Shown one piece after another: positions 1-64,000 of a stretch of 64,000 bases of DNA. Below the pieces are notes generated by a model. It made no database searches. It was not told the origin of the DNA and saw nothing but the letters and a program-made list of their open reading frames with translations. Numbering within the stretch: position 1 is the first letter of the stretch; every line of letters begins with the position of its first letter. The stretch comes from Candidatus Pyrohabitans jungbluthii. Its GTDB lineage: Archaea > Hydrothermarchaeota > Hydrothermarchaeia > Hydrothermarchaeales > BMS3B. The position numbers and the translations under genes are program-made. The DNA lies in assembly GCA_002010065.2 (NCBI GenBank), contig MTMD02000002.1, positions 96,001-160,000 on the forward strand, written 5' to 3'.

Positions 1-2
1 GA

Positions 3-398
3 GACGTTACAGAGGAGTATATTGATTTAGAGGCGAGGCTGCGCAATCTTCGCAGGCAAGAAGAGCGCTTGCTTGAGATTCTGGACAGGGCGGAGAGCGT
101 TGAGGATGTGCTTGAGGTGGAACGTGAGCTTGGGCGCGTGAGAGGCGAGATTGAGCGCCTCGAGGGAAGGCTACGCTACCTGAACAACCGCGTAGAATTC
201 GCCACAATAACTGTGGAGCTTCTCGAGCCGGAGCCAATAGCTCAAAGTCTTGGCTTGAGAAGTGTGATAAGCGATGCTGTGAAGGGCCTTGTGACTGTTA
301 CCCGCGCGCTAATCGTGGCAATAGGTTATCTACTCCCCATCGCAGCAGTGGCAGCTGTGCTATTTGCTTTGCTCCGCCGGGTGAGGAAGAAAAGGTAG
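3..398 (+). CDS. DUF4349-family membrane protein, 5'-truncated by window edge
   Basis: Open frame from position 3: DVTEEYIDLEARLRNLRRQEERLLEIL...VEDVLEVERELGRVRGEIERLEGRLRYL...FATITVEL followed by a C-terminal TM segment, the DUF4349 pattern. Confidence 0.8.
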   Translation, partial: DVTEEYIDLEARLRNLRRQEERLLEILDRAESVEDVLEVERELGRVRGEIERLEGRLRYLNNRVEFATITVELLEPEPIAQSLGLRSVISDAVKGLVTVTRALIVAIGYLLPIAAVAAVLFALLRRVRKKR

Positions 399-410
399 CG
401 GTGATGCTCC

Positions 411-959
411 TTGGATAAAGAGATACGTATGACCAGGCAGGTGTTCGAGGCGCTTGTGTCAGAGACGCGCATCGCCATATTAAAAAAGCTGGACCGCCGC
501 GCCATGACGCTCAGCGAACTTGCGAGGGAGCTTGGCTTAGCCAAGTCGGCGGTACATGAGCACCTGGCGAAGCTTGCCGACGCTGGCTTAGTGGAAAAGC
601 GCGACGCTGGAAGAAAGTGGGTGTACTACCACCTCACACCCAAAGCGAGGGGGATACTCCATCCGGAGGAGAGGCACCGTATTCTCGTGCTTCTCAGCTC
701 CGCGCTGCTCGCGCTGCTCGGCGGGGTTTTCACGGGTTTAAAATACCTTCGCGTAGCGGGAGAGGTTGCAGAAAGCAGAGTGACGTTTGAAGCCGCGCCA
801 AAAGCGATGGAAACACCAGTCGCTGAGGCAGTGAGGACGACCAAGCCCTACCTAGCTCTGAGCATAGCGCTTCTCGCAGCTTCTCTGCTTTTATTCTTCC
901 TTGCCTACCGCGCGTGGAAGCGGGGCAAAAACTATTATAACCTTTCAGGAGAATCCTGA
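411..959 (+). CDS. ArsR-type winged-helix regulator with two C-terminal transmembrane helices
   Basis: FEALVSETRIAILKKL...TLSELARELGLAKSAVHEHLAKLADAGLV...WVYYHLT, then two hydrophobic segments; start may be ATG 429. Confidence 0.85.
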   Translation: MDKEIRMTRQVFEALVSETRIAILKKLDRRAMTLSELARELGLAKSAVHEHLAKLADAGLVEKRDAGRKWVYYHLTPKARGILHPEERHRILVLLSSALLALLGGVFTGLKYLRVAGEVAESRVTFEAAPKAMETPVAEAVRTTKPYLALSIALLAASLLLFFLAYRAWKRGKNYYNLSGES

Positions 960-963
960 ATGC

Positions 964-1680
964 ATGCATGCGATTGAGCTCCGCGACGTGAAGAAGCGCT
1001 TCGGCGCACTGCAGGTGCTTCGTGGTGTCACTCTCAGCATAGAGAAGGGCGAAGCCTTCGCCTTGCTTGGTCCCAACGGTGCTGGAAAGACCACGCTTAT
1101 AAGAATAGTGGCAACTTTGCTGAGGCAGGATGAGGGTGAGGTGCGCGTCGCTGGCTACGACATTCGTGAGGAAGCGCGGGAGGTGAGGCGTAGAATAGGT
1201 GTGGTTTCCCACAACCCTTTTCTCTATGAGGAGCTAACAGCTAGGGAGAATCTGGAGTTCTATGCCCGCGCCTACGGGGTAGCACAGAGCCGTGTGGATG
1301 AAATGCTGGAGAGGGTTAACCTGGCTGAGCGCGAAGACGACCTGGTGGCGACGTTCTCGCGGGGAATGAAGCAGCGCCTGAGCATAGCCCGTGCCTTACT
1401 TCACTCGCCTGAGGTGCTCCTTTTAGACGAGCCCACCACAGGCTTGGACTTAAAAGGCAGACAGGACTTCTATACCCTGCTTGAAGAGCTTCTTGGCGAG
1501 GGAGCTACTCTGCTCATGACCACCCACCACATGGACGAGGCTGAGAGGCTCTGCTCCCGCGGAGCGGTGCTTCACTCTGGCAGGGTAGTGGCACAGGGTG
1601 CGCTGGATGAACTCAAGGAAAGTGTGGAAAGCCTGGAGGAGGCGTACCTGCGCATCACGGGTGAGGGAAATGGGGCTTAA
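964..1680 (+). CDS. ccmA: Heme exporter ABC ATPase CcmA
   Basis: Walker A GPNGAGKTT, signature FSRGMKQR, Walker B LLLDEP; first gene of the ccm cluster; ATG at 964. Confidence 0.85.
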   Translation: MHAIELRDVKKRFGALQVLRGVTLSIEKGEAFALLGPNGAGKTTLIRIVATLLRQDEGEVRVAGYDIREEAREVRRRIGVVSHNPFLYEELTARENLEFYARAYGVAQSRVDEMLERVNLAEREDDLVATFSRGMKQRLSIARALLHSPEVLLLDEPTTGLDLKGRQDFYTLLEELLGEGATLLMTTHHMDEAERLCSRGAVLHSGRVVAQGALDELKESVESLEEAYLRITGEGNGA

Positions 1681-2347
1681 AGCTGTGTTCAACCTGGCGA
1701 GCAAGGATATACGGGCAGAGCTCAGGACAAAGCACACCATAAACTTCATGCTCCTCTTTTCAGGCTTGGCGGTAATCTTCTTCTCCCGCATAGCTGGCAA
1801 CTACGTGGCTGCGGCACCTGAGATGGGCGCAGGCTTGCTATGGCTGGTTTTCCTCTTCACCGGCATGCTGGGCCTGGGCAGGGCTTTCGTCAAGGAGAAG
1901 GAGCTGGGCACTTTCGACGGGCTGAAGCTCACGCCCATGAGCAGCGAGGAGATTCTCGCGGGCAAGGCGATATACAACCTCGCGCTGATGCTGGGGATAC
2001 AGAGCATAATCTTCCCCCTATTTATCATCTTCTTCGACTTTCCCATCCAGGGAAGCGTTGCCTTGGCGTTTGGTGTGCTCACCCTGGGCAACCTGAGCTT
2101 CGTCATCGTTAGCTCGGCGCTCTCAACGCTGGTGCTCAACGCCAGAGCGCGAGAGCTTCTCCTTCCGGTGATTCTCCTACCTGTACTGTTCCCGGTGATC
2201 GTAACCTCGGTCTCTGCACTGAACCGCGTGCTCGTCGGTGGTGAAGGATTTTTAAATATTCTTGGAGAGATTAAAATTATTTTAGCTTATGCTGTGGTGA
2301 TGAGTGTAATAGCTGCGCTAACCTTCGATTTCGCCTTAGAGGAATAG
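1670..2347 (+). CDS. ccmB: Heme exporter permease CcmB
   Basis: KDIRAELRTK, EKELGTFDGL, ARELLLPVILLPVLFPV motifs; about 6 TM; overlaps ccmA stop. Confidence 0.9.
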   Translation: MGLKAVFNLASKDIRAELRTKHTINFMLLFSGLAVIFFSRIAGNYVAAAPEMGAGLLWLVFLFTGMLGLGRAFVKEKELGTFDGLKLTPMSSEEILAGKAIYNLALMLGIQSIIFPLFIIFFDFPIQGSVALAFGVLTLGNLSFVIVSSALSTLVLNARARELLLPVILLPVLFPVIVTSVSALNRVLVGGEGFLNILGEIKIILAYAVVMSVIAALTFDFALEE

Positions 2348-2349
2348 AT

Positions 2350-3006
2350 ATGAGGAAGATTTATTTCAGCTTGGCAATCGCCTGGGTGCTGTTCATCTAC
2401 GGCTCCTACAATGCACTGCTGGTTTTCCCGCCTATATCCTCGCCTGCCAACCCGCCCATGGAGGAGCTCTATCGCAATGTTTTCTTCCACGTACCAATAA
2501 ACGCCAGCGCCTTTCTTGGCTTCACCATAACCCTTGGGGCGAGTATCCTCTATCTGCGAACGCGCAAGCTCAGCTACGACTTGGTTGCCAGCAAAGCTGC
2601 GAAGATTGCGGTGCTCTTCACCACCTTCACCCTGCTTACCGGCATGGTGTGGGCAAAGCCAGCGTGGGGGACCTACTGGAACTGGGACCCCCGGGAGACG
2701 ACGGCTCTAATAATGTGGTTCGTGTACCTGGGCTACTTTGCACTCCGCGAGGCTATGCCAGCTGGAGAGCCAAGAGCAAGGGCAAGCGCAGTGCTGGGCA
2801 TCTTCGGCTACGCCTCGGGTATATTCACCCTGCTATCAACGCGGATATTCCCCTCGCTTCACCCCCCAACGCTGGGGCTGGAGCTGGAGCCAAAGATGGG
2901 CATGACGCTTGGCTTAATGATAACAGCCGCTATAATAATATTCCTCAACCTCGTTTATCTGGAAATAAGGCTGGAAAGGCTAAAAGAAAAAGTTACTAGG
3001 GGGTAG
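2350..3006 (+). CDS. ccmC: Heme chaperone-loading protein CcmC
   Basis: FFHVP and WWD-domain WAKPAWGTYWNWDPRET, SLHP. Confidence 0.93.
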   Translation: MRKIYFSLAIAWVLFIYGSYNALLVFPPISSPANPPMEELYRNVFFHVPINASAFLGFTITLGASILYLRTRKLSYDLVASKAAKIAVLFTTFTLLTGMVWAKPAWGTYWNWDPRETTALIMWFVYLGYFALREAMPAGEPRARASAVLGIFGYASGIFTLLSTRIFPSLHPPTLGLELEPKMGMTLGLMITAAIIIFLNLVYLEIRLERLKEKVTRG

Positions 3007-3009
3007 ATT

Positions 3010-3138
3010 ATGGAGAACTATCAGAGCATATTCTTCGTTGCAACCTCGCTGTGGGCGGCGCTGGTGGTTTACCTCGCGTACCTTCACAGGCGAATTGGAG
3101 ATTTGGAAAAAAGAATAAATAGGTTAAAATCGAGGTAA
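3010..3138 (+). CDS. ccmD: CcmD-like small membrane protein (42 aa; not in ORF track)
   Basis: Own translation: MENYQSIFFVATSLWAALVVYLAYLHRRIGDLEKRINRLKSR; one TM plus basic tail, located between ccmC and ccmE. Confidence 0.8.
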   Translation: MENYQSIFFVATSLWAALVVYLAYLHRRIGDLEKRINRLKSR

Positions 3139-3144
3139 GAAGGT

Positions 3145-3573
3145 ATGGATAAGAAGACCGCAAAGAATCTCAAGTACCTTGTGGGTGTTGCGGTAGTTCT
3201 GGTTTTTGTTGGAATAGCCTTCAGCACGACTTCGAGCGAGAGCTTTGTCAACCCCTACAAGAGTGTGAGCGAGGTTGTTAATAACGCCCAGAGCTACCAG
3301 GGCAAGCAGGTCCAGGTTCAGGGTTATGTGGTTGAAGGCACAGTAAGCTGGGTGCCCAAGAATCTGAACTTCACCCTCACCGACGGCAAGGCGAGCATAA
3401 AGGTGGCCTACTATGGTGTTATACCCGCAACCTTCCCGCTGGATAAGGAGTTTGATCCCAACTCGCAGATAGACGTCGTTGCCATAGGCACACTCCGCGG
3501 GGATACACTCATAGCAAATAAGCTGCTTGTAAAGTGTCCCTCAAAGTATGAGGCAAAGGTAAGTGCAGAGTGA
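3145..3573 (+). CDS. ccmE: Heme chaperone CcmE, CxxxY variant
   Basis: N-terminal TM, OB-fold-like core, C-terminal KCPSKY. Confidence 0.9.
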   Translation: MDKKTAKNLKYLVGVAVVLVFVGIAFSTTSSESFVNPYKSVSEVVNNAQSYQGKQVQVQGYVVEGTVSWVPKNLNFTLTDGKASIKVAYYGVIPATFPLDKEFDPNSQIDVVAIGTLRGDTLIANKLLVKCPSKYEAKVSAE

Positions 3574-4520
3574 AGCTCATGAGGTGGCTTCTTGTATTTT
3601 TGGTTGTTGCATTAGCGCTGAGCGCAGGCTGCGTAGGCGAGAAGCAGCCGCAGAGCACAGCGCCAAGCCCCTTCCAGCCAGAGGTTGCACCTCAGCAGTT
3701 CAGCTACATCCCTCTAAGCCAGGTTCCTCGAGCCTCGCCGCCACCGGAGTTTGAACCTGTGTTTGTGGAAAACCTCTCTGGCCTAATCGCCCTGCCTCAG
3801 GCGGCGATAACCATGCCCAACGACGTATCTAACTTCGCCCCAGACGTTGCGAACCGCATCCTTGACAAGATTCAGAATAAATTCGGAGCGGTGTATATAG
3901 AGGGGGAGGAGACCAGCGTGGTGGTGAGTTTTGAGGCTTACCTGTTCCCAGACCCTAGCTATGCGAGGCAGGCGCTTGAGGTTTACAAAACGAACTGGAA
4001 CAAGCTCAGGTTCAACGCCTCTGGTAAGGAGATGTGGATATGGGAAGGTTATCTCGAACAGGTAACCCCGCCTGGCTGGGCGGTGAAGGGTTCGCACATC
4101 TTCTGGGACACCACCTTTAACGAGGCGTCACTTAGCGGAGGCGACGCAATAGTCGCGAATATTGCAGACGACCTGTACTGCTACCACGGCGAAGCTGCGC
4201 TTGGCAACTACTTTGTTATGGTGGATGTGCACCTGCCTAAAGATCGAGTGGTGGAGGAGGGACAGGAGATATTCAGGGAGTACCTTGAGAAGGTGGCGGT
4301 TAATATATCCGCCGCTGAGGAACCTGTGGTTGAGGAGCCTCCGGCTACGGTTAATGCATCCCCCGGCGTAGAGGACAGGATAGCGCAGCTGGAAGCCAAA
4401 AAAGCTGAGATAACCCAAGCATATCTGGAAAATAAAATAAGCCTGGAGCTTTATAACTACACACTTCAAAAGATAGAAGAAGAGCTTAGGAGAATAAGAA
4501 ACAGGAGTGCGTCGCCATGA
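3570..4520 (+). CDS. Lipoprotein of unknown function inside the ccm operon
   Basis: Signal peptide with lipobox LSAGC; overlaps ccmE stop and ccmF start; C-terminal short helical domain. Confidence 0.7.
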   Translation: MKLMRWLLVFLVVALALSAGCVGEKQPQSTAPSPFQPEVAPQQFSYIPLSQVPRASPPPEFEPVFVENLSGLIALPQAAITMPNDVSNFAPDVANRILDKIQNKFGAVYIEGEETSVVVSFEAYLFPDPSYARQALEVYKTNWNKLRFNASGKEMWIWEGYLEQVTPPGWAVKGSHIFWDTTFNEASLSGGDAIVANIADDLYCYHGEAALGNYFVMVDVHLPKDRVVEEGQEIFREYLEKVAVNISAAEEPVVEEPPATVNASPGVEDRIAQLEAKKAEITQAYLENKISLELYNYTLQKIEEELRRIRNRSASP

Positions 4521-6823
4521 GCTTTTCCTGGAATGTTGGCAATTTCATGCTTCTCATAGCTTTCGTTGCAAGCGCGGTAGTGCTGATAGCGGTAACCCTT
4601 CAGGAGCGCGGTTATCGCGTCCCCTTCGCCTCGAGGCTTAAAATTTTTCCCTGGATAACCATGGGGATGCTCGCAGCAGCTACGCTTTACCTCACCTACC
4701 TCTTTTTGAAGTCTGACTTCACGTACATGTACGTGTGGAGCTATAGCTCTAGAGCATTGCCATGGTACTACAAGGCTTCTGCGGTGTGGGCAGGGCAGGA
4801 GGGCACCTTCCTGCTGTGGGCGCTTATTATCTATGCCTCGGCGCTCTGGGCGAGTGAGAGGCTGGGCTTCGAGGACTACCTTTCAAGGAGGGTCCACCTA
4901 GTAACTCACCTGATTGGGCTATTCTTCCTGACAATGACTCTGCTTGTCTCGCCCTTCCGCAAGATATACGACCTCTATCCTGACCTGCCTAAAGATTTTA
5001 TTCCTCCTGATGGTAATGGATTGAACCCACTGCTCCAGGACCCGTGGATGGCTGCCCACCCCCCGGTTATCTTCATCGCCTACGGCGCTGTTACCATACC
5101 CTTTGCCGCTGCCCTTGCCCATCTCTGGCGCAGGGATGAGCGCTGGCTCAGCATCTCCAAACCCTGGGCTAGGCTCTCTTGGCTCTTCCTTACCCTCGGC
5201 ATAGCACTGGGCGGCTTCTGGAGCTACAAGGTTCTGGGCTGGGGTGGCTTTTGGGCCTGGGACCCTGTAGAGACTTCCTCCCTTATACCCTGGTTTACGG
5301 TCACCGCTCTGCTTCATGCAACTGTGCAGAACTTGAGGAAGCGCGAATTTCCGCTCCTCACCCCGCTGCTGGCGGTTTTGTCCTTCTTCCTCGTGGCCTA
5401 TGCTACCTTCATAACGCGCTCAGGCTTGTGGGAATCTGTGCATGCCTTTGGGGAAACCACAACGGGACCCTACCTGGCTCTTCTTCTCGTGAACATCCCG
5501 ATAATTCCCGCGATACTCGTGGCTGACTACCTGATAAGGAAGAAGCGGGAGGTCAGCGCTGAGGCAAAGGCGCTCTCTGTAGCCTTTCTCCTCGCTCAGG
5601 GCATAATGGTGGTTTATAAAGCTGTGACCCAAGGCAGCCAGCTCCCGAGTTTTGAGGAGGTACTTGTAATTTTTGGTTTGACCGGTGCTCTCTTCCCCCT
5701 CCTTAGGAGGCGCTTCTCAGAAGATGGAGAAAAGATTGAGGAGACCCCTACCTCGGAGAGTGTGCAGCTCTTCACTCGCACAAACCTCTTTTACCTCGCT
5801 ATTATCTCACTGCTCATTCTTGGCTTTGTATCCTTCTGGGGACTGAGCTACCCCTTTTTGATGCAGGCGCTCAAGGATGTGAAGATTAAGGTAGAGATAG
5901 ATTTCTTTAACACCTGGAGCTATCCCTTTACCATCCTCCTTCTCGTCACCATTGCGCTGTGCATGGGCTATGGCTTAATGCGTAAGCGCAGCCTTCTCCT
6001 CGGCACAGTTGCGATTCTCGCAATGGGTGCGATCTCTGCCTTAAAGGGCGTGACTGGTAAGCCCATGGTGGACTTCATTCTTCCTGTGCTGGGCTATGCC
6101 TTTGCAATATCTGTGTGGCGCACCACACAGCTCGCCACAAGCAGAGCTAAGCCCATGCCAAAAGCCAAGCTGGTGGGCTTCTATCTCATTCATGCAGGCG
6201 TTGCCATGATAATCTTTGGGGCGATTTTCAGCACAAGCTTCAGCTCACAGCGCGATGTGGTGTTCCAATTCATACCCAACCAGGGTATAGTGAGCGAGCG
6301 CAAGGATGTGGGCGCAGGCTACGCGGTTGAGGTTGCAGGGATAAACGTGTATGAGAACTACGAAGGATACTTAACCAGCGAGGTCTTGGTAAAGGTTTAC
6401 AAGAACGGGCGTTACATCGGCGAAGGTGCGGCGAGTACAATAAACAACCTGAAATTCGGAAGGGTTACGAAGGTGTACATCAACCGCAATCTAGATGCTG
6501 ACGTCTACGTCATATTTCAGGGCATAGGCGGACATTCAGAGGGGAAAATAGAAATCCCGCTTACGGTGAAGATTGAGCCCCTTGTGAACATCCTCTGGCT
6601 GGGGATAGCGCTTATTTCAATAGGCATACTCCCAGGCATGATTATCGACGGCTTCTCAGTACCCTGGGCAAGGCGGGAGGAAGAGGAGGAAGAAGAGGAA
6701 GATGAAGAGGAGGAGAGGAAGCGCCTTATAGCGGAGATAAAGAAGATAAAACCAGACTGGCAGGATAAGGGCTACACCGTGGAGCAGCTCCGAGATATTC
6801 TGGCGCTGCTCAGGGAGGAGTAG
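4517..6823 (+). CDS. ccmF: Cytochrome c heme lyase CcmF
   Basis: WAGQEGTFLLW, GLNPLLQDPWMAAHPP, LGWGGFWAWDPVETSSLIPW, TRSGLWESVHAF. Confidence 0.95.
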   Translation: MSFSWNVGNFMLLIAFVASAVVLIAVTLQERGYRVPFASRLKIFPWITMGMLAAATLYLTYLFLKSDFTYMYVWSYSSRALPWYYKASAVWAGQEGTFLLWALIIYASALWASERLGFEDYLSRRVHLVTHLIGLFFLTMTLLVSPFRKIYDLYPDLPKDFIPPDGNGLNPLLQDPWMAAHPPVIFIAYGAVTIPFAAALAHLWRRDERWLSISKPWARLSWLFLTLGIALGGFWSYKVLGWGGFWAWDPVETSSLIPWFTVTALLHATVQNLRKREFPLLTPLLAVLSFFLVAYATFITRSGLWESVHAFGETTTGPYLALLLVNIPIIPAILVADYLIRKKREVSAEAKALSVAFLLAQGIMVVYKAVTQGSQLPSFEEVLVIFGLTGALFPLLRRRFSEDGEKIEETPTSESVQLFTRTNLFYLAIISLLILGFVSFWGLSYPFLMQALKDVKIKVEIDFFNTWSYPFTILLLVTIALCMGYGLMRKRSLLLGTVAILAMGAISALKGVTGKPMVDFILPVLGYAFAISVWRTTQLATSRAKPMPKAKLVGFYLIHAGVAMIIFGAIFSTSFSSQRDVVFQFIPNQGIVSERKDVGAGYAVEVAGINVYENYEGYLTSEVLVKVYKNGRYIGEGAASTINNLKFGRVTKVYINRNLDADVYVIFQGIGGHSEGKIEIPLTVKIEPLVNILWLGIALISIGILPGMIIDGFSVPWARREEEEEEEEDEEEERKRLIAEIKKIKPDWQDKGYTVEQLRDILALLREE

Positions 6824-6891
6824 GGGGTTTTAATATCCTTTATGGAGGGCACAAATACTTTTCTAACTAAAAGTTAGGAAAGTGTACAAGA

Positions 6892-7371
6892 ATGAAGTTT
6901 GCGGAAAGGCTTGAGAAGTGCGAGAACATCGCGGACATATTCGAGCTGGTGAAAGAAGCTGTTCTGAAGCACCTGGGCACAAGCAGAGCAGGCTTAACCT
7001 TGGTGCTTGCAGAGCTTGGAAGCAGCGACTATGGCTTTGTGGGTGCCTACTACCCGGTTGGCTCCAATACGATTGTGATGAACAGGAGCGTGCTGCGCAG
7101 GCTTCGCAGAGAGGCACCTGAACTTTTCAAGGCTTACGTTTTCAATGTGCTGCTCCACGAGTATCTGCACGCTCTTGGCGTGCTGGACGAGGCTCAGACG
7201 CGGCTTCACACCTACAATATAACCCGCTCAGTTTTTGGCGAAGAGCACGCGGCAACGAAGCTTGCGCTAAAGATGGAAGAGTTAATCCCTCTCCTTAAAA
7301 ATTTGGAGAGGCTTGGAAAAGTAGAGTACGTACCCGACTTCGACAGGTCGAGCACAGAATATATAATGTAG
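6892..7371 (+). CDS. Small HExxH zinc-metalloprotease-like protein
   Basis: VLLHEYLHALGVLDE motif. Confidence 0.65.
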   Translation: MKFAERLEKCENIADIFELVKEAVLKHLGTSRAGLTLVLAELGSSDYGFVGAYYPVGSNTIVMNRSVLRRLRREAPELFKAYVFNVLLHEYLHALGVLDEAQTRLHTYNITRSVFGEEHAATKLALKMEELIPLLKNLERLGKVEYVPDFDRSSTEYIM

Positions 7372-7899
7372 CTACCTGACCAGCTCCTGCCCCTTCTCAA
7401 CGACAATGCCGCAGGGCATGGGGAGCTTCATTGCAGCGCGACGAAGCGCCTCCTTGGCGTCGTTGAAGTAGTTTGCATTGGTGCGCAGCGTTATTATGCG
7501 CTGCCCTTCCTTTACCACGGCAGCTAACCCTACTGGCTTGCCAAAGGCACGGCGCATGCCATCGCTCACTCTGTCGGCACCAGCACCGGTTGCCATCTTG
7601 TTCTCCCTGAGCACCACGTGGGGGTAAATCCTGAACTTCATGTAGAAGCCGCTCTTACCGGCGCGCTTTGTTATGTACCTGTTGGCTGCGATGCGGCTCG
7701 CCTCCAGCGCGTTGTGGGTGATCTGCGCAGCCTCCTTGGCAACCAGTGAAAGCTGAACCTCGAAGCGGTCAGGGTTGCTCACATCCCCCATGTCGAAGAT
7801 GGTAATCTTGGGGTTGGGTATGCTATCTATGTACTCCTTTCGTGTATAAAGCCTCTTCTTGGGTATGCGGTATATCTTGCCTGGCTTTAGCTTTGCCAT
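7372..7899 (-). CDS. rpl10e: 50S ribosomal protein uL16 (L10e)
   Basis: [45 protein letters not shown]; ATG at 7899 preceded by GGAGG. Confidence 0.95.
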
Positions 7900-7971
7900 C
7901 GCTGTGCCTCCAGATAAAAAGACACTCCCTACATGCACCTTCCCATAGTAAAAGAATTATAAAACCAGGCC

Positions 7972-8295
7972 AGGGGAGGGGGGTGTCCCCCTCCCCTTAG
8001 GTTAACCCCTCCCCCTAGGGATATGCGGGAGAAAACACTAAGGAAACATGGCGGTATTGAAGCGAAGCGAGTTGCCCGAACGAAGTGAGGGTGACGAGGG
8101 AAAAACCCGAAGGGTTTTGACCGAAATACCGCAATCTGATGATCAAACTTTCTGAAGCTTCCGCAGCCACAGTTGGTTGCATCCACATAATGTGGTATCC
8201 TTCGATACCACATTTTAGACTGTGAGACATAGCGGTATTGAGCATTAGCGAAATACCGCAATCTGATGATGCAACTGTCTGCAGTTGCCGAAGTT
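7972..8295. repeat. Highly structured non-coding region with a duplicated motif (candidate ncRNA or ssDNA element)
   Basis: 11-bp stem AGGGGAGGGGG/CCCCCTCCCCT (7972-7997); two copies of GCGGTATT...AATACCGCAATCTGATGAT plus hairpin (8051-8166, 8232-8293); 11-bp hairpin at 8189-8214. Confidence 0.6.
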
Positions 8296-8328
8296 AAGTA
8301 TTTATAGCGCCTGTGGGAGATTAATTTT

Positions 8329-9018
8329 TTGCAGGAGGTGAATGCTTTGCCCGAGAGCTTTGTGGATAGAGAGCTTGAGATGATTGCCGAGAACCTGAAG
8401 GTTTTTGTTGGCAAGGACAAGGAAACCAAAGAGATGCTTAAAACGATGGGCTTAACCATCGAGGATGTGCCCGAAGTAGCGAGAGAGAAGGTTGCGCAGA
8501 TAGAGAGTGTGCTTAAAGATAGTAGCAAGAAGCCTGAGGAGAGGATAAACCAGGCTGAAGCCCTGCTCGCTGAGCTTCAGGTGCTTGAGGAGCTGCCTGC
8601 GGTGATAAAGAAGCTTATTGTTGAAGAGGCGATGCGCAGGCTGAGCGTGGTTAGGTACAACCTGGACTGGGTGGAGAGGCAGGCGAAGAGTATCGAAGCT
8701 GCGAAGCGGATCTCTTACTCCCTTGACCTCTTCCTTAACCCGGATGACAAGGAGGTAAAGAAGAAGCTTCGCCAAATAGGCATCCAAGAAGTGCCAGAGT
8801 TTATCCGCGACGTAGCTAAGCGCGCAAAGGAGGTGCTGGAGGATAGAAAGCTCGACGCGCGAGAGCGTGCCCTGCGTGCGGCGGATATACTGATGGAGCC
8901 GCTGCAACCCGCGCTTTACGGCAAGCGCGATGATATGGAAAAGCTTCAGCACGAGATAAAGTGCGTGCTGTGGGAAATCGCCAACGACTTCGTGATGGAG
9001 GCGCAGCTGGCGAAGTGA
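8329..9018 (+). CDS. Alpha-helical hypothetical protein with an internal two-fold repeat (UPF0147-like)
   Basis: Repeats ...DVPEVAREKVAQIESVLKD...EERINQAEALL and ...EVPEFIRDVAKRAKEVLED...RERALRAADIL; true start uncertain (GGAGGTG at 8334 suggests a start slightly downstream). Confidence 0.65.
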   Translation: MQEVNALPESFVDRELEMIAENLKVFVGKDKETKEMLKTMGLTIEDVPEVAREKVAQIESVLKDSSKKPEERINQAEALLAELQVLEELPAVIKKLIVEEAMRRLSVVRYNLDWVERQAKSIEAAKRISYSLDLFLNPDDKEVKKKLRQIGIQEVPEFIRDVAKRAKEVLEDRKLDARERALRAADILMEPLQPALYGKRDDMEKLQHEIKCVLWEIANDFVMEAQLAK

Positions 9019-9261
9019 TTACTTCAGCACCGCATCACCGCGAAATCCGCGCTCCCTCAACTCTTTTATATATTTTAATTCTTCGTAAAACTCCAGGGTT
9101 TTCCTGGCTAAGGCTATCTTCTCCTGCGCTGCCTTCAGCGCACTTGAAACACGGGGCTGGGATATTCCGAGAGCCTTGGCGATTTCCTCCTGGGTGTAGC
9201 CCATGGCAGCGTAGCGCAGCACCTGCGCCTGCCTTTCGGTGAGTATGCCTACTCCTTCCAT
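9019..9261 (-). CDS. Small Tfx-like / sigma70-r4-type HTH DNA-binding protein
   Basis: LTERQAQVLRYAAMGYTQEEIAKALGISQPRVS...AQEKIALARKTL; ATG 9261 with GGTGA RBS. Confidence 0.75.
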   Translation of the reverse strand: MEGVGILTERQAQVLRYAAMGYTQEEIAKALGISQPRVSSALKAAQEKIALARKTLEFYEELKYIKELRERGFRGDAVLK

Positions 9262-9421
9262 GCTATCACCATAATAGATAATTATTATATCCGGGGCGAG
9301 TATATATTCTTTTCTCATCCCGACGAAGGCAAATATTTATATATCAGGAGGTGCATATAATGGTCAGCGGCATTCTTGCTGCAATACATATAATAAAAAA
9401 CTGTTATGTGAGGTGAAGTGA

Positions 9422-9787
9422 ATGGGAATGAATCCGCTTGAGGCTCCGTGGTTAAGCTCTAGGAAGTTCCCCGGAAAGTTTGAGGAGGAGCTTACCGACG
9501 ACGATATCCGCGAGTGGGAGGAGAAGGAGAGGCAGGGTCTGATCGTTGATGACGTGCCTGGCGGCACAGACGTGAGCATACCAATACGCGTTGACTACAT
9601 GAACGGCGACTATCACCGCGCCTATGAGATTCTCCAGAAGAACAAGATACCCATAAAGTACAAGACGGTGATGACCGTCCCGCCCTTCCACGCCACCATC
9701 CACGTGTTCCCGCCAGATGGCGTTAAGGCGATGAAGCTCCTGCGCAAAGCAGGAATAACAATGTACAAGGTGAAGCCCGTCTTCTAA
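9422..9787 (+). CDS. Hypothetical protein
   Basis: 121-aa ORF with GAGGTGA RBS, coding-like composition and downstream T-tract. Confidence 0.7.
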   Translation: MGMNPLEAPWLSSRKFPGKFEEELTDDDIREWEEKERQGLIVDDVPGGTDVSIPIRVDYMNGDYHRAYEILQKNKIPIKYKTVMTVPPFHATIHVFPPDGVKAMKLLRKAGITMYKVKPVF

Positions 9788-9797
9788 GGGCTCAACT

Positions 9798-9821
9798 CTT
9801 TTCCTTTTTCGATTTTTTATT
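9798..9821 (+). terminator. Putative archaeal oligo-T terminator
   Basis: CTTTTCCTTTTTCGATTTTTTATT just after the stop of 9422..9787. Confidence 0.45.
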
Positions 9822-9874
9822 GTGCTGATTTTGTGGTTGTAACTTTTTTATTCTACCTCTGTGAACATAACCAC

Positions 9875-10756
9875 ATGGACATTGATCTCCCCCAAGGGTG
9901 GGAGGAAGCGGCGAGGTGCATAGCTGAGGAGAAGCCGCGCAGGATTCTTGTTCTCGGCGATGTAGACGTGGGCAAGAGCACCTTCATCAATTACCTGCTC
10001 AGGACGTTGCTTGGGGAAGGGTTAACCTGCTCACTAATCGATGCGGATATTGGGCAGAAGGATTTAGGTCCGCCGGCGACGGTTACACTAGGCGAATTTC
10101 AGTACCTTTACGAGCTTCGCTTGGGGAAGGTTAGGGCGATGTACTTCGTGGGCTCAACCTCGCCGCGAGGGCATCTCCTGCCCCTTCTGGTGGGCACAAA
10201 GCTTCTTGCCGACAAAGCCCAGGGCACAGTTGCTGTGGTAAACACCACGGGCTTTGTGAAGAACGCGGGCTTCGCTTTGAAGGGCTTCAAGATAGAGCTG
10301 CTCAAGCCTGAGCTTCTAATCGCACTGCAGCGCGATGCGGAGCTTGAGCCACTGCTGCGGAGCTATGCACATGTGCACTGCCTTAGGCTTCCGGTCTCTG
10401 CTATGGCTAAGTCCAAGAGCTTTGAGGAGCGCCGTGCGCTTCGCAGAGAGGCGTTTCGCAGGTACTTCAGCTCCGCGGTGGAGCGAAGGCTTGAGGTTGA
10501 GGCTGTGAGATTCCAGAGGGTGAGCGCACACAACGAGGAGGGTGAGGTGGAGGATGCTATTGGAAGGCTAAAGCATAACCTGCTCATAGGGCTTGCGAAT
10601 GAGGAGGGCGAGGTTCTTGGCTTGGGGATAGTGAAGGGGTTCGACGGCAGAACGCTGAGCATAATAACACCGGTGAAGGATGAGATTGCGGTAGTGCAAC
10701 TTGGCAGCATGCTGGTGCGCGAAAATGGCGAGGAGCTTGGTTTTGTGAGGAGGTGA
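9875..10756 (+). CDS. Clp1/Grc3/NOL9-family polynucleotide 5'-OH kinase
   Basis: Walker A GDVDVGKST, IDADIGQKDLGPP, VNTTGFV, ERRALRREAF. Confidence 0.85.
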   Translation: MDIDLPQGWEEAARCIAEEKPRRILVLGDVDVGKSTFINYLLRTLLGEGLTCSLIDADIGQKDLGPPATVTLGEFQYLYELRLGKVRAMYFVGSTSPRGHLLPLLVGTKLLADKAQGTVAVVNTTGFVKNAGFALKGFKIELLKPELLIALQRDAELEPLLRSYAHVHCLRLPVSAMAKSKSFEERRALRREAFRRYFSSAVERRLEVEAVRFQRVSAHNEEGEVEDAIGRLKHNLLIGLANEEGEVLGLGIVKGFDGRTLSIITPVKDEIAVVQLGSMLVRENGEELGFVRR

Positions 10757-11961
10757 GGTTACTGGATAATAGGAGCTCTGCCAGGCGGGTGCCATACTAC
10801 CGCTGCGGAATTAAGCAGGCTAAAGCGTACATGGCGCGAAGGGTTGTGCTGGGATTCAACGTCAACGTCGATGCCGTAAAGCTTGCAAAGCCGGGTGAAC
10901 TAGACGCCCTTGAGCTACCAGACGAGCTTAGCTCGCTAAGAGAGTGCGCTGCCACGGGAGAGCAGCGCGAGGTTGTGGTGGGCAGAAGCACATTGGATTT
11001 CCTTCTTGAGAATCTGGGCTACGACTACCTCGCCATAGGCGGGCAGGGCGGACAGGCTGCGTTAGCTGCCTCTCGCCTGGGCGTGGAGAGCTACCTGCAC
11101 TTAGCCAAGAGGTGCAGGCTGATAGGTGAGCTTCTGGATGAGCGTGTTTTTGTACCAGGCGAAGATGGCTTCGTTCCTGCGAAGGAGCTTACCGAAGAGT
11201 GTACGCCAGCGATGCACTATGTGATTGAGTTCAAAAAGGGCGATGTGCACTTTGGCAGCGCTGTGCCGGAGGCAACGCGCTTTATTGCCTCCTACGACCC
11301 ACCCGTGGCTGAGCTGAGCATAGACGATGCCTTTGTAGAGCTTATCAGAGAGGAGATTAGAGGCATACCCAAGGGCGTGATTTCAGGCTTCCATTTAACC
11401 AGCCCAGAGAACGCCGGGAGAATAAGAGAGGTGGAGAAGATTATAGAGGAGTGGAAGGAGCTCAACCCTGAACTCTTCCTTCACCTTGAGATGGCGCAGT
11501 ACCACAGCGAACGCGTTCTGCTAGAGGTGAGGCGGCGCCTTTTCCCGATAGTGGACAGCGTGGGCTTCGACGAGGCAGAGCTATGCCAGCTCACCGGTGA
11601 GGACGAGCTCATCCCGGCGCTTGAGGAGGTTTCCAGCTATGCTGAGCGGGCGGTGCTTCACACCTCCCACTACTCCCTTTGTCTGAGCGACGACTACCCC
11701 AAGCAGGTTAAAGCAGCACTGCAGTTTGGCTCTCTGCTCGCTGCCTTCAGAGCAAAGCACGGCAGAGTGCCGAGCATGGCAGAGCTTGAGCGTTTTTCTC
11801 CGCCAAAGCCGTGCCGCGCTGGAATAGTGGCAAGGAGAGAGCTTCTCAAGCACAGCTTTGAGAAAGGCTTAGTGGTGGTGCCAGCGTTGTACGTGGAGAA
11901 GCCAAAAGCAACAGTAGGGCTGGGAGACACCTTTGCCCTGGGATTTACGCTGATTGTTTGA
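10753..11961 (+). CDS. pfkC: ADP-dependent phosphofructokinase/glucokinase
   Basis: LGFNVNVDAV, IGGQGGQAA, ISGFH, HLEMA, SVGFDEAEL, PKATVGLGDTF. Confidence 0.88.
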   Translation: MRLLDNRSSARRVPYYRCGIKQAKAYMARRVVLGFNVNVDAVKLAKPGELDALELPDELSSLRECAATGEQREVVVGRSTLDFLLENLGYDYLAIGGQGGQAALAASRLGVESYLHLAKRCRLIGELLDERVFVPGEDGFVPAKELTEECTPAMHYVIEFKKGDVHFGSAVPEATRFIASYDPPVAELSIDDAFVELIREEIRGIPKGVISGFHLTSPENAGRIREVEKIIEEWKELNPELFLHLEMAQYHSERVLLEVRRRLFPIVDSVGFDEAELCQLTGEDELIPALEEVSSYAERAVLHTSHYSLCLSDDYPKQVKAALQFGSLLAAFRAKHGRVPSMAELERFSPPKPCRAGIVARRELLKHSFEKGLVVVPALYVEKPKATVGLGDTFALGFTLIV

Positions 11962-11992
11962 GCCTTGAAAAATAAAAAAGAAAAAGAGGAAC

Positions 11993-12817
11993 TCACGCAA
12001 TTGTCCTGTTCTTTCTCCTCTGCACAGCGAAGTACACCGCTATGAAGGCGTAGACCATGTGGAACAGGTATGTGAATGGGAACACTGCAAAGATTGTCAA
12101 ACCAAGCGCTGCGTGGTAGTACACTATTCCCGGCACCAGCTCCAGTCTCGCAAGGATCTCTGTCCAAATAATGGAGAAGACCAGCAGGGTAACGAAGAGA
12201 TGCTCCCAGGAGAAGTGTCCGGGCGTGCGTATGCCTCGTGCTGCTGGGTCAAGGTCGTCCATCACCGCGCCGCTCTTCTTGCGAAGGATGGTGATGAGCA
12301 GGTTGGTGTTGCCATAGAGACCGAAGAGTACTGCTACCCAGGTAACGGCGATGAAGATGCCCGCGAGCCTTCCGAAGAGGTAGGGCGCCTGCAGGTGCTC
12401 TGCGTTGCCGAAGACTATCGCAAGTAAATTAGCAGGCGAGTAGTTGTAAGACTCTGGTATGCCAAGAGCCACGTCAGGCACTGGAGAGCCGCTGAGTATC
12501 CTCACCGCTAAGATGAGCGCAGACAGAGCGTAGCCCGAGAGGATGGTGATTATCGCCACGTGGTAGAACATGTAGCCCCTTGCCCACGTGCGGTTCGCTT
12601 TGAGGTAGAAGTGGGTTATTGGTCCAAAGAGTACCTTCTTTATCGCCTCAAAGGTAGGCATGGGCTCTGGTGCATCTAAGGCTGTGGGTGTTCTCCCACG
12701 GGGCTTGCGGTTGGTTATCGCCACCCTCACGAAGCGCCCAAGCTTGAGCGCCGTGCCCAGGAAAAACAGGGTAAAGGCGATGTAGGCGTAGACGTTGAGA
12801 AATCCTTCGATGCTCAT
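11993..12817 (-). CDS. DsrM/HdrE/NarI-like membrane cytochrome b subunit
   Basis: About 5 TM with heme-b-type histidines (YHVA, YYHAALG...FPFTYLFHM); translationally coupled to the upstream Fe-S protein. Confidence 0.7.
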   Translation of the reverse strand: MSIEGFLNVYAYIAFTLFFLGTALKLGRFVRVAITNRKPRGRTPTALDAPEPMPTFEAIKKVLFGPITHFYLKANRTWARGYMFYHVAIITILSGYALSALILAVRILSGSPVPDVALGIPESYNYSPANLLAIVFGNAEHLQAPYLFGRLAGIFIAVTWVAVLFGLYGNTNLLITILRKKSGAVMDDLDPAARGIRTPGHFSWEHLFVTLLVFSIIWTEILARLELVPGIVYYHAALGLTIFAVFPFTYLFHMVYAFIAVYFAVQRRKNRTIA

Positions 12818-14349
12818 CTCGCCTTAACCTCCTGCTTGAACTTCTTCTCAATCATCTGCTTGAGCTCCTGCATCTTCTCAAACGCATGCGGGTTATCGCG
12901 GAAGTAGCGCTGCACAATTTCATCGCCTTCCAGCCACTCCATGAGCTTCGGGAAGTCTGGGTTCTGCATCATCTGCGCCATTATGCCAGAGATGCTGTGC
13001 TTCATGAAGAACTCCTCGTCTCTGCCTTTGAGCTCAGCTGGCATTCGCATTCGATCTAGCTCGCCGCGCTTCTCAAGTGCCTTAACCATAGCCTCGTACA
13101 CCACCTCGAACATCATCAGCGACATGCGCTTGTTCTCTGGCGCCAAGCCATAGACCTTGCAGGTGTCCTCGATGCTGAGCATGCACACAGCGCAGGGCGT
13201 GGTCACAAGTTCAGCGCCTGTGTTCTTTATCTGCTCCGCCTTTATCTTCGAAACCTTCCTGCGAAGCTCAGTGTTCTCGGGCAGGCGCATCGGTCCAGAG
13301 CCAGCGTTGCAGCAGTAGTTGTACTCTCTGTTGGGCGTCATCTCCACGAAATTCTCTGCGACGCTGCGCAGAAGCTCGCGCTCCATCTCGCCCATGCCAG
13401 CTAGGCGAGTGACGTAGCACGGGTCGTGCATTGTTATCTTCTGTTTAATCTTCTCAACCGGAAGCTTGCCAGACTTTATAAGCTCAAGCATCAGCGAGTC
13501 CACGCTTACAATCGGGAACTTGAAGGGTCTGCCCAGTGTTTCAGTCGCCTCGACGTAAAGCGTGCGCACGTCGCAGCCGCACTCCACGACGAGCACCTTC
13601 TGCACCCCGAGGCGCTCCGCCTCAGCCTCCCACTCAAGGAGCATCTGCTTGCTCAGCTCGTGGTGCACCACGATGTGGTCTATCTCTGTACCCGTGTCAA
13701 TAACTCTTGGCGATACTGTGTAGCTCACTCCGGCGGCGTTCAGAATCTTGGGCAGCTTTATGCCGTAGTCAGGTATCTTTGTGTTGCCTGCAGCTGGGCA
13801 CACGAAGAGGTACTCCGCGCCCTTAACTTCGACAGGAAGCTCTGTGCCGTCGGTGTACAGGAATAGGCCCACTCGCCCGAAGACCTGCTCTCTTGTTAAG
13901 CCAAAGGAGTGACGCAGGTTGCGGGTGTTCTCCACTATGGACTTAATCGTGGGGTTCTCCTCGCTCAAGCCAGCGTCGCTGTAGGCTGCTCTGGCTAAGC
14001 GAACTATTCGCCTAGTGCTCAGCCCCTGAGGACACGCGAGGGTGCAGCGCCCGCAGGCAGTGCACTTCCAGAAGTACTCCATGTTCTCTCTCAGGTCCTT
14101 CACTGTAGGCGTTTCCATTAAACCGAGGGCACCCTTTATCTTGCCCTCCAGCGTCATGTAGCGCTTGTAGATCTTTCGTATAAAGTCGGTCTTGTAGGTG
14201 GGATGCAGCTTTTCATCGCCAGTGGTGAGGTACCAGGCGCAGGCTTCGCCGCAGTTCTTGCAGCCTATGCATGCTTCTAGGTTCACTATATCCTCTGCTG
14301 TGAGGTTCCTCTTTAGTGAGTCCACAAAGAGCTGCATTTCGCGCTCCAT
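12814..14349 (-). CDS. DsrK/HdrD-like Fe-S oxidoreductase with CCG domain
   Basis: CIGCKNCGEAC and CTACGRCTLACP ferredoxin motifs; HDPC...CCNAGSG...TPCAVC CCG-type motif; ATG 14349 with GGAGGTG. Confidence 0.82.
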   Translation of the reverse strand: MEREMQLFVDSLKRNLTAEDIVNLEACIGCKNCGEACAWYLTTGDEKLHPTYKTDFIRKIYKRYMTLEGKIKGALGLMETPTVKDLRENMEYFWKCTACGRCTLACPQGLSTRRIVRLARAAYSDAGLSEENPTIKSIVENTRNLRHSFGLTREQVFGRVGLFLYTDGTELPVEVKGAEYLFVCPAAGNTKIPDYGIKLPKILNAAGVSYTVSPRVIDTGTEIDHIVVHHELSKQMLLEWEAEAERLGVQKVLVVECGCDVRTLYVEATETLGRPFKFPIVSVDSLMLELIKSGKLPVEKIKQKITMHDPCYVTRLAGMGEMERELLRSVAENFVEMTPNREYNYCCNAGSGPMRLPENTELRRKVSKIKAEQIKNTGAELVTTPCAVCMLSIEDTCKVYGLAPENKRMSLMMFEVVYEAMVKALEKRGELDRMRMPAELKGRDEEFFMKHSISGIMAQMMQNPDFPKLMEWLEGDEIVQRYFRDNPHAFEKMQELKQMIEKKFKQEVKAR

Positions 14350-14442
14350 ATAGCACCTCCATCTTTTAATTTTTTTGTACATTACTTAAGGTAGTATTTA
14401 ACATTTATAAACATTTATATGTGTTTTATATATATAGCGACT

Positions 14443-14463
14443 ATGTTTCAAAAATTGATACAT
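14443..14463. promoter_or_regulatory. Palindromic candidate operator in divergent promoter
   Basis: ATGTTTCAA-AAA-TTGATACAT (8/9 inverted match) within the AT-rich spacer containing TATA-like boxes. Confidence 0.45.
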
Positions 14464-14534
14464 TCATCGAAACTCACATATCATGGACATTCATTTTAAA
14501 AACATGGTCAATGTTAGGTGCGCTGGATTTAAGC

Positions 14535-15329
14535 ATGGAGACTCTTGAAAAGCTTGTAAAGCAGCTTGCGAGCCTATCCCCGGGCACCGAGGAGAAGCTA
14601 AGGATTATAGAGATGCTCGCAAGGCAGGGGGAGATGCCCTTCAGCAAGCTGAGAGAAGCCATGCCTGAGCTCAACAGGTCCACACTGTACAACTACCTAG
14701 ACGACCTAGTTAAGGGAGGGCTTCTCAAGAAGCGTATTGTTCATGAGCCCGGAAAGAGGCCAGTGTCCTACTACTCCGTAGCGGACTTCTTCATTTACCT
14801 TTCGCCCCAGTGCCTTCTCCGCATAGCCTCCGGCGCTGATACAGGCTTTGTGAACGACAAGTTTTACCCCACAGTGAAGGTTAAGGTGGTGGACAGCGCG
14901 GGCAATGAAAGCGAGTACCATCCAAGCATCCTGGTGCGTGATCTGCTGGACGCTGGCATACGCGTGGAAGACGCCCTTGATGCGGCGCTCTACGTGGCTG
15001 AGAACCTGTACGAGGGCATAACCACCGACGAAATCGCTGAACTCGCTGCAAAGCGCCTCGCCGAGAAGGACAAATCGTTAGCGGAGCGTTTTCTCTGGTT
15101 CCTTCACGGGCCAATAAGCGTTCGCCGCTCCAACGGGAGCTATGAGAACTGGGATAGAGCAAAACTTGAGAAGGAGATTGCCAAGGAGTGGAAGGGCATA
15201 GAGAAGACTCCACGTGAGCTGGCGCTGCTCTCAAGGCAGGCGGAGAGGTGCATAAAGAGGCAGGGTTTGCAGGGCGCGGTGGACGAGAATTACGTTAAGG
15301 ATGTTATTAAGATGGTGCTGCGGGGGTGA
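14535..15329 (+). CDS. ArsR-type HTH regulator fused to ATP-cone domain(s)
   Basis: KLRIIEMLARQGEMPFSKL...RSTLYNYLDDLVKGGLL; then VKVVDSAGNESEYHPSILVRDLLDAG...EGITTDEIAELAAKRL (ATP-cone); second degenerate cone VRRSNGSYENWDRAKL; start could be 14511. Confidence 0.75.
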   Translation: METLEKLVKQLASLSPGTEEKLRIIEMLARQGEMPFSKLREAMPELNRSTLYNYLDDLVKGGLLKKRIVHEPGKRPVSYYSVADFFIYLSPQCLLRIASGADTGFVNDKFYPTVKVKVVDSAGNESEYHPSILVRDLLDAGIRVEDALDAALYVAENLYEGITTDEIAELAAKRLAEKDKSLAERFLWFLHGPISVRRSNGSYENWDRAKLEKEIAKEWKGIEKTPRELALLSRQAERCIKRQGLQGAVDENYVKDVIKMVLRG

Positions 15330-15332
15330 GGG

Positions 15333-17003
15333 CTACATCCTCTCAAGCACTGGCATGCCTAAGAGTTTCATAGCATTGCCCAGCACTGTTCTCGTGGCAT
15401 TAACAAGATTGAGTCTGAAATCCTTAAACTCGCTTTTCAGCACGGGGTCAAACATGTAGAAGCGGTGGAAGGCAGTGGCAAGCTCGAGAAGGTAGGAGGC
15501 GAGCATACTCGGCTTGCGCTGCTTTGCCGAACTCTCCACCACCTCGGGAAAGGCGGCGAGAAGCTTCACAAGTGCGCGCTCGTTGTCAGTAAGCTCGTGA
15601 ACTTCGAAGCTCGCCGGTGGGGACTCCTTCTCAAGAATCCTTGTAGCCCTGGCGTAGGCGTACTGCAGGAAGGGTCCACCCTGACGCTCGAAATCCAAGG
15701 CTTCCTCCCAGCGAAAAACCATCGCCTTCTCGGGTGAGACCTTAACTATGTTGAACCTAACGGCGGCGATTCCAACCTTCTCAGCCACGCTGCGTTTGAA
15801 CTCCTCGCTGGCATCGCCTCGACGCTTCGCCACCTCTTCATAAGCCCTGAAGACCGCTTCGGTAATAAGCTCATCCAGGGATATGAAGACACCCTTCCGG
15901 GTGGACATTCGCCCAGAGGGCAGGGAGATGAACTCGTAGATTATAAACTCCGGCTCCTCCTCGCCCAGGATGCGGAGGGCTGCGCTAAGCTGCGCCGCAA
16001 GCAACTTGTGGTCCGCGCCCCACACGTTTATAAGCTTGCCCAGCTTCGCCTTCCAGAGGTGATGCGCTATATCGCGGGTGGCGTAGAGGTAGGTGCCATC
16101 GCTCCTGCGCAGCACCAGCTCCTTCTCTATCCCGAACTCCTCCAGGTCAAGGTAGAGCACATCGTCCTCCCGAGCGTACTTTGTGGAGCGCAGCCTTTCT
16201 ACGACCTCATCCACATCACCACGACGCACAAACTCGCTCTCCCAGGTGATCATGTCATGCGAAATGCCCAGCCTTTCCAGCGTCGCAGTGATTCCCTGCA
16301 GGCAGTACTCCGCCGCAGATTTGAACTCCTCCACAACGCGCTCATCGCCTGCTTCGTAGGCGCGCATCAGCGAAGAAAGCTCCTGCTGGAGCTCCTCCCT
16401 CTCCTCCACCATTTTATTAGCCTTAACGTACACCTCCGCTATGGCATGGTCTGGCTTTTTAGCCCTGTCCAGCTCAAGCGTGCGAAGCCCCAGCACCACG
16501 ACGGCGAGCTGCTTCCCCATGTCGTTCAGGTAGTACTGGGTTGTAACCTCGTAACCAGCGAAGCGCAGTATTCTCGCAAGAGCATCGCCCAGTATGGCGT
16601 TTCTCCCATGCCCTATGTGGAGGGGACCGTCCGGGTTAGCTGAGGTGTGCTCCAGTATAATTTTCTCCCCCTTCGCCTCCCCTTTTCCATAATCCTCGCC
16701 CTTTTCCAGAATCTCCTCTACAAGCGCTTCAGCGAGGGCTTCGTAGTTAAAGTAGAAGTTGATGAACCCGTTGAGCGCCTTAACCTCTTTTATAAATCTC
16801 GCCCCAGCCACATCGATACGCGAAGCAAGCTCCTCCGCAATCTTGGCAGGAGGCTTTTTTAACTGCCTTGCAAGGGTAAAGCACACCGGCGAGGCTAGGT
16901 CGCCATACCCCTGCCTTGGCTCCTCAAGGGTAACCTCAGCCTCAACATCGCCAAGAGCTTTGAGCAGTAGCTCCTTCGCCTCCCTCTTCACCTTGCTCAG
17001 CAT
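15333..17003 (-). CDS. argS: Arginyl-tRNA synthetase
   Basis: EHTSANPDGPLHIGHGRNA (HIGH), RMSTRKG, FLQYAYAR, C-terminal LERM. Confidence 0.96.
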   Translation of the reverse strand: MLSKVKREAKELLLKALGDVEAEVTLEEPRQGYGDLASPVCFTLARQLKKPPAKIAEELASRIDVAGARFIKEVKALNGFINFYFNYEALAEALVEEILEKGEDYGKGEAKGEKIILEHTSANPDGPLHIGHGRNAILGDALARILRFAGYEVTTQYYLNDMGKQLAVVVLGLRTLELDRAKKPDHAIAEVYVKANKMVEEREELQQELSSLMRAYEAGDERVVEEFKSAAEYCLQGITATLERLGISHDMITWESEFVRRGDVDEVVERLRSTKYAREDDVLYLDLEEFGIEKELVLRRSDGTYLYATRDIAHHLWKAKLGKLINVWGADHKLLAAQLSAALRILGEEEPEFIIYEFISLPSGRMSTRKGVFISLDELITEAVFRAYEEVAKRRGDASEEFKRSVAEKVGIAAVRFNIVKVSPEKAMVFRWEEALDFERQGGPFLQYAYARATRILEKESPPASFEVHELTDNERALVKLLAAFPEVVESSAKQRKPSMLASYLLELATAFHRFYMFDPVLKSEFKDFRLNLVNATRTVLGNAMKLLGMPVLERM

Positions 17004-17007
17004 AGCC

Positions 17008-18246
17008 CTACCTCGGTCTGTAGCGGAGGATCGCGGCAATGCCTCCGAAGCTGCGTAGCTGCTGACCCTCCTCTGTTTCTGTGGATATCACTTCAACCTT
17101 GGCGTTCGTCGCGTCTGCCAGCTCTTTAAGCTCATCCAGAGTGCTCTTAAAGCTCTCAATAGATAGGGAGCGCTCTCCGCACTTGGGGCACTGCTCCTTA
17201 TTTAGCTGCTGCTCCAGCGTCTTTAAATCCTTGACCGTCTTCTCAGTCTTGTAATCGCAACTTGAGCAGGCGATGGTAACGCGGTAGCTCTCCACATCCT
17301 CGGAAAAGAGCAGCGTATCCACGGCGCCCATCTGAAGGTATTCTCTGACTTCATTCAAACCGTATGCCGCTAAGCCGTGATCCTTGACCACCTCTCTGAG
17401 AAACTTCTGCACCAGCTTCTTCTCCTTGACTATCTCCAGCTCTTCGAAGACGCCAGAAGCCTTGTCCACCAGCTCCGTTAAGCCAAACTCGTCGGTATAG
17501 GAGGTGTCTATTATGTCTATAACCTTCTTCTTAACTTCGTGGTGCAGGTAGTCGGCGTTCACAAAAAACTCTTTCGTCGGTCCAGGTCCGCCCACAAGCA
17601 CACCCAACAGGTCTGGCACGTTCATGAAAATCTCGCTCGCCTGCTCACCCACGCGTTTGAAGTATTCATGGGCGGCGATCTCTATAAGCCTCTCAAAGCG
17701 GCGCTGACTTTGACCGCCGCGACCATGCTTTCTGGGCACGTTGGAGATTATCCTGCGCACTGTCTCTATTCGCTTGCCCTTGAGCAGGCCTATTGTAGCT
17801 TCATTCCTATCCACTAGAAGCAAGCCGTAGGTGCCCTTCTCCTCAAGCATCTCCTTTATGGGGTCTAGGAGAAACTGGGAGTCGCAGCGGTAGATGTAGG
17901 TGGTTATGGGCTCCGGGGGCTCTATTATGTAAACTTCCATCTTATCCTTGGTGCCGTGGGGGATAGTGCCCACGAGCAACACCATACCCTTCTCAGGCGG
18001 GCGCTTGAACAGCTTGAGGCGCTGCATTATAACCTCTAAAGCAGACTGCACATTCTTCCTCGTCCTCGCACTCTTTATGTTCATCGCCTGGGAGTACTCC
18101 TCCCGCATCTGAGCCATGACGTCGGCTAAGTTCTTATCCGGCGGGATGTAAAGGCTAATCAGCTCTGTGCCTTTGCCCTTCTTGCTCTCCAGAAACTCTA
18201 TTTCCTTTTTCAGCCTGTGCAGCTCAACCGAGGATGCCTTTGCCAT
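17008..18246 (-). CDS. prf1: Archaeal peptide chain release factor aRF1
   Basis: GTELISLYIPP, NIKS, YRCDS, HGRGGQSQRRF, FGGIAAILRY. Confidence 0.97.
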   Translation of the reverse strand: MAKASSVELHRLKKEIEFLESKKGKGTELISLYIPPDKNLADVMAQMREEYSQAMNIKSARTRKNVQSALEVIMQRLKLFKRPPEKGMVLLVGTIPHGTKDKMEVYIIEPPEPITTYIYRCDSQFLLDPIKEMLEEKGTYGLLLVDRNEATIGLLKGKRIETVRRIISNVPRKHGRGGQSQRRFERLIEIAAHEYFKRVGEQASEIFMNVPDLLGVLVGGPGPTKEFFVNADYLHHEVKKKVIDIIDTSYTDEFGLTELVDKASGVFEELEIVKEKKLVQKFLREVVKDHGLAAYGLNEVREYLQMGAVDTLLFSEDVESYRVTIACSSCDYKTEKTVKDLKTLEQQLNKEQCPKCGERSLSIESFKSTLDELKELADATNAKVEVISTETEEGQQLRSFGGIAAILRYRPR

Positions 18247-18369
18247 TATATCACCAAATATCCCGAAAAGAAGGGAAGTCTTTCCTTTTGTTTTTTTCCT
18301 GTTTATTTTTAAACTTTGCGCCTAAAAGTTTAAATATGTACCTGATGAATCACAGGTAGCAAAGTTAAC

Positions 18370-19050
18370 ATGGTGAGATATTTGAAGGCTGTGCTCAGCT
18401 TGGGTGGCTCCATAGTTGCGTCGCCTGGCATAAATCTGGATTTTATTAGAGAGTTTGCTTCGCTCGTGACTAAGCTTCGACGCGAGGGGTATCACCTAGC
18501 GATAGTGGTAGGTGGCGGAAGGGTGGCGAGGGAGTACATCGAAGCTGCTCGCGGCCTTGGAGCGAGTGAGAGTTTCTGCGATGAACTGGGTATATTGGCC
18601 ACGAGGATGAACGCACGCTTGGTTATAGCTGCGCTTGGGAATGAAGCGTATGAGCATGTGCCCGAGAGCATTGAGGAGATAGAGGAGTGGGATAAGGTTA
18701 TAGTTATGGGGGGTACTACCCCAGGACACACCACCGATGCCGTAGCTGCGATGCTTGCAGCGAGGCTGGGCGCAGAGCTGCTGGTAAACGCTACAAACGT
18801 AGACGGCGTTTACAGCGACGATCCGAAGAAGAATCCTGAGGCAAAGAAGTACGAAAGGATAAGCGTGGAGGAGTTAATTAAGCTTGTGGGCAACGAGCAC
18901 AGGGCAGGCGTCTCAGCAATCCTCGACCCCAAGGCAGTGAGGATAATAAAAGAGCACAGAATTAAAACTGTGGTAGTTAAGGGCGAACTCCAGCGCATTG
19001 AGGCAGCGCTGCGCGGAGGCGAGCATCGAGGCACTGAGATAGAGGTGTAG
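18370..19050 (+). CDS. pyrH: UMP kinase
   Basis: SLGGS, VVGGGRVAREYI, GGTTPGHTTDAVAA, TNVDGVYSDDP. Confidence 0.93.
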   Translation: MVRYLKAVLSLGGSIVASPGINLDFIREFASLVTKLRREGYHLAIVVGGGRVAREYIEAARGLGASESFCDELGILATRMNARLVIAALGNEAYEHVPESIEEIEEWDKVIVMGGTTPGHTTDAVAAMLAARLGAELLVNATNVDGVYSDDPKKNPEAKKYERISVEELIKLVGNEHRAGVSAILDPKAVRIIKEHRIKTVVVKGELQRIEAALRGGEHRGTEIEV

Positions 19051-19053
19051 AAA

Positions 19054-20268
19054 TTGGTAGAGCTTAAGGTTACAAATCGCGGCGTTTGCGTTCCAGGGTT
19101 TATGGCAGCTGGGGTTAAGCGCGGAAAGTACGGCGTCGCCCTTATCAGAAGCGAAGCCCCTGCGAAGGCCTCGGTTATGCTCACCTCAAATAAGGTTAAG
19201 GCGGCGCCTCTGTTGGTCTCCAAGGAGCATGTGAACAACGATATTTTCGGGATAATCGCAAACTCTGGCAACGCGAATGCGTTTACCGGCGACGCTGGCA
19301 TGGAGGATGCCCGCGAGATGTGCTCGCTCGCGGCAAAGTTGCTTGGGGGCAAAGCGGAGAACTACCTCGTGGCAAGTACCGGCGTTATAGGCAGGAGGCT
19401 TGACCTGGCTACGGTTGAGAGGCTCGCTAACGAAGCCGCTCGCTCGCTGGAAACCTCGCCAAAGGCAAGCGAGGCTGCGGCTCGAGCTATAATGACCACC
19501 GACACCTTTCCAAAGATCTGCTCAGTCGAAGTTGAGCTCAGCGACGGCTCCCGCTACGAGGTAGGGGGCATAGCCAAAGGCGCGGGGATGATCGCGCCAA
19601 AGCTCAGCCATGCGACGATGCTTTGTTTCCTCACCACCAACGCGCGCCTGGAAAAGGAGGAGATGGACGAAGCGCTAGCTAAGGCGGTGGAGCAGAGCTT
19701 CAACCGCGTGGTTGTGGACGGCGACACAAGCACCAACGACTTTGTTGTTCTGCTCGCAAATGGAAGTGCAGCTAACGATAGCATCGAGGGCTTCCAGGAG
19801 GCACTGAATTTTGTTACGCAGACGCTCGCAAAGAGCATCGCTCGAGACGGAGAAGGGGCGACGAAGTACATAGAGGTGCGCGTTTTGGGTGCTGTGAGCG
19901 ATAGCGACGCAAATTTAGCCGCTAGAGCAGTGGTTGGCTCAAATTTAGTGAAAAGCGCTGTCTTTGGGGGCGACCCAAACTGGGGGCGAATAATCGCCGC
20001 CTTAGGCTACTCGGGCGCTGAGGTCGTGCCTGAAAAGATAACCCTGTACGTGGGTACAAAAGGCGACGAGAGAAGGGTGTGCCTGGTTGAAAAGGGGAAA
20101 CCCCTCGCTCTTGAGGGCACCGCAGAGCTTAAAGCAGCGGAGGAGGTGCTTAGACAAAAGGAGATTTACATCACCGCAGAGCTTAACCTTGGCAGAGGCA
20201 GGGGCGAAGCATACGGCTGCGATCTAACTTATGAGTACATCAGGATAAACGCCGAGTACACCACATGA
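19054..20268 (+). CDS. argJ: Ornithine acetyltransferase / N-acetylglutamate synthase
   Basis: NSGNANAFTG, IMTTDT, KGAGMIAP...ATML, DGDTSTND, DGEGATK, INAEYTT. Confidence 0.95.
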   Translation: MVELKVTNRGVCVPGFMAAGVKRGKYGVALIRSEAPAKASVMLTSNKVKAAPLLVSKEHVNNDIFGIIANSGNANAFTGDAGMEDAREMCSLAAKLLGGKAENYLVASTGVIGRRLDLATVERLANEAARSLETSPKASEAAARAIMTTDTFPKICSVEVELSDGSRYEVGGIAKGAGMIAPKLSHATMLCFLTTNARLEKEEMDEALAKAVEQSFNRVVVDGDTSTNDFVVLLANGSAANDSIEGFQEALNFVTQTLAKSIARDGEGATKYIEVRVLGAVSDSDANLAARAVVGSNLVKSAVFGGDPNWGRIIAALGYSGAEVVPEKITLYVGTKGDERRVCLVEKGKPLALEGTAELKAAEEVLRQKEIYITAELNLGRGRGEAYGCDLTYEYIRINAEYTT

Positions 20269-20336
20269 CTTAAAACTTCTTTTCGGAAATGTTAAATATT
20301 CTTAAGGAGAAATTAAGAGCGAAGCTAGGGGTAGCC

Positions 20337-20624
20337 ATGGAGATAGAAAAAATCAACCTTGAAAAAGGCTCAGCAACTGGATTGAGAATCCTCCTCGGGA
20401 AAGCACCGCTTATAGTAATTAAGGCAGAAAAAGGCTACCTTATGTGCGGCTACCTCAATATAGAGGTGGCTGAGAAGCTTGGCGATGCTGCGGCGGTTGT
20501 GAGAGGGGTTAACACTTTCGAGGACATGCTCGAAAAAGAGGTTGCAGAGGTCACTAGTGCAGCGGAAGCACTTGGCATAAGGAGAGGGATGAAAGGTAGG
20601 GAAGCGCTGGAGAGGATGCTGTGA
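20337..20624 (+). CDS. YunC/DUF1805-family protein
   Basis: KGYLMCGYLNIEVAEKLGDAAAVVRGV...LGIRRGMKGREAL. Confidence 0.85.
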   Translation: MEIEKINLEKGSATGLRILLGKAPLIVIKAEKGYLMCGYLNIEVAEKLGDAAAVVRGVNTFEDMLEKEVAEVTSAAEALGIRRGMKGREALERML

Positions 20625-21544
20625 TGAGACCCTCGCTAGTATTGGTGCTTTTCCTGATACTGCTCACCCCCGTGCATGGAATTGAAATCACAAACTATGT
20701 GGCAAGCTTGGAAATATCCAACGATTATGGAATAGAGGAAGTGACGATCACAATATTCAATAACCAGAACATCACCATTACCGAGTTTCGATACCCCTTC
20801 TCCGGAAAGCTTAGAAATGTGATGGTCAGGAGCGGAGAGGAAGAGCTTAACTTCCGGGTAGAGAAGAGAGGTGAGCGCTCCTACATCGTGACAACCCTGC
20901 CAAAGCCTCTGCGCTTCGGCGACACCTACGAAATTACCTACCGCTACACCCTAGAACACATCGTGGAGAGGCACGAGAATATCTACATCCTGAGCGTAAC
21001 CCACTCCCTCTTCGCAAATGTAAAGAACTTCAAGTTCACCATAGCCTTACCACCTGGCTACGGTGTGGTGGAGAACGGAGTCAGCCCGGAGAGTGAGCCC
21101 ACCTCTGATGGGAGGAGAGTTATACTAAAATGGGAGCTCCACGAACCTATACCGCCAGAGTTTAAGGATTTCAGAGTTATTGTGATTTATGAGAACCTTT
21201 TCGAGGCGAGAGATTATATTTACATAGCTTTGCTCTTAATCGCCGCTGTAATCATACTCTTCCTTACATACAAGTATCTAAAGGCGAAGGGGATATCTAT
21301 TAGGTTGTTGCTCGACAGAAAGAAGAGGCTTGAAGAGAAGATAGAAATCCTCAAAGAGGATGAACAGAAGATAATGAAGCTGATAATAGAGAATGAAGGC
21401 ATAGACCAGCGAGACATTGTTAGAATTACAGGTTTTTCTAAAACAAAGGTAAGTAAGATATTATCTGAGCTTGAAAAGAGAGGAGCCATAAGGAAGGAGC
21501 AGGTAGGTAGAAGAAACAAGATATATCTTGCAAAGAAGCCATGA
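20621..21544 (+). CDS. Membrane-anchored regulator: signal peptide, extracellular beta domain, TM, C-terminal winged HTH
   Basis: C-terminal LKEDEQKIMKLIIENEGIDQRDIVRITGFSKTKVSKILSELEKRGAIRKEQVGRRNKI. Confidence 0.8.
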   Translation: MMRPSLVLVLFLILLTPVHGIEITNYVASLEISNDYGIEEVTITIFNNQNITITEFRYPFSGKLRNVMVRSGEEELNFRVEKRGERSYIVTTLPKPLRFGDTYEITYRYTLEHIVERHENIYILSVTHSLFANVKNFKFTIALPPGYGVVENGVSPESEPTSDGRRVILKWELHEPIPPEFKDFRVIVIYENLFEARDYIYIALLLIAAVIILFLTYKYLKAKGISIRLLLDRKKRLEEKIEILKEDEQKIMKLIIENEGIDQRDIVRITGFSKTKVSKILSELEKRGAIRKEQVGRRNKIYLAKKP

Positions 21545-21765
21545 TTTTCCATATGAAAACGTATGAAAACGTTACATCCAATATGGAAATTTCCGTAACG
21601 ACAAGGAGTAAATTTTAGCTGCTATTCGGTGAAAGGAACATTGTAAAACAAAAGGAAACAAAAAGGTTTTTAAAACACTTTTATTTTATGAGCATGTCTA
21701 AATGGTTATCAGAAAAATTTTATATCACTCATCCGGGACTATTATTAGAACGTGGTGAGGTGAAC

Positions 21766-21987
21766 ATGAAGAGGTTTGCAAATACCGCTCAGAAGGTTAA
21801 GGCAATCCTCGAGGTATTTGAGGGGAGGGAGAAGCTAGCCGGGGATGAGATAGTAACAAGACTCCGTGAGCGTGGCTACGATGTCAACCCTGGAAATATA
21901 AAGATGTTCATACGCTACCACATGCTTTACAAGTACCTGCGCAAGGAGTCGAGAAGCGGAAAGAACCTGTACTTCCTTATAAGTTAG
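21766..21987 (+). CDS. Small basic winged-helix-like hypothetical protein
   Basis: GGTGAGGTGA RBS before ATG 21766; KVKAILEVFEG...GDEIVTRLRERGY...YLRKESRSGKNLYFL. Confidence 0.6.
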   Translation: MKRFANTAQKVKAILEVFEGREKLAGDEIVTRLRERGYDVNPGNIKMFIRYHMLYKYLRKESRSGKNLYFLIS

Positions 21988-22023
21988 GATAAATTTTTAA
22001 GTTATCTCCTATCTTCTCTATTC

Positions 22024-22818
22024 ATGCATCTCAGGAAAGTGCTTGAGGAGCTTTTAGCTGGGAAGCTCAGCGTGGAGGAAGCGGAAAGGAAGATCAAGCT
22101 TTTCAGCTTGGAGGAAATCTCCGGTTTATCCAAGCTGGATATAAACAGAGAAGCGAGAGCGGGTGCCCCCGAGGCGGTGTTCGGCGAGGGTAAGAGCGCT
22201 GAGCAGATAATTAAAATTGCTGAGAAGTTTATTGAGCGAAAGGGGAGGTGCATAGTCACCCGCCTAAATGAGGAGAAGATAAGGGCGCTTAAAGAGAAGT
22301 TTGAGGGCAGAGCCAAGGTGGAGATTTATCCCAATGCCAGGCTGGTGGTGCTCAAGGCGAAAGACTTTAAGCTGGAGAAGACAGGCGGCAGGGTAGCGGT
22401 GCTCTGCGCAGGAAGCTCAGACATACCCGCCGCTGAGGAGGCGGAGGTGATCGCGAGGGAGATGGGATGCGAGGTGTTCTCCTTCCGCGATATTGGTATA
22501 GCAGGCATACACCGCCTTCTACCCGCGCTGGAAAAGATTGTGAGCGCCGACGTTGACGTGGCAATAGTGGCGGCTGGCATGGAAGGTGCTCTGCCAAGCG
22601 TAGTCGCAGGTCTTGTGGACATACCAATTATAGGCCTGCCCGTCTCCACAGGCTATGGCATCCACGGCAAGGGCGAGACGGCACTCTTTGCCATGCTCCA
22701 GAGCTGTTCCCCCGGCATAGCGGTGGTGAATATAGACAACGGTTTCGGCGCAGGTGTAGTGGCGGCGCTCATAGCGAACCGTGCTGCGAAGTTTAGACAG
22801 AGAGTATCTCATAAATGA
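22024..22818 (+). CDS. larB: Nickel-pincer cofactor biosynthesis carboxylase LarB
   Basis: PEAVFGEGK, AGSSDIPAAEEA, DIGIAGIHRL, AGMEGALPSVVAGL, VNIDNGFGA. Confidence 0.92.
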   Translation: MHLRKVLEELLAGKLSVEEAERKIKLFSLEEISGLSKLDINREARAGAPEAVFGEGKSAEQIIKIAEKFIERKGRCIVTRLNEEKIRALKEKFEGRAKVEIYPNARLVVLKAKDFKLEKTGGRVAVLCAGSSDIPAAEEAEVIAREMGCEVFSFRDIGIAGIHRLLPALEKIVSADVDVAIVAAGMEGALPSVVAGLVDIPIIGLPVSTGYGIHGKGETALFAMLQSCSPGIAVVNIDNGFGAGVVAALIANRAAKFRQRVSHK

Positions 22819-22839
22819 GCAGGAAGGCGCCAATGGTAC

Positions 22840-22874
22840 GGAAGGGGTGATAGGGGCGGGGAAGGCGCCCCTAT
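22840..22874 (+). repeat. 35-bp palindromic intergenic repeat, copy 1 (between convergent larB and larC)
   Basis: GGAAGGGGTGATAGGGGCGGGGAAGGCGCCCCTAT; stem ATAGGGGCG/CGCCCCTAT; 29/35 identical to the reverse complement of 29816-29850. Confidence 0.7.
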
Positions 22875-24095
22875 TTAGAAAAACTTAGCCCTCGCCTCGC
22901 AGGCGATCCTGCTCAGCACCTCGCGAATGGGTAGCGAGGTTTTCTCGGCGATGCGCCTTGCATCCTCGTACTCTGGCTTCAGGGTCACAACTTTGCCTTT
23001 TTCGTCCAAGCCCAGTTTCACCCTCGCATAGCCCTCGTAGTTTGAGATTCTCACCCTGATTTTCCTGACCTCTCTCCTGAGGGCAAAGCGCATGCTGACC
23101 CTGGAGTACCTCACCCCCAGGGTGCCCAGTTCGCGCATCATCAGCTGAGCGAGCACTTCCTCCTCGCCGAGAGGCGAAATCACCTGGACCACGTAGCCGG
23201 GGCGGTTTTTCTTTGCTACTGTGGGTATAATCTGCACATCCAGCGCTCCCGCCTTGAAGAGCTCTCCCACCGCATTCCCCAGAACCTCGCCAGAGACGTC
23301 GTCAACGCTTGTTTCGAGCAGCGATATCTGCTCCTTCTCCAGCAAGGGCGCTTCGCAGAGGTAAAGCTGGAGCACATTCGGTGCGCTGCTGAGCTGAGCT
23401 GTACCCGCGCCTCTGCCTATGCTCAAAATCTTGGCTACAGGAAGCTCCTCTGAAAACTCCTCCACAAGGCAAGCGAGAATCGCTAGTCCTGTTGGCGTGG
23501 TAAGCTCGCCTTTGTGTCTCTTAAAAAAGGGCACAGCTTTAGCTCTCAGAATCTCCGCAGCCAGGGGCAGGGGCACAGAAAGCTCACCATGCGAGGTTCT
23601 AACCACACCAGAGCCAACATTTACAGGCGTGGAGATTACATTAAAATCTTTAAAAACGCCCAGAGCGTCGAGCAGCGAAGCAGCACCAAGGATGTCGAAT
23701 AGGGTGTCCACACTCCCAAGCTCGTGGAGGTGGGCATGCTGGTCGCAATGAATGCGTGCCTCGCCCTCTATGAGGGTCTCAAGGCATCGCCTGGCAAAGT
23801 CCTTTGCCTCCCTGCTAATCTGACATTTTTCAAGGATTTTTTCCATATAGTATCTGATGTCATCGTAAGATAACCCTTCAAAATCTTCTTCTATATTCAG
23901 CACCACCTGCTTGCACCTGATATTCTTCCTGTTCACATCTCTAAGCTCGAATCTAACTTTTTTCCCTGTCTCGCCCTCAATGAGCTTAACAACCTCTTCC
24001 AGGGCTTCAGAGGGGGCACCTAAGTCCAAAAGTGCGGCGATGAACATATCGCCGCTTATTCCGGCGACGCTCGGGTCTATAAGCAAGAGTTTCAT
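22875..24095 (-). CDS. larC: Nickel insertase LarC
   Basis: GISGDMFIAALLDLG, HLHELGSVDT, GELTTPTG, LETSVDD, KKNRPG, GTLGVR, PEYED. Confidence 0.93.
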   Translation of the reverse strand: MKLLLIDPSVAGISGDMFIAALLDLGAPSEALEEVVKLIEGETGKKVRFELRDVNRKNIRCKQVVLNIEEDFEGLSYDDIRYYMEKILEKCQISREAKDFARRCLETLIEGEARIHCDQHAHLHELGSVDTLFDILGAASLLDALGVFKDFNVISTPVNVGSGVVRTSHGELSVPLPLAAEILRAKAVPFFKRHKGELTTPTGLAILACLVEEFSEELPVAKILSIGRGAGTAQLSSAPNVLQLYLCEAPLLEKEQISLLETSVDDVSGEVLGNAVGELFKAGALDVQIIPTVAKKNRPGYVVQVISPLGEEEVLAQLMMRELGTLGVRYSRVSMRFALRREVRKIRVRISNYEGYARVKLGLDEKGKVVTLKPEYEDARRIAEKTSLPIREVLSRIACEARAKFF

Positions 24096-24604
24096 GGCTG
24101 CTCACGCATGTACTCTTTCGCCAAAGCGTGATAAACCTCGGCGTTTTTCTTTATCGCCTTCACCTCCTCCCTGCTGAGCTCCCTCACAACCTTCGCCGGC
24201 ACACCAAGGATAAGCGAGTTTGGCGGAAAGCTTTTGCCCTCTGTGAGCACAGCGCCAGCGCCCACAAGGCAGTTCTCACCAACATCCACGCCATTCAGCA
24301 CCACAGCGCCCATTCCTATAAGCGAATTGCTCCCAATCCTGCACCCGTGGATGACGCACCCGTGGGCTATGCTCACAAAGTCGCCTATCTCTACTGGAAA
24401 GCCCTTGGAGACATGGATAACTGCGCCGTCCTGCACATTGGAGTACCTGCCTATTTTAATCCTATCCCTATCCCCCCGCAAAACTGCGTTGTACCATACG
24501 CTAGAAAAATCGCCTATCTCCACGTCGCCAATTAGTTGCGCAGATGGAGCTACGAACACATCCTTTCCCAACCTCGGTGAAATCCCTCTGAAGCTCATGA
24601 GCAT
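24092..24604 (-). CDS. Gamma-class carbonic anhydrase family protein
   Basis: Hexapeptide repeats, AVLRGD, NVQDGAVIH, IAHGCVIHGC. Confidence 0.9.
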   Translation of the reverse strand: MLMSFRGISPRLGKDVFVAPSAQLIGDVEIGDFSSVWYNAVLRGDRDRIKIGRYSNVQDGAVIHVSKGFPVEIGDFVSIAHGCVIHGCRIGSNSLIGMGAVVLNGVDVGENCLVGAGAVLTEGKSFPPNSLILGVPAKVVRELSREEVKAIKKNAEVYHALAKEYMREQP

Positions 24605-24608
24605 GCAA

Positions 24609-25604
24609 TCACTTCCTGAAGCTGGTAATCAGCTTTGGCTTTTTTCCTATTAAAACCATGTCCTCAATCCTTACACCTATCTCCCTATAAACCCCAGGTT
24701 CTACTGTCACCACCATTCCCTCGCGAAGCTCCTCCTTCCCGTGCATGCTTAAGGTAGGAGCCTCGTGCACCTCCAATCCAAGCCCATGTCCCGTGGAATG
24801 CAGAAAGTACTTCTCTAAGCGATACTCCCGCAGCACCTCGCGGGCAGCATTGTCAACCTCACGCACAAGGCTGCCGGCAACGCAATGTTCAATCGCCGCC
24901 CTCTGAGCTTCGAGCACCGCCTCATAAATCTCCTGGAAGGCTTTGCTTTCGGCGAGGGAAAAGCTGCGCGTTATATCGCTTGCGTAGTGCTCAAACCTCG
25001 CCCCCAGGTCGACAATAATCGAAGAAGGCTCAAGGGGAACCGCTTTTGGCGTGTGGTGAGGGATAGCGGAGTTCTCACCTGAGGCGATGATCACATCGAA
25101 GGCAGCATCGGCTTCCCTCTCCAACAGGTACCCAGCGTAGGCGGCAAGTTCCTTCTCACTCTCGGCTTGGGTAAGCCTCTCGGCGACTTTCCCCATTACT
25201 TGCTCTGCTATCCGCGCCGCCTTTTTTATCCTCTTCAGCTCCTCCTTCTCCTTCACCTTCCGCATATCCTCCAAGAACCCTAGGTTAGCCACCTGCCTCC
25301 CTTTAAGATACCTCTCATAGAACTCATAATTGGCGTACCCCTTCTCTATGCCAACTCGCTTACCCTTTATCTGCTTTAACCTTCGTCTGAAGTTCTTGAC
25401 CACCTCCACCTCTACGTTTGAGCCTTCGCTTCGCTTCCCATCCATTGGCGAGACGAGAAGTCTTGGGTTGTCCTCAAGAAGCAGGGCCGCAAAAGCTGAG
25501 GGATAAAAACCGGTGAGGTAGTATATGTTCTGGGGCTTCAGCACTATACCTGTGCTCACCTTTCTCTTCCTAAGCTCCTCAAGGGCTCTCTCAAGGCGGT
25601 TCAT
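24609..25604 (-). CDS. pepQ: Xaa-Pro peptidase (M24B)
   Basis: VDLGARFEHYASDITR, HSTGHGLGLEVHE, TVEPGVY, GVRIED. Confidence 0.9.
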   Translation of the reverse strand: MNRLERALEELRKRKVSTGIVLKPQNIYYLTGFYPSAFAALLLEDNPRLLVSPMDGKRSEGSNVEVEVVKNFRRRLKQIKGKRVGIEKGYANYEFYERYLKGRQVANLGFLEDMRKVKEKEELKRIKKAARIAEQVMGKVAERLTQAESEKELAAYAGYLLEREADAAFDVIIASGENSAIPHHTPKAVPLEPSSIIVDLGARFEHYASDITRSFSLAESKAFQEIYEAVLEAQRAAIEHCVAGSLVREVDNAAREVLREYRLEKYFLHSTGHGLGLEVHEAPTLSMHGKEELREGMVVTVEPGVYREIGVRIEDMVLIGKKPKLITSFRK

Positions 25605-25675
25605 GTGAGTTAATTATCTGCGCAGGTTTTTATATATAATCTGAATTGAAAAATTATGCGTTTGACTAAGAGGAC

Positions 25676-26680
25676 TCACCTGAATATCAGCATCGCATCC
25701 CCAAAGCTGTAAAAGCGGTACCTGTGCTTAATCGCCTCCTGGTAAGCCCTGAGAATCCGCTCCCTCCCTGCGAAGGCGCTCACGAGCATTAGAAGCGTAG
25801 AGCGGGGGAGGTGGAAATTGGTTATTAGCCCGGCATAGGGCAGCCTGAACTCGTAGCCAGGGTAGATGAAGAGCGTAGTCGTAGAAACGCCCGGAACAAC
25901 TCCTCCGTCCTGAAAGGCGCTCTCCAGGGCGCGAACAGTCGTCGTACCCACGGCGAAAACCCTGCACCCCTCTTCCAGCGCACGGTTTATCTTCTCTGCC
26001 TCATTGCGGGGTATCTCAAAATGCTCCTCGTGCATTCGATGCTTTTCCACCTCCTCCACCTTCACAGGCAGAAACGTGCCAAGACCAACGTGCAGTGTTA
26101 TGAAAGCAAACTCCACGCCGCGGCTGCGGAGCTCAGCTAAAAGCTCCTGTGTAAAGTGAAACCCTGCGGTGGGTGCGGCGATGCTCCCGTCCTTGCTTGC
26201 ATAAACCGTCTGGTACTCCTCCGGGTTATCTACCCTCCTCTTTATGTACGGCGGGGTTGGCATCTCACCTATCTTCCACATCGCCTGTCTAATATCTCCA
26301 CCACTGAAGCGGACCACAAGTTTACCTTCGCTTTTATTCTCAACCCGAGCATGTATTCCAGAAGGAAATATTATCTCCATGCTCTCCCTCAGCTTGCCCT
26401 TGAAGAGGCACTCCCACAGGTTCTCCTCAAGCTCCTTCACCAGAAGAAGCTCCACCCTGCCGCCAGTGCTCTTCTTCCCCTTAAGGCGCGCAGGAATTAC
26501 GCGAGAATTGTTGAAAACAAGCAGGTCGCCCCTCTCAAGGTAGCGTACTATTTCCCTGAAGATGCGGTGCTCTATATTGTCGCCTCGCAGCACCATTAAC
26601 TTTGAGGCATCCCTCCTTCTAAGGGGCTCCTGGGCGATAAGCTCCTTTGGCAGGGCGTAGTCGAAGTCGCTCAATTTCAT
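25676..26680 (-). CDS. queA: S-adenosylmethionine:tRNA ribosyltransferase-isomerase QueA
   Basis: MKLSDFDYALPKELIAQEP, NNSRVIPARL, PPYIKR, YQTVYA, AAPTAGFHFT, LHVGLGTF, VGTTTVRALES, TNFHLPRSTL, YRFYSFGDAMLI. Confidence 0.96.
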   Translation of the reverse strand: MKLSDFDYALPKELIAQEPLRRRDASKLMVLRGDNIEHRIFREIVRYLERGDLLVFNNSRVIPARLKGKKSTGGRVELLLVKELEENLWECLFKGKLRESMEIIFPSGIHARVENKSEGKLVVRFSGGDIRQAMWKIGEMPTPPYIKRRVDNPEEYQTVYASKDGSIAAPTAGFHFTQELLAELRSRGVEFAFITLHVGLGTFLPVKVEEVEKHRMHEEHFEIPRNEAEKINRALEEGCRVFAVGTTTVRALESAFQDGGVVPGVSTTTLFIYPGYEFRLPYAGLITNFHLPRSTLLMLVSAFAGRERILRAYQEAIKHRYRFYSFGDAMLIFR

Positions 26681-26861
26681 AGTCAACAAAGGAGAGGTTC
26701 ACGTGGAAAATATATAGTTTAACCTTAATTTTAACAAAACCTCCACCGCAGGATACCGAACAAAACTTTTAAATATTTATTAAATTAATTACACAGGTGG
26801 CTTAGTGGAAGCCCGCTCCGATAATCTGATATTACAAAAAGCTCTGCAGGAGATTGAGAGG

Positions 26862-27554
26862 ATGAAGGAAGTAAGCATTGCCAAGGGTCTGGTAATTCTT
26901 GTTATCCTTTTGAGCATGCTCTCCGTGGCTCATGCCAAGCCAGAGTATGCGGAAAAGACTGGCGAAAGCTGCGTTGTCTGCCATCCCAATGGTCCGCCTG
27001 AACTGGGACCTGCGGGAGAGTACTACAAGGAGCACGGCACCCTCGAAGGCTACGGCGAGCTTCCAGCAGGAGAGCCTGAGCCAGGGGGGAGGTGCAACGT
27101 CTGCCATGCCCAGTTCAAGCCCAACCCCACGCCCCGGGACTTGAGCGCTGCTCCGCGAGAGCCCAACCACAGGTTTGAGTTCAACCACGGCGGCGGCAAG
27201 TTCTGGTGCCTCACCTGCCACAACCCTGTGAACCGCGACACCCTTCGCCTTTTCAACGGGAGCGAAATCCCCTTTGAGGATGCTCCTGAACTATGCGCCC
27301 AGTGCCATGGCGTGATTTACCAAGAGTGGAAGGACCACATCCACGGCAGGTGGGTTGGCAGTATCGAAAGCCCAGAGCCGGATGTTATATGTACAGATTG
27401 CCACAACCCGCATGATCCAGAGTTCAAACCGATTAAGCCAGAGAAGCCGCCGGAGAAGCCTCCAGCTTCAAAGGAGATTCCCAACTATCCGGTATACTCT
27501 TTCATAGTGCTAGCACTAAGCCTTTTGCTTGCTGTGTACGCCGCGTGGAGGTAG
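26862..27554 (+). CDS. Pentaheme c-type cytochrome, exported and C-terminally membrane-anchored
   Basis: Five CxxCH motifs (CVVCH, CNVCH, CLTCH, CAQCH, CTDCH); signal peptide and C-terminal TM. Confidence 0.9.
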   Translation: MKEVSIAKGLVILVILLSMLSVAHAKPEYAEKTGESCVVCHPNGPPELGPAGEYYKEHGTLEGYGELPAGEPEPGGRCNVCHAQFKPNPTPRDLSAAPREPNHRFEFNHGGGKFWCLTCHNPVNRDTLRLFNGSEIPFEDAPELCAQCHGVIYQEWKDHIHGRWVGSIESPEPDVICTDCHNPHDPEFKPIKPEKPPEKPPASKEIPNYPVYSFIVLALSLLLAVYAAWR

Positions 27555-27558
27555 AGAG

Positions 27559-28536
27559 ATGGTTGACGAGAGCAGGAGAGACTTCCTCAAAAAAGCGGCT
27601 GCTGGTGCAACCGCAGCTGTTATTCCTTTCGCAAACGTGCGTATCCCAGTAATTGACGTAACCCTCGAGGAGTTCTTCCAGAAACACTACAAAGAGATGA
27701 GTGACGATGACAAGAAGCGCGTTATAGAGCGTCTTAAGAAAGAGTACAAGGAGAAGTACGGTATAGACGCTGAGATAAAGACGACGCCACCAAAGGAAGG
27801 CGTTGTTTGGGGCTACGCGCTCAATATACAGAAGTGCATCGGCTGCAGGCGCTGCGTCTATGCCTGCATGCGGGAGAACAACCAGTCTCGAGCCTCACCT
27901 AAGGATCCGACTAAAAGCGAGATACAGTGGATCCGCGTGCTTGAGATAGAGAAGTTCAAGATTCACCCTGGCGAGGAAGGCAAAGACTTCCGTACTCGCT
28001 TTGGCGAGATTATTGCGGGCGTCAACTTAGAGGAGAATGAGCACTACTACAACCCGGAGCATGTGCCAGAGGAGGATAAATTCTACGTGCCTATCCAGTG
28101 CCAGCAGTGCGAGCGCCCACCCTGTGTGAAGGTGTGCCCAACAAAAGCTACATGGAAGGAGCCTGACGGAATAATCGTGGTGGACTACAACTGGTGCATT
28201 GGCTGCAGATTCTGCCTCGCCGCGTGCCCCTACTGGGCTCGCAGGTTTAACTGGAGCGATCCATATTTACCCAAGGAGGAGATCAACCCCAAGATGCACT
28301 ACCTGGGCAATCGTATCCGCATGCGTGGCGTTGTGGAAAAGTGCACCTTCTGCATACAGCGCACCAGAGAGGGGCGCTACCCCGCGTGCGTGGAAGCTTG
28401 TCCAGTGGGTGCAAGGAAGTTCGGCAACCTGCTTGATCCAGAGAGCGATGTGAGGAAGGTGCTGGAGAAAAAGCGCGTCTTCCGGCTGAAAGAGGAACTC
28501 GGAACGCAGCCGAAATTCTTCTACTTCATGGACTGA
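27559..28536 (+). CDS. Tat-exported 4Fe-4S protein (NrfC/DsrO/QrcC family)
   Basis: SRRDFLK twin-arginine; CIGCRRCVYAC, CQQCERPPCVKVCP, CIGCRFCLAACP, KCTFC...PACVEACP. Confidence 0.9.
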   Translation: MVDESRRDFLKKAAAGATAAVIPFANVRIPVIDVTLEEFFQKHYKEMSDDDKKRVIERLKKEYKEKYGIDAEIKTTPPKEGVVWGYALNIQKCIGCRRCVYACMRENNQSRASPKDPTKSEIQWIRVLEIEKFKIHPGEEGKDFRTRFGEIIAGVNLEENEHYYNPEHVPEEDKFYVPIQCQQCERPPCVKVCPTKATWKEPDGIIVVDYNWCIGCRFCLAACPYWARRFNWSDPYLPKEEINPKMHYLGNRIRMRGVVEKCTFCIQRTREGRYPACVEACPVGARKFGNLLDPESDVRKVLEKKRVFRLKEELGTQPKFFYFMD

Positions 28537-28537
28537 G

Positions 28538-29815
28538 GTGATGGAGATGAGCAAGCTAATCGACTTCGTGATAACCTCAATAAAGGTTTCCCTGACAGGA
28601 AGCAAGAAGTACTACGCATGGCTGGCGAGTCTGCTCATAATGGTGCTCTTCGGAGCGTTTTCATATTACTACCAGCTCAAATACGGATTGATAATCACCG
28701 ACATCCGCGACCAAGTGAGCTGGGGTAGCTACATCGCCAACTTCACATTCCTCGTTGGCGTAGCAGCGGCGGCAGTGATGATCGTCTTGCCTGCGTACAT
28801 CTACAACTACAAGGAATTCAAACATATCACCATATTCGGCGAACTCCTCGCTGTTGGAGCTTTGACAATGTGTCTGAGCTTCGTGCTTATTGACCTCGGT
28901 AGGATTGACAGGATGCTCCACATCCTGCCCTTCACAGGTACGCCAAACTGGCCTCAGTCCATGCTCACCTGGGACGTGATTGTGCTCAATGGCTACCTGT
29001 TCCTGAACCTGCTAATCCCGGGCTACCTGCTGTACAAAGCCTACGTTCGCGAGCCTCCACGAAAGTGGATTAAGATATTCATCCTCATCTCCATACCCTG
29101 GGCGATAAGCATCCACACAGTTACGGCGTTTCTCTACGGTGGCTTAGCCGCGAGACCCTTCTGGAACACCGCCGTGATGGCTCCGCGATTCCTTGCAAGC
29201 GCGTTTACAGCAGGACCCGCACTGATGATAATTATCCTCCAGATAGTCAGGCGCTACACATGCATTGGCAAGCCCGGGTGTAAGCTCGTTGTGACGGACA
29301 GAGCGCTCTTCACCCTGGCGCACATCGCTTTAATATCCATGCTGGTCAACCTGTTCTTCCTTGGCTCTGAGATTTACACCGTGGGCTACGCCGCAACCTC
29401 ACACCTTGCGCCGCTGAAGTACCTCTTCTTCGGCCTGGAGCACAACGGCGTACACTATGGCAAACTTCAGCCATACATGTGGGCAGCGATTACAATGGAG
29501 ATAATCGCCGCGATCTTGCTGCTCTTCCCGAAGACCCGCAAGAACTTCACAACGCTCAACATAGCCTGCATCTTCGCCTTCCTCGGCATATGGACAGAGA
29601 AGGGTATGGGCCTCATAATACCAGGCTTTATACCCACGCCCATCGGCGAGATATGGGAGTACTATCCCACACTTATGGAGATAATGATAACCCTCGCCGT
29701 GTGGGCTCTTGGTTTTCTGGTGTACACCCTTCTCCTCAAGGTTGCTATAGCGATAGAAGCCGAGGAAGTGGTGCACCCCAGCGCTAAAGACAAAGAGATG
29801 CCTGAGGCGCACTGA
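28538..29815 (+). CDS. NrfD/DsrP/QrcD-family membrane subunit
   Basis: VSWGSYIANFTFLVGVAAA, DLGRIDR, SIHTVTAFL, RPFWNTA, about 10 TM. Confidence 0.9.
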   Translation: MMEMSKLIDFVITSIKVSLTGSKKYYAWLASLLIMVLFGAFSYYYQLKYGLIITDIRDQVSWGSYIANFTFLVGVAAAAVMIVLPAYIYNYKEFKHITIFGELLAVGALTMCLSFVLIDLGRIDRMLHILPFTGTPNWPQSMLTWDVIVLNGYLFLNLLIPGYLLYKAYVREPPRKWIKIFILISIPWAISIHTVTAFLYGGLAARPFWNTAVMAPRFLASAFTAGPALMIIILQIVRRYTCIGKPGCKLVVTDRALFTLAHIALISMLVNLFFLGSEIYTVGYAATSHLAPLKYLFFGLEHNGVHYGKLQPYMWAAITMEIIAAILLLFPKTRKNFTTLNIACIFAFLGIWTEKGMGLIIPGFIPTPIGEIWEYYPTLMEIMITLAVWALGFLVYTLLLKVAIAIEAEEVVHPSAKDKEMPEAH

Positions 29816-29850
29816 GTAGGGGCGCCGCACCCGCCCCTATTACCCCATCC
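29816..29850 (-). repeat. 35-bp palindromic intergenic repeat, copy 2 (between convergent genes; may act as terminator)
   Basis: Reverse complement GGATGGGGTAATAGGGGCGGGTGCGGCGCCCCTAC matches 22840-22874 at 29/35. Confidence 0.7.
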
Positions 29851-29861
29851 TCACTCACCAA

Positions 29862-30209
29862 CTACCATTTAGAGATTGCTTCTTCCACAGCGTTGACCCA
29901 CTGTTTAACGGCGTTGCGCAAAATCTTCTTTGCCTCTTCCTTGGGCACTGCCTCGTAAAGGTATGCTCTTCCCCTCTCCCGTGTAACCACGCGGCGATAG
30001 GCTAAGCCATAGCCAACCAGATTCTGAAGGGCACGCTGCACTAAGCTGCGGCTTTTGCCTATACGCTCGCTGAGTTCAACTGGCGTACCGGGAGCCTTAA
30101 GCAGCTCAAAGTAAAGCTCAGCCTCCAGGGGGCGAAGCCCGAGCAGACACTGCATTACAAAGTCAACACTGGGCTCGCCCGAGCATATCAAGCTTCTCGC
30201 CTCAAACAT
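29862..30209 (-). CDS. TrmB-family HTH transcription regulator
   Basis: CLLGLRPLEAELYFELL...ELSERIGKSRSLVQRALQNLVGYGLAYR...GRAYLYEA. Confidence 0.85.
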   Translation of the reverse strand: MFEARSLICSGEPSVDFVMQCLLGLRPLEAELYFELLKAPGTPVELSERIGKSRSLVQRALQNLVGYGLAYRRVVTRERGRAYLYEAVPKEEAKKILRNAVKQWVNAVEEAISKW

Positions 30210-30233
30210 CGCCAGACCTCTGTTCCCTATATT

Positions 30234-30254
30234 ATGTTCAAATTTGTTGAACAT
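30234..30254. promoter_or_regulatory. Perfect inverted repeat, candidate operator
   Basis: ATGTTCAA-ATTTG-TTGAACAT between the regulator and divergent thioredoxin genes. Confidence 0.55.
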
Positions 30255-30324
30255 GTTACAATATATTTAAACTCTTGAAAATAATTCCGTGATGAAAGGA
30301 TATATAACTATCGCAGGTGATTGA

Positions 30325-30708
30325 ATGAAGAAGCTTCTAGCGATAAGCCTTGTGCTGCTCATCCTCGCAAGCGGATGCACCAGCAAAGGCGGAGGAGGCA
30401 ATGCCGAGGAGGAGCTTGCAGCGGCGCTGCACTCGGGCAAGCCCACGCTGGTGATGTTTTATGCCACCTGGTGCAATCCGTGCAAGCTGGAAAAGCCGAT
30501 CATAGGCGAGATTCAGCTGGAGTATGGTAGCAGGGTGAACGTTGTTTACGTGGATGTGGACAGGTATCCTAGGCTTGTTTCCCACTACGGCATTCGCGGT
30601 ACGCCCACAATGATGTTCTTCGACTCTAAGGGTAGGCCCGTAAAAACCTTTGTGGGCTACACCCCAAAACCCCAGCTGGTAGCAACCTTAGAAGCGCTGA
30701 TGAGGTGA
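30325..30708 (+). CDS. Thioredoxin-family lipoprotein
   Basis: Lipobox LASGC; FYATWCNPCK; GTPT. Confidence 0.88.
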   Translation: MKKLLAISLVLLILASGCTSKGGGGNAEEELAAALHSGKPTLVMFYATWCNPCKLEKPIIGEIQLEYGSRVNVVYVDVDRYPRLVSHYGIRGTPTMMFFDSKGRPVKTFVGYTPKPQLVATLEALMR

Positions 30709-31115
30709 TGGCAATGGATGAGATAGAGGCGATAAAGAGGAAGAAGCTTGAGAAAATGCTCCTCCGCGCATCTCAGCCTAAGGTGGAGTACCCCTCCTCC
30801 CCAGTGTATGTGAACGAGGCAACCCTCGCTGAGACTGTGCAGAAGTATCCCTTAGTGCTCGTGGACTTTTACGCCGACTGGTGCCAGCCGTGCAAAATGC
30901 TCGCGCCCATAATCGACGAACTCGCCGCTGAGCTTAAAGGCAAGGTGGTGTTTGCAAAGATAAACGTGGACCAGAATCCCAGGGCGGCGATGCAGTACCA
31001 GGCGATGAGCATACCAACGCTTGTGCTCTTCAAGAACGGCAAACCCGTGGATCGTATGGTCGGAGCCATGCCAAAGCAGATGCTCCTAGCAAGACTAAAG
31101 CGCTTCCTGGGGTAA
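30708..31115 (+). CDS. trxA: Thioredoxin
   Basis: VDFYADWCQPCKMLAP, SIPTLVLFKNG. Confidence 0.9.
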   Translation: MAMDEIEAIKRKKLEKMLLRASQPKVEYPSSPVYVNEATLAETVQKYPLVLVDFYADWCQPCKMLAPIIDELAAELKGKVVFAKINVDQNPRAAMQYQAMSIPTLVLFKNGKPVDRMVGAMPKQMLLARLKRFLG

Positions 31116-31547
31116 CCTCCTCTTTAGCATGTAAATCCCACCGGCAAGAGGAAAAGCCAGAGTGCACAGCAGGTAAACCTGCCCCGGGGTAAGGATATAG
31201 AGGAGGGGATTGCTCTCAAAGGGGAACAATGGCGTCATATCTTCATAGAGTAGGGAATCCAGAAGCACGTGAGACCAGGTTCCCAAGAGGGCGCCTAGGT
31301 AAAGGCTTGGGAGGTGCTCCCTTCTAAGCAGGTGCATTGTCAGTGCTAAGGCAGCGGCGATCAGCGCAGCTACCGCATACGTGTGGCTCAGCCCGTGAAG
31401 CGCAAAGGGCATGCCCAGAAAGAGCACCACAAAGGGTTGCACATCCAGCACGACGCTTCCTATAAGCAGAGACCCTGCGCTCACCCTCCCCCTGAAAAGC
31501 ACTGCCATGAGTAGCGCAGGCCCAAGGTGGAAGGGTGTAATGGGCAT
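31095..31547 (-). CDS. Membrane metal-dependent hydrolase (DUF4184/YdjM-like)
   Basis: MPITPFHLGP, LHGLSHT, SHVLLDSL, PLFPF. Confidence 0.75.
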   Translation of the reverse strand: MPITPFHLGPALLMAVLFRGRVSAGSLLIGSVVLDVQPFVVLFLGMPFALHGLSHTYAVAALIAAALALTMHLLRREHLPSLYLGALLGTWSHVLLDSLLYEDMTPLFPFESNPLLYILTPGQVYLLCTLAFPLAGGIYMLKRRLPQEAL

Positions 31548-31578
31548 GATTAATATACCACCCAGCCCAACTTAAACC

Positions 31579-32442
31579 ATGCGCTTTTTGCCTTTCTACA
31601 AGGTGAGTGCCTTCTCCAAGAAGCCCTACGCCGGTAACCCCGCGGCAGTGGTGCTGAACGCTGAAGCGCTTGGCGATGATACCATGCTCACTATAGCGCG
31701 CGATGCGAATGTGACAGAGACCTGCTTCCTCTCTACCTCGGAGAAGGCTGACTTTAAGGCGAGGTACTTCACGCCAACGCAGGAGGTTGACCTCTGCGGG
31801 CACGCCACAATCGCAAGCATTCACGTGCTGGTAGAGCAGGGGATAATTAAACCCGAAGATAAGGTGCAGTTAACCCTTGAAACCCTTGCGGGCGTGCTTG
31901 AGGTGGAGGTGGAGAGACGCAGTGATGGCTTTCTGGTATGGCTCACCCAAGCAGAGCCAAGGTTTACTCCTGCGTCCATAGAAAAAAGTGAGGCTGCGTC
32001 GCTGCTGGGAATAAGCGAGCGAAGTCTTGGAGACTTGCCAATAGAGGTAGTTTCCACTGGCTTACCGGCGCTGCTTGTGCATCTCTCGCGGAGAGAGGAG
32101 CTTCTAAGGCTGAAGCCAGATTTTCCGGGCATCGCCCAGGCGTGCGCTCGGGCTAAGGCGGCTGGCATCTATGCCTTCGCCCTCTCAGGCAATGAAGCTG
32201 AAGCGAGGTTCTTTGCGCCCCTCTGTGGCATAGATGAGGACCCGGTCACTGGCACCGCCGCAGGTGCGCTGCTCGCATATCTATTGCGCTATCGCGCGTT
32301 CAAAGGCAGGAGGCTTATAATATCCCAGGGTAAAGTCCTGAGAAGGGAGGGGGAGATTTATGCAGAGCCTTGCGAGGATGGAAGGGTGAGAGTTGGTGGC
32401 TACGCAACCACCTTCCTGCGGGGAGAAATCCTTGTGCCATGA
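31579..32442 (+). CDS. PhzF-family isomerase/epimerase
   Basis: AGNPAAVV, ETCF, EVDLCGHATIA, EDPVTGTA. Confidence 0.92.
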   Translation: MRFLPFYKVSAFSKKPYAGNPAAVVLNAEALGDDTMLTIARDANVTETCFLSTSEKADFKARYFTPTQEVDLCGHATIASIHVLVEQGIIKPEDKVQLTLETLAGVLEVEVERRSDGFLVWLTQAEPRFTPASIEKSEAASLLGISERSLGDLPIEVVSTGLPALLVHLSRREELLRLKPDFPGIAQACARAKAAGIYAFALSGNEAEARFFAPLCGIDEDPVTGTAAGALLAYLLRYRAFKGRRLIISQGKVLRREGEIYAEPCEDGRVRVGGYATTFLRGEILVP

Positions 32443-32495
32443 TGTTCAAATTTTGTCATCGTCGTCACCCTGTGCACATTCTGCTGGTGGCGATA

Positions 32496-33512
32496 ATGAA
32501 GGAGTTTATTTCAAAGGTTGTTGAAGGCAAGGATTTAAGCGAAGAAGAAGCTACGCAAGCGATGAAGCTCATAATGAGCGGCAAGGCGACGCCTGCTCAG
32601 ATCGCAAGCTTTCTTACCGCCCTTCGCATGAAGGGTGAGACGATCACCGAAATCTCTGCCTTCGCTCGTGTTATGCGCGAGTTTGCAGCGCAGATTAACC
32701 CTCGTGTTGACGGCAGACTTGTGGACACCTGTGGCACCGGTGGAGATAAGGTGAAAACCTTCAACATCTCAACCATAGCCGCCTTCGTTGTCGCTGGCGC
32801 AGGCGTGCCCATAGCCAAGCACGGCAATCGCAGCGTCACCTCGAAGGCGGGGAGTGCAGATCTGCTCGAGGCGCTGGGGGTGAACCTAAACCTCTCACCA
32901 AAGCAGGTAGAGAGCATTATAGAAAACATAGGCATAGGCTTTATGTTCGCTCCCACCTTTCACGGGGCCATGAAGTATGCGATAGGCCCGAGGAAGGAGA
33001 TAGGCATCCGCACGGTGTTCAATGTGCTTGGTCCGCTTACAAACCCCGCCAACGCCCAGGCGCAGGTCCTGGGGGTTTTCGACTCCGCGCTGGTGGAGCC
33101 TCTCGCGCAGGTTCTTGGTCGCCTTGGGGTGGAGCATGCGCTGGTGGTGCACGGCTTAGAAGGCCTGGACGAGATTTCCATCTGCGGAGAAACCTTAGTG
33201 GCGGAGCTCAAAAATGGAAGCGTGGAGACCTACACGCTTTCTCCAGAGGACTTCGGAATAAGGCGCGCCCGCGCCGAGGAGCTCGCTGGCAGAGACGCTC
33301 AGGGGAATGCAGAAATCGCTAAGGCGCTGCTAAAAGATCGCGAAGAGGGAGCGAGGCGCGATATAGTGGTGCTCAATGCGGCGGCGGGTATCTACGTTGG
33401 GGGTAAGGCGAAAAGCATCGACTCAGCTATAGACCAAGCGGAGAAGAGCATAGACTCCGGCGGAGCCTATGAGAAGCTCTTAGCTCTTGTGGAGGCGAGC
33501 AGGCAAAGCTAG
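32496..33512 (+). CDS. trpD: Anthranilate phosphoribosyltransferase
   Basis: DTCGTGGD, FNIST, KHGNRSVTSKAGSADLLEALG, RTVFNVLGPLTNP, GLDEIS. Confidence 0.96.
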   Translation: MKEFISKVVEGKDLSEEEATQAMKLIMSGKATPAQIASFLTALRMKGETITEISAFARVMREFAAQINPRVDGRLVDTCGTGGDKVKTFNISTIAAFVVAGAGVPIAKHGNRSVTSKAGSADLLEALGVNLNLSPKQVESIIENIGIGFMFAPTFHGAMKYAIGPRKEIGIRTVFNVLGPLTNPANAQAQVLGVFDSALVEPLAQVLGRLGVEHALVVHGLEGLDEISICGETLVAELKNGSVETYTLSPEDFGIRRARAEELAGRDAQGNAEIAKALLKDREEGARRDIVVLNAAAGIYVGGKAKSIDSAIDQAEKSIDSGGAYEKLLALVEASRQS

Positions 33513-33573
33513 TTTCAAACTTTTCTGACGAGAAGCTACCGCCTTCTTCTGCCGCTGGGCAGGGCTGAAAGGA

Positions 33574-34215
33574 ATGGTTAAGGTAAAGATATGTGGGAAC
33601 ACAAGCATCGCTGACATTGAGTTGGTCTCTGAGCTAGGTGCAGACTTCGCAGGTTTTATAGTTGAGGTGCCCGTGGATACGCCGCGGAAGATTACCCTAG
33701 CTGAGGCTGAGAAGATAATGGAGGAGATGCCCTTTACCACCGCTGGCGTTATGGTTATAATGCCTCAGAGCGTGGAAGAAGCTTTGAACATGTACATGGC
33801 GGTTCGCCCCGACTTCCTTCAACTGCATGGCAACGAGTCTCCAAAGTTCGTGCGGGAGCTTCGCGGCTTGGTGTCGTGCAACATAATCAAAACCATCCAC
33901 GTCAAGGGCGAGGAAAGCATCTCCGAAGCTAAGCGCTACGTCAACTACGTGGATGCGATACTCCTGGACACCCCCTCTCCGCAGCAGGGAGGCTCAGGCA
34001 GGACCCACGACTGGGAGGTCTCGCGAAAAATAGTGGAGAGCATACCCAAGCCCGTGATACTTGCGGGAGGGCTTACCCCTGAGAACGTTGCCGAGGCTAT
34101 TGAGATAGTCAAGCCATACGCAGTGGACGTTTCCAGCGGCGTCGAAGCTGAGCCTGGAAAGAAGGACCCGGAGAAGGTCAGGCGCTTCATTGCCCAGGCA
34201 AAGGGATTGGAATGA
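33574..34215 (+). CDS. trpF: Phosphoribosylanthranilate isomerase
   Basis: VKICG, LQLHGNE, LLDT...GGSGRTHDW, LAGGLTPENV, VDVSSGVE. Confidence 0.95.
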   Translation: MVKVKICGNTSIADIELVSELGADFAGFIVEVPVDTPRKITLAEAEKIMEEMPFTTAGVMVIMPQSVEEALNMYMAVRPDFLQLHGNESPKFVRELRGLVSCNIIKTIHVKGEESISEAKRYVNYVDAILLDTPSPQQGGSGRTHDWEVSRKIVESIPKPVILAGGLTPENVAEAIEIVKPYAVDVSSGVEAEPGKKDPEKVRRFIAQAKGLE

Positions 34216-34775
34216 CAAAGCTCAAGGTGACTGTCTCCTCCAAGGAGGAGGCGAGACATGCTGTGCCTTTTGCCAGCGCCATAGGGGTTAGCGTAGATGT
34301 TAACAGCAGGGAGAGCATCCTTGCGGCAAGGGAGATATTCGCAAGTCTTCCTATCTTCCTATACACCGTGGCTGAGATTGAGCCGAGATTTGCTGCTCAA
34401 GCAATGCGCGTTTATGAGCTCGCTGCCCCTCACGCACTCGAAATTAGAGGAAGCGAAAAGCCTGAGTACCTCAAAAAACTACGCTCAAAGCTGGGGTGCC
34501 ATGTGATAAAGTCTCTCGAGGGTGGCGACGCAGAGAAGGTCGCGAAGTATGCGGAAGCCTGCGATGCCATCGCCATTAAGCTTGCTAAGCCTGAGGTGGA
34601 ACTTGGGCTCAGGTTGAAGGGCTTGACTCCCAAGCCCGTGATTTTCTCCTTTTACGAGGTTAATGAGAGCGTAGAGGATTTTCTGGCTGAGGTCAAGCCC
34701 TTTGCAATAAGCCTGAGCTTTAAGCAGCTTGCAGGGCAAAGGATTAATAGCCTCCTCGCCAAATTATCTCCATGA
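34212..34775 (+). CDS. Degenerate TrpF-like TIM-barrel paralogue
   Basis: Aligns by eye with the adjacent TrpF (PHALEIRGSEKPEYLKKLR, CHVIKSL, DAIAI, PKPVIF, VKPFAISL) but lacks its catalytic motifs. Confidence 0.6.
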   Translation: MTKLKVTVSSKEEARHAVPFASAIGVSVDVNSRESILAAREIFASLPIFLYTVAEIEPRFAAQAMRVYELAAPHALEIRGSEKPEYLKKLRSKLGCHVIKSLEGGDAEKVAKYAEACDAIAIKLAKPEVELGLRLKGLTPKPVIFSFYEVNESVEDFLAEVKPFAISLSFKQLAGQRINSLLAKLSP

Positions 34776-36142
34776 GGGAACTGTTTTCCTTCCTCTCTGA
34801 GGAGCGCGTTCTCGTTGATAAGGAAGACCTGCTCCTATACTCCTACGACGCAACGCCTTCACGAAGGTATCCCATCGCCGTGGTTAGGCCGGTAAGCACA
34901 GAAGAGGTTGTGGAAATCGTAAAGGTGGCTTCACGAAAGCGAATACCTCTCGTCGCTCGCGGTGCCGGCACGAGCCTGAGCGGTGCCCCACTTCCCTGCG
35001 AGGGCTGCATTGTGGTGGACTTCTCGCTGATGGATGAGATTATTGAAGTGGATGAGGTCAACGCCTTTGTTGCTGTGCAACCCGGCGTGGTGTATGAGGC
35101 GCTTAACCGTGAGCTGGCGAAGCACGGGCTCTTTTTTCCACCTGACCCTGGAAGCGGAAGCGTTTGCACCATCGCGGGCATGGTGGCAATGAACAGCTCA
35201 GGCATACGCGCCGTGAAGTATGGCACCACTCGCGACTACGTTGCCTCGCTTGAGGTTGTGCTCGGCACAGGCAGAGTTGTTAAGCTTGGCGGGAGGTACA
35301 AGAAGAGTTCATCCGGCTACGACCTCAAAAGCCTCTTCGTTGGGAGTGAGGGGACGCTGGGGCTCTTTACAGAGATAGGGCTCCGCGTGATACCTAGGCC
35401 AAACCACCACGCGGCTATGATTGCGCACTTCGACGACTTCACAGAAGCTGGGAAGGCTATAACCCAAGCTATGGCAAAGCGCCTTGACGTGGCTGTGCTG
35501 GAGGTTATGGACTCCCTGGTTGTGGAAGCCGTGGAAAGCTTCTCAGGCATAAACCTGGGCTCAGCCGAGGCTCTCGTCTTAGCTGAGGTTGAGGGCTTTG
35601 ACGCTAACGTTAAGGAGGAGATTCGCAGGATTGCGCAGGTTTTCACCCGGAGAGGGGCGAAGGTGGAGCTTGCCTTCGACGAGGCAGAGATCGCTCGCCT
35701 GTGGCGTGCTCGAAAGGCTGCACTTCCAGCGTTGGCGCGCCTCGCAAGCACACTGCTGCTCGAAGATATCACTGTGCCCGTCTCGGCGCTGCCCGAGATG
35801 ATGCGTAGAATTCGCGGCATTGGCCAGAGGCATAACATTAGAATCGCCACCTTTGGTCACGCTGGAGACGGCAACCTGCACCCAACTTTTCTCGTAGAGA
35901 ACGAGGAGGAGATGCGCAGGGTGAGCGCTGCGATAGAGGAACTGTTCAGGGAGTGCCTCTCTCTCGGGGGCACCCTCTCGGGAGAGCACGGCATTGGCAC
36001 CGAGAAGCGCCGGTATTTCGAGCTTGAGCACGGCTACGCAACGCAGGTAATGCGCGAGATAAAGCGCGCCCTTGACCCAAAGAACATCCTCAACCCAGGA
36101 AAGATTTTTTATGGAAGGCAAGCTTATTTTAAGCTGAGATGA
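34772..36142 (+). CDS. FAD-linked oxidase, GlcD/D-lactate dehydrogenase family
   Basis: RGAGTSLSG, FPPDPGS, GSEGTLG, GHAGDGNLHP, SGEHGIG, LDPKNILNPGK. Confidence 0.9.
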   Translation: MRELFSFLSEERVLVDKEDLLLYSYDATPSRRYPIAVVRPVSTEEVVEIVKVASRKRIPLVARGAGTSLSGAPLPCEGCIVVDFSLMDEIIEVDEVNAFVAVQPGVVYEALNRELAKHGLFFPPDPGSGSVCTIAGMVAMNSSGIRAVKYGTTRDYVASLEVVLGTGRVVKLGGRYKKSSSGYDLKSLFVGSEGTLGLFTEIGLRVIPRPNHHAAMIAHFDDFTEAGKAITQAMAKRLDVAVLEVMDSLVVEAVESFSGINLGSAEALVLAEVEGFDANVKEEIRRIAQVFTRRGAKVELAFDEAEIARLWRARKAALPALARLASTLLLEDITVPVSALPEMMRRIRGIGQRHNIRIATFGHAGDGNLHPTFLVENEEEMRRVSAAIEELFRECLSLGGTLSGEHGIGTEKRRYFELEHGYATQVMREIKRALDPKNILNPGKIFYGRQAYFKLR

Positions 36143-36672
36143 AAAAGAGGCTTCTATTGCATGTGTGCTGCGCTCCAGACGCTACTGTGCCCTACCAGCG
36201 ACTCAAAGATGAGTACGAGGTAATCGCCTTCTTCTACAACCCCAACATCCACGGAGAGGAGGAGTATCAGAAGCGCCTGCACGAGGTGGAGAGGCTTGCG
36301 AAGCTCTGGGACTTCCCTCTAATAGTTGGGGAGTACAACGTGGAGCAGTGGTTCAGCGCAGTTCGAGGCCTTGAGGATGAGCCAGAAGGGGGCAAGCGCT
36401 GCGAGGTGTGCTACTCGCTGCGCTTGGAGGAGACGGCAAAGCTTGCGAAGGAGCTTGGATGCGAGGCTTTTGCAACAGTGCTCACCATAAGCCCCCACAA
36501 GAAGGCGGAGAAAATAAACGCCATAGGTAAAGAAGCAGGCGAAAGACACGGCATCGCTTACCTTGAGTCTGACTTCAAGAAGAAGGATGGGTTTAAAGAG
36601 AGTGTCAGGATAAGCAGAGAGCTTAATCTCTACCGGCAGAACTACTGCGGCTGCAGGTTTTCTATGAGGTAG
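36139..36672 (+). CDS. queH: Epoxyqueuosine reductase QueH (DUF208)
   Basis: LLLHVCCAPD, FYNPNIH...EY, EGGKRCEVCYSLRLEETA, LTISPHK, LYRQNYCGCRFS. Confidence 0.92.
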   Translation: MKKRLLLHVCCAPDATVPYQRLKDEYEVIAFFYNPNIHGEEEYQKRLHEVERLAKLWDFPLIVGEYNVEQWFSAVRGLEDEPEGGKRCEVCYSLRLEETAKLAKELGCEAFATVLTISPHKKAEKINAIGKEAGERHGIAYLESDFKKKDGFKESVRISRELNLYRQNYCGCRFSMR

Positions 36673-36673
36673 C

Positions 36674-37648
36674 TCATTCTAAAATAGTGGTGTTCCAGGG
36701 CAGGGAGCTGAACTGCACAACCTCGCCTGGCAAGACATCGTGGCGTATTGCTATCTTGTCCTCACCAACGAAAACAACTGTGGAGTTCCACGGATATCCC
36801 ACACTTACGGTATCTCCAGCCTTTAGAAGAAGCTCAAGCGTAATGGTTTCACCAGCCTCGGAGACCCTTGCCTTTATATTCATGCCCGGCAGCTCAACCA
36901 CATCACCCTCGCTGGCAGCCCCGAAAACTGATTCAAACTCCTCCTTTGAGACCACAACAAACCGCTTCAGGTACTCCACGCGGGGGATCTCGTCATATAT
37001 AGGGATTACCGTCACGAGCTCAGGGTTTACATCGCCGTACGCCTCACTCGGGGCAAGGGTAACCGTCTTTGTTTCGTTTATTCTCATCCCGAGCACCGCT
37101 CTTTCAAATCCGCTTATCACCTCGCCACTGCCAAGAGTGAAGGTGAAGGGCTTATAGCTACCACGGAGGTCAAACTCCTGCGCCTTAGGTATACTCTGGT
37201 CCCTCGCTATTTCCTCAATCGTCGTATCGAAGACCTGGCCATTCTCAAGTCTCCCTATATAGTCTACAGTTACGACGTCTCCTTCCTGCGCCACCTTAGG
37301 GTTAGCCACACCCTCACGCGATATATTGAGAAGCCTGACAGTGAAGGTGAGCGTTTTGCCAGCAAGGGGATGGTTATTGTCTATGAAGGCATGTGTGCCA
37401 TTGGTGTAGATCATCACCATGCCAAAGGGGGTCATAACTGTGGTATTCTCCACATTGTGGTGAAGCTTTATTGGGGGCAGCAAGGGCTCAGACTCAGGCG
37501 CCTCCTCCGGAAGTGTTTCCCCCTCAGGCTTTGAGCCAAAGAGGTTGAAAACAACACCGCTCGCCAGGATGCCGCCCACCATTATAACAAGGATGAACCA
37601 CAGCCAAAGGCGGGAGTTCTTCTCGGGTTTATTTCCTTTGCTTCTCAT
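36674..37648 (-). CDS. Membrane-anchored FKBP/SlyD-type peptidyl-prolyl isomerase, apparently circularly permuted
   Basis: N-terminal TM; IDNNHPLAGKTLTFTV precedes GDVVTVDYIGRLENGQVFDT, GEVISGFE and EAYG. Confidence 0.8.
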   Translation of the reverse strand: MRSKGNKPEKNSRLWLWFILVIMVGGILASGVVFNLFGSKPEGETLPEEAPESEPLLPPIKLHHNVENTTVMTPFGMVMIYTNGTHAFIDNNHPLAGKTLTFTVRLLNISREGVANPKVAQEGDVVTVDYIGRLENGQVFDTTIEEIARDQSIPKAQEFDLRGSYKPFTFTLGSGEVISGFERAVLGMRINETKTVTLAPSEAYGDVNPELVTVIPIYDEIPRVEYLKRFVVVSKEEFESVFGAASEGDVVELPGMNIKARVSEAGETITLELLLKAGDTVSVGYPWNSTVVFVGEDKIAIRHDVLPGEVVQFSSLPWNTTILE

Positions 37649-37671
37649 CGCACAAGCTTGCACGCTGCTCT

Positions 37672-38208
37672 TTATATAGTTTTCCTCGAATTGTTCCCGC
37701 AAGCTCTCGCGTAAAGTTTAGCCACCCCTTCCACGACCTCCTCTACGCTTAGCTTACTGGTGTCCACCATGTAGTCGTGGTTCGCATAGTAAGGGGCGCG
37801 CTGCTCCATGAGCTCCTTTATCCTTCTCAGAGGATTATCTACCCTAAGCAGGGGTCGTGAGGTATCACCGCGAAGGCGCTGGTATATCACCTCGGGCTCA
37901 GCGTGCAGATACACTATAACTCCATTCTTGCGGAGGTTGGAGATGTTCTCCTTGTTGAGCACAACCCCCCCGCCGGTTACTATCACACAGCCTTCGAGCT
38001 TTGAAACCTCCTCCACCACGCGGCGCTCCAGCTCCCGAAAGTGTGGCTCGCCGTGCTTCTGGAAAATTTCCGCAATCTTCATCCCTGCCCTGCGCTCTAT
38101 CTCCTCGTCGGTATCCACGAAGCGCAGCCCGAGCTTAGCTGCCAGAGCTTTGCCCACTGTGCTCTTTCCAGCGCCCATGAATCCTGTGAGTACGAGATTC
38201 TTCTTCAT
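37672..38208 (-). CDS. aroK: Shikimate kinase, bacterial AroK (NMP-kinase) type
   Basis: LTGFMGAGKSTVG, DTDEEIE, GEPHFRELE, TGGGVV, RPLL, RAPYY. Confidence 0.93.
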   Translation of the reverse strand: MKKNLVLTGFMGAGKSTVGKALAAKLGLRFVDTDEEIERRAGMKIAEIFQKHGEPHFRELERRVVEEVSKLEGCVIVTGGGVVLNKENISNLRKNGVIVYLHAEPEVIYQRLRGDTSRPLLRVDNPLRRIKELMEQRAPYYANHDYMVDTSKLSVEEVVEGVAKLYARACGNNSRKTI

Positions 38209-38284
38209 GATTCTTCCCCTTACGCACAGCATTGTAACGAGCTCAATCCCTAAAGCTTTATATTAAGGCGTGCTAAATATTAGC

Positions 38285-39592
38285 ATGGTTAGAGTTGCGA
38301 TAATCGGCGGCAGCGGCGAATTTGGCAGACTTTTTGCGAGAGTTTTCGCCGAGGAGGGGCACGAGGTTGTTATCACGGGCAGAGACCAGGCAAAGGGGGA
38401 GCGAGTAGCTAAGGAGATAGGTGTGCGCTTCTCGCGAGATAACGTCGCTGCCGCGAAGTGGGGGGACATAGTGATAATAAGCGTGTACATAGACAACACT
38501 GTCGAGGTTATAAAGCAGGTGGCGCCGCACGTGCGGGAGGGCTCGCTTCTAATGGATGTCACCAGTGTAAAGGTGGAGCCGTGCAAAGCGATGCTCGCCC
38601 ATGCCAGGCGAGGCGTGGAGATTATAGGCACCCACCCTATGTTCGGACCCCGCGTAACCAGCTTCGAAGGCTTGGTGTTCATCCTCACGCCGTTGCGAGG
38701 AGAGAAGTGGAAGCGCTGGCTTCTCGAGTGGCTGGAGAAGCACAAGGCGAGGGTGATAGTAACCACGCCAGAGGAGCACGACAGAATAATGAGCGTTGTT
38801 CAGTGCCTGACCCACTTCACCTACATAAGCGTAGCCTCAACGCTACGCGAGCTTGGCATTGACGTTAAATACTCCCGCCGCTTTGCCTCGCCGATTTATG
38901 AGCTGATGCTGGACCTTATCGCGCGCATTGTGGGGCAGAACCCCCACCTCTACGCCAGCATACAGATGCACAACCCCCTCGCCACGAAGGTGCACGACAC
39001 CTTCATATCGCAGGCTTCCAAGCTGCGTGGGATAGTCGCAGCCAAAGACAAGCGCGCTTTCGTTGACCTCATGGCCAAGGCAGCGCGTCACATGGGCGAC
39101 GTCGAGGCGGCGATGGGGCGCAGCGACAAAGCTATACACGCGCTGAGCGAGGAGCTCAAAAAGCTCAAGGAGAGCATAGGCAAAGAGGTTGCGCTCCGCC
39201 ACCTCTACTCTGGAGCGGTGCATATGGGCAGGGTGGTGGAGGTTGACCCGGAGAAGGTTACGCTCATAGCAGGCAAGAAAAAGGTAACCCTCAAGATAGC
39301 CAATGTGGAGCTTCTGCCCGAGGAGGAGCTTCTGCGCTACAAAGCTGAGCACCTGCCAAAGGAAAGGCGGGACTTTTCTGTTGTTTTGCCGGAGGGTGCG
39401 GATGAGAAATTTATCGCATCGCTCCTTCGGCACAGCATACGTGGAGCACTCACCTGCGAGGTCATAGACATCTACCGCGGAAAGCAGATTCCCCAGGGAA
39501 TGAAAAGCGTTACCTTCCGCGTGATTGGCGTTGACCTCGACTTTGCACAGGTGGAGCGCTTCCTGCGCGGCATAGGTGGTAGGCTAAGATGA
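38285..39592 (+). CDS. tyrA: Prephenate dehydrogenase with C-terminal extension (FDX-ACB-like)
   Basis: IIGGSGEFG, DVTSVK, THPMFGP, EHDRIMSVVQCLTH; tail RRDFSVVLPE...IDIYRGKQIPQGMKSVTFRV. Confidence 0.9.
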   Translation: MVRVAIIGGSGEFGRLFARVFAEEGHEVVITGRDQAKGERVAKEIGVRFSRDNVAAAKWGDIVIISVYIDNTVEVIKQVAPHVREGSLLMDVTSVKVEPCKAMLAHARRGVEIIGTHPMFGPRVTSFEGLVFILTPLRGEKWKRWLLEWLEKHKARVIVTTPEEHDRIMSVVQCLTHFTYISVASTLRELGIDVKYSRRFASPIYELMLDLIARIVGQNPHLYASIQMHNPLATKVHDTFISQASKLRGIVAAKDKRAFVDLMAKAARHMGDVEAAMGRSDKAIHALSEELKKLKESIGKEVALRHLYSGAVHMGRVVEVDPEKVTLIAGKKKVTLKIANVELLPEEELLRYKAEHLPKERRDFSVVLPEGADEKFIASLLRHSIRGALTCEVIDIYRGKQIPQGMKSVTFRVIGVDLDFAQVERFLRGIGGRLR

Positions 39593-40141
39593 GCTCTTCT
39601 TCCTTTCTTTTATGTAATCCTCCACCATGCCAAAGGTGATGAAGAGCAGCAAAACAAGCAGCAGAACCTTTACAAGACCATACTTCGCCGCAAGCTCTGT
39701 GAAGAGCACCTTAACCCAGCCAACTTTGGGTATCCAGAACACCACCTTCCCGCGGAGGTACTGCTCGCTCACCGGCGGGGCTAGCATGACGCGGGGGTCC
39801 TGGTCGGGGTAGGGATTCGTGAGGTTATTGTCGCCCTTGGTTATAAAGTACAGCTTTCCGTCTATCTCCTCAATCGCCACGACGCGGTGCACTACAGGTA
39901 TGTGCTTAAACGGGTTGTAGTAGACTATTATGTCCCCAACCTTCACATCCTCTGGCTCTACTCCCTTTATAACCACAAGGTCGCCCTTGCTGAACGTCGG
40001 TTCCATGCTGCTGCTCACGACCGCCATCACCGGCTTCTCTGCGCCAAGCACTAAGCCCAGGCCAAAGTTTAAGGCAATAGCGAGGATGAGCCCTATTACG
40101 ATGTACCTGCCTGTGTCTAAGAGTTCGCTTTTCACATCCAT
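39584..40141 (-). CDS. Signal peptidase I (archaeal Sec11 type)
   Basis: VVSSSMEPTFSKGDL, VVHRV, TKGDNN. Confidence 0.9.
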   Translation of the reverse strand: MDVKSELLDTGRYIVIGLILAIALNFGLGLVLGAEKPVMAVVSSSMEPTFSKGDLVVIKGVEPEDVKVGDIIVYYNPFKHIPVVHRVVAIEEIDGKLYFITKGDNNLTNPYPDQDPRVMLAPPVSEQYLRGKVVFWIPKVGWVKVLFTELAAKYGLVKVLLLVLLLFITFGMVEDYIKERKKSSS

Positions 40142-40178
40142 TATTGCTTTACCCGCAAAGATATTCTCTGAAAAATAT

Positions 40179-41123
40179 TTAAAATTCTCCAAGCTGCTCC
40201 ACGCTACACTCGCTTGCGGGCTTATCTAAGCGGAGTCTCACGAAACGGGGCATGCGCAGCCTTAAATCGCGGGTCACCGAGTCGTACGCTATTTCAGCTA
40301 CGAACTCTGGCTTTACAAAGCTCGCCTCCTTCACACCTTCATAGCCAGCCAGCTCCAGAGAGTTCACGCGAAGCTTTTCAAGCTGCTCTCTCAAGCTACG
40401 TAGCGTGGCTTCGTCAAAACCTGTGCCCACCTTGCCCACGTAGCGCAGCTCGTCGCCATGATAGAGCGCAAGTAGGAGCGCCCCAAAGCTCTCCTCTCGC
40501 TCACCTTTGCCTTTTGTGAAGCCTACAATAATGCAGTCCACACTCTTAATCCGCTTTATCTTGAGCCAATCGCTGCTTCGCTTTCCAGGATCGTAGATGC
40601 TCTTCTTCCGCTTCGCCACTATGCCCTCGAGGCCAAGTTTAAGCACAGCCTCGTAGTAAGCCTCGCCGTGCTCCTCAACGAAGTCTGCTATGACTACGTG
40701 TTTCCCCTCCCTCAGCGCTTCCCTCAGCACCTCCTTTCGCTTCATGAGGGGCGTGTTAAGTAGCGACTCGCCTCTATAAGCCAAGATGTCAAACACCACG
40801 TAGCTCGCTGGAAAGCGCTTCGCCAGGTAGGCGACGCGCTCCTGCGGGGCGTTGAGCCTCTCTATCGCAAGCTGAAAGTCTGGCTTGCCCCCGCGAAGCA
40901 CCACAATCTCGCCGTCGAGAATCGCTTTGCTGGAGACCAGCTCCTTGAGCTCCGTAAGCTCCGGAAAGGCTTCGAGCAGCTCATTACCCCGCCTGCTCCT
41001 TATGCTCAGCTTGGTGTCAATATAACTTATGGCGCGAATCCCATCCCACTTAACCTCAAAAATCCAATCGGGCGAAGAAAAGGGCTTTCTTGCTGTCTTT
41101 GCAAGCATCGGTTTAATAAACAT
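40179..41123 (-). CDS. ligD: NHEJ ATP-dependent DNA ligase (stand-alone LigD ligase domain)
   Basis: PMLA, EVKWDGIR, LDGEIV, VFDIL, EGIVAK...YDPGKRSSDWLKIK, GKVGTGF, LRMPRF. Confidence 0.92.
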   Translation of the reverse strand: MFIKPMLAKTARKPFSSPDWIFEVKWDGIRAISYIDTKLSIRSRRGNELLEAFPELTELKELVSSKAILDGEIVVLRGGKPDFQLAIERLNAPQERVAYLAKRFPASYVVFDILAYRGESLLNTPLMKRKEVLREALREGKHVVIADFVEEHGEAYYEAVLKLGLEGIVAKRKKSIYDPGKRSSDWLKIKRIKSVDCIIVGFTKGKGEREESFGALLLALYHGDELRYVGKVGTGFDEATLRSLREQLEKLRVNSLELAGYEGVKEASFVKPEFVAEIAYDSVTRDLRLRMPRFVRLRLDKPASECSVEQLGEF

Positions 41124-41126
41124 CTT

Positions 41127-41924
41127 CTACTCCTGCTTTGCCTTGAGTTCCTCCACAGTCTTTCGCAGGGCTTCCATTAGGCTCTTAACCTCCTCCTTTT
41201 CCGCCTCCTCCACCACGACGACCTCGCCCGCTAGCTTCTTGTTGATAAGCTCCTGAAGCCTCTCCACGTAGGTATCGCGGTAGCTCGCTAAGTCAAACTC
41301 CCCCGAAAGCGCGTCCACTATCGTCGCCGCCAGCTCCAGCTCCTCCTCAGGGGGCTCCTTTATGCCCTGGAGCTCCTCCATGTCCTGTGGACTTACAACC
41401 TCATGAGGATAGTGCAGCGTCGTCGCGATCAGCGCACCCCTGTAGGGGTGTACCAGTACTGGATATTCTTTAGAGCGGAGCGTAAGCCTGCCCGCCCCAG
41501 CTTTGCCCGTGCGCTGAAGGGTATATAAGAGCAGGGCATACGCCTCCTCGCTCTTATCAGGGGTGAGGATGTAGGAGGTGTGGAAGTATATCGGGTCAAC
41601 GCTGGCAAGGTCAACAAACTTCTCAAGGGCTATCTTCTTACTCGAAGCCGGCTTAATAGCCTCAAGCTCTTCTTCCTCAAAGACCACATACTCACCCTTG
41701 CGCACCTCGTAACCTTTAACTATTTCTTCCAGGGGGACCTCCTCACCGCACTTGCTACACACCCGTTTAAATTTTATTGGCGCGTTGTCTCTGCGGTGAA
41801 GCATGCGGAAGGAGAAGACCTTCTCTCGAATCATGGGGTAGAGCTTTACGGGCACGTTGACCAGGCCCACCGTTATACTCCCGCTCCATATCGCCCGCTT
41901 TGGCGGCTTAGCGCTAAGCTCCAT
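41127..41924 (-). CDS. ku: Ku protein
   Basis: RAIWSGSITVGLVNVPVKLY, IVKGYEV, FVDLASVDPIYF, YRDTY, SLMEALRKTV. Confidence 0.95.
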   Translation of the reverse strand: MELSAKPPKRAIWSGSITVGLVNVPVKLYPMIREKVFSFRMLHRRDNAPIKFKRVCSKCGEEVPLEEIVKGYEVRKGEYVVFEEEELEAIKPASSKKIALEKFVDLASVDPIYFHTSYILTPDKSEEAYALLLYTLQRTGKAGAGRLTLRSKEYPVLVHPYRGALIATTLHYPHEVVSPQDMEELQGIKEPPEEELELAATIVDALSGEFDLASYRDTYVERLQELINKKLAGEVVVVEEAEKEEVKSLMEALRKTVEELKAKQE

Positions 41925-42729
41925 ACCTCACCTCCAGCCTCTGAGGCTCAAAGAACCCGCACCAGGGGTCTCCCCTCTCAGGTACAGTATTTATATTCAA
42001 CTCCACAGGTGATAAACCTTTCTCCAGCTCTTCCCAGGCGAGAGGCGTTGAAACCGGCGCCCCTTCCAGGGGGCGCAGTGAGTATGGCGCCGCCATGGTC
42101 TTGCCCACGGCGTTCTGGGCATAGTCTATTTTAACCTCTTTTCTGAGCTTGGCAACGAAGCGCCCAAGCTCGCGCACAAATGCTCGAGTGTCCTTGAAGG
42201 AGTACTCCCTCACAATGGGAATGAGCACATGCAGTCCCCTCTTGCCCGAGGTTTTAACGTAGCTCCTTAACCCAAGCTCCCTCAGCCTGTCGTTAATCAG
42301 AAGCGCCACCTCGCGAGCTTCGGCGAAGCCGGAACCTTGAGCCGGGTCTATGTCTATGAGCACTATATCAGGCTTCTCAAAATCGTCCACCCTTGATAGC
42401 GTGACGTTTATCTCCAAGCTTGCAAGGTTAGCCATCCACAAAAGCGTGTCCAGGTCGTCGCCCACGATGTAGTTAACATAGCGCTTTGCGTGCTCTGAAT
42501 AACGCCTAAATGTTTTCACCCAGCTTGGGGTATGCGAAGGGGCGTCCTTCTCAAAGAAGCCTTTGCCTGCGATGCCATCGGGAAACCGGTGCATAACCAC
42601 AGCTCGCTTCCTAAGGTAGGGCAGCATCTTCGGCGCTACCTTGATGTAGTACTCAATCACCTTCGCTTTGGTAATACCCGGAAAAAGCTCCTTGCTGAGG
42701 TTGGTGAACTTTACCTTAGTCAGCTCCAA
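41914..42729 (-). CDS. NHEJ primase-polymerase (stand-alone LigD Pol domain)
   Basis: HRFPDGI...FFEK, DIDP, KTSGKRGLHV, IDYAQN, APYSLR...VSTPLAWEEL. Confidence 0.92.
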   Translation of the reverse strand: MELTKVKFTNLSKELFPGITKAKVIEYYIKVAPKMLPYLRKRAVVMHRFPDGIAGKGFFEKDAPSHTPSWVKTFRRYSEHAKRYVNYIVGDDLDTLLWMANLASLEINVTLSRVDDFEKPDIVLIDIDPAQGSGFAEAREVALLINDRLRELGLRSYVKTSGKRGLHVLIPIVREYSFKDTRAFVRELGRFVAKLRKEVKIDYAQNAVGKTMAAPYSLRPLEGAPVSTPLAWEELEKGLSPVELNINTVPERGDPWCGFFEPQRLEVRYGA

Positions 42730-43150
42730 CTTCTATCCCCCTCTCCACTAAAAACTCCCTCGCCGCCTTGAGCACGCGCTTGGCATTGGCATACGTAACC
42801 CTGGCGTATGCCTCCTGGAATGGAAGCCACGCATAGTCCACGTGCTCATAGCTCAGCGTAACCTCGCTGGTTTTAGCCTCCGCCAAGTAGAACACCACCT
42901 CCTTGTATACAAGCTCCCTGCCCGAGCGGTAGAAGTACTCTATCTTCTCCTTGAAGCCGGGGATAATCTCCAGCTCATTTATGCCGGTCTCTTCCTCCGC
43001 CTCCCGGAGAAGCGTTTCAATCTCACTCTCCCCCTCCTCTATATGCCCCTTCACAAAATCCCAGTGGCCTGCGCCGTACTTGAGCAGGAGGTACTCTACC
43101 CTCGAGTTCCTCTTGAATATAACCGCACCCGCACTCTTCTCTCGCCTCAA
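42716..43150 (-). CDS. Nudix hydrolase, Ap4A-hydrolase-like
   Basis: SAGAVIF, HWDFVKGHIEEGESEIETLLREAEEETG Nudix box, KEVVFYLA, LSYEHVDYAW. Confidence 0.9.
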   Translation of the reverse strand: MRREKSAGAVIFKRNSRVEYLLLKYGAGHWDFVKGHIEEGESEIETLLREAEEETGINELEIIPGFKEKIEYFYRSGRELVYKEVVFYLAEAKTSEVTLSYEHVDYAWLPFQEAYARVTYANAKRVLKAAREFLVERGIEVGAD

Positions 43151-43605
43151 TCTTTCTCCTCCTTAGCTTTGAAAAAGAGCCACGCGTTTTCGCCGCCTTT
43201 CTTGAAACGCAGCAGTACGTAGCGTCCCCGCAGCTTCTCGCCCTTTAGGTGAAATACTATCTTCTCATCCTTCCTGCTCTCCAGCTCATAGCTGCCGCGA
43301 TCCCAGATTTTCACCTCACCCGCGCCGTACATACCTTCTGGAATAACCCCCTCGAAGTTTGCGTACTCTAAGGGGTGCTCCTCTGTTTGAATCGCCAGTC
43401 TGCGCACGCCTTGCTCAGTGGGCGGCGGCTTTGGAATCGCCCAGCTTTTGAGCACACCGTCCATAGCCAAGCGAAGGTCATAGTGAAGCCTTCTCGCATG
43501 ATGCTCCTGCACAACAAAGATGTTCTCATGCTTTGCCTTCTCTTTAGGCTCTGGTTCAGGCGTTTTGGAGAAGTCGCGCTTCCGCTGGTATTCTTCAAGG
43601 CTCAT
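43147..43605 (-). CDS. NHEJ 3'-phosphoesterase (stand-alone LigD PE domain)
   Basis: MSLEEYQRKRDFSKTPEP, FVVQEHHARRLHYDLRL, LKSWAIPK, RLAIQTEEHPLEY, YGAGEVKIWDRG. Confidence 0.93.
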   Translation of the reverse strand: MSLEEYQRKRDFSKTPEPEPKEKAKHENIFVVQEHHARRLHYDLRLAMDGVLKSWAIPKPPPTEQGVRRLAIQTEEHPLEYANFEGVIPEGMYGAGEVKIWDRGSYELESRKDEKIVFHLKGEKLRGRYVLLRFKKGGENAWLFFKAKEEKD

Positions 43606-43731
43606 TGGTATTGTTTTGTAAGGATAAAACTTAAGGGTAGCGCTTGTGCGGAGTTGCAAGTTGCGATTAAAGTGGGAGAGGTGAGACTTTAAATAACCCT
43701 TTCGCCCAGTAATAAAATGAGGTGGGTGAAA

Positions 43732-44466
43732 ATGGCAAGAATACTCCAGCGAACGCCTGCAGTATGCGCTTCGATAATAGAGCACTCAGTGGACGAGTTT
43801 TTAAACACAGTGCGTTTAGCCAAGGATGCTGATATAATTGAGCTTCGCGCCGATGGGCTGAAGTTTGAGAGCTCAAGCGAAAGAGCTTACGAAGCCGAGG
43901 TTAAAAGACTTCTCAAAAATGTTCGCCTACAGACGGAACTCCCTATAATCCTAACAATACGAAGCGAAAAGGAGGGTGGAGTTTTTCCTGGTAGCGAGAA
44001 GGACATCGCCCTGTGCTTGAAGGAAGGGCTGAGGCAGGCTGACGCCGTGGATGTGGAGCTGCGCATGAATTTAGAGCTTCGCGACGAGATAATTCAGCTG
44101 GCTAAAAGCAGCGACGTTGATGTTATAGTTTCCTTCCACGACTTTAACGAGACACCAGAAGTGGATACGATGTGCGGAATAATTGAGGAGGAGGTTGATG
44201 CTGGCGCGGATATAGCAAAACTTGCAGTAACCGCAAGATCCAAACGCGACGTGGTGAATCTGCTGAAGGTGACGCAGGAGATGAGCGAGCGCCTTGATGT
44301 GCCAATAGTTACCATTTCCCTTGGCGAGCTTGGGAGGGTTACAAGGATCGCAGCACCTATGCTGGGCTCGGCGATAACCTACGGGTATGTGAATCGCGAA
44401 ACCGCGCCGGGACAGCTCAGTGTTAAGGAGCTGAAGCAGATGCTCTCAGCGTTAGGTGGAGCGTAG
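43732..44466 (+). CDS. aroD: Type I 3-dehydroquinate dehydratase
   Basis: IELRAD, TIRSEKEGG, SFHDFNETP, DIAKLAV, TAPGQ. Confidence 0.93.
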   Translation: MARILQRTPAVCASIIEHSVDEFLNTVRLAKDADIIELRADGLKFESSSERAYEAEVKRLLKNVRLQTELPIILTIRSEKEGGVFPGSEKDIALCLKEGLRQADAVDVELRMNLELRDEIIQLAKSSDVDVIVSFHDFNETPEVDTMCGIIEEEVDAGADIAKLAVTARSKRDVVNLLKVTQEMSERLDVPIVTISLGELGRVTRIAAPMLGSAITYGYVNRETAPGQLSVKELKQMLSALGGA

Positions 44467-45330
44467 ATGGTGGACGCAAAGACAAAGGTTTTCGCCGTCA
44501 TTGGCTCCCCAGTGGAGCACAGCCTCTCTCCGCAAATGCACAATGCTAGCTTTGCAGAGCTCAAGCTAAACTGCATATACGTGGCTCACCGCGTGGAAGG
44601 GCATGAGCTCCGCGACGCCATCGCAGGCTTTAAGGCGCTTAAGTACGGGGGCGTTAATGTTACGCTGCCCCACAAGCAAGAGGTTATCCCCTACCTGGAC
44701 GAGGTGAGCGAAGAGGCTAGAGCGATAGGTGCGGTCAACACCATAGAGTTCCGCGAGGGCAAAGCGATAGGGCACAATACCGACGGCGTGGGAGCGCTTA
44801 ACGCGCTAATAGAGGCAGGGGTGGAGCCGAGAGGTAAGCGCGTGCTTATCCTGGGCTCTGGTGGTGCCGCTCGAGCAATAGCCATGACCCTCGCTATTCG
44901 TGGAGGGGTGGCTGGCATCACCCTGCTCGGCAGAACCCAGGCGAAAGTTCTGGCATTGGCGAGAGATGTGGAGCGCGCCGGAAAGGTGAGGGTCAGCGCC
45001 AAGAGCCTCGCTGAAGTAGACCTGCGCAGCACCGTGGAGGAGCACGAGATAGTGATACACGCAACACCTGTAGGCATGCATCCCCGCGCTGAGGAGACGC
45101 TTCTCAGGGCGGAGCATCTCACCTCTCAGCCGGCGGTAATGGATATAGTTTACATCCCCAGAGAAACCCTGCTTCTGAAGGAGGCAAAAAAGGCGGGGTG
45201 CAAGGCTATAGACGGCGTGGGCATGCTGGTTCATCAGGGCGCTGAGGCGGAAAGAATCTGGCTTGGCGTGGAGCCGAGCATTGAAGCCATGCGTAGGGCT
45301 GTGTTAGAGGCACTTGGGGAGGAGGGATAG
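44467..45330 (+). CDS. aroE: Shikimate dehydrogenase
   Basis: HSLSPQMHN, NVTLPHK, IGAVNT, NTDGVG, GSGGAAR, MLVHQG. Confidence 0.95.
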   Translation: MVDAKTKVFAVIGSPVEHSLSPQMHNASFAELKLNCIYVAHRVEGHELRDAIAGFKALKYGGVNVTLPHKQEVIPYLDEVSEEARAIGAVNTIEFREGKAIGHNTDGVGALNALIEAGVEPRGKRVLILGSGGAARAIAMTLAIRGGVAGITLLGRTQAKVLALARDVERAGKVRVSAKSLAEVDLRSTVEEHEIVIHATPVGMHPRAEETLLRAEHLTSQPAVMDIVYIPRETLLLKEAKKAGCKAIDGVGMLVHQGAEAERIWLGVEPSIEAMRRAVLEALGEEG

Positions 45331-45337
45331 CGAAATC

Positions 45338-46558
45338 ATGCACAGCAAAGAGGCTGTTGCCCACCTTCTCTACTTTATTAAAGAAAAAGACGATGAGATT
45401 AAGAACACCTGGCACGCGATAACACAACTGCTCAAAGAAGGGCGGGAGGAGAGGATTTTTGAGGAGTACAACCAGCTAACTTTGGTGAGAGCCTTTCATG
45501 CCCCGAGGGCGAAAGCCTCTCTCTACATCCGTGGGGATGTGGTTGTGCTCCAGATCCTCATATTATCCCCTGAGGAGGACATAAGTTTATCAAAAAGGCT
45601 GAAAGACGCCGCTTTGGAGGAGATGTCCCTATTTCTCGGCGAGACTGTCATATTTATCTCAGAGGATAAGGAAAAGATAAAGAGGCTATATGGGGGCATT
45701 ACTTGGAGGAAATGTGAACTCTTGCAGGGAGAGCTTTACCTTCTGGAAAGAGAGAAGGACAGGGAGAGCTACCTTCTATTATCTCCTCTGCCGGAGCAGG
45801 ACTTCTTCATTAAATTTGTTTATATTGACCTGCTGAGCAGAAAGATTTCCAGGGAGGCAGAGCTTTTTCTTGAGCAACGGCAGGCAATAAGGCTGAAGAG
45901 GAAGGAGTTTGAAAAAGAGGCTTCACAGCTCCTGGGTGAGAAGTGCTGCGACTTGGAGGCTTTTGAGAAGGTTGTTGAAAAGCTGAGCTTCATCTACATT
46001 GAGCTTGCCCAGTACCTGGAGTGGGTGAGCTCAACAATAACAACACTGAGAGAGGATATACACGAGCTTGAGGAGGAGATTAAGGGCTTGATAACAGGCG
46101 AAGATGAGATTTTTTCAGAGAGACTAAATAGCTACGCCTATGCTCTTGATGTTTTAATGTACGAGAGGGAGAATTTCATCCTAGCTCAGGAAAAGGTGAA
46201 GAACGCCATAGATGTGATTAGAATGAAGATTTCAATTGAAAGGGGCAGAGAGACAATAGAACTTCAGCATGAGAGCATCTCCCTCCAGGTGGCCGCGGGC
46301 TTTATTGAGTTTATTGTTGTGTTCTATTACACCCTCAACTCATGGAAGATTCTCGCAGGAAAAGTCTTCTCTACCCTTTCACCGGGGGTTATTCTGATAA
46401 CTTTGACTGCCTTCTCCTCTTCGGTGGTGCTCTTCACCCATGCGGTTGCCACCGCGCGAAAGGAGAAAAAGAGGTTTACCGCTGAGATGGCAGCCTCGCT
46501 GGGGTTAATTCTCCTCTTCACCTCGCTGATGTTCCTCCTCACCCTCAAAAGCCTTTGA
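45338..46558 (+). CDS. Hypothetical protein: soluble N-domain, long coiled coil, 2-3 C-terminal TM helices
   Basis: 406-aa ORF; helical middle region; hydrophobic C-terminus (SLQVAAGFIEFIVVFYY...). Confidence 0.7.
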   Translation: MHSKEAVAHLLYFIKEKDDEIKNTWHAITQLLKEGREERIFEEYNQLTLVRAFHAPRAKASLYIRGDVVVLQILILSPEEDISLSKRLKDAALEEMSLFLGETVIFISEDKEKIKRLYGGITWRKCELLQGELYLLEREKDRESYLLLSPLPEQDFFIKFVYIDLLSRKISREAELFLEQRQAIRLKRKEFEKEASQLLGEKCCDLEAFEKVVEKLSFIYIELAQYLEWVSSTITTLREDIHELEEEIKGLITGEDEIFSERLNSYAYALDVLMYERENFILAQEKVKNAIDVIRMKISIERGRETIELQHESISLQVAAGFIEFIVVFYYTLNSWKILAGKVFSTLSPGVILITLTAFSSSVVLFTHAVATARKEKKRFTAEMAASLGLILLFTSLMFLLTLKSL

Positions 46559-46745
46559 GCAACTTCAGCGTCTTGAGCCTCTCCCTGAGAAGCTGCTCAT
46601 GCCTCTCCTCATCCTTGACCAGCTGCTCAAAGAAAACCTTGGTCTCGGGGTCTTTTGCCTCCTGCGCTGCCCTCCTGTAGCGCTCCTGGGAGGTCTTCTC
46701 GCTCTCTATCGCCTCTTCCACTATACGCAGAAGCTCGTCGCTCAC
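46545..46745 (-). CDS. Small ferritin/rubrerythrin-like helical-hairpin protein
   Basis: EAIESEKTSQERY...FEQLVKDEERHEQLL (ExxH); GTG start 46745 after GGTGGT. Confidence 0.8.
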   Translation of the reverse strand: MSDELLRIVEEAIESEKTSQERYRRAAQEAKDPETKVFFEQLVKDEERHEQLLRERLKTLKLLKGF

Positions 46746-46800
46746 GTTACCACCAGGAAACCTTTTCAGAGAAGGCATTGGCTAACATCTTGAAGTGGTC

Positions 46801-47514
46801 TTAAATCTTCACCGTCTCTAAGTCTCCAGGCACGAGTATGCTGTCAAAAATCTCCCTGGCTTTTTCAACTTCCTCTTCGCTGAGCCCGCGGTACAGGTGC
46901 ACCAGCGCCAAAAGCTTAACCTTCGCTTTCTTTGCAAGCTGCGCCGCAAGCACAGGCGAAGAATGCGTGGCAGCACCTCCTCCGTAAGCCTCAGCCACCA
47001 GAAGGTCTGAGCCGGAGGCAAGCTTAGCCAACTCTTCGGTGGGTGCTCCGTCGCCCACGTAGGTTAGCTTCTTCCTCCTCTTAACTGAAATTGCAAGCGC
47101 TGACAGCGAATGCTGTGTTGGTGCAAACTCAAGCTCATAGCCATGCAGCTTAACCTTCTCCCCTGCCTCAACAAAGTTAACCTCATACGGAAGCTCCTCC
47201 AAGCTCTTGCGGTAGGAGAGGTAGAGAAGCTCCTGGGTAACTCTGCTAAGCCCCTCTGGACCGAGAAGGGTTAGAGGCTCCTCTCTGCCATCTTCTCGCG
47301 CTGCAAGAAGAAGCGCTGGCAAGCCCAAAAAGTGGTCGCCGTGGAAATGGCTGATAAACACCAGCTTGATCTTCGCCAGATCCGCGCCAAGCTTTCTGAG
47401 CTGGAGCAGAGCGTGGGGTCCGCAATCCAGGAGAAGCTCGCGGTTTACGAGCAGCGCTGTGTTAGCGCTCGCCCCGAAAGCCTCACCCACGCCGAGAAAA
47501 GCGACCTCCATCAT
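46801..47514 (-). CDS. Metallo-beta-lactamase fold hydrolase, RNase Z-like
   Basis: FLGVGEAF, LLDCG, SHFHGDHFLG, YVGD, THSS, LVHL. Confidence 0.85.
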   Translation of the reverse strand: MMEVAFLGVGEAFGASANTALLVNRELLLDCGPHALLQLRKLGADLAKIKLVFISHFHGDHFLGLPALLLAAREDGREEPLTLLGPEGLSRVTQELLYLSYRKSLEELPYEVNFVEAGEKVKLHGYELEFAPTQHSLSALAISVKRRKKLTYVGDGAPTEELAKLASGSDLLVAEAYGGGAATHSSPVLAAQLAKKAKVKLLALVHLYRGLSEEEVEKAREIFDSILVPGDLETVKI

Positions 47515-47855
47515 TACACCCACACGCTGTCCTCGCCGTGGTAGTTGAGCTTGAGCACAAGCAGCTCAAAAGCTTCGTCGCTTGCCCTGTTGTCCACAGA
47601 ATGTATATCTCCAGGACGGCACACATAAGCTTCTCCCTGCTTAGCTTCGTAAACCTCCTCACCTATTCTCAGCTTTGCCTTTCCACGGAGGATGTAGTAA
47701 AACTCCGTCTGTCGCTTGTGGTAATGCTCCCCCACCGCCTTTCCTGCTGGCACCTGCACAACCTGCACAAGGATGCCTTCTCCAAGCTCTCCCTGAGTGA
47801 GAATGCGCTTTCTGTAATTTCCCCTGTCAATCCAGCCTCTACGCTCGAGTTTCAT
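47514..47855 (-). CDS. Cupin-domain protein
   Basis: EHYHKRQTEFYYILRG...PGDIHSVDN. Confidence 0.85.
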   Translation of the reverse strand: MKLERRGWIDRGNYRKRILTQGELGEGILVQVVQVPAGKAVGEHYHKRQTEFYYILRGKAKLRIGEEVYEAKQGEAYVCRPGDIHSVDNRASDEAFELLVLKLNYHGEDSVWV

Positions 47856-48910
47856 CTCCCCGATGTTTCTTTGGCTTTTTGTTTAAGTGCATGCTTTATC
47901 GGAGGCGTCATCGTTACTGGCTTCTCTTTTATAAGCCCGTCGGGCTTATAGTATAGGATGAGCAGCATGAGCACCCCAAAGAGAATGTATTCAAGCCACG
48001 TTGCCTCGAAGGGAAGGTGCAGCGTAGACTTTATTTCAAACTTGTAAACAATAAGTAGCACCTTTACAATGACAAAAGAAAACACACCAAGGACAACGCC
48101 TCTGTTATTTCCCATGCCCCCCAGCAGCAGCATGAGGAATGGGAAGAATGTCCAATCAACCCTAAAGAATGTGGAGGCTATGACGTTAACGCTGTAAAGG
48201 GAGTAAAAGGCTCCTGCTATGGCTGCAATAGCAGAGCCCAATGCTACAGTTTTTATCCTCAGCACAAGTATGTTCTTTCCAAAAGCCTTAACCACATCTT
48301 CGTTCTCCCTCATAGCCTTTAAAAGCCTGCCGTAAGGCGAGGTGAGGAGCCTCTCCACAAAGAGGTAGACCAGCAGGGCGATACCCACGCCAAGAAGGGC
48401 AAACGCCAAGAACCTCCTCTCCCCAGGCACGAAGGCGAGCACATCCGGAATACTGACGCCGTAGTATCCTCCTATAATGGAAGTGTTGTAGTTTGAGACC
48501 AGGAATAAAACCTCACTTATTGCGAGGAGGGTTATCGCGAGGTAGTCTTGGCGAAGCTTTGCACTGGGAAGAATAAACAGGGCGCCGGTAACAGCGCCCA
48601 TAAGCGCCGCTATCAATAAACACAAAACAAGAATACCCAGCCCAAGCAGGGGATTTTGTGAGATCATCGCATTTACTGTACTCTTGAGAGTTCCGCTTGT
48701 CTCTATAATTCCTCTCCCCTCGATTCCTAATAGTAGGATGAGAATCCTGTTAACCACTCCTCCAACTGCTATGGCACCAATGAGCACAGCTAAAGCGCGA
48801 CCAAAATTTGGTATCCCGGCATAGCCGTACTCTATGTTAAGGCTCAAAGCCACTATTAGATATATGGAAAACCAGAGGATTATGTCTAGGAGGAGGTACT
48901 CCTGCGCCAT
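47852..48910 (-). CDS. livM: Branched-chain amino acid ABC transporter permease (LivM-like)
   Basis: SLNIEYGYAGIPNFG, LRQDYLAITLL, SPYGRLLKAMRENE, LLGGMGN. Confidence 0.88.
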   Translation of the reverse strand: MAQEYLLLDIILWFSIYLIVALSLNIEYGYAGIPNFGRALAVLIGAIAVGGVVNRILILLLGIEGRGIIETSGTLKSTVNAMISQNPLLGLGILVLCLLIAALMGAVTGALFILPSAKLRQDYLAITLLAISEVLFLVSNYNTSIIGGYYGVSIPDVLAFVPGERRFLAFALLGVGIALLVYLFVERLLTSPYGRLLKAMRENEDVVKAFGKNILVLRIKTVALGSAIAAIAGAFYSLYSVNVIASTFFRVDWTFFPFLMLLLGGMGNNRGVVLGVFSFVIVKVLLIVYKFEIKSTLHLPFEATWLEYILFGVLMLLILYYKPDGLIKEKPVTMTPPIKHALKQKAKETSGR

Positions 48911-49809
48911 GTCATTTTCCTCCATATATCCAGCCCTGCGATTCCCTTGGGGCTGACTATTAAGGCGATTATAAGTACTATGAGGGAAACAACCTTGCTA
49001 TATAGCAGTATAGAGGGACCCAGTGGCTTTGAAAGGTAGAAGGTTATTAGTGATTCAGACATCCCTATAATATAACCTCCAATCAAGGCTCCGTATATGC
49101 TTCCCAGCCCTCCAACTATGCTTGCGGCAAAGATTGAAACTATTATTATCGCCCCAGTTGCAGGAACAATCTCTTGCCGGAAGGGAAGCAGACTCCCAGC
49201 TACCGCGGCGAGGGAGCCAGAGAGAAACCAAGAAAAGAGGCGGGTGTATTCCACGTTTACCCCCATTATCTCAGCAAGGGCAGGATTTTCCATGGAGGCG
49301 CGCAGAGCAATTCCAAATTTAGTCTTATAAAGGAGTAGAAACAATGCAAAAAGTATAAGGAGAATGACTGCGCTTGAAACCACGAGTATCGCATCCAAGC
49401 CAGCGAGCTTAAAATCCATTGGCGTAAAAATGAACTTTTTTGTTCCCTTGCTGGTTATCCCTGCCAGAGTGTCTGAATATGCTCCCAACACTCCCAAAAG
49501 AATCAAATCTACAGCGAGGGTTGCTATCATCAGCGTGACTACCATTGCCTCCTTTCTAATCATAGGTTTTAGCACTAGGGTATAGATTGCAATTCCAAGG
49601 CCTCCTCCGAGGATAAAGGATACGGGAAGGGAATAGTACGGGTGGATGTTGAAGAGGAGCCAGAGGGATAGGGAGACGAAAGACCCAAAAATTGCCATGC
49701 TTCCCTGAGCAAAATTGGGTACGCCAGTAGTTATGTAAGTGATGGTTAAACCGATGCTGAGAAGAACCAGGAGGTTGGAGTAAACAATCGCTCCTTCCAA
49801 AACAGCCAT
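48886..49809 (-). CDS. livH: Branched-chain amino acid ABC transporter permease (LivH-like)
   Basis: IGLTITYITTGVPNFAQG, TKFGIALRA, AASIVGGLGSIYGA. Confidence 0.88.
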   Translation of the reverse strand: MAVLEGAIVYSNLLVLLSIGLTITYITTGVPNFAQGSMAIFGSFVSLSLWLLFNIHPYYSLPVSFILGGGLGIAIYTLVLKPMIRKEAMVVTLMIATLAVDLILLGVLGAYSDTLAGITSKGTKKFIFTPMDFKLAGLDAILVVSSAVILLILFALFLLLYKTKFGIALRASMENPALAEIMGVNVEYTRLFSWFLSGSLAAVAGSLLPFRQEIVPATGAIIIVSIFAASIVGGLGSIYGALIGGYIIGMSESLITFYLSKPLGPSILLYSKVVSLIVLIIALIVSPKGIAGLDIWRKMTWRRSTSS

Positions 49810-49897
49810 GGATACCTCATCAACCTTAAAGTTTATATACTTTATCTTAAAACAGAATGATGGAGATTCTAAAAATCTAAAAGAGGAGGTACAGACT

Positions 49898-51214
49898 ATG
49901 AACAGGGGCTGGTTTAAACTTTTTGGTATTTTACTGATTGCGGCGATTCTATTTTCTGGGTGCACCCAGCCAGCGGAGAAAGCTGCTCCGGCACCTGCAG
50001 AAAAACCTCAGGAAACGGCTGCTCCTGCACCGACAGAGGTGAATATTCCCCTGGGGGTGCTTGTTGATCTTTCCGGACCGCTAACAACTTATGGTGAGGA
50101 CATTAAGACTACCGTCACCATCGCCAGCGAGAAGATAAATGAGCACTTTGAAAAGGCTGGCAAGCCATACAGGGTCAAGATATACGTAGAAGACACGAAG
50201 GTGGATCCGAAGATAGCCCTAGACAAGGTCATGGCTCTCCACAGCAAGGGTGTTAAGCTTATCGTGGGTCCAATGGGCAGTGGAGAGGTGAAGAACGTTA
50301 TTGAGTATGTGAGATCCAACAAGATTATCATAGCCTCCCCGTCTTCCACGGCGGACCCCAAGTACATAGGCGTTACCTCCCCAGAGGAAAAGAAGTATGT
50401 CTTCAGGTTCGTGGCTACTGATTCCTTCCAGACAAAAGCCATCGCCAAGCTTGCCCAGGAGCTCGGGGTTAAGGCAGTGGTTATAACCTACATCGGCAAC
50501 GCCTGGGGCAAAGGCTTAGAGGAGTTCGGCCGGGCAGAGTTTGAAAAGCTTGGAATAGAGGTTAGGAGTTCTGTGGAGTATCCTGACCCGCCACCCGCTG
50601 ACTTTACGCCCTATATAGCCACTGTAGAAGAGGCGGTAAACGACCTTCTAAAGAGCTACAGCAAGGATGAGGTTGCAGTGGTGACTTTCGGCTACGAGGA
50701 AGTTGCGACGATGCTGGCACAGGTCAAGAGCGATTCCGTGCTGCTCAGCGTAAAATGGATTGGCTGCGACGGCACTGCTAAGAGCAAGAAGGTTGTGGAG
50801 GATGTACCAGACAAGGCGAGTAAAATCATGCTCTACAGCACCGTCTCAGAGACAAGAGGTGGAAAAGCCTATGAGGAGCTCAGCAAGGTATACGCAGAGC
50901 GTACCGGCGGCAAGACTCCAATCAGCTATGGATTGAATGCCTACGATGCCGCCTGGGTCTTAGCCCTGTCGTTTGCTGAAGTTTACGACAAGCTCGGTAA
51001 GTACGACGCCGATGCTATGGCGGAGACTATCCCTGAGGTCGCTGAGAAGTACAGTAAGGGCGAGTATGGCGTAGAGCCGGTGAGTGGCGAGGTTAAGTTC
51101 GATGAGTACAATGACAGAGTCGGTTCTGAGTACAGAATCTACGCAGTTAAGGAGGGAAGCTGGACTGAAGTTGGAGTATGGAAATTCGCAACCAACTCCA
51201 TCGAGTGGAGCTAG
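49898..51214 (+). CDS. ABC transporter substrate-binding lipoprotein (LivK/LivJ family)
   Basis: Lipobox FSGC, GVLVDLSGPL, IVGPMGS, SPSST, FRFVATD, AYDA. Confidence 0.9.
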   Translation: MNRGWFKLFGILLIAAILFSGCTQPAEKAAPAPAEKPQETAAPAPTEVNIPLGVLVDLSGPLTTYGEDIKTTVTIASEKINEHFEKAGKPYRVKIYVEDTKVDPKIALDKVMALHSKGVKLIVGPMGSGEVKNVIEYVRSNKIIIASPSSTADPKYIGVTSPEEKKYVFRFVATDSFQTKAIAKLAQELGVKAVVITYIGNAWGKGLEEFGRAEFEKLGIEVRSSVEYPDPPPADFTPYIATVEEAVNDLLKSYSKDEVAVVTFGYEEVATMLAQVKSDSVLLSVKWIGCDGTAKSKKVVEDVPDKASKIMLYSTVSETRGGKAYEELSKVYAERTGGKTPISYGLNAYDAAWVLALSFAEVYDKLGKYDADAMAETIPEVAEKYSKGEYGVEPVSGEVKFDEYNDRVGSEYRIYAVKEGSWTEVGVWKFATNSIEWS

Positions 51215-51962
51215 TGCACTGGTTACGCAGAGACTTACAAAAAACTTCGGTGGACTCAGAGCCCTAGATGGGGTGAGCATAGATGTAGCCAAGGGAAGCA
51301 TAACCCTTGTGATCGGACCCAACGGAAGCGGCAAAACTACGCTGATAAACGTGGTTACAGGGTTTCTCAGCGCCGACGATGGTAAAGTAGTCTTTGAGGG
51401 CAGAGACATAACAAACAAACCACCCCACGAGATATTCCAGATGGGGGTTGTCAGGACATTCCAGAACCCCCATCCCCTTAAAAAATTAGCAGTTCTTGAA
51501 AACCTGCTAATAGCAGAACCTGGCTATGGAGAGAGTGTTCTTCAGAGCTTTACCAGAAGATGGGTCGACAAAGAGGAAAGGCTGGTCAAAAAAGCCTTTG
51601 ATATTTTAAATTTTTTGGGGATAGAACACCTCTGGGACGAGCAGGCGATGAATCTCAGTGGTGGTCAGCTTAGACTCCTTGAGATAGGCAGGGCTTTAAT
51701 GTGTGATGCCAAACTGATTATTATGGACGAACCCATTGCTGGAGTTGCCCCTGCCTTGTCCCACAGCATTCTCAAAAAACTTAAAGAGCTTACAAAAAGT
51801 GGTATTTCCTTCCTTATCGTGGAGCACAGGCTGGATATAATCCTAGACTATGTAGACTGGGTCTACGTCATGGCAAACGGAAGAATTGTTGCAGAGGGTA
51901 AAAGTGACGAAATACTTAAAAATCCAAAAGTTATCGAGGTGTATCTGGGTGCTCAGGGCTAA
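51171..51962 (+). CDS. livG: ABC ATPase LivG-like
   Basis: [34 protein letters not shown]; start uncertain (TTG 51171). Confidence 0.88.
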
Positions 51963-52653
51963 GAATCTTTCTGCAGGGTACAAGGAGCTTCACATACTCT
52001 TCGACATAAACGCCAAAGTGGAGAAGGGCAGGATAACAACCATAGCAGGCCCTAACGGCAGTGGCAAGAGCACCTTTTTAAAGTCTCTGTTTGGTTTGGC
52101 CACTATTCATTCGGGGAAGGTAGTTTACAAGGGAAGGGATATAACGCCCACTCCCCCTCATGACAGAACCAAGATGGGCATTGCATACCTGCCTCAGGTT
52201 GAGAATGTTTTCACAAATCTCACCGTTGAAGAGAACCTTAAAATAGCTGGCTACACCTTGGAAAATGGGGAGTATGAGGACAGGAGAGAGCTTGCCCTTA
52301 GTGTCTTTCCAGAACTGGAGAAAAGGCTTAAACAGAAGGCTGGCACTCTTAGCGGGGGGGAGAGGCAGTTTTTAGCCATTGCCACTGCCTTAATAAGGAA
52401 GGCGGAACTTCTAATGCTCGACGAACCCACTGCAATGCTCTCGCCAAAGTTTGCAAACAATATTTTTAACAAAATACTGGATTTAAAAGACAAGCTCGGG
52501 CTCACAATACTCCTTGTTGAGCAGAATATTAAAAAGGCACTGGAAATAAGCGACGACGCCTACATGCTCGCCAGCGGCAGAGTTGTTTTTGAGGGCAAAG
52601 CTGAAGAGTTGCTGGAGCATGAGAAATTTGGGGAGTTTTGCATAGGGGTATGA
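51949..52653 (+). CDS. livF: ABC ATPase LivF-like
   Basis: [27 protein letters not shown]; GTG 51949 after GAGGTG. Confidence 0.88.
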
Positions 52654-53054
52654 TTCTGAGAAACCGCCGCATGGTTAGGGCTTTTGTTACAAAGGACGGC
52701 TCCGAGGTTTACGAGCTGCTTCATCCGAAAAATTCCAGAGTGCGGAGGCTGAGCATCGCAGAGGCAGTGGTCAAGCCAGGAAGCGCAACCAAAGAGCACT
52801 TCCACCGCACTAGTGAAGAGGTGTACTACATCCTCAGCGGGGAGGGAGAGATGTACATCAACGAAGAAAAAGCCTATGTGCAGGCTGGAGATGTGGTGCT
52901 CATTCCAGCAGGAGCGAGGCATTACGTGGTGAACACAGGCAATGAAGAGCTCGTTATACTCTGCGCCTCTTCTCCGCCATACTCGCATGAGGATACGGAG
53001 CTGGTTACGCCCGCCGCCCAATCCTCTTCACCACATAGCTCGGGAGACTCCTGA
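52650..53054 (+). CDS. Cupin-domain protein
   Basis: [34 protein letters not shown]. Confidence 0.88.
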
Positions 53055-54165
53055 GGCTGAACGCGAGGGCACGCCTTAGGATTACCCTCGGCCTTGGCTC
53101 GCCCCCGCCAAGGGCGGAGATGACGCTTAGCAGAACATCGCTGTTCTTAAAGAGGTGGTAGGAAAAGTCCAAGTTGAAGTAGAAGAGCTTCCCCAAGTAG
53201 AGCATTGCCCTGAGGTCTGGCAGAAGCTCGCGGTCGCAGAAGCTCTGATAGGCAAGCAGACTCTTCTCTTTGCCGTTTAGCACTTCGCTAACAAACTGCG
53301 CCGCTTTTATGCCTGAGAGGGCGGCATAGTAAGTGCCCTCACCCGAGAGGGGATCCACGAAGCCGGCAGCATCGCCTGCGAGGGCGGCACGTGGAGCGGC
53401 GACTTTACGCCTTATGCCGCCCATGGGTATGAGGTGCGCCTTCGCCGGTGGGAGCTCTGAAGCCTTGACATATGGAAGCGTTGAGGCGAAGCTTTCCAGG
53501 CGGGAGACTATGCTCTCCCCCAGCCTAGATGCAAGCTCTGCAACGCCTATGGTGGCGCCTTCACGTTTGGGAAAGGCCCAGGTGTAGGAGAAGCTCGCAT
53601 GCCCAAAGTGGATCTCCATGGCATCCAAGCCCAGCCCGGGAATCTCATACTCCGCTGCCACGCCGAGCTCGCGTGAGGGAAACCTCCATCCAAAGAAGTG
53701 CTTTCTCACGACGCTGCTCACGCCATCGCAGCCTATCACAAAGCGTGAGCTAACTTCACCATGCTCCGTCTCAAGAAGGCACTTACCATGTTCCAGCTTT
53801 ATTCCCCTAACCCGCGTGGCGTCCCTAATCTCAGTACCTGCACGCTCGGCTTCCTTCGCTAAGGCGTAGTCGAGGACATCTCGATAAGTAGTGAGGATAT
53901 CACCTCTCGCTACGTCTATCTCCCTTTCTGCGCCGGGTATCTTCACCCTAACCTTCCTGACCTCATGGAACAGCTTTGTCGGGAGCCTCATCCCCTCGCC
54001 GGCTAGAAGCTCCATTGTTTTACGCGTCACAGCGCCGCCGCACAGCTTGTACCTGGGCAGCGCCTCTTTCTCAAGCAGCACAACGCTAAGCCCGCGTTTC
54101 GCCGCTGCATAGGCTGCGCACGAGCCGGCGACGCCAGCACCAACCACAGCCACGTCGTAGAGCAT
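53005..54165 (-). CDS. Geranylgeranyl reductase family flavoprotein
   Basis: VVGAGVAG, PRYKLCGG, GCDGVSS, YTWAFPK, AGDAAGFVDPLSGEG. Confidence 0.88.
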   Translation of the reverse strand: MLYDVAVVGAGVAGSCAAYAAAKRGLSVVLLEKEALPRYKLCGGAVTRKTMELLAGEGMRLPTKLFHEVRKVRVKIPGAEREIDVARGDILTTYRDVLDYALAKEAERAGTEIRDATRVRGIKLEHGKCLLETEHGEVSSRFVIGCDGVSSVVRKHFFGWRFPSRELGVAAEYEIPGLGLDAMEIHFGHASFSYTWAFPKREGATIGVAELASRLGESIVSRLESFASTLPYVKASELPPAKAHLIPMGGIRRKVAAPRAALAGDAAGFVDPLSGEGTYYAALSGIKAAQFVSEVLNGKEKSLLAYQSFCDRELLPDLRAMLYLGKLFYFNLDFSYHLFKNSDVLLSVISALGGGEPRPRVILRRALAFSLRSLPSYVVKRIGRRA

Positions 54166-54202
54166 GGAAAGGCTTAATACTTCCCAGAATAAATTTGCTT
54201 CG

Positions 54203-54604
54203 ATGATTAAGAGGTATACAATAAGAACTAGGAAAGATGTGGAGCTCATCGACATTACCAGAGAAGTCGCTGAGGCGGTTGCCGAGGCTAAAGTGGAGCA
54301 TGGCTTAGCCAGCGTTTACACGAAGCACACCACAACGGCGATATTCATAAACGAGGCTGAAAGCGGGCTTCTTCAAGACTACCTCACGCTCCTCGAGAAG
54401 CTCGTGCCTGCGCACGGGGGTTACGCCCATGATAGAATAGACAGCAACGCCCATGCGCACCTGCGCAGCATGCTTCTCGGAAGCGGCGTAACCCTTCCTG
54501 TGATTGAAGGAAAACCAGCGCTGGGCACATGGCAGCGCATTCTCTTCGCTGAGCTTGATGGACCAAGACAGAGGAGCTTTCTGGTCAGCGTAGTGAAAGC
54601 CTAA
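54203..54604 (+). CDS. yjbQ: YjbQ/UPF0047 family protein
   Basis: HTTTAIFINE, NAHAHLRS, LGTWQRILFAELDGPR. Confidence 0.92.
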   Translation: MIKRYTIRTRKDVELIDITREVAEAVAEAKVEHGLASVYTKHTTTAIFINEAESGLLQDYLTLLEKLVPAHGGYAHDRIDSNAHAHLRSMLLGSGVTLPVIEGKPALGTWQRILFAELDGPRQRSFLVSVVKA

Positions 54605-54652
54605 GCCTCCGAGAAGCTTAAAAAGGCTGAAGAGAATTTATATTCGAGTTGT

Positions 54653-55849
54653 ATGTCAACAAAGGTTATACGTGACCCGATTCACGGAGATATCTTCCTT
54701 ACAGAGCTTGAACTGAGGATTGTAGATACCCCAGAGTTCCAGAGGCTACGCAGGATAAAGCAGCTGGGAATGACCTACTTGGTTTACCCCAGCGCCAACC
54801 ACACGCGCTTTGAGCACTCCCTGGGTGCCCTTCACCTCGCTGGAAGACTTGCTTCAAGGCTCAGGTTAAGCGAGGAGGAGACAACGCTTGTGCGCATAGC
54901 CTCGCTGCTACATGATTTGGGTCACGGGCCGCTTTCGCATACAAGCGAGGAGCTTCTCGCGAGGTACCTCAACGCCTCCCACGAGAGCATAACCGCTGAG
55001 ACAATAAAAAGCTCCACCATCGCGGAGGTGCTCACAGAAGCAGGGATTAACCCGGAACGCATTGTGGAGATAATCTCAGGCGACGCAAGCTACCTAAGCA
55101 GGATTGTGAGCGGGGAGTTTGACATCGACAGGATGGATTACCTCGTGAGGGATGCGCACCACACCGGTGTGGGCTACGGCATTATAGATTTAGACAGGCT
55201 GATAAACACCATAGAAATCAAGGACAACCTGCTTGTGGTTAATGAGCGTGGGTTGCGCGCCGTTGAAGGCTTGCTCGTAGCCAGGTTTCTGATGATACCC
55301 ACAGTTTACCTGCACCACGCCTCGCGCATCGCCGACGCCATGTTTTTGAAGGCAACTGAGGTGGCGATAGAGCAGGGGGAGCTTGAGTTTCAGCGCTTGA
55401 TAAGGATGGACGATTACGAGGTGATGAGCTTCTTCCGCTCTTCTCGCGGCTATGTGCGCGATATTGGTGAGCGCTTTGACCAGCGCAGGCTTTTCAAGAA
55501 GGCTCTGGTGAAGGGCTGGCACGACCTGACGCCCACGCTGCGGGAGCACGTGCTTGCGCTGCGCCATGAGGTGAAGAAGCTCTCGCGCATAGAGAGGGAG
55601 CTTGCCGAGGACGCTGGCATAGACTACGGCTACGTGCTTCTCGACGTGCCACCTGAGCCCAGCTACCGCGAGCTTGACGCGCTGATTGCTGAGGAGGGCG
55701 AGATAAAGCGCATCGAAGAGGTCTCTCCCCTCGTGGGTGTGCTCAAGGTTGCGCAGAAGAGTCACTGGAGCCTGGGGATCTACGCGCCTAAGGAACATCT
55801 CGAAAAGGTTAAGCGAGTGGCAGCGAACCTGGAGAGTTATGTTGATTAA
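54653..55849 (+). CDS. HD-domain phosphohydrolase (dNTPase/SAMHD1-like)
   Basis: IRDPIHG, QRLRRIKQLG, HTRFEHSLG, LHDLGHGPLSH, DIDRMDYLVRD, VYLHH. Confidence 0.92.
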   Translation: MSTKVIRDPIHGDIFLTELELRIVDTPEFQRLRRIKQLGMTYLVYPSANHTRFEHSLGALHLAGRLASRLRLSEEETTLVRIASLLHDLGHGPLSHTSEELLARYLNASHESITAETIKSSTIAEVLTEAGINPERIVEIISGDASYLSRIVSGEFDIDRMDYLVRDAHHTGVGYGIIDLDRLINTIEIKDNLLVVNERGLRAVEGLLVARFLMIPTVYLHHASRIADAMFLKATEVAIEQGELEFQRLIRMDDYEVMSFFRSSRGYVRDIGERFDQRRLFKKALVKGWHDLTPTLREHVLALRHEVKKLSRIERELAEDAGIDYGYVLLDVPPEPSYRELDALIAEEGEIKRIEEVSPLVGVLKVAQKSHWSLGIYAPKEHLEKVKRVAANLESYVD

Positions 55850-55958
55850 TTTCTGAAAAATAACTAAGTTATTTGTGCAAGATTGCAGAAAATCTTGTAT
55901 TCCTTCCCATTTTCTAGACGTAACAAGCCTTTACCTCGTTATGCCTGAGCGATGATGC

Positions 55959-56687
55959 ATGAAGCGCCTTGTCCTTGTGCTTCTACTGCTTATCCCGGGT
56001 TGCTTCCAGGAAGAGAAGCCCCTGCTTCTCGTTGACTACGCCCATGGCGAGATTTTCCCGCCTTTAGATCCCCGAGACCTTGGGTATGCTACGCTTGATA
56101 CGGTGTTTAAGGAAGCTGGCTACGAGGTCAGGGTTATCTCAGAGCCTCTCACCGCTAAGGAGCTGCGCAGAGCCAAGGTGTACCTGCTTGCAGGACCCAT
56201 GAACGAGCTGAGCGAGGAGGAGCGCAGCGCACTTAGAGATTTCGTTGAGCGGGGCGGTAAAGTCGTTGTGCTGGTGCACATCGCTTCGCCGCTAAGGAAA
56301 TTTCTAGAGGAGTACAACATTACCCTGGGCTGGGTGGTGGCGGAGCATGAGAACACCCTAGGTAGAGCCCAGGATTTCATGGTTAGGAACGTAGGAGAAG
56401 GAGAGCTTTTCGAGGGCGTGGGCTCGCTTTCATTCTACGGCGCTTTCTCTGTGCGCGCGCCCGAGAGCTATGCCTTCACTTCCCCCAGAGCCTGGGAGGA
56501 TTTGAATCTTAACGGTGTCTGGGAGGAGGGCGAGCCTCGGGGCAAGTTTGCGCTCATTGGTATGGCGAATTACGGAAAGGGCTACATCTTGGTTTTAGGC
56601 GATGACGCCACGCTGGCGAACCGTTTCATAGGCGAGGAGGATAACTTTAAACTTGCCAGGAATCTCGCGGAGTGGGGGCTCACGTGA
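55959..56687 (+). CDS. DUF4350/GATase-like lipoprotein
   Basis: Lipobox IPGC, LVDYAHGE, LRDFVERGG, GKGYILVLGD, DNFKLARNL. Confidence 0.7.
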   Translation: MKRLVLVLLLLIPGCFQEEKPLLLVDYAHGEIFPPLDPRDLGYATLDTVFKEAGYEVRVISEPLTAKELRRAKVYLLAGPMNELSEEERSALRDFVERGGKVVVLVHIASPLRKFLEEYNITLGWVVAEHENTLGRAQDFMVRNVGEGELFEGVGSLSFYGAFSVRAPESYAFTSPRAWEDLNLNGVWEEGEPRGKFALIGMANYGKGYILVLGDDATLANRFIGEEDNFKLARNLAEWGLT

Positions 56688-59600
56688 AGAAATCTTTTAT
56701 GCTTTTCTGCTCCACGCTCTCATCGATAAATATGCTCTCAATGCTCATACGCAGTATCTTAACGCGCTGCTTCAGGTAGTCCTCCAGCGCGTACTTATCC
56801 AGAAGATTCTCGGTTACGCTGAGGTACTTCTCAACACTTCCCCTCGCCACAGTTAAAACAAGCTTACCACCGCAGCGACGGCAGCGCCCCAGCAGAGGGA
56901 CGCGGCGATACTTCGCATTGCAGTTTACACAGCGCACCTTCTGCGTGGCAAAGGCGCGCAGGTTTCCTGCCAGGTCTGGCAAGAAGTGGCTCTCTATCAC
57001 CCGCCTAGCAACGTCACGCTCGTCTACGCTGCGCAGCTTCTTAGCAAGAGAAAGCTGCTTCTCCAGCTTGTCCACCATCTCCTTTAGCGTCTTGTACGCT
57101 GAGACGGTAACGCCAGCGGAGATGTCGCTGGTATCGTGGGTAAAGCGCAGCCCGTAGTACGCCTCTCGCCTGCCCAAACGCTGCCTCACCGTCTCTATCT
57201 CCCCCTCAAACTCCTGGGGCTTAGCAAGGCGCAGCGTGGCCTCGTAAAACTCTATGGGGTAGCGCTCCACTATGTCTATGTTGTGCGCCTCGCCATCCAC
57301 CTCGCTGGGGTCGAGGCGGGTGGTTAGAACCAGAGGGGCGTCCATCGTACCGCCGCGCGTCGCTGGCAAAAAGGCCCGAGAGAAGTTGAGAAAGGCGTCC
57401 ATCATCAGAAAAACGCTATCTTCGTCGCCGTCGCAGTTGCGACGCTTCGCTGCGTGGAAGTATGGGTGAGCATAGCCCACGCTGGCACGGGAGAAGCCCA
57501 CGATGCGCCCCAGTATCGCCGCCGAGGTATGGGGAGCCAGGCCAAAAACTAGGTGGCCAAGCAGGTCTTCTTTAGTGGTGGCGTTGTAGTAGGGCTCAAG
57601 CCCATAAAAATCCTCGAGAAGTTCGTCCACAAACTTAGCAACGCGCAGCAGGTATTCAGCACCGCTCTCAGGCAGAATTATATCCTGGGGGAATAGCTCC
57701 ACAATCTGCTCCTCGCTCTCCAGTGGCTTGCCCATATAATCGTGAGTGTAGCCCAGCTCCCGCATTTTCTCAACGCTTACACCTATCTCCCTAGGCCTAA
57801 CGTGGGTTACCGGCACGTCCGTGGCGTCGAAGCGCGCTGTGCCGTCTTTGAATACAAAAACTTCATTTCTGGAGCGCAGGATGCCCTTCTCCAGAGCCTC
57901 CGGTATCTTGTAGCTGGAGGTCATGCCTATGACGCCTTTCAGGTCGTTGGATGTGCTTCCAACGCGGCGTTCCGCCTCGGCAAGAAGCTTCTTCAGCTCA
58001 ATCTCCCGCTCAGAGTAGTATGCCAGCCTTCCATTGCACTTCGGGCAGGAGTCGCGCTCATCCTCTGCGACAAAGCCGCAGGAGGAGCAAACCCTGCGAA
58101 GCCTCGTATTGCCTCCGCAGCGGGGGCAGCGTGAGAAGATGCTCACCTCTCCACAGCTTTCGCACTCGCGGTAAGCGACCTCCACACTTATCTTACCAGC
58201 CTGGGCAGCCTTCTTCACATCGCGCGTCTTGCCTCCGTGCTGCCCGATGGGAAAGAGAACGTTAACCGGAGGAGACATCTTGCGCTCTTTGGCTTTTTCT
58301 GGCCTGCCCATACGCGCGCCGATGTATGTGGGCGCCTTCTCGCGCACTTTTATGCCAAAGGAATTCACCAGCTCCATGACGCTGCCCGCGCGCTCATACG
58401 CTTGAGAAAAGCGCTCCAGGCTTGAGCCCAGGCAGTAGAGAAGCGCCTTGTACTCGTTGAGAACAACCTTGCCCTCAACAACGCGGTGAGGTATGCAAAG
58501 AAGCTCTAAAACGCGCTTCTCTGGGCTCATCTCCAGGACAAGAGCGTCGCCTTGGGTTTTCCCTGTGAAAAGCCACTCAGCGAGAGCCTTTAAATCCTCC
58601 TTGGTAACGTCGTGGTAGAAGTAGGTATAGCGAGGGTGCAGGGGTATACCCAGCTTCTGGCTTAGCTCCAGCGCCTCTTCCTCGGTGGGCACATGTGAGG
58701 GGTCGAGGAAGTGGCTGTATTCAGCGTGCTCTTCGCCCTTCAACGCCTGCTCCAGCTCCTGCACCCACCACTCCTCGCAGTAGCCCGCTGGTACAAGAGG
58801 ATGGTTGTTCTCCAGGAAGTCGCCATAGTTCACCAAGATATCGCCCAGGAATAAAATCTCCTCTACCTGGTCTTTAATCTCCTGAGCCTGCTCAATGGTG
58901 GAGACGCGAACAACACTGCCGTCGTGCAGCTTCACCACAGGCCCTTCGATAGTGTCGCACGGCGTTACAGCGGTGCCCTTGCCTGGGCGCTCTGTTTTCA
59001 TCTGCGTCCCAATGGCTATGAAGCCACCAGTTATAACCATCGTCGCTGGATGAATAGCCATACTTGCGAAGCCAGAGGCTCTACTTCTGCCGTAGCGCAG
59101 CCTGAAGCCACCTTTCGCTGAGGGATGCGCAAGCACAGGTCTTCCCGCGACCAGATCTTTAATATACTTAAAGTTGGGCTTTACCTCAGTATCGCCGCTC
59201 TCCTCCTTCTTCTCCATTTTACCCGAAACTAGCTCAGCCAACCACTCCCAGCCTTCAAAATTAAGCTTACGCACATACTTGAGCACTTTCGGCGCCTTCT
59301 GGAGCAACCCCTCTGCGAGAACGAGCACCGCTCCACCGCGAAGCTGATTGGTTTCAACGCGTGGCAGGTCACGGTAGCCTGCTACCTCCACCTTGTCGGT
59401 GGGCTCGCCCGTGACTTCCACAGGCAGAGAGCGAATCGCCTTGCGCACCTCCTCAGCCTTGGGATAGTACTGCAGGCGAGCAGCTTCATGGTGGTACAGG
59501 TCAACCTCCTCCACGAAGCGCTCCACCTCATCTTCAGTCGCTAAGTAGCGCTCAAGACCGAGAGCCTGCCTTATGGCGTCGCCCACGAGCACCGCCAATG

Positions 59601-60048
59601 CCTGAGCAGAGCCGCCAGCCGAGCGTATTGGGCCAGCGAAGTAAATCGCCAAATACTCGCTTCCATCAGCATTCTTCTTTATCTTCACCTTAACTATGCC
59701 CTCAAGGGGCGCGGCCACTATACCTTCGGTGAGAATAGCAAGAGCTGTGCGCAGCGCCTGCTCAGCCGCAGCTTCCCTCGAATCGAAGCGTCCAAACTTG
59801 CCCTCTACTATCTCCCTGGCTATGGTTATCGCCGCCTCCTCAGCGCTCATCTTTGAGCAAAGCTCGCGGATGCGCGGAGCCACGCCTCTGGGTCCTACCA
59901 ATCCCTCAACGCGCTCTGCCATGTCTTTGGCGAGGGGGATTTCTACCTCTAACGAGGGGTCATAGCCCAGCTTTCTTGCTTCCCGCGCTATCTTTAACCC
60001 CTCTTTAACCTTCTCCTCAAGCAGAGAAAAGTACTCATCTATCTCCAT
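56680..60048 (-). CDS. polC: DNA polymerase D large subunit DP2
   Basis: AGPIRSAGG, GFRLRYGR, RMGRPEK, KDGTARFD, HAAKRRNCDGDED, C-terminal Zn fingers. Confidence 0.97.
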   Translation of the reverse strand: MEIDEYFSLLEEKVKEGLKIAREARKLGYDPSLEVEIPLAKDMAERVEGLVGPRGVAPRIRELCSKMSAEEAAITIAREIVEGKFGRFDSREAAAEQALRTALAILTEGIVAAPLEGIVKVKIKKNADGSEYLAIYFAGPIRSAGGSAQALAVLVGDAIRQALGLERYLATEDEVERFVEEVDLYHHEAARLQYYPKAEEVRKAIRSLPVEVTGEPTDKVEVAGYRDLPRVETNQLRGGAVLVLAEGLLQKAPKVLKYVRKLNFEGWEWLAELVSGKMEKKEESGDTEVKPNFKYIKDLVAGRPVLAHPSAKGGFRLRYGRSRASGFASMAIHPATMVITGGFIAIGTQMKTERPGKGTAVTPCDTIEGPVVKLHDGSVVRVSTIEQAQEIKDQVEEILFLGDILVNYGDFLENNHPLVPAGYCEEWWVQELEQALKGEEHAEYSHFLDPSHVPTEEEALELSQKLGIPLHPRYTYFYHDVTKEDLKALAEWLFTGKTQGDALVLEMSPEKRVLELLCIPHRVVEGKVVLNEYKALLYCLGSSLERFSQAYERAGSVMELVNSFGIKVREKAPTYIGARMGRPEKAKERKMSPPVNVLFPIGQHGGKTRDVKKAAQAGKISVEVAYRECESCGEVSIFSRCPRCGGNTRLRRVCSSCGFVAEDERDSCPKCNGRLAYYSEREIELKKLLAEAERRVGSTSNDLKGVIGMTSSYKIPEALEKGILRSRNEVFVFKDGTARFDATDVPVTHVRPREIGVSVEKMRELGYTHDYMGKPLESEEQIVELFPQDIILPESGAEYLLRVAKFVDELLEDFYGLEPYYNATTKEDLLGHLVFGLAPHTSAAILGRIVGFSRASVGYAHPYFHAAKRRNCDGDEDSVFLMMDAFLNFSRAFLPATRGGTMDAPLVLTTRLDPSEVDGEAHNIDIVERYPIEFYEATLRLAKPQEFEGEIETVRQRLGRREAYYGLRFTHDTSDISAGVTVSAYKTLKEMVDKLEKQLSLAKKLRSVDERDVARRVIESHFLPDLAGNLRAFATQKVRCVNCNAKYRRVPLLGRCRRCGGKLVLTVARGSVEKYLSVTENLLDKYALEDYLKQRVKILRMSIESIFIDESVEQKSIKDFFT

Positions 60049-60056
60049 AGTACTCC

Positions 60057-61589
60057 CTAACTGAACCTCATAATAGTGGTGCGCATGTTCTGCAGGTCTA
60101 TGATTGGTATCCTCCCAGGCGTGGGGTGGATGTTCATCTTCTTCTGAAAGCTGGTCTGCTCCTGGAAGGTGCCCGAGTTCACCAGAATGGTGCCCCTGTA
60201 GTTAGCCACCTCTGTGGTGTGGACATGCCCCGCGTGGAGTATATCAGGAGGCTCCTCCAGTAAGAGGTAGTCGAAGAGTTCTGGGGCAAGGGGAACGCGA
60301 CCGCCGTAGATTGGCGAGAGGTGACGCTTTCTGAGCAGCGCCTGCATCGCCTTGGCTGGCGAGGAATAGCTCAGCCCGGGTATACTCGCTATGATGTCGT
60401 CAAGACTTCTGCCGTGATAACTCACAACTTCAACGCCGTGAATGGTGGCAAAACAGGGATTACCCACCATGTGGATGCGAGGGTCCTCGTAGAGCATGGG
60501 AGCAAACTCCTCTTCGATCGCCGGCTGCGGCTCCGCTTGCCTTGCAGCGTCGTGGTTTCCGGGCGTGATGATTATCTCTATGTGCTCGGGAACGCGCTCA
60601 ATAAACCTGGTGAAAGCAGCGTACTGCTCGTGTATGTCTTTAATAACCAGCTCATCCTTCTGCTCTGGATAGATTCCCACTCCGTCGACGAGATCGCCGC
60701 CGATAACAAGGTACTTAACCCGGGAGGCAAGCTCCCTCTGGCGAGGCGTGCCCAGCTCTCCTGCAAGCCATTTAATAAAACGCGCAAAAGTGTCTTCGAG
60801 AAACTGAGTGCTCCCCACGTGAATGTCCGAGATCATAGCCACCGCCACCGGCTCCTCACTCTTCCTGGGCTCGCGGTTCACCGGCACATCTGGAAAGAAA
60901 ATCTCATTTGCTATAACCATATCAAACCCATTGGGCATAAACCCGGCTACGCCTATCACCTCATCCTTTGTTATCTCCTTTGCCTCTTCGAGAAGCTCTC
61001 TATCTTGGCTGCGGATGAGCACAGGTATCACGCCAGTTGGATCCTCAAGCTCCAGTATTAGGTTCCCCTTCTTGCTTGTGCGAATGTCAGTAACCATGCC
61101 GATGAACTTAACCTCCCCTGAGTAGCGGGAGCTTTTAATGAGCTCAATCACCACGCTCTCCTTGAGAGCCGTGCGGGATTTGAGCAGCTTGGCAAGGCGC
61201 TCAAAGCGGTTGTTGAAATAGCTCACAAAGCTTTCAATGCTCCCCTCACAGTAGGATTTTTTTGTAATATCCCGCTCGCGCTTTATCTTGAGATTTGAAT
61301 CGTATTCCTGAGAAAGTCGCCGCTTGGAGCGTTTGAGTACGACTCGACAATCTCTTGGAGATTGCCTTCGGCTTCCTTCACCTACGTTCGGGAAGTCCAC
61401 CTCTTCCTTTTCTTTTACTTTCCTGAGTTTGTCAATGGTTAAAACGCTTGCAGATTCTTCTCTGGCGATATTGATTAATCTGTTTATCACCTCCTCCCTG
61501 TTTGGACTCCTTTTTATCTCCGCCAGAACCTCAGGGTGAAGGTTGACCCCGCACTCCACAAATTTCGAAACTATCTCAGCATCATCCAT
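60057..61589 (-). CDS. polB: DNA polymerase D small (exonuclease) subunit DP1
   Basis: OB-fold LEDPTG, SDIHVGS, GDLVDGVGIYP, PGNHD, YHGRS, HAGHVH. Confidence 0.96.
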   Translation of the reverse strand: MDDAEIVSKFVECGVNLHPEVLAEIKRSPNREEVINRLINIAREESASVLTIDKLRKVKEKEEVDFPNVGEGSRRQSPRDCRVVLKRSKRRLSQEYDSNLKIKRERDITKKSYCEGSIESFVSYFNNRFERLAKLLKSRTALKESVVIELIKSSRYSGEVKFIGMVTDIRTSKKGNLILELEDPTGVIPVLIRSQDRELLEEAKEITKDEVIGVAGFMPNGFDMVIANEIFFPDVPVNREPRKSEEPVAVAMISDIHVGSTQFLEDTFARFIKWLAGELGTPRQRELASRVKYLVIGGDLVDGVGIYPEQKDELVIKDIHEQYAAFTRFIERVPEHIEIIITPGNHDAARQAEPQPAIEEEFAPMLYEDPRIHMVGNPCFATIHGVEVVSYHGRSLDDIIASIPGLSYSSPAKAMQALLRKRHLSPIYGGRVPLAPELFDYLLLEEPPDILHAGHVHTTEVANYRGTILVNSGTFQEQTSFQKKMNIHPTPGRIPIIDLQNMRTTIMRFS

Positions 61590-61656
61590 ATCTTTTTAAC
61601 CCTCTTGTGTGAGCTCTATATAAGGTGAATGGGAGCACCATAAAAGTGAAAAGAAA

Positions 61657-62892
61657 TCATATTAGCCTGGTCTGAGTAAGAGTGAACTTGGACAGGCTGC
61701 GCAGGCGTATATCCTCTTCAACCACGCGTTTTATGTCCTTCAGCGGTACTTCAAGCTTTATCTCGCGGGTTCTTCCATACCTGCCTTTGCTTATAACAGT
61801 GGAGTTTAATATGCCAAGCATATCCAGCTCGGAAATTAAATCTGAAATCCTCCTCTGGGTAAGCGAGTCTATGGAAACTGCCCTGCATAGGCTCTTATAA
61901 ACCTGATAGATCTTGCCTGTGGTTATGAATTTAGTGCCCCGCTCTTCGAGGAGTATAACCGCGTAGAGCAGGACCTTTGACTGCGTTGGTAAGGTGCGCA
62001 CCGCCTCGACGACGTTATCCCGCTCTATCTTCTCATTGGCTTTGCGCACGTGTATCTCGGTTATTATCTCCGCATTCTCCCTCTCCGCCACTTCTCCGCT
62101 CACTCTGAGAAGGTCAAGGGCACGACGAGCATCACCATGCTCTCTAGCGGCAAGAGCAGCGCAAAGGGGAATTACATACTCGTCCAGAACCCCTGGCTCA
62201 AAGGCAAGCTCGGCTCGTTGCTTGAGTATATCCTCCAGCTGCTTGGCATTGTACGGCTTGAAGATTATCTCCTCCTCACCCAAAGAGCTCTGCACCCTGG
62301 TATCGAGGTAGCTTGTAAACTTTAAGTTGTTGGAGATTCCTATTATGCTCACCCTTGCGCGCTGAAGCTCAGAATTTATTCTCGTCAAGTTGTAGAGCAC
62401 CCGGTCGCCGCCCTTGGAAACGAGACGATCAATTTCATCAAGGATAATTATCACATTCTGCCTCCTCTCATCCACTGCTTCTTTAAATGCTGCATAAACT
62501 TTATCAGTGGGCCAGCCTGTGAAGGGCACATTTTCTCCAAAATGCTTAGCTAGGTTTGCAAGAACGCGATATTGAGTATCTGTAACCTCGCAGTTTAAAT
62601 AAACAGTAGAGATGGGAACTCCATACTTTTTACCAGTTTCTCTTAACCCTCTGCATATAAATTTAGAAACGATTGTTTTACCTGTGCCGCTTTTACCGTA
62701 AATAAGAATGTTTGATGGCGTTTCTCCCTTCAGTGCTGGAGCAAGAATAGTTGCAAGAGCATTTATTTCCTCTTCCCTGTGAGGGAGCTCATCGGGAGTA
62801 TAACTGTGCCTCAACGCTTCTTTGTTTTTGAACAGAGGTTGACGATGAAGGAAAGATTCAAAAATCCGTGCAAATGAATTCCTGACCTCCAT
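61657..62892 (-). CDS. cdc6: Orc1/Cdc6 replication initiator
   Basis: YTPDELPHRE, GKSGTGKT, LDEID, HGDARRALDLL, GRYGRT; ATG 62892 preferred. Confidence 0.96.
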   Translation of the reverse strand: MEVRNSFARIFESFLHRQPLFKNKEALRHSYTPDELPHREEEINALATILAPALKGETPSNILIYGKSGTGKTIVSKFICRGLRETGKKYGVPISTVYLNCEVTDTQYRVLANLAKHFGENVPFTGWPTDKVYAAFKEAVDERRQNVIIILDEIDRLVSKGGDRVLYNLTRINSELQRARVSIIGISNNLKFTSYLDTRVQSSLGEEEIIFKPYNAKQLEDILKQRAELAFEPGVLDEYVIPLCAALAAREHGDARRALDLLRVSGEVAERENAEIITEIHVRKANEKIERDNVVEAVRTLPTQSKVLLYAVILLEERGTKFITTGKIYQVYKSLCRAVSIDSLTQRRISDLISELDMLGILNSTVISKGRYGRTREIKLEVPLKDIKRVVEEDIRLRSLSKFTLTQTRLI

Positions 62893-62911
62893 ATCCACAA
62901 GCTCCTCAACG

Positions 62912-63437
62912 TCCACTTGAAATAAAGGTTCGGGGCAAACCAACTAAGTATAATACATCAGTCGTATTTAATATTTTTGAGTTCTCACCCTGTCTTTCCA
63001 CTGGAATTTTATTATAGATAGTAATAATGCTTAAATATTAAACAAATTTCTATTATAAATCATGATAAAATACAAAAATACAAAAATTTTTTCACCCTAA
63101 TAATAGAGACCCCTTTATTTCCTGTGGAATGTTTAGCTGTAACTTAGACAGGAGAATTAAGGTTATTTGGCGATATTGGAATTACAACGTCAATGTAGTA
63201 ATTATGCAAAATTATAGTGAAAGTTTTTACGGATAGATATGTGAGAATTCTTTTGCTTTTACTATTTTATAGAATCACTAAATTATGTAATTATTTGAAA
63301 AATACTTATAAATCTTAGTTATTTTCAAATCGTAAAACTTTTATACTATTAATGCCATAGTAACACTGAATACTTCTCGTCAAATATTATTGTAATAATT
63401 AAATTTTCCTTTTTGCCTTCCATAGGAAATAAAGGGG
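62912..63437. promoter_or_regulatory. Chromosomal replication origin oriC with ORB elements and AT-rich unwinding region
   Basis: ORB-like boxes TCCACTTGAAATAAAGG (62912,+), TTCCAGTGGAAAGACAGGG (63006-62988,-), TTCCACAGGAAATAAAGGGG (63129-63110,-), TTCCATAGGAAATAAAGGGG (63418-63437,+); very AT-rich 63130-63417; adjacent to cdc6. Confidence 0.9.
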
Positions 63438-63497
63438 TGTCACTATAACCTTGGCAAGATTTATCTATGCATGAAGCGAAAGCTAAATTGAGGTAAT

Positions 63498-64000
63498 ATG
63501 ACCAAGATTGTGGGAATGATTTTTGGTGAGGTTGGATATGGCGATTTCAATTTCCTTGTAGCCAGAGATGCAAACCTCGAGAAGGGTGAATATGTCAAAG
63601 TAAATCATGAGAAGTATGGCTGGGTTCTTGCTCAGGTTCGCACAATTAAGCGTTATAATGAGCTTTATTCTCTCAATGCAATTACAGGCACTTCTATACC
63701 CAAGGCTCAGGAAGAGCGCATAATCGCCAACGCAAAGGTTATAGGCTACATTGACAAAGATGGCCTTCTCAAGACGCCAAAGATACCCTTCAGACCTGGG
63801 GAGAAAATATACGAGGCAGATGCTGGAATAATACGAAAGTCGCTCAAACTCGAGCAGAAGAATGGTATTTACCTTGGCCTGCTTGAAGGGCACAGCAGAA
63901 AGATACCAGTGTATCTCAACCCCAACAAGCTCATCCAGAAGCACATCGCCGTGCTGGCGAAGACGGGTGCAGGTAAGAGCTACACCGTTGGCGTTCTAAT
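63498..64000 (+). CDS. herA: HerA-family helicase/ATPase, 3'-truncated by window edge (not in ORF track)
   Basis: Own translation: MTKIVGMIFGEVGYGDFNF...GEYVKV...AKVIGY...PFRPGEKIYEA (HAS barrel)...KHIAVLAKTGAGKSYTVGVL (Walker A). Confidence 0.85.
   Translation, partial: MTKIVGMIFGEVGYGDFNFLVARDANLEKGEYVKVNHEKYGWVLAQVRTIKRYNELYSLNAITGTSIPKAQEERIIANAKVIGYIDKDGLLKTPKIPFRPGEKIYEADAGIIRKSLKLEQKNGIYLGLLEGHSRKIPVYLNPNKLIQKHIAVLAKTGAGKSYTVGVL

Follow-up and report, generated by a model that had tools for sequence, protein, structure and literature searches.

The archaeon whose DNA was analysed here in a window of 64,000 nucleotides carries intact and resident genes of the bacterial route to queuosine (Q), whose products keep the conserved residues, together with the substrate tRNAs, and the genes are conserved throughout its phylum. 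From this gene content we infer, with a probability of roughly 0.7, that G34 of tRNA-Asp, tRNA-Asn, tRNA-His and tRNA-Tyr is modified to queuosine by the bacterial route from salvaged preQ1, beside archaeosine at position 15. In the proposed scheme, preQ1 would be imported by the transporter YhhQ/QPTR, a bacterial-type tRNA-guanine transglycosylase (bTGT) would swap G34 for preQ1, QueA would add the epoxycyclopentanediol ring from S-adenosylmethionine (SAM) and QueH would reduce epoxyqueuosine to queuosine. Archaeosine at G15 would be made alongside by TgtA and an ArcS-like protein, from preQ0 that a queC-DUF366-queE-queD operon provides. The initial annotation, made from the window alone, had proposed either queuosine-modified tRNAs or the use of QueA and QueH on a different position or substrate, and the former is the better supported of the two, given the bacterial active site kept in the TGT and the U33-G34-U35 sequence in all four GUN tRNAs. 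The literature search turned up no chemical evidence of Q in tRNA from an archaeon.

The following features were recorded for queA.

25676-26680, minus strand: queA, tRNA preQ1(34) S-adenosylmethionine ribosyltransferase-isomerase, 334 aa from the ATG at 26680
26707-26720, minus strand: A/T-rich TATA-like stretch aaactatatatttt, ~30 nt upstream of the queA ATG, read from the sequence

The reading frame is unbroken, and an in-frame TTG at 26689 would lengthen it by 3 aa (ORF 25676-26689, minus strand, 337 aa). QueA scored far over the family cut-offs, with 432 bits against Pfam PF02547 (cut-off 25; profile positions 1-322 of 322 covered), and passed the equivalog thresholds of NCBIfam NF001140 (446.8, cut-off 324) and TIGR00113 (393.7, cut-off 267.45). 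The Thermotoga maritima QueA structure 1vky was aligned with it from end to end (376 bits, residues 1-332). Its predicted activity is the conversion of preQ1-tRNA and SAM to epoxyqueuosine-tRNA. The TATA-like stretch is possibly the archaeal promoter of the gene. None of the RNA runs was listed as containing 25600-35599.

The last step was assigned to queH, which follows a gene for an oxidase on the opposite strand to queA.

34772-36142, plus strand: FAD-linked oxidase (GlcD-like), PF01565 and PF02913, directly upstream of queH
36139-36672, plus strand: queH, epoxyqueuosine reductase of the DUF208/QueH type, 177 aa, PF02677

The 177-aa ORF is intact and its product scored 235 bits against Pfam PF02677, far above the cut-off of 23.5; no NCBIfam model matched it. 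Against T. maritima QueH (7lc5) the score was 148 bits, and Cys10, 11, 88, 91, 170 and 172 line up with 7lc5 cysteines, six residues that we take to be metal-cluster ligands. No QueG passed the cut-off in the genome (200; highest score 47.8 bits), which leaves QueH as the sole candidate for the final step, the predicted reduction of epoxyqueuosine to queuosine. The intactness of queA and queH, as well as the coupling of queH to its upstream gene, had been claimed in the initial annotation and were all borne out: the queH ATG and the TGA of the oxidase gene share ATGA, and 4-nt overlaps chain four ORFs (33574-34215, 34212-34775, 34772-36142 and 36139-36672). By its position the oxidase is the putative operon partner of queH; it scored 434 bits on TIGR00387, under the cut-off of 567.9, and has no known link to queuosine.

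A search for a G34-type TGT, which the initial annotation had named as a check on its reading, located the gene outside the window on the same contig.

385636-386799 of the contig (C2): tgt, bacterial-type tRNA-guanine(34) transglycosylase, TIGR00430

The bTGT scored 433 bits against NCBIfam TIGR00430 (equivalog cut-off 306.75) and only 168.9 against the archaeosine TGT model TIGR00432 (cut-off 350), and was classed as a G34 equivalog, not as DpdA or TgtA. Structure matches gave the same order, with 367 bits for T. maritima TGT (2ash), ~328 for Zymomonas mobilis TGT and 96 for the archaeosine TGT 1iq8. In the alignment, the catalytic and zinc residues of the Z. mobilis enzyme are kept; in what we take to be its numbering these are D102, D156, C158, G230, L231, E235, D280, C318, C320, C323 and H349, and the counted bTGT positions agree exactly with this numbering. 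Position 233 (Z. mobilis numbering) is Ile, as in T. maritima; Gly at this position presumably marks queuine-type enzymes, and Val or Ile a preQ1-type pocket. Among the 46 tRNA genes of the genome, the GUN tRNAs for Asp, His, Tyr and Asn all (4/4) read C32-U33-G34-U35 (CUGUN, positions 32-36). U33-G34-U35 (UGU) is the identity element for the G34 TGT. The three genes are not co-localised in this genome (on C2, 121.7 kb for queA, 132.1 kb for queH and 385.6 kb for tgt); with queA and queH 10 kb apart and tgt ~263 kb off, operon logic does not tie them together here.

The supply of precursors was assessed from the rest of the genome, where the initial annotation had suggested looking for QueCDE, QueF and a preQ1 transporter; candidates for all were found apart from QueF. 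The preQ0 operon is ordered queC-DUF366-queE-queD, with 211 bits for queC, 99.6 bits for queD and a QueE-like radical SAM gene. The archaeosine TGT (TgtA; TIGR00432, 609.7 bits) is encoded as well, and the match of a 316-aa ArcS-like protein to the ArcS model is confined to the C-terminal half of that model (302 bits, cut-off 440). For QueF, none of 8 scored candidates in this genome matched PF14489, and two QueF proteins from relatives, used as tblastn queries, hit nothing below an E-value of 1.0, the identical queries having recovered QueF at 5 control loci. The full set of genes for de novo synthesis of queuosine (FolE, QueD, QueE, QueC, QueF, Tgt, QueA, QueG/H) was therefore not found here, for want of QueF. 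QueT was not found in the genome search. YhhQ/QPTR passed TIGR00697, the model named ‘queuosine precursor transporter’, with 200.3 bits (cut-off 50.95). Because QueF was not found in the genome, the preQ1 source is one that we infer, and it is most likely YhhQ/QPTR import and not the cell's own preQ0. The sequence of a YhhQ does not reveal its specificity, and import of preQ1 is the proposed role of this one; in the sections available of a review, the E. coli QPTR is described as carrying preQ1 and preQ0 (PMC11130926).

DUF366 was considered as a substitute for QueF and rejected, since 7 of the 16 genomes that match QueF have it too, as do Methanocaldococcus jannaschii and Methanosarcina acetivorans, both of them without QueA. 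All 18 genomes from those lineages of the phylum that make preQ0 but are without QueF contain DUF366, and two of the 18 (G003 and G007) have no QueC match at E<=1e-20. DUF366 tracks the archaeal-type preQ0 operon.

Distribution was assessed in 38 species genomes of the host phylum, 21 of them of high quality. The phylum carries the NCBI label Candidatus Hydrothermarchaeota. QueA was above the cut-off in 34/38 genomes and matched in 21/21 of high quality, QueH was found in 34/38 (21/21 of high quality) and bTGT was above the cut-off in 33/38. This conservation of the late genes (queA, tgt and queH) indicates that they are resident, as had been supposed for queH, and under selection. In many relatives the queF/queA-tgt-queH genes are adjacent, the order being queA-tgt-queH in G023:C40, queH, tgt-queA in G017:C24 and queF, queA-tgt in G018:C12, and tgt adjoins queA also in G009:C62 and G013:C8.

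The supply of preQ1 is patchier. QueF was above the cut-off in 15/38 genomes (the QueF proteins of two relatives scored 145 and 164 bits on NCBIfam TIGR03139, cut-off 86.9), QueC and QueF matched together in 13/38, and no QueF was found in the 11 genomes of family f1, to which this genome belongs. YhhQ is present in 5/5 genomes of its own genus, and the gene adjoins queA in G012, G020 and G026, all without QueF and QueC. Of the 21 high-quality genomes, 7 (G005, G006, G007, G008, G009, G016 and G033) have QueA, bTGT and QueH and are without both QueF and YhhQ, so YhhQ salvage cannot be the general answer for the phylum. No transporter or reductase was found next to queA-tgt in genomes without QueF and YhhQ, where the neighbours encode RadA, a Hel308-type helicase and an RPA-like protein with an OB fold, the other ORFs there matching no Pfam family. 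Either preQ1 reaches such genomes' enzymes by some further route or their substrate is a different one.

In the trees, archaeal QueA and TGT sequences cluster apart from bacterial ones. A branch with an SH-aLRT support of 99% separates the archaeal TGTs from the 19 bacterial sequences. Atribacterota and Patescibacteria are nearest in the QueA tree (95% SH-aLRT), where the bacterial sequences are the best 80 of at least 589 confirmed relatives from a pattern scan and thus a biased sample, and are not nearest in the TGT tree. The bacterial donor is left unnamed. Methanoperedens loci with queA-tgt(-queH) are among the matches listed in the QueA search, and the literature search found no paper tying Hydrothermarchaeota or Methanoperedens to queuosine. 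We tentatively suggest, and would not yet favour, a wider history in which Q34 would be fixed and vertically inherited throughout the phylum after a single ancient transfer of a queF/queA-tgt-queH cluster that Methanoperedens and some Thermoplasmata have in common with it, the members without QueF and YhhQ using an undiscovered preQ1 route. If true, members with QueC, QueF, Tgt, QueA and QueH would be archaea making Q de novo, against the view that only bacteria do, and the preQ1 route of members without QueF and YhhQ would be a new reductase or a new transporter.

Such genes could also stand in an archaeal assembly because bacterial DNA contaminates the metagenome bin, because the contig is chimeric or because a recent transfer left relics that are now decaying. 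These origins are suggested by the 47-57% identity to bacterial QueAs among the matches listed and by an assembly in 15 contigs (99.95% complete) with an estimated contamination of 1.84%. Against this, a single contig of 620,739 bp carries queA, queH, tgt, queC and yhhQ together with PolD, Cdc6 and aRF1. The archaeal core genes that the initial annotation had placed around queA and queH are indeed in the window (aRF1, 17008-18246; PolD DP2, 56680-60048, and DP1, 60057-61589; Cdc6/Orc1, 61657-62943), which also encodes an ADP-dependent PFK/GK and an ATP-dependent DNA ligase. Contigs of other runs, none marked as a possible source, bridge the queA and queH junctions: a 6136-bp X4 contig spans 22879-29006, a 9968-bp X4 contig 29826-38500, X5 and X6 contigs 24636-25733 and an X6 contig 34202-37794. 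The contig is thus not chimeric, and the chimerism around queA that had been raised as a concern is excluded. No reading frame is broken, collinearity between the window and relative L016 extends across queA and the neighbouring cytochrome genes, and the genes occur in 33-34 of the 38 phylum species. An origin by contamination, chimerism or decay is already refuted by these results and has a negligible probability.

Two further explanations accept active enzymes and differ in the precursor or the product. Q34 might be made with preQ1 derived from the cell's own preQ0 by an unrecognised enzyme (a nitrile reductase other than QueF, or reduction on the tRNA), YhhQ then serving another purpose. 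The genome makes preQ0 itself (queC, queD and the QueE-like radical SAM gene), and the seven high-quality relatives that keep QueA, bTGT and QueH without QueF or YhhQ, with no transporter beside queA-tgt, point the same way. Other transporter families can, however, carry preQ1, according to the available part of the review cited above (PMC11130926). Nor was a candidate enzyme found, DUF366 being the one unexplained gene of the preQ0 operon that also occurs in QueF genomes, and we regard this source of preQ1 as unlikely. It is considerably less probable still that the product or target differs, preQ0 being put at G34 to stay as it is or to undergo some other processing, or a nucleic acid other than the four GUN tRNAs being modified. 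QueF is missing while preQ0 is available, and bacterial TGT accepts preQ0; QueA, however, requires the aminomethyl group of preQ1. Moreover, QueA and QueH, each intact in 34/38 genomes, would be senseless if the pathway ended at preQ0, and the model scores place the TGT with G34 equivalogs and away from DpdA and TgtA. Queuosine at G34 from imported preQ1 is the reading that we retain for this archaeon.

A phylum that keeps bTGT, QueA and QueH would offer a clean test of Q34 use beside archaeosine in archaea. The same genomes would reveal how preQ0 is partitioned between two transglycosylases and whether deep-subsurface archaea rely on bacterial neighbours for preQ1, and those with the late genes and no known preQ1 source form a comparative set for the missing enzyme or transporter.

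Queuosine is described in reviews, as far as the sections available go, as belonging to bacteria and eukaryotes, with de novo synthesis in bacteria only (PMC11130926). Archaeal queuosine genes are nevertheless not a new idea, because the available excerpt of Castelle et al. 2021 (PMC8204110) reports QueA, QueH-like and Tgt in 34 archaeal genomes (12 DPANN), plus some Methanosarcinales. Those sets comprise the same three bacterial-type late genes, all present in this genome, and in that excerpt their function was inferred from genomes only. The genes there are co-localised, as in the relatives G023:C40 and G017:C24, whereas in the present genome they are dispersed. The excerpt makes no mention of Hydrothermarchaeota, the phylum across the whole of which the set is fixed here, and in contrast to the sets it describes, the 15/38 phylum genomes noted above also carry QueF. 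What is new is the conservation throughout a phylum together with a patchy preQ1 supply.

With bacterial preQ1 salvage (bTGT, QueA, QueG/H and QPTR/YhhQ, no QueF), as given in the sections available of PMC11130926, the Q-branch gene content is identical. Bacterial salvagers are usually without preQ0 synthesis, whereas this archaeon makes preQ0, which would be used for archaeosine via TgtA and ArcS. T. maritima Tgt (2ash), QueA (1vky) and QueH (7lc5) are the best solved relatives (367, 376 and 148 bits); they share the TGT Ile233 and the six QueH cysteines with the proteins of this archaeon and are themselves bacterial. The archaeosine pathway (TgtA/arcTGT and ArcS), also present in the genome, shares the preQ0 precursor and a homologous transglycosylase fold, but its target is position 15 instead of 34, and QueA and QueH are not involved in it.

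The queuosine (Q) pathway genes queA and queH were both located in the window where the initial annotation had placed them, and the archaeal housekeeping context that it had called unambiguous was borne out by archaeal core genes, which also include ADP-dependent PFK/GK and an ATP-dependent DNA ligase. The main features were as follows:

17008-18246, aRF1, archaeal core gene
25676-26689, minus strand, queA, 337 aa from TTG, or 334 aa from the ATG at 26680
36139-36672, plus strand, queH, 177 aa, PF02677
56680-60048, PolD DP2, archaeal core gene
60057-61589, PolD DP1, archaeal core gene
61657-62943, Cdc6/Orc1, archaeal core gene

The queA start at ATG 26680 agrees with that of the T. maritima enzyme in the alignment. 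QueA scored 432 bits on Pfam PF02547 with the entire profile covered, 446.8 on NCBIfam NF001140 (cut-off 324), 393.7 on TIGR00113 (cut-off 267.45) and 376 bits against QueA structure 1vky. For QueH, Pfam PF02677 gave 235 bits and T. maritima QueH (7lc5) gave 148 bits; its cysteines 10, 11, 88, 91, 170 and 172 (6/7) align to cysteines of 7lc5, and it had no match among NCBIfam models. The FAD-linked oxidase gene that precedes queH ends in an ATGA overlap of its stop codon with the queH ATG, and it overlaps the ORF at 34212-34775, itself overlapping trpF; because of this overlap and the chain of overlapping genes, the coupling of queH to its upstream gene, as proposed earlier, is real. The 187-aa ORF at 34212-34775, which belongs to this chain, has no Pfam family and is translationally coupled to trpF upstream and the GlcD-like oxidase downstream. 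Divergent from queA, a block at 26805-29815 (78% nucleotide identity to L016, a named Hydrothermarchaeota locus) encodes a 4Fe-4S protein, a multihaem cytochrome c and a ~425-aa ORF whose translation, rather than any family search, suggests an NrfD-like membrane protein.

Contig chimerism around queA was evaluated using contigs from four public sequencing runs not marked as a possible source, compared over 22000-38500. A 6136 bp contig from run X4 shows 90 differences over 22879-29006 (larC to pepQ, queA and the cytochrome genes), and a second of 9968 bp shows 101 over 29826-38500, including queH. Contigs from runs X5 and X6 bridge 24636-25733, and one from X6 spans 34202-37794. Since the junctions around both genes occur in other assemblies, the concern about contig integrity is answered. 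GC content is even over queA and queH, and the 620,739 bp contig that carries the window belongs to a 1.99 Mb genome of 15 contigs (99.95% complete, 1.84% contamination). GC dips were seen at 20001-22000 (0.45), 48001-50000 (0.46) and 62001-64000 (0.41), against a background of ~0.53. The intergenic stretch 22794-22879, where X5 and X6 contigs have 36 other letters for 84 bases and several contigs stop, appears to vary between strains.

The rest of the genome (G000; C, contig) was searched for precursor, transglycosylase and archaeosine genes, several of which the initial annotation had named as worth looking for:

C2:351779-354070, preQ0 operon (queC, DUF366, QueE-like radical SAM gene, queD)
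C2:352459-353016 (locus L003:2172-2729), DUF366 gene between queC and the QueE-like gene, PF04017 243.6 bits
C2:385636-386799, bacterial-type tRNA-guanine(34) transglycosylase (bTGT) gene, TIGR00430, on the queA contig ~263 kb from queA
C2:516817-517488, YhhQ/QPTR transporter gene, PF02592 193 bits, TIGR00697 200.3 (cut-off 50.95)
C5, archaeosine transglycosylase TgtA, the second transglycosylase, 655 aa, TIGR00432 609.7 bits
C8:37216-38166 (locus L108:1450-2400), ArcS-like gene, 316 aa, DUF5591, TGT_C2 and PUA

The bacterial-type Tgt and the preQ1 transporter were thus both present. For QueCDE, queC and queD were recovered, but the QueE-like protein lies below every NCBIfam QueE cut-off. QueF was not found in this genome, with no PF14489 match among eight scored candidates and a best tblastn E-value of 1.0 for two relatives' QueF proteins (positive controls were recovered); QueG reached 47.8 bits against a cut-off of 200, and QueT was looked for and not found.

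The bTGT scored 433 bits on TIGR00430 (cut-off 306.75), whereas TIGR00432, the archaeosine model, gave only 168.9 (cut-off 350). Comparison with solved structures gave 367 bits for the TGT of T. maritima, ~328 for that of Z. mobilis, ~285 for human QTRT1 and 96 for the archaeosine TGT. Counted along its alignment to the Z. mobilis chain, it keeps D102, D156, C158, G230, L231, E235 and D280, residues described for the Z. mobilis enzyme, and the zinc ligands C318, C320, C323 and H349; the mapping is supported because the counted positions fall exactly on the Z. mobilis numbering. At position 233 it has Ile, like the T. maritima enzyme, in place of the Gly that queuine-specific enzymes carry. Among 46 tRNA genes detected with ARAGORN, tRNA-Asp(GTC), His(GTG), Tyr(GTA) and Asn(GTT) all have C32-U33-G34-U35. 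The tRNA-Asp(GTC) gene, a predicted queuosine substrate (C2:515361-515437), lies ~1.4 kb from the transporter gene, which may be coincidence. For the ArcS-like protein, the match to the ArcS model is confined to the C-terminal half (positions 267-575; 302 bits, cut-off 440), and the N-terminal half is absent or encoded elsewhere. Many genomes of the phylum carry a third TGT-like match, a weak one covering only the C-terminal half of TIGR00430, within ~300-aa frames (e.g. G004:C65:7000-7479, G015:C38:6772-7248 and G002:C103:9652-10128), with none in G000 at E<=0.001.

Distribution was determined over 38 species genomes of the class, G000 included (a phylum-rank search gives the same 38), 21 of which are high-quality (>=90% complete, <=5% contaminated). 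QueA had matches in 35/38 genomes (34 over cut-off) and in all 21 high-quality genomes, QueH in 34/38 and 21/21, the four genomes without it being 57-82% complete, and bTGT was over cut-off in 33/38 and 20/21, the gene being split across two contig ends in the remaining high-quality genome, G020. QueF was over cut-off in 15/38 (16 at E<=0.01; high-quality 6/21), YhhQ was present in 13/38 (10/21) and QueC, at E<=1e-20, in 30/38 (16/21). QueA was absent from the three genomes sampled outside the class. No QueF was found in the 11 genomes of the window's family, and YhhQ was present in 5/5 genomes of its genus and 0/6 in two sister genera.

Among the matches listed, the closest named QueA locus is L016, from a MAG of Candidatus Hydrothermarchaeota (75% identity), which nests in the window's own-genus clade in the QueA tree (4 rows, SH-aLRT 99%) and whose queA and adjoining cytochrome, 4Fe-4S and NrfD-like genes are collinear with those of the window at 72-78% nucleotide identity. 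Elsewhere queA, tgt and queH lie inside 4 kb (G023:C40) or in the order queH, tgt, queA (G017:C24), and queF is divergent from queA-tgt in G018:C12, G014:C24, G019:C155 and G022:C260. This gene order points to a putative ancestral cluster, which is dispersed within the window's genus; the 10 kb queA-queH spacing is kept in G001, G003 and G004. Two QueF proteins of the queF-queA-tgt loci are predicted true nitrile reductases because they score 145 and 164 bits on the preQ1 synthase model TIGR03139 (cut-off 86.9).

QueA of G000 is 47-57% identical to bacterial QueAs. In a QueA tree of 90 rows (omitting L096, which duplicates the L010 locus, the partial L100 and L106, and hits <300 residues), all 23 archaeal rows and one 'Calescamantes bacterium' row form one group (SH-aLRT 93), nested in a wider group with three Atribacterota and seven Patescibacteria/Saccharibacteria/Gammaproteobacteria-labelled rows (SH-aLRT 95). 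The AU test did not reject a single clade of the 23 archaeal rows (p 0.77), the log-likelihood of that tree being 14.25 above that of the free search. In the TGT tree (35 rows; hits <320 residues omitted), a branch with 99% support separates the 19 bacterial rows from the rest. Methanoperedens and Thermoplasmata, likewise with queA-tgt(-queH), are among the archaeal rows, and several vaguely named NCBI rows are members of the phylum (e.g. L029, identical to the G022 locus). These groupings would fit a single ancient acquisition with later inheritance and exchange between archaea; no donor or order of events is named, because the trees are unrooted quick searches and the bacterial QueA sample, the best 80 of 589, is biased.

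Supply types for preQ1 were built from the distributions of bTGT, QueH, QueF, YhhQ and QueC over the phylum.

Table. Predicted types of preQ1 supply
Type A: QueC and QueF; 13 genomes, including G013, G014, G018, G035 and G032 (QueF match a contig-end fragment below cut-off)
Type B: QueF and YhhQ, without QueC; G015, G023
Type C: two YhhQ genes, one adjoining queA, without QueC or QueF; G012, G020, G026
Type D: QueC and YhhQ, without QueF; G000-G004 (the window's genus; QueC not found in G003 at E<=1e-20), G017, G036
Type E: QueC, without QueF or YhhQ; 11 genomes, seven high-quality (G005, G006, G007, G008, G009, G016, G033; QueC not found in G007 at E<=1e-20)

Two incomplete genomes fall outside these types, G021 (78% complete; QueF but QueC not matched) and G031 (62% complete; QueC only). 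Type A genomes, having both QueC and QueF, could carry out de novo synthesis. For G000 the simplest reading is that preQ1 would be imported through the predicted YhhQ transporter; E. coli QPTR is described as transporting preQ1 and preQ0, with substrates varying among other family members (PMC11130926). In type E nothing recognisable supplies preQ1: next to queA-tgt lie genes for RadA, an RPA-like protein and a Hel308-type helicase, and neither a transporter nor a reductase was seen there.

DUF366, which lies inside the preQ0 operon and is present in all 18 type D and E genomes, was considered as a QueF substitute and rejected, as it also occurs in 7/16 of the genomes that match QueF and in methanogens that lack QueA. 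Present in 25/38 genomes, mostly adjoining queC, it is taken as a component of the archaeal-type preQ0 operon with a role probably tied to preQ0 or archaeosine; its sole solved relative is a 'hypothetical protein' (2ddz, 134.5 bits). In two genomes without QueF and QueC, a GlpM-like small membrane protein (111-115 aa; PF06942 23-29 bits) is encoded between the YhhQ gene and queA (L124:8768-9103, L126:2399-2746).

The initial interpretation, that this archaeon may make queuosine-modified tRNAs, is supported at the gene level by a G34-type TGT and by late genes found phylum-wide; from the genes we infer the activities of the enzymes, where preQ1 comes from and that the tRNAs contain Q. Full-text searches returned nothing relevant linking Hydrothermarchaeota with queuosine and none on queuosine and Methanoperedens, and no report of Q detected in archaeal tRNA surfaced. 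Castelle et al. (2021; PMC8204110) already described QueA, QueH-like and Tgt genes in 34 genomes of archaea, with Methanosarcinales named in a figure legend; that set may include Hydrothermarchaeota. Added here are late Q genes fixed across an entire archaeal phylum, beside archaeal core genes and alongside archaeosine machinery, archaeal QueA and TGT sequences that group together, and a preQ1 supply step that varies from QueF to YhhQ to nothing recognisable.
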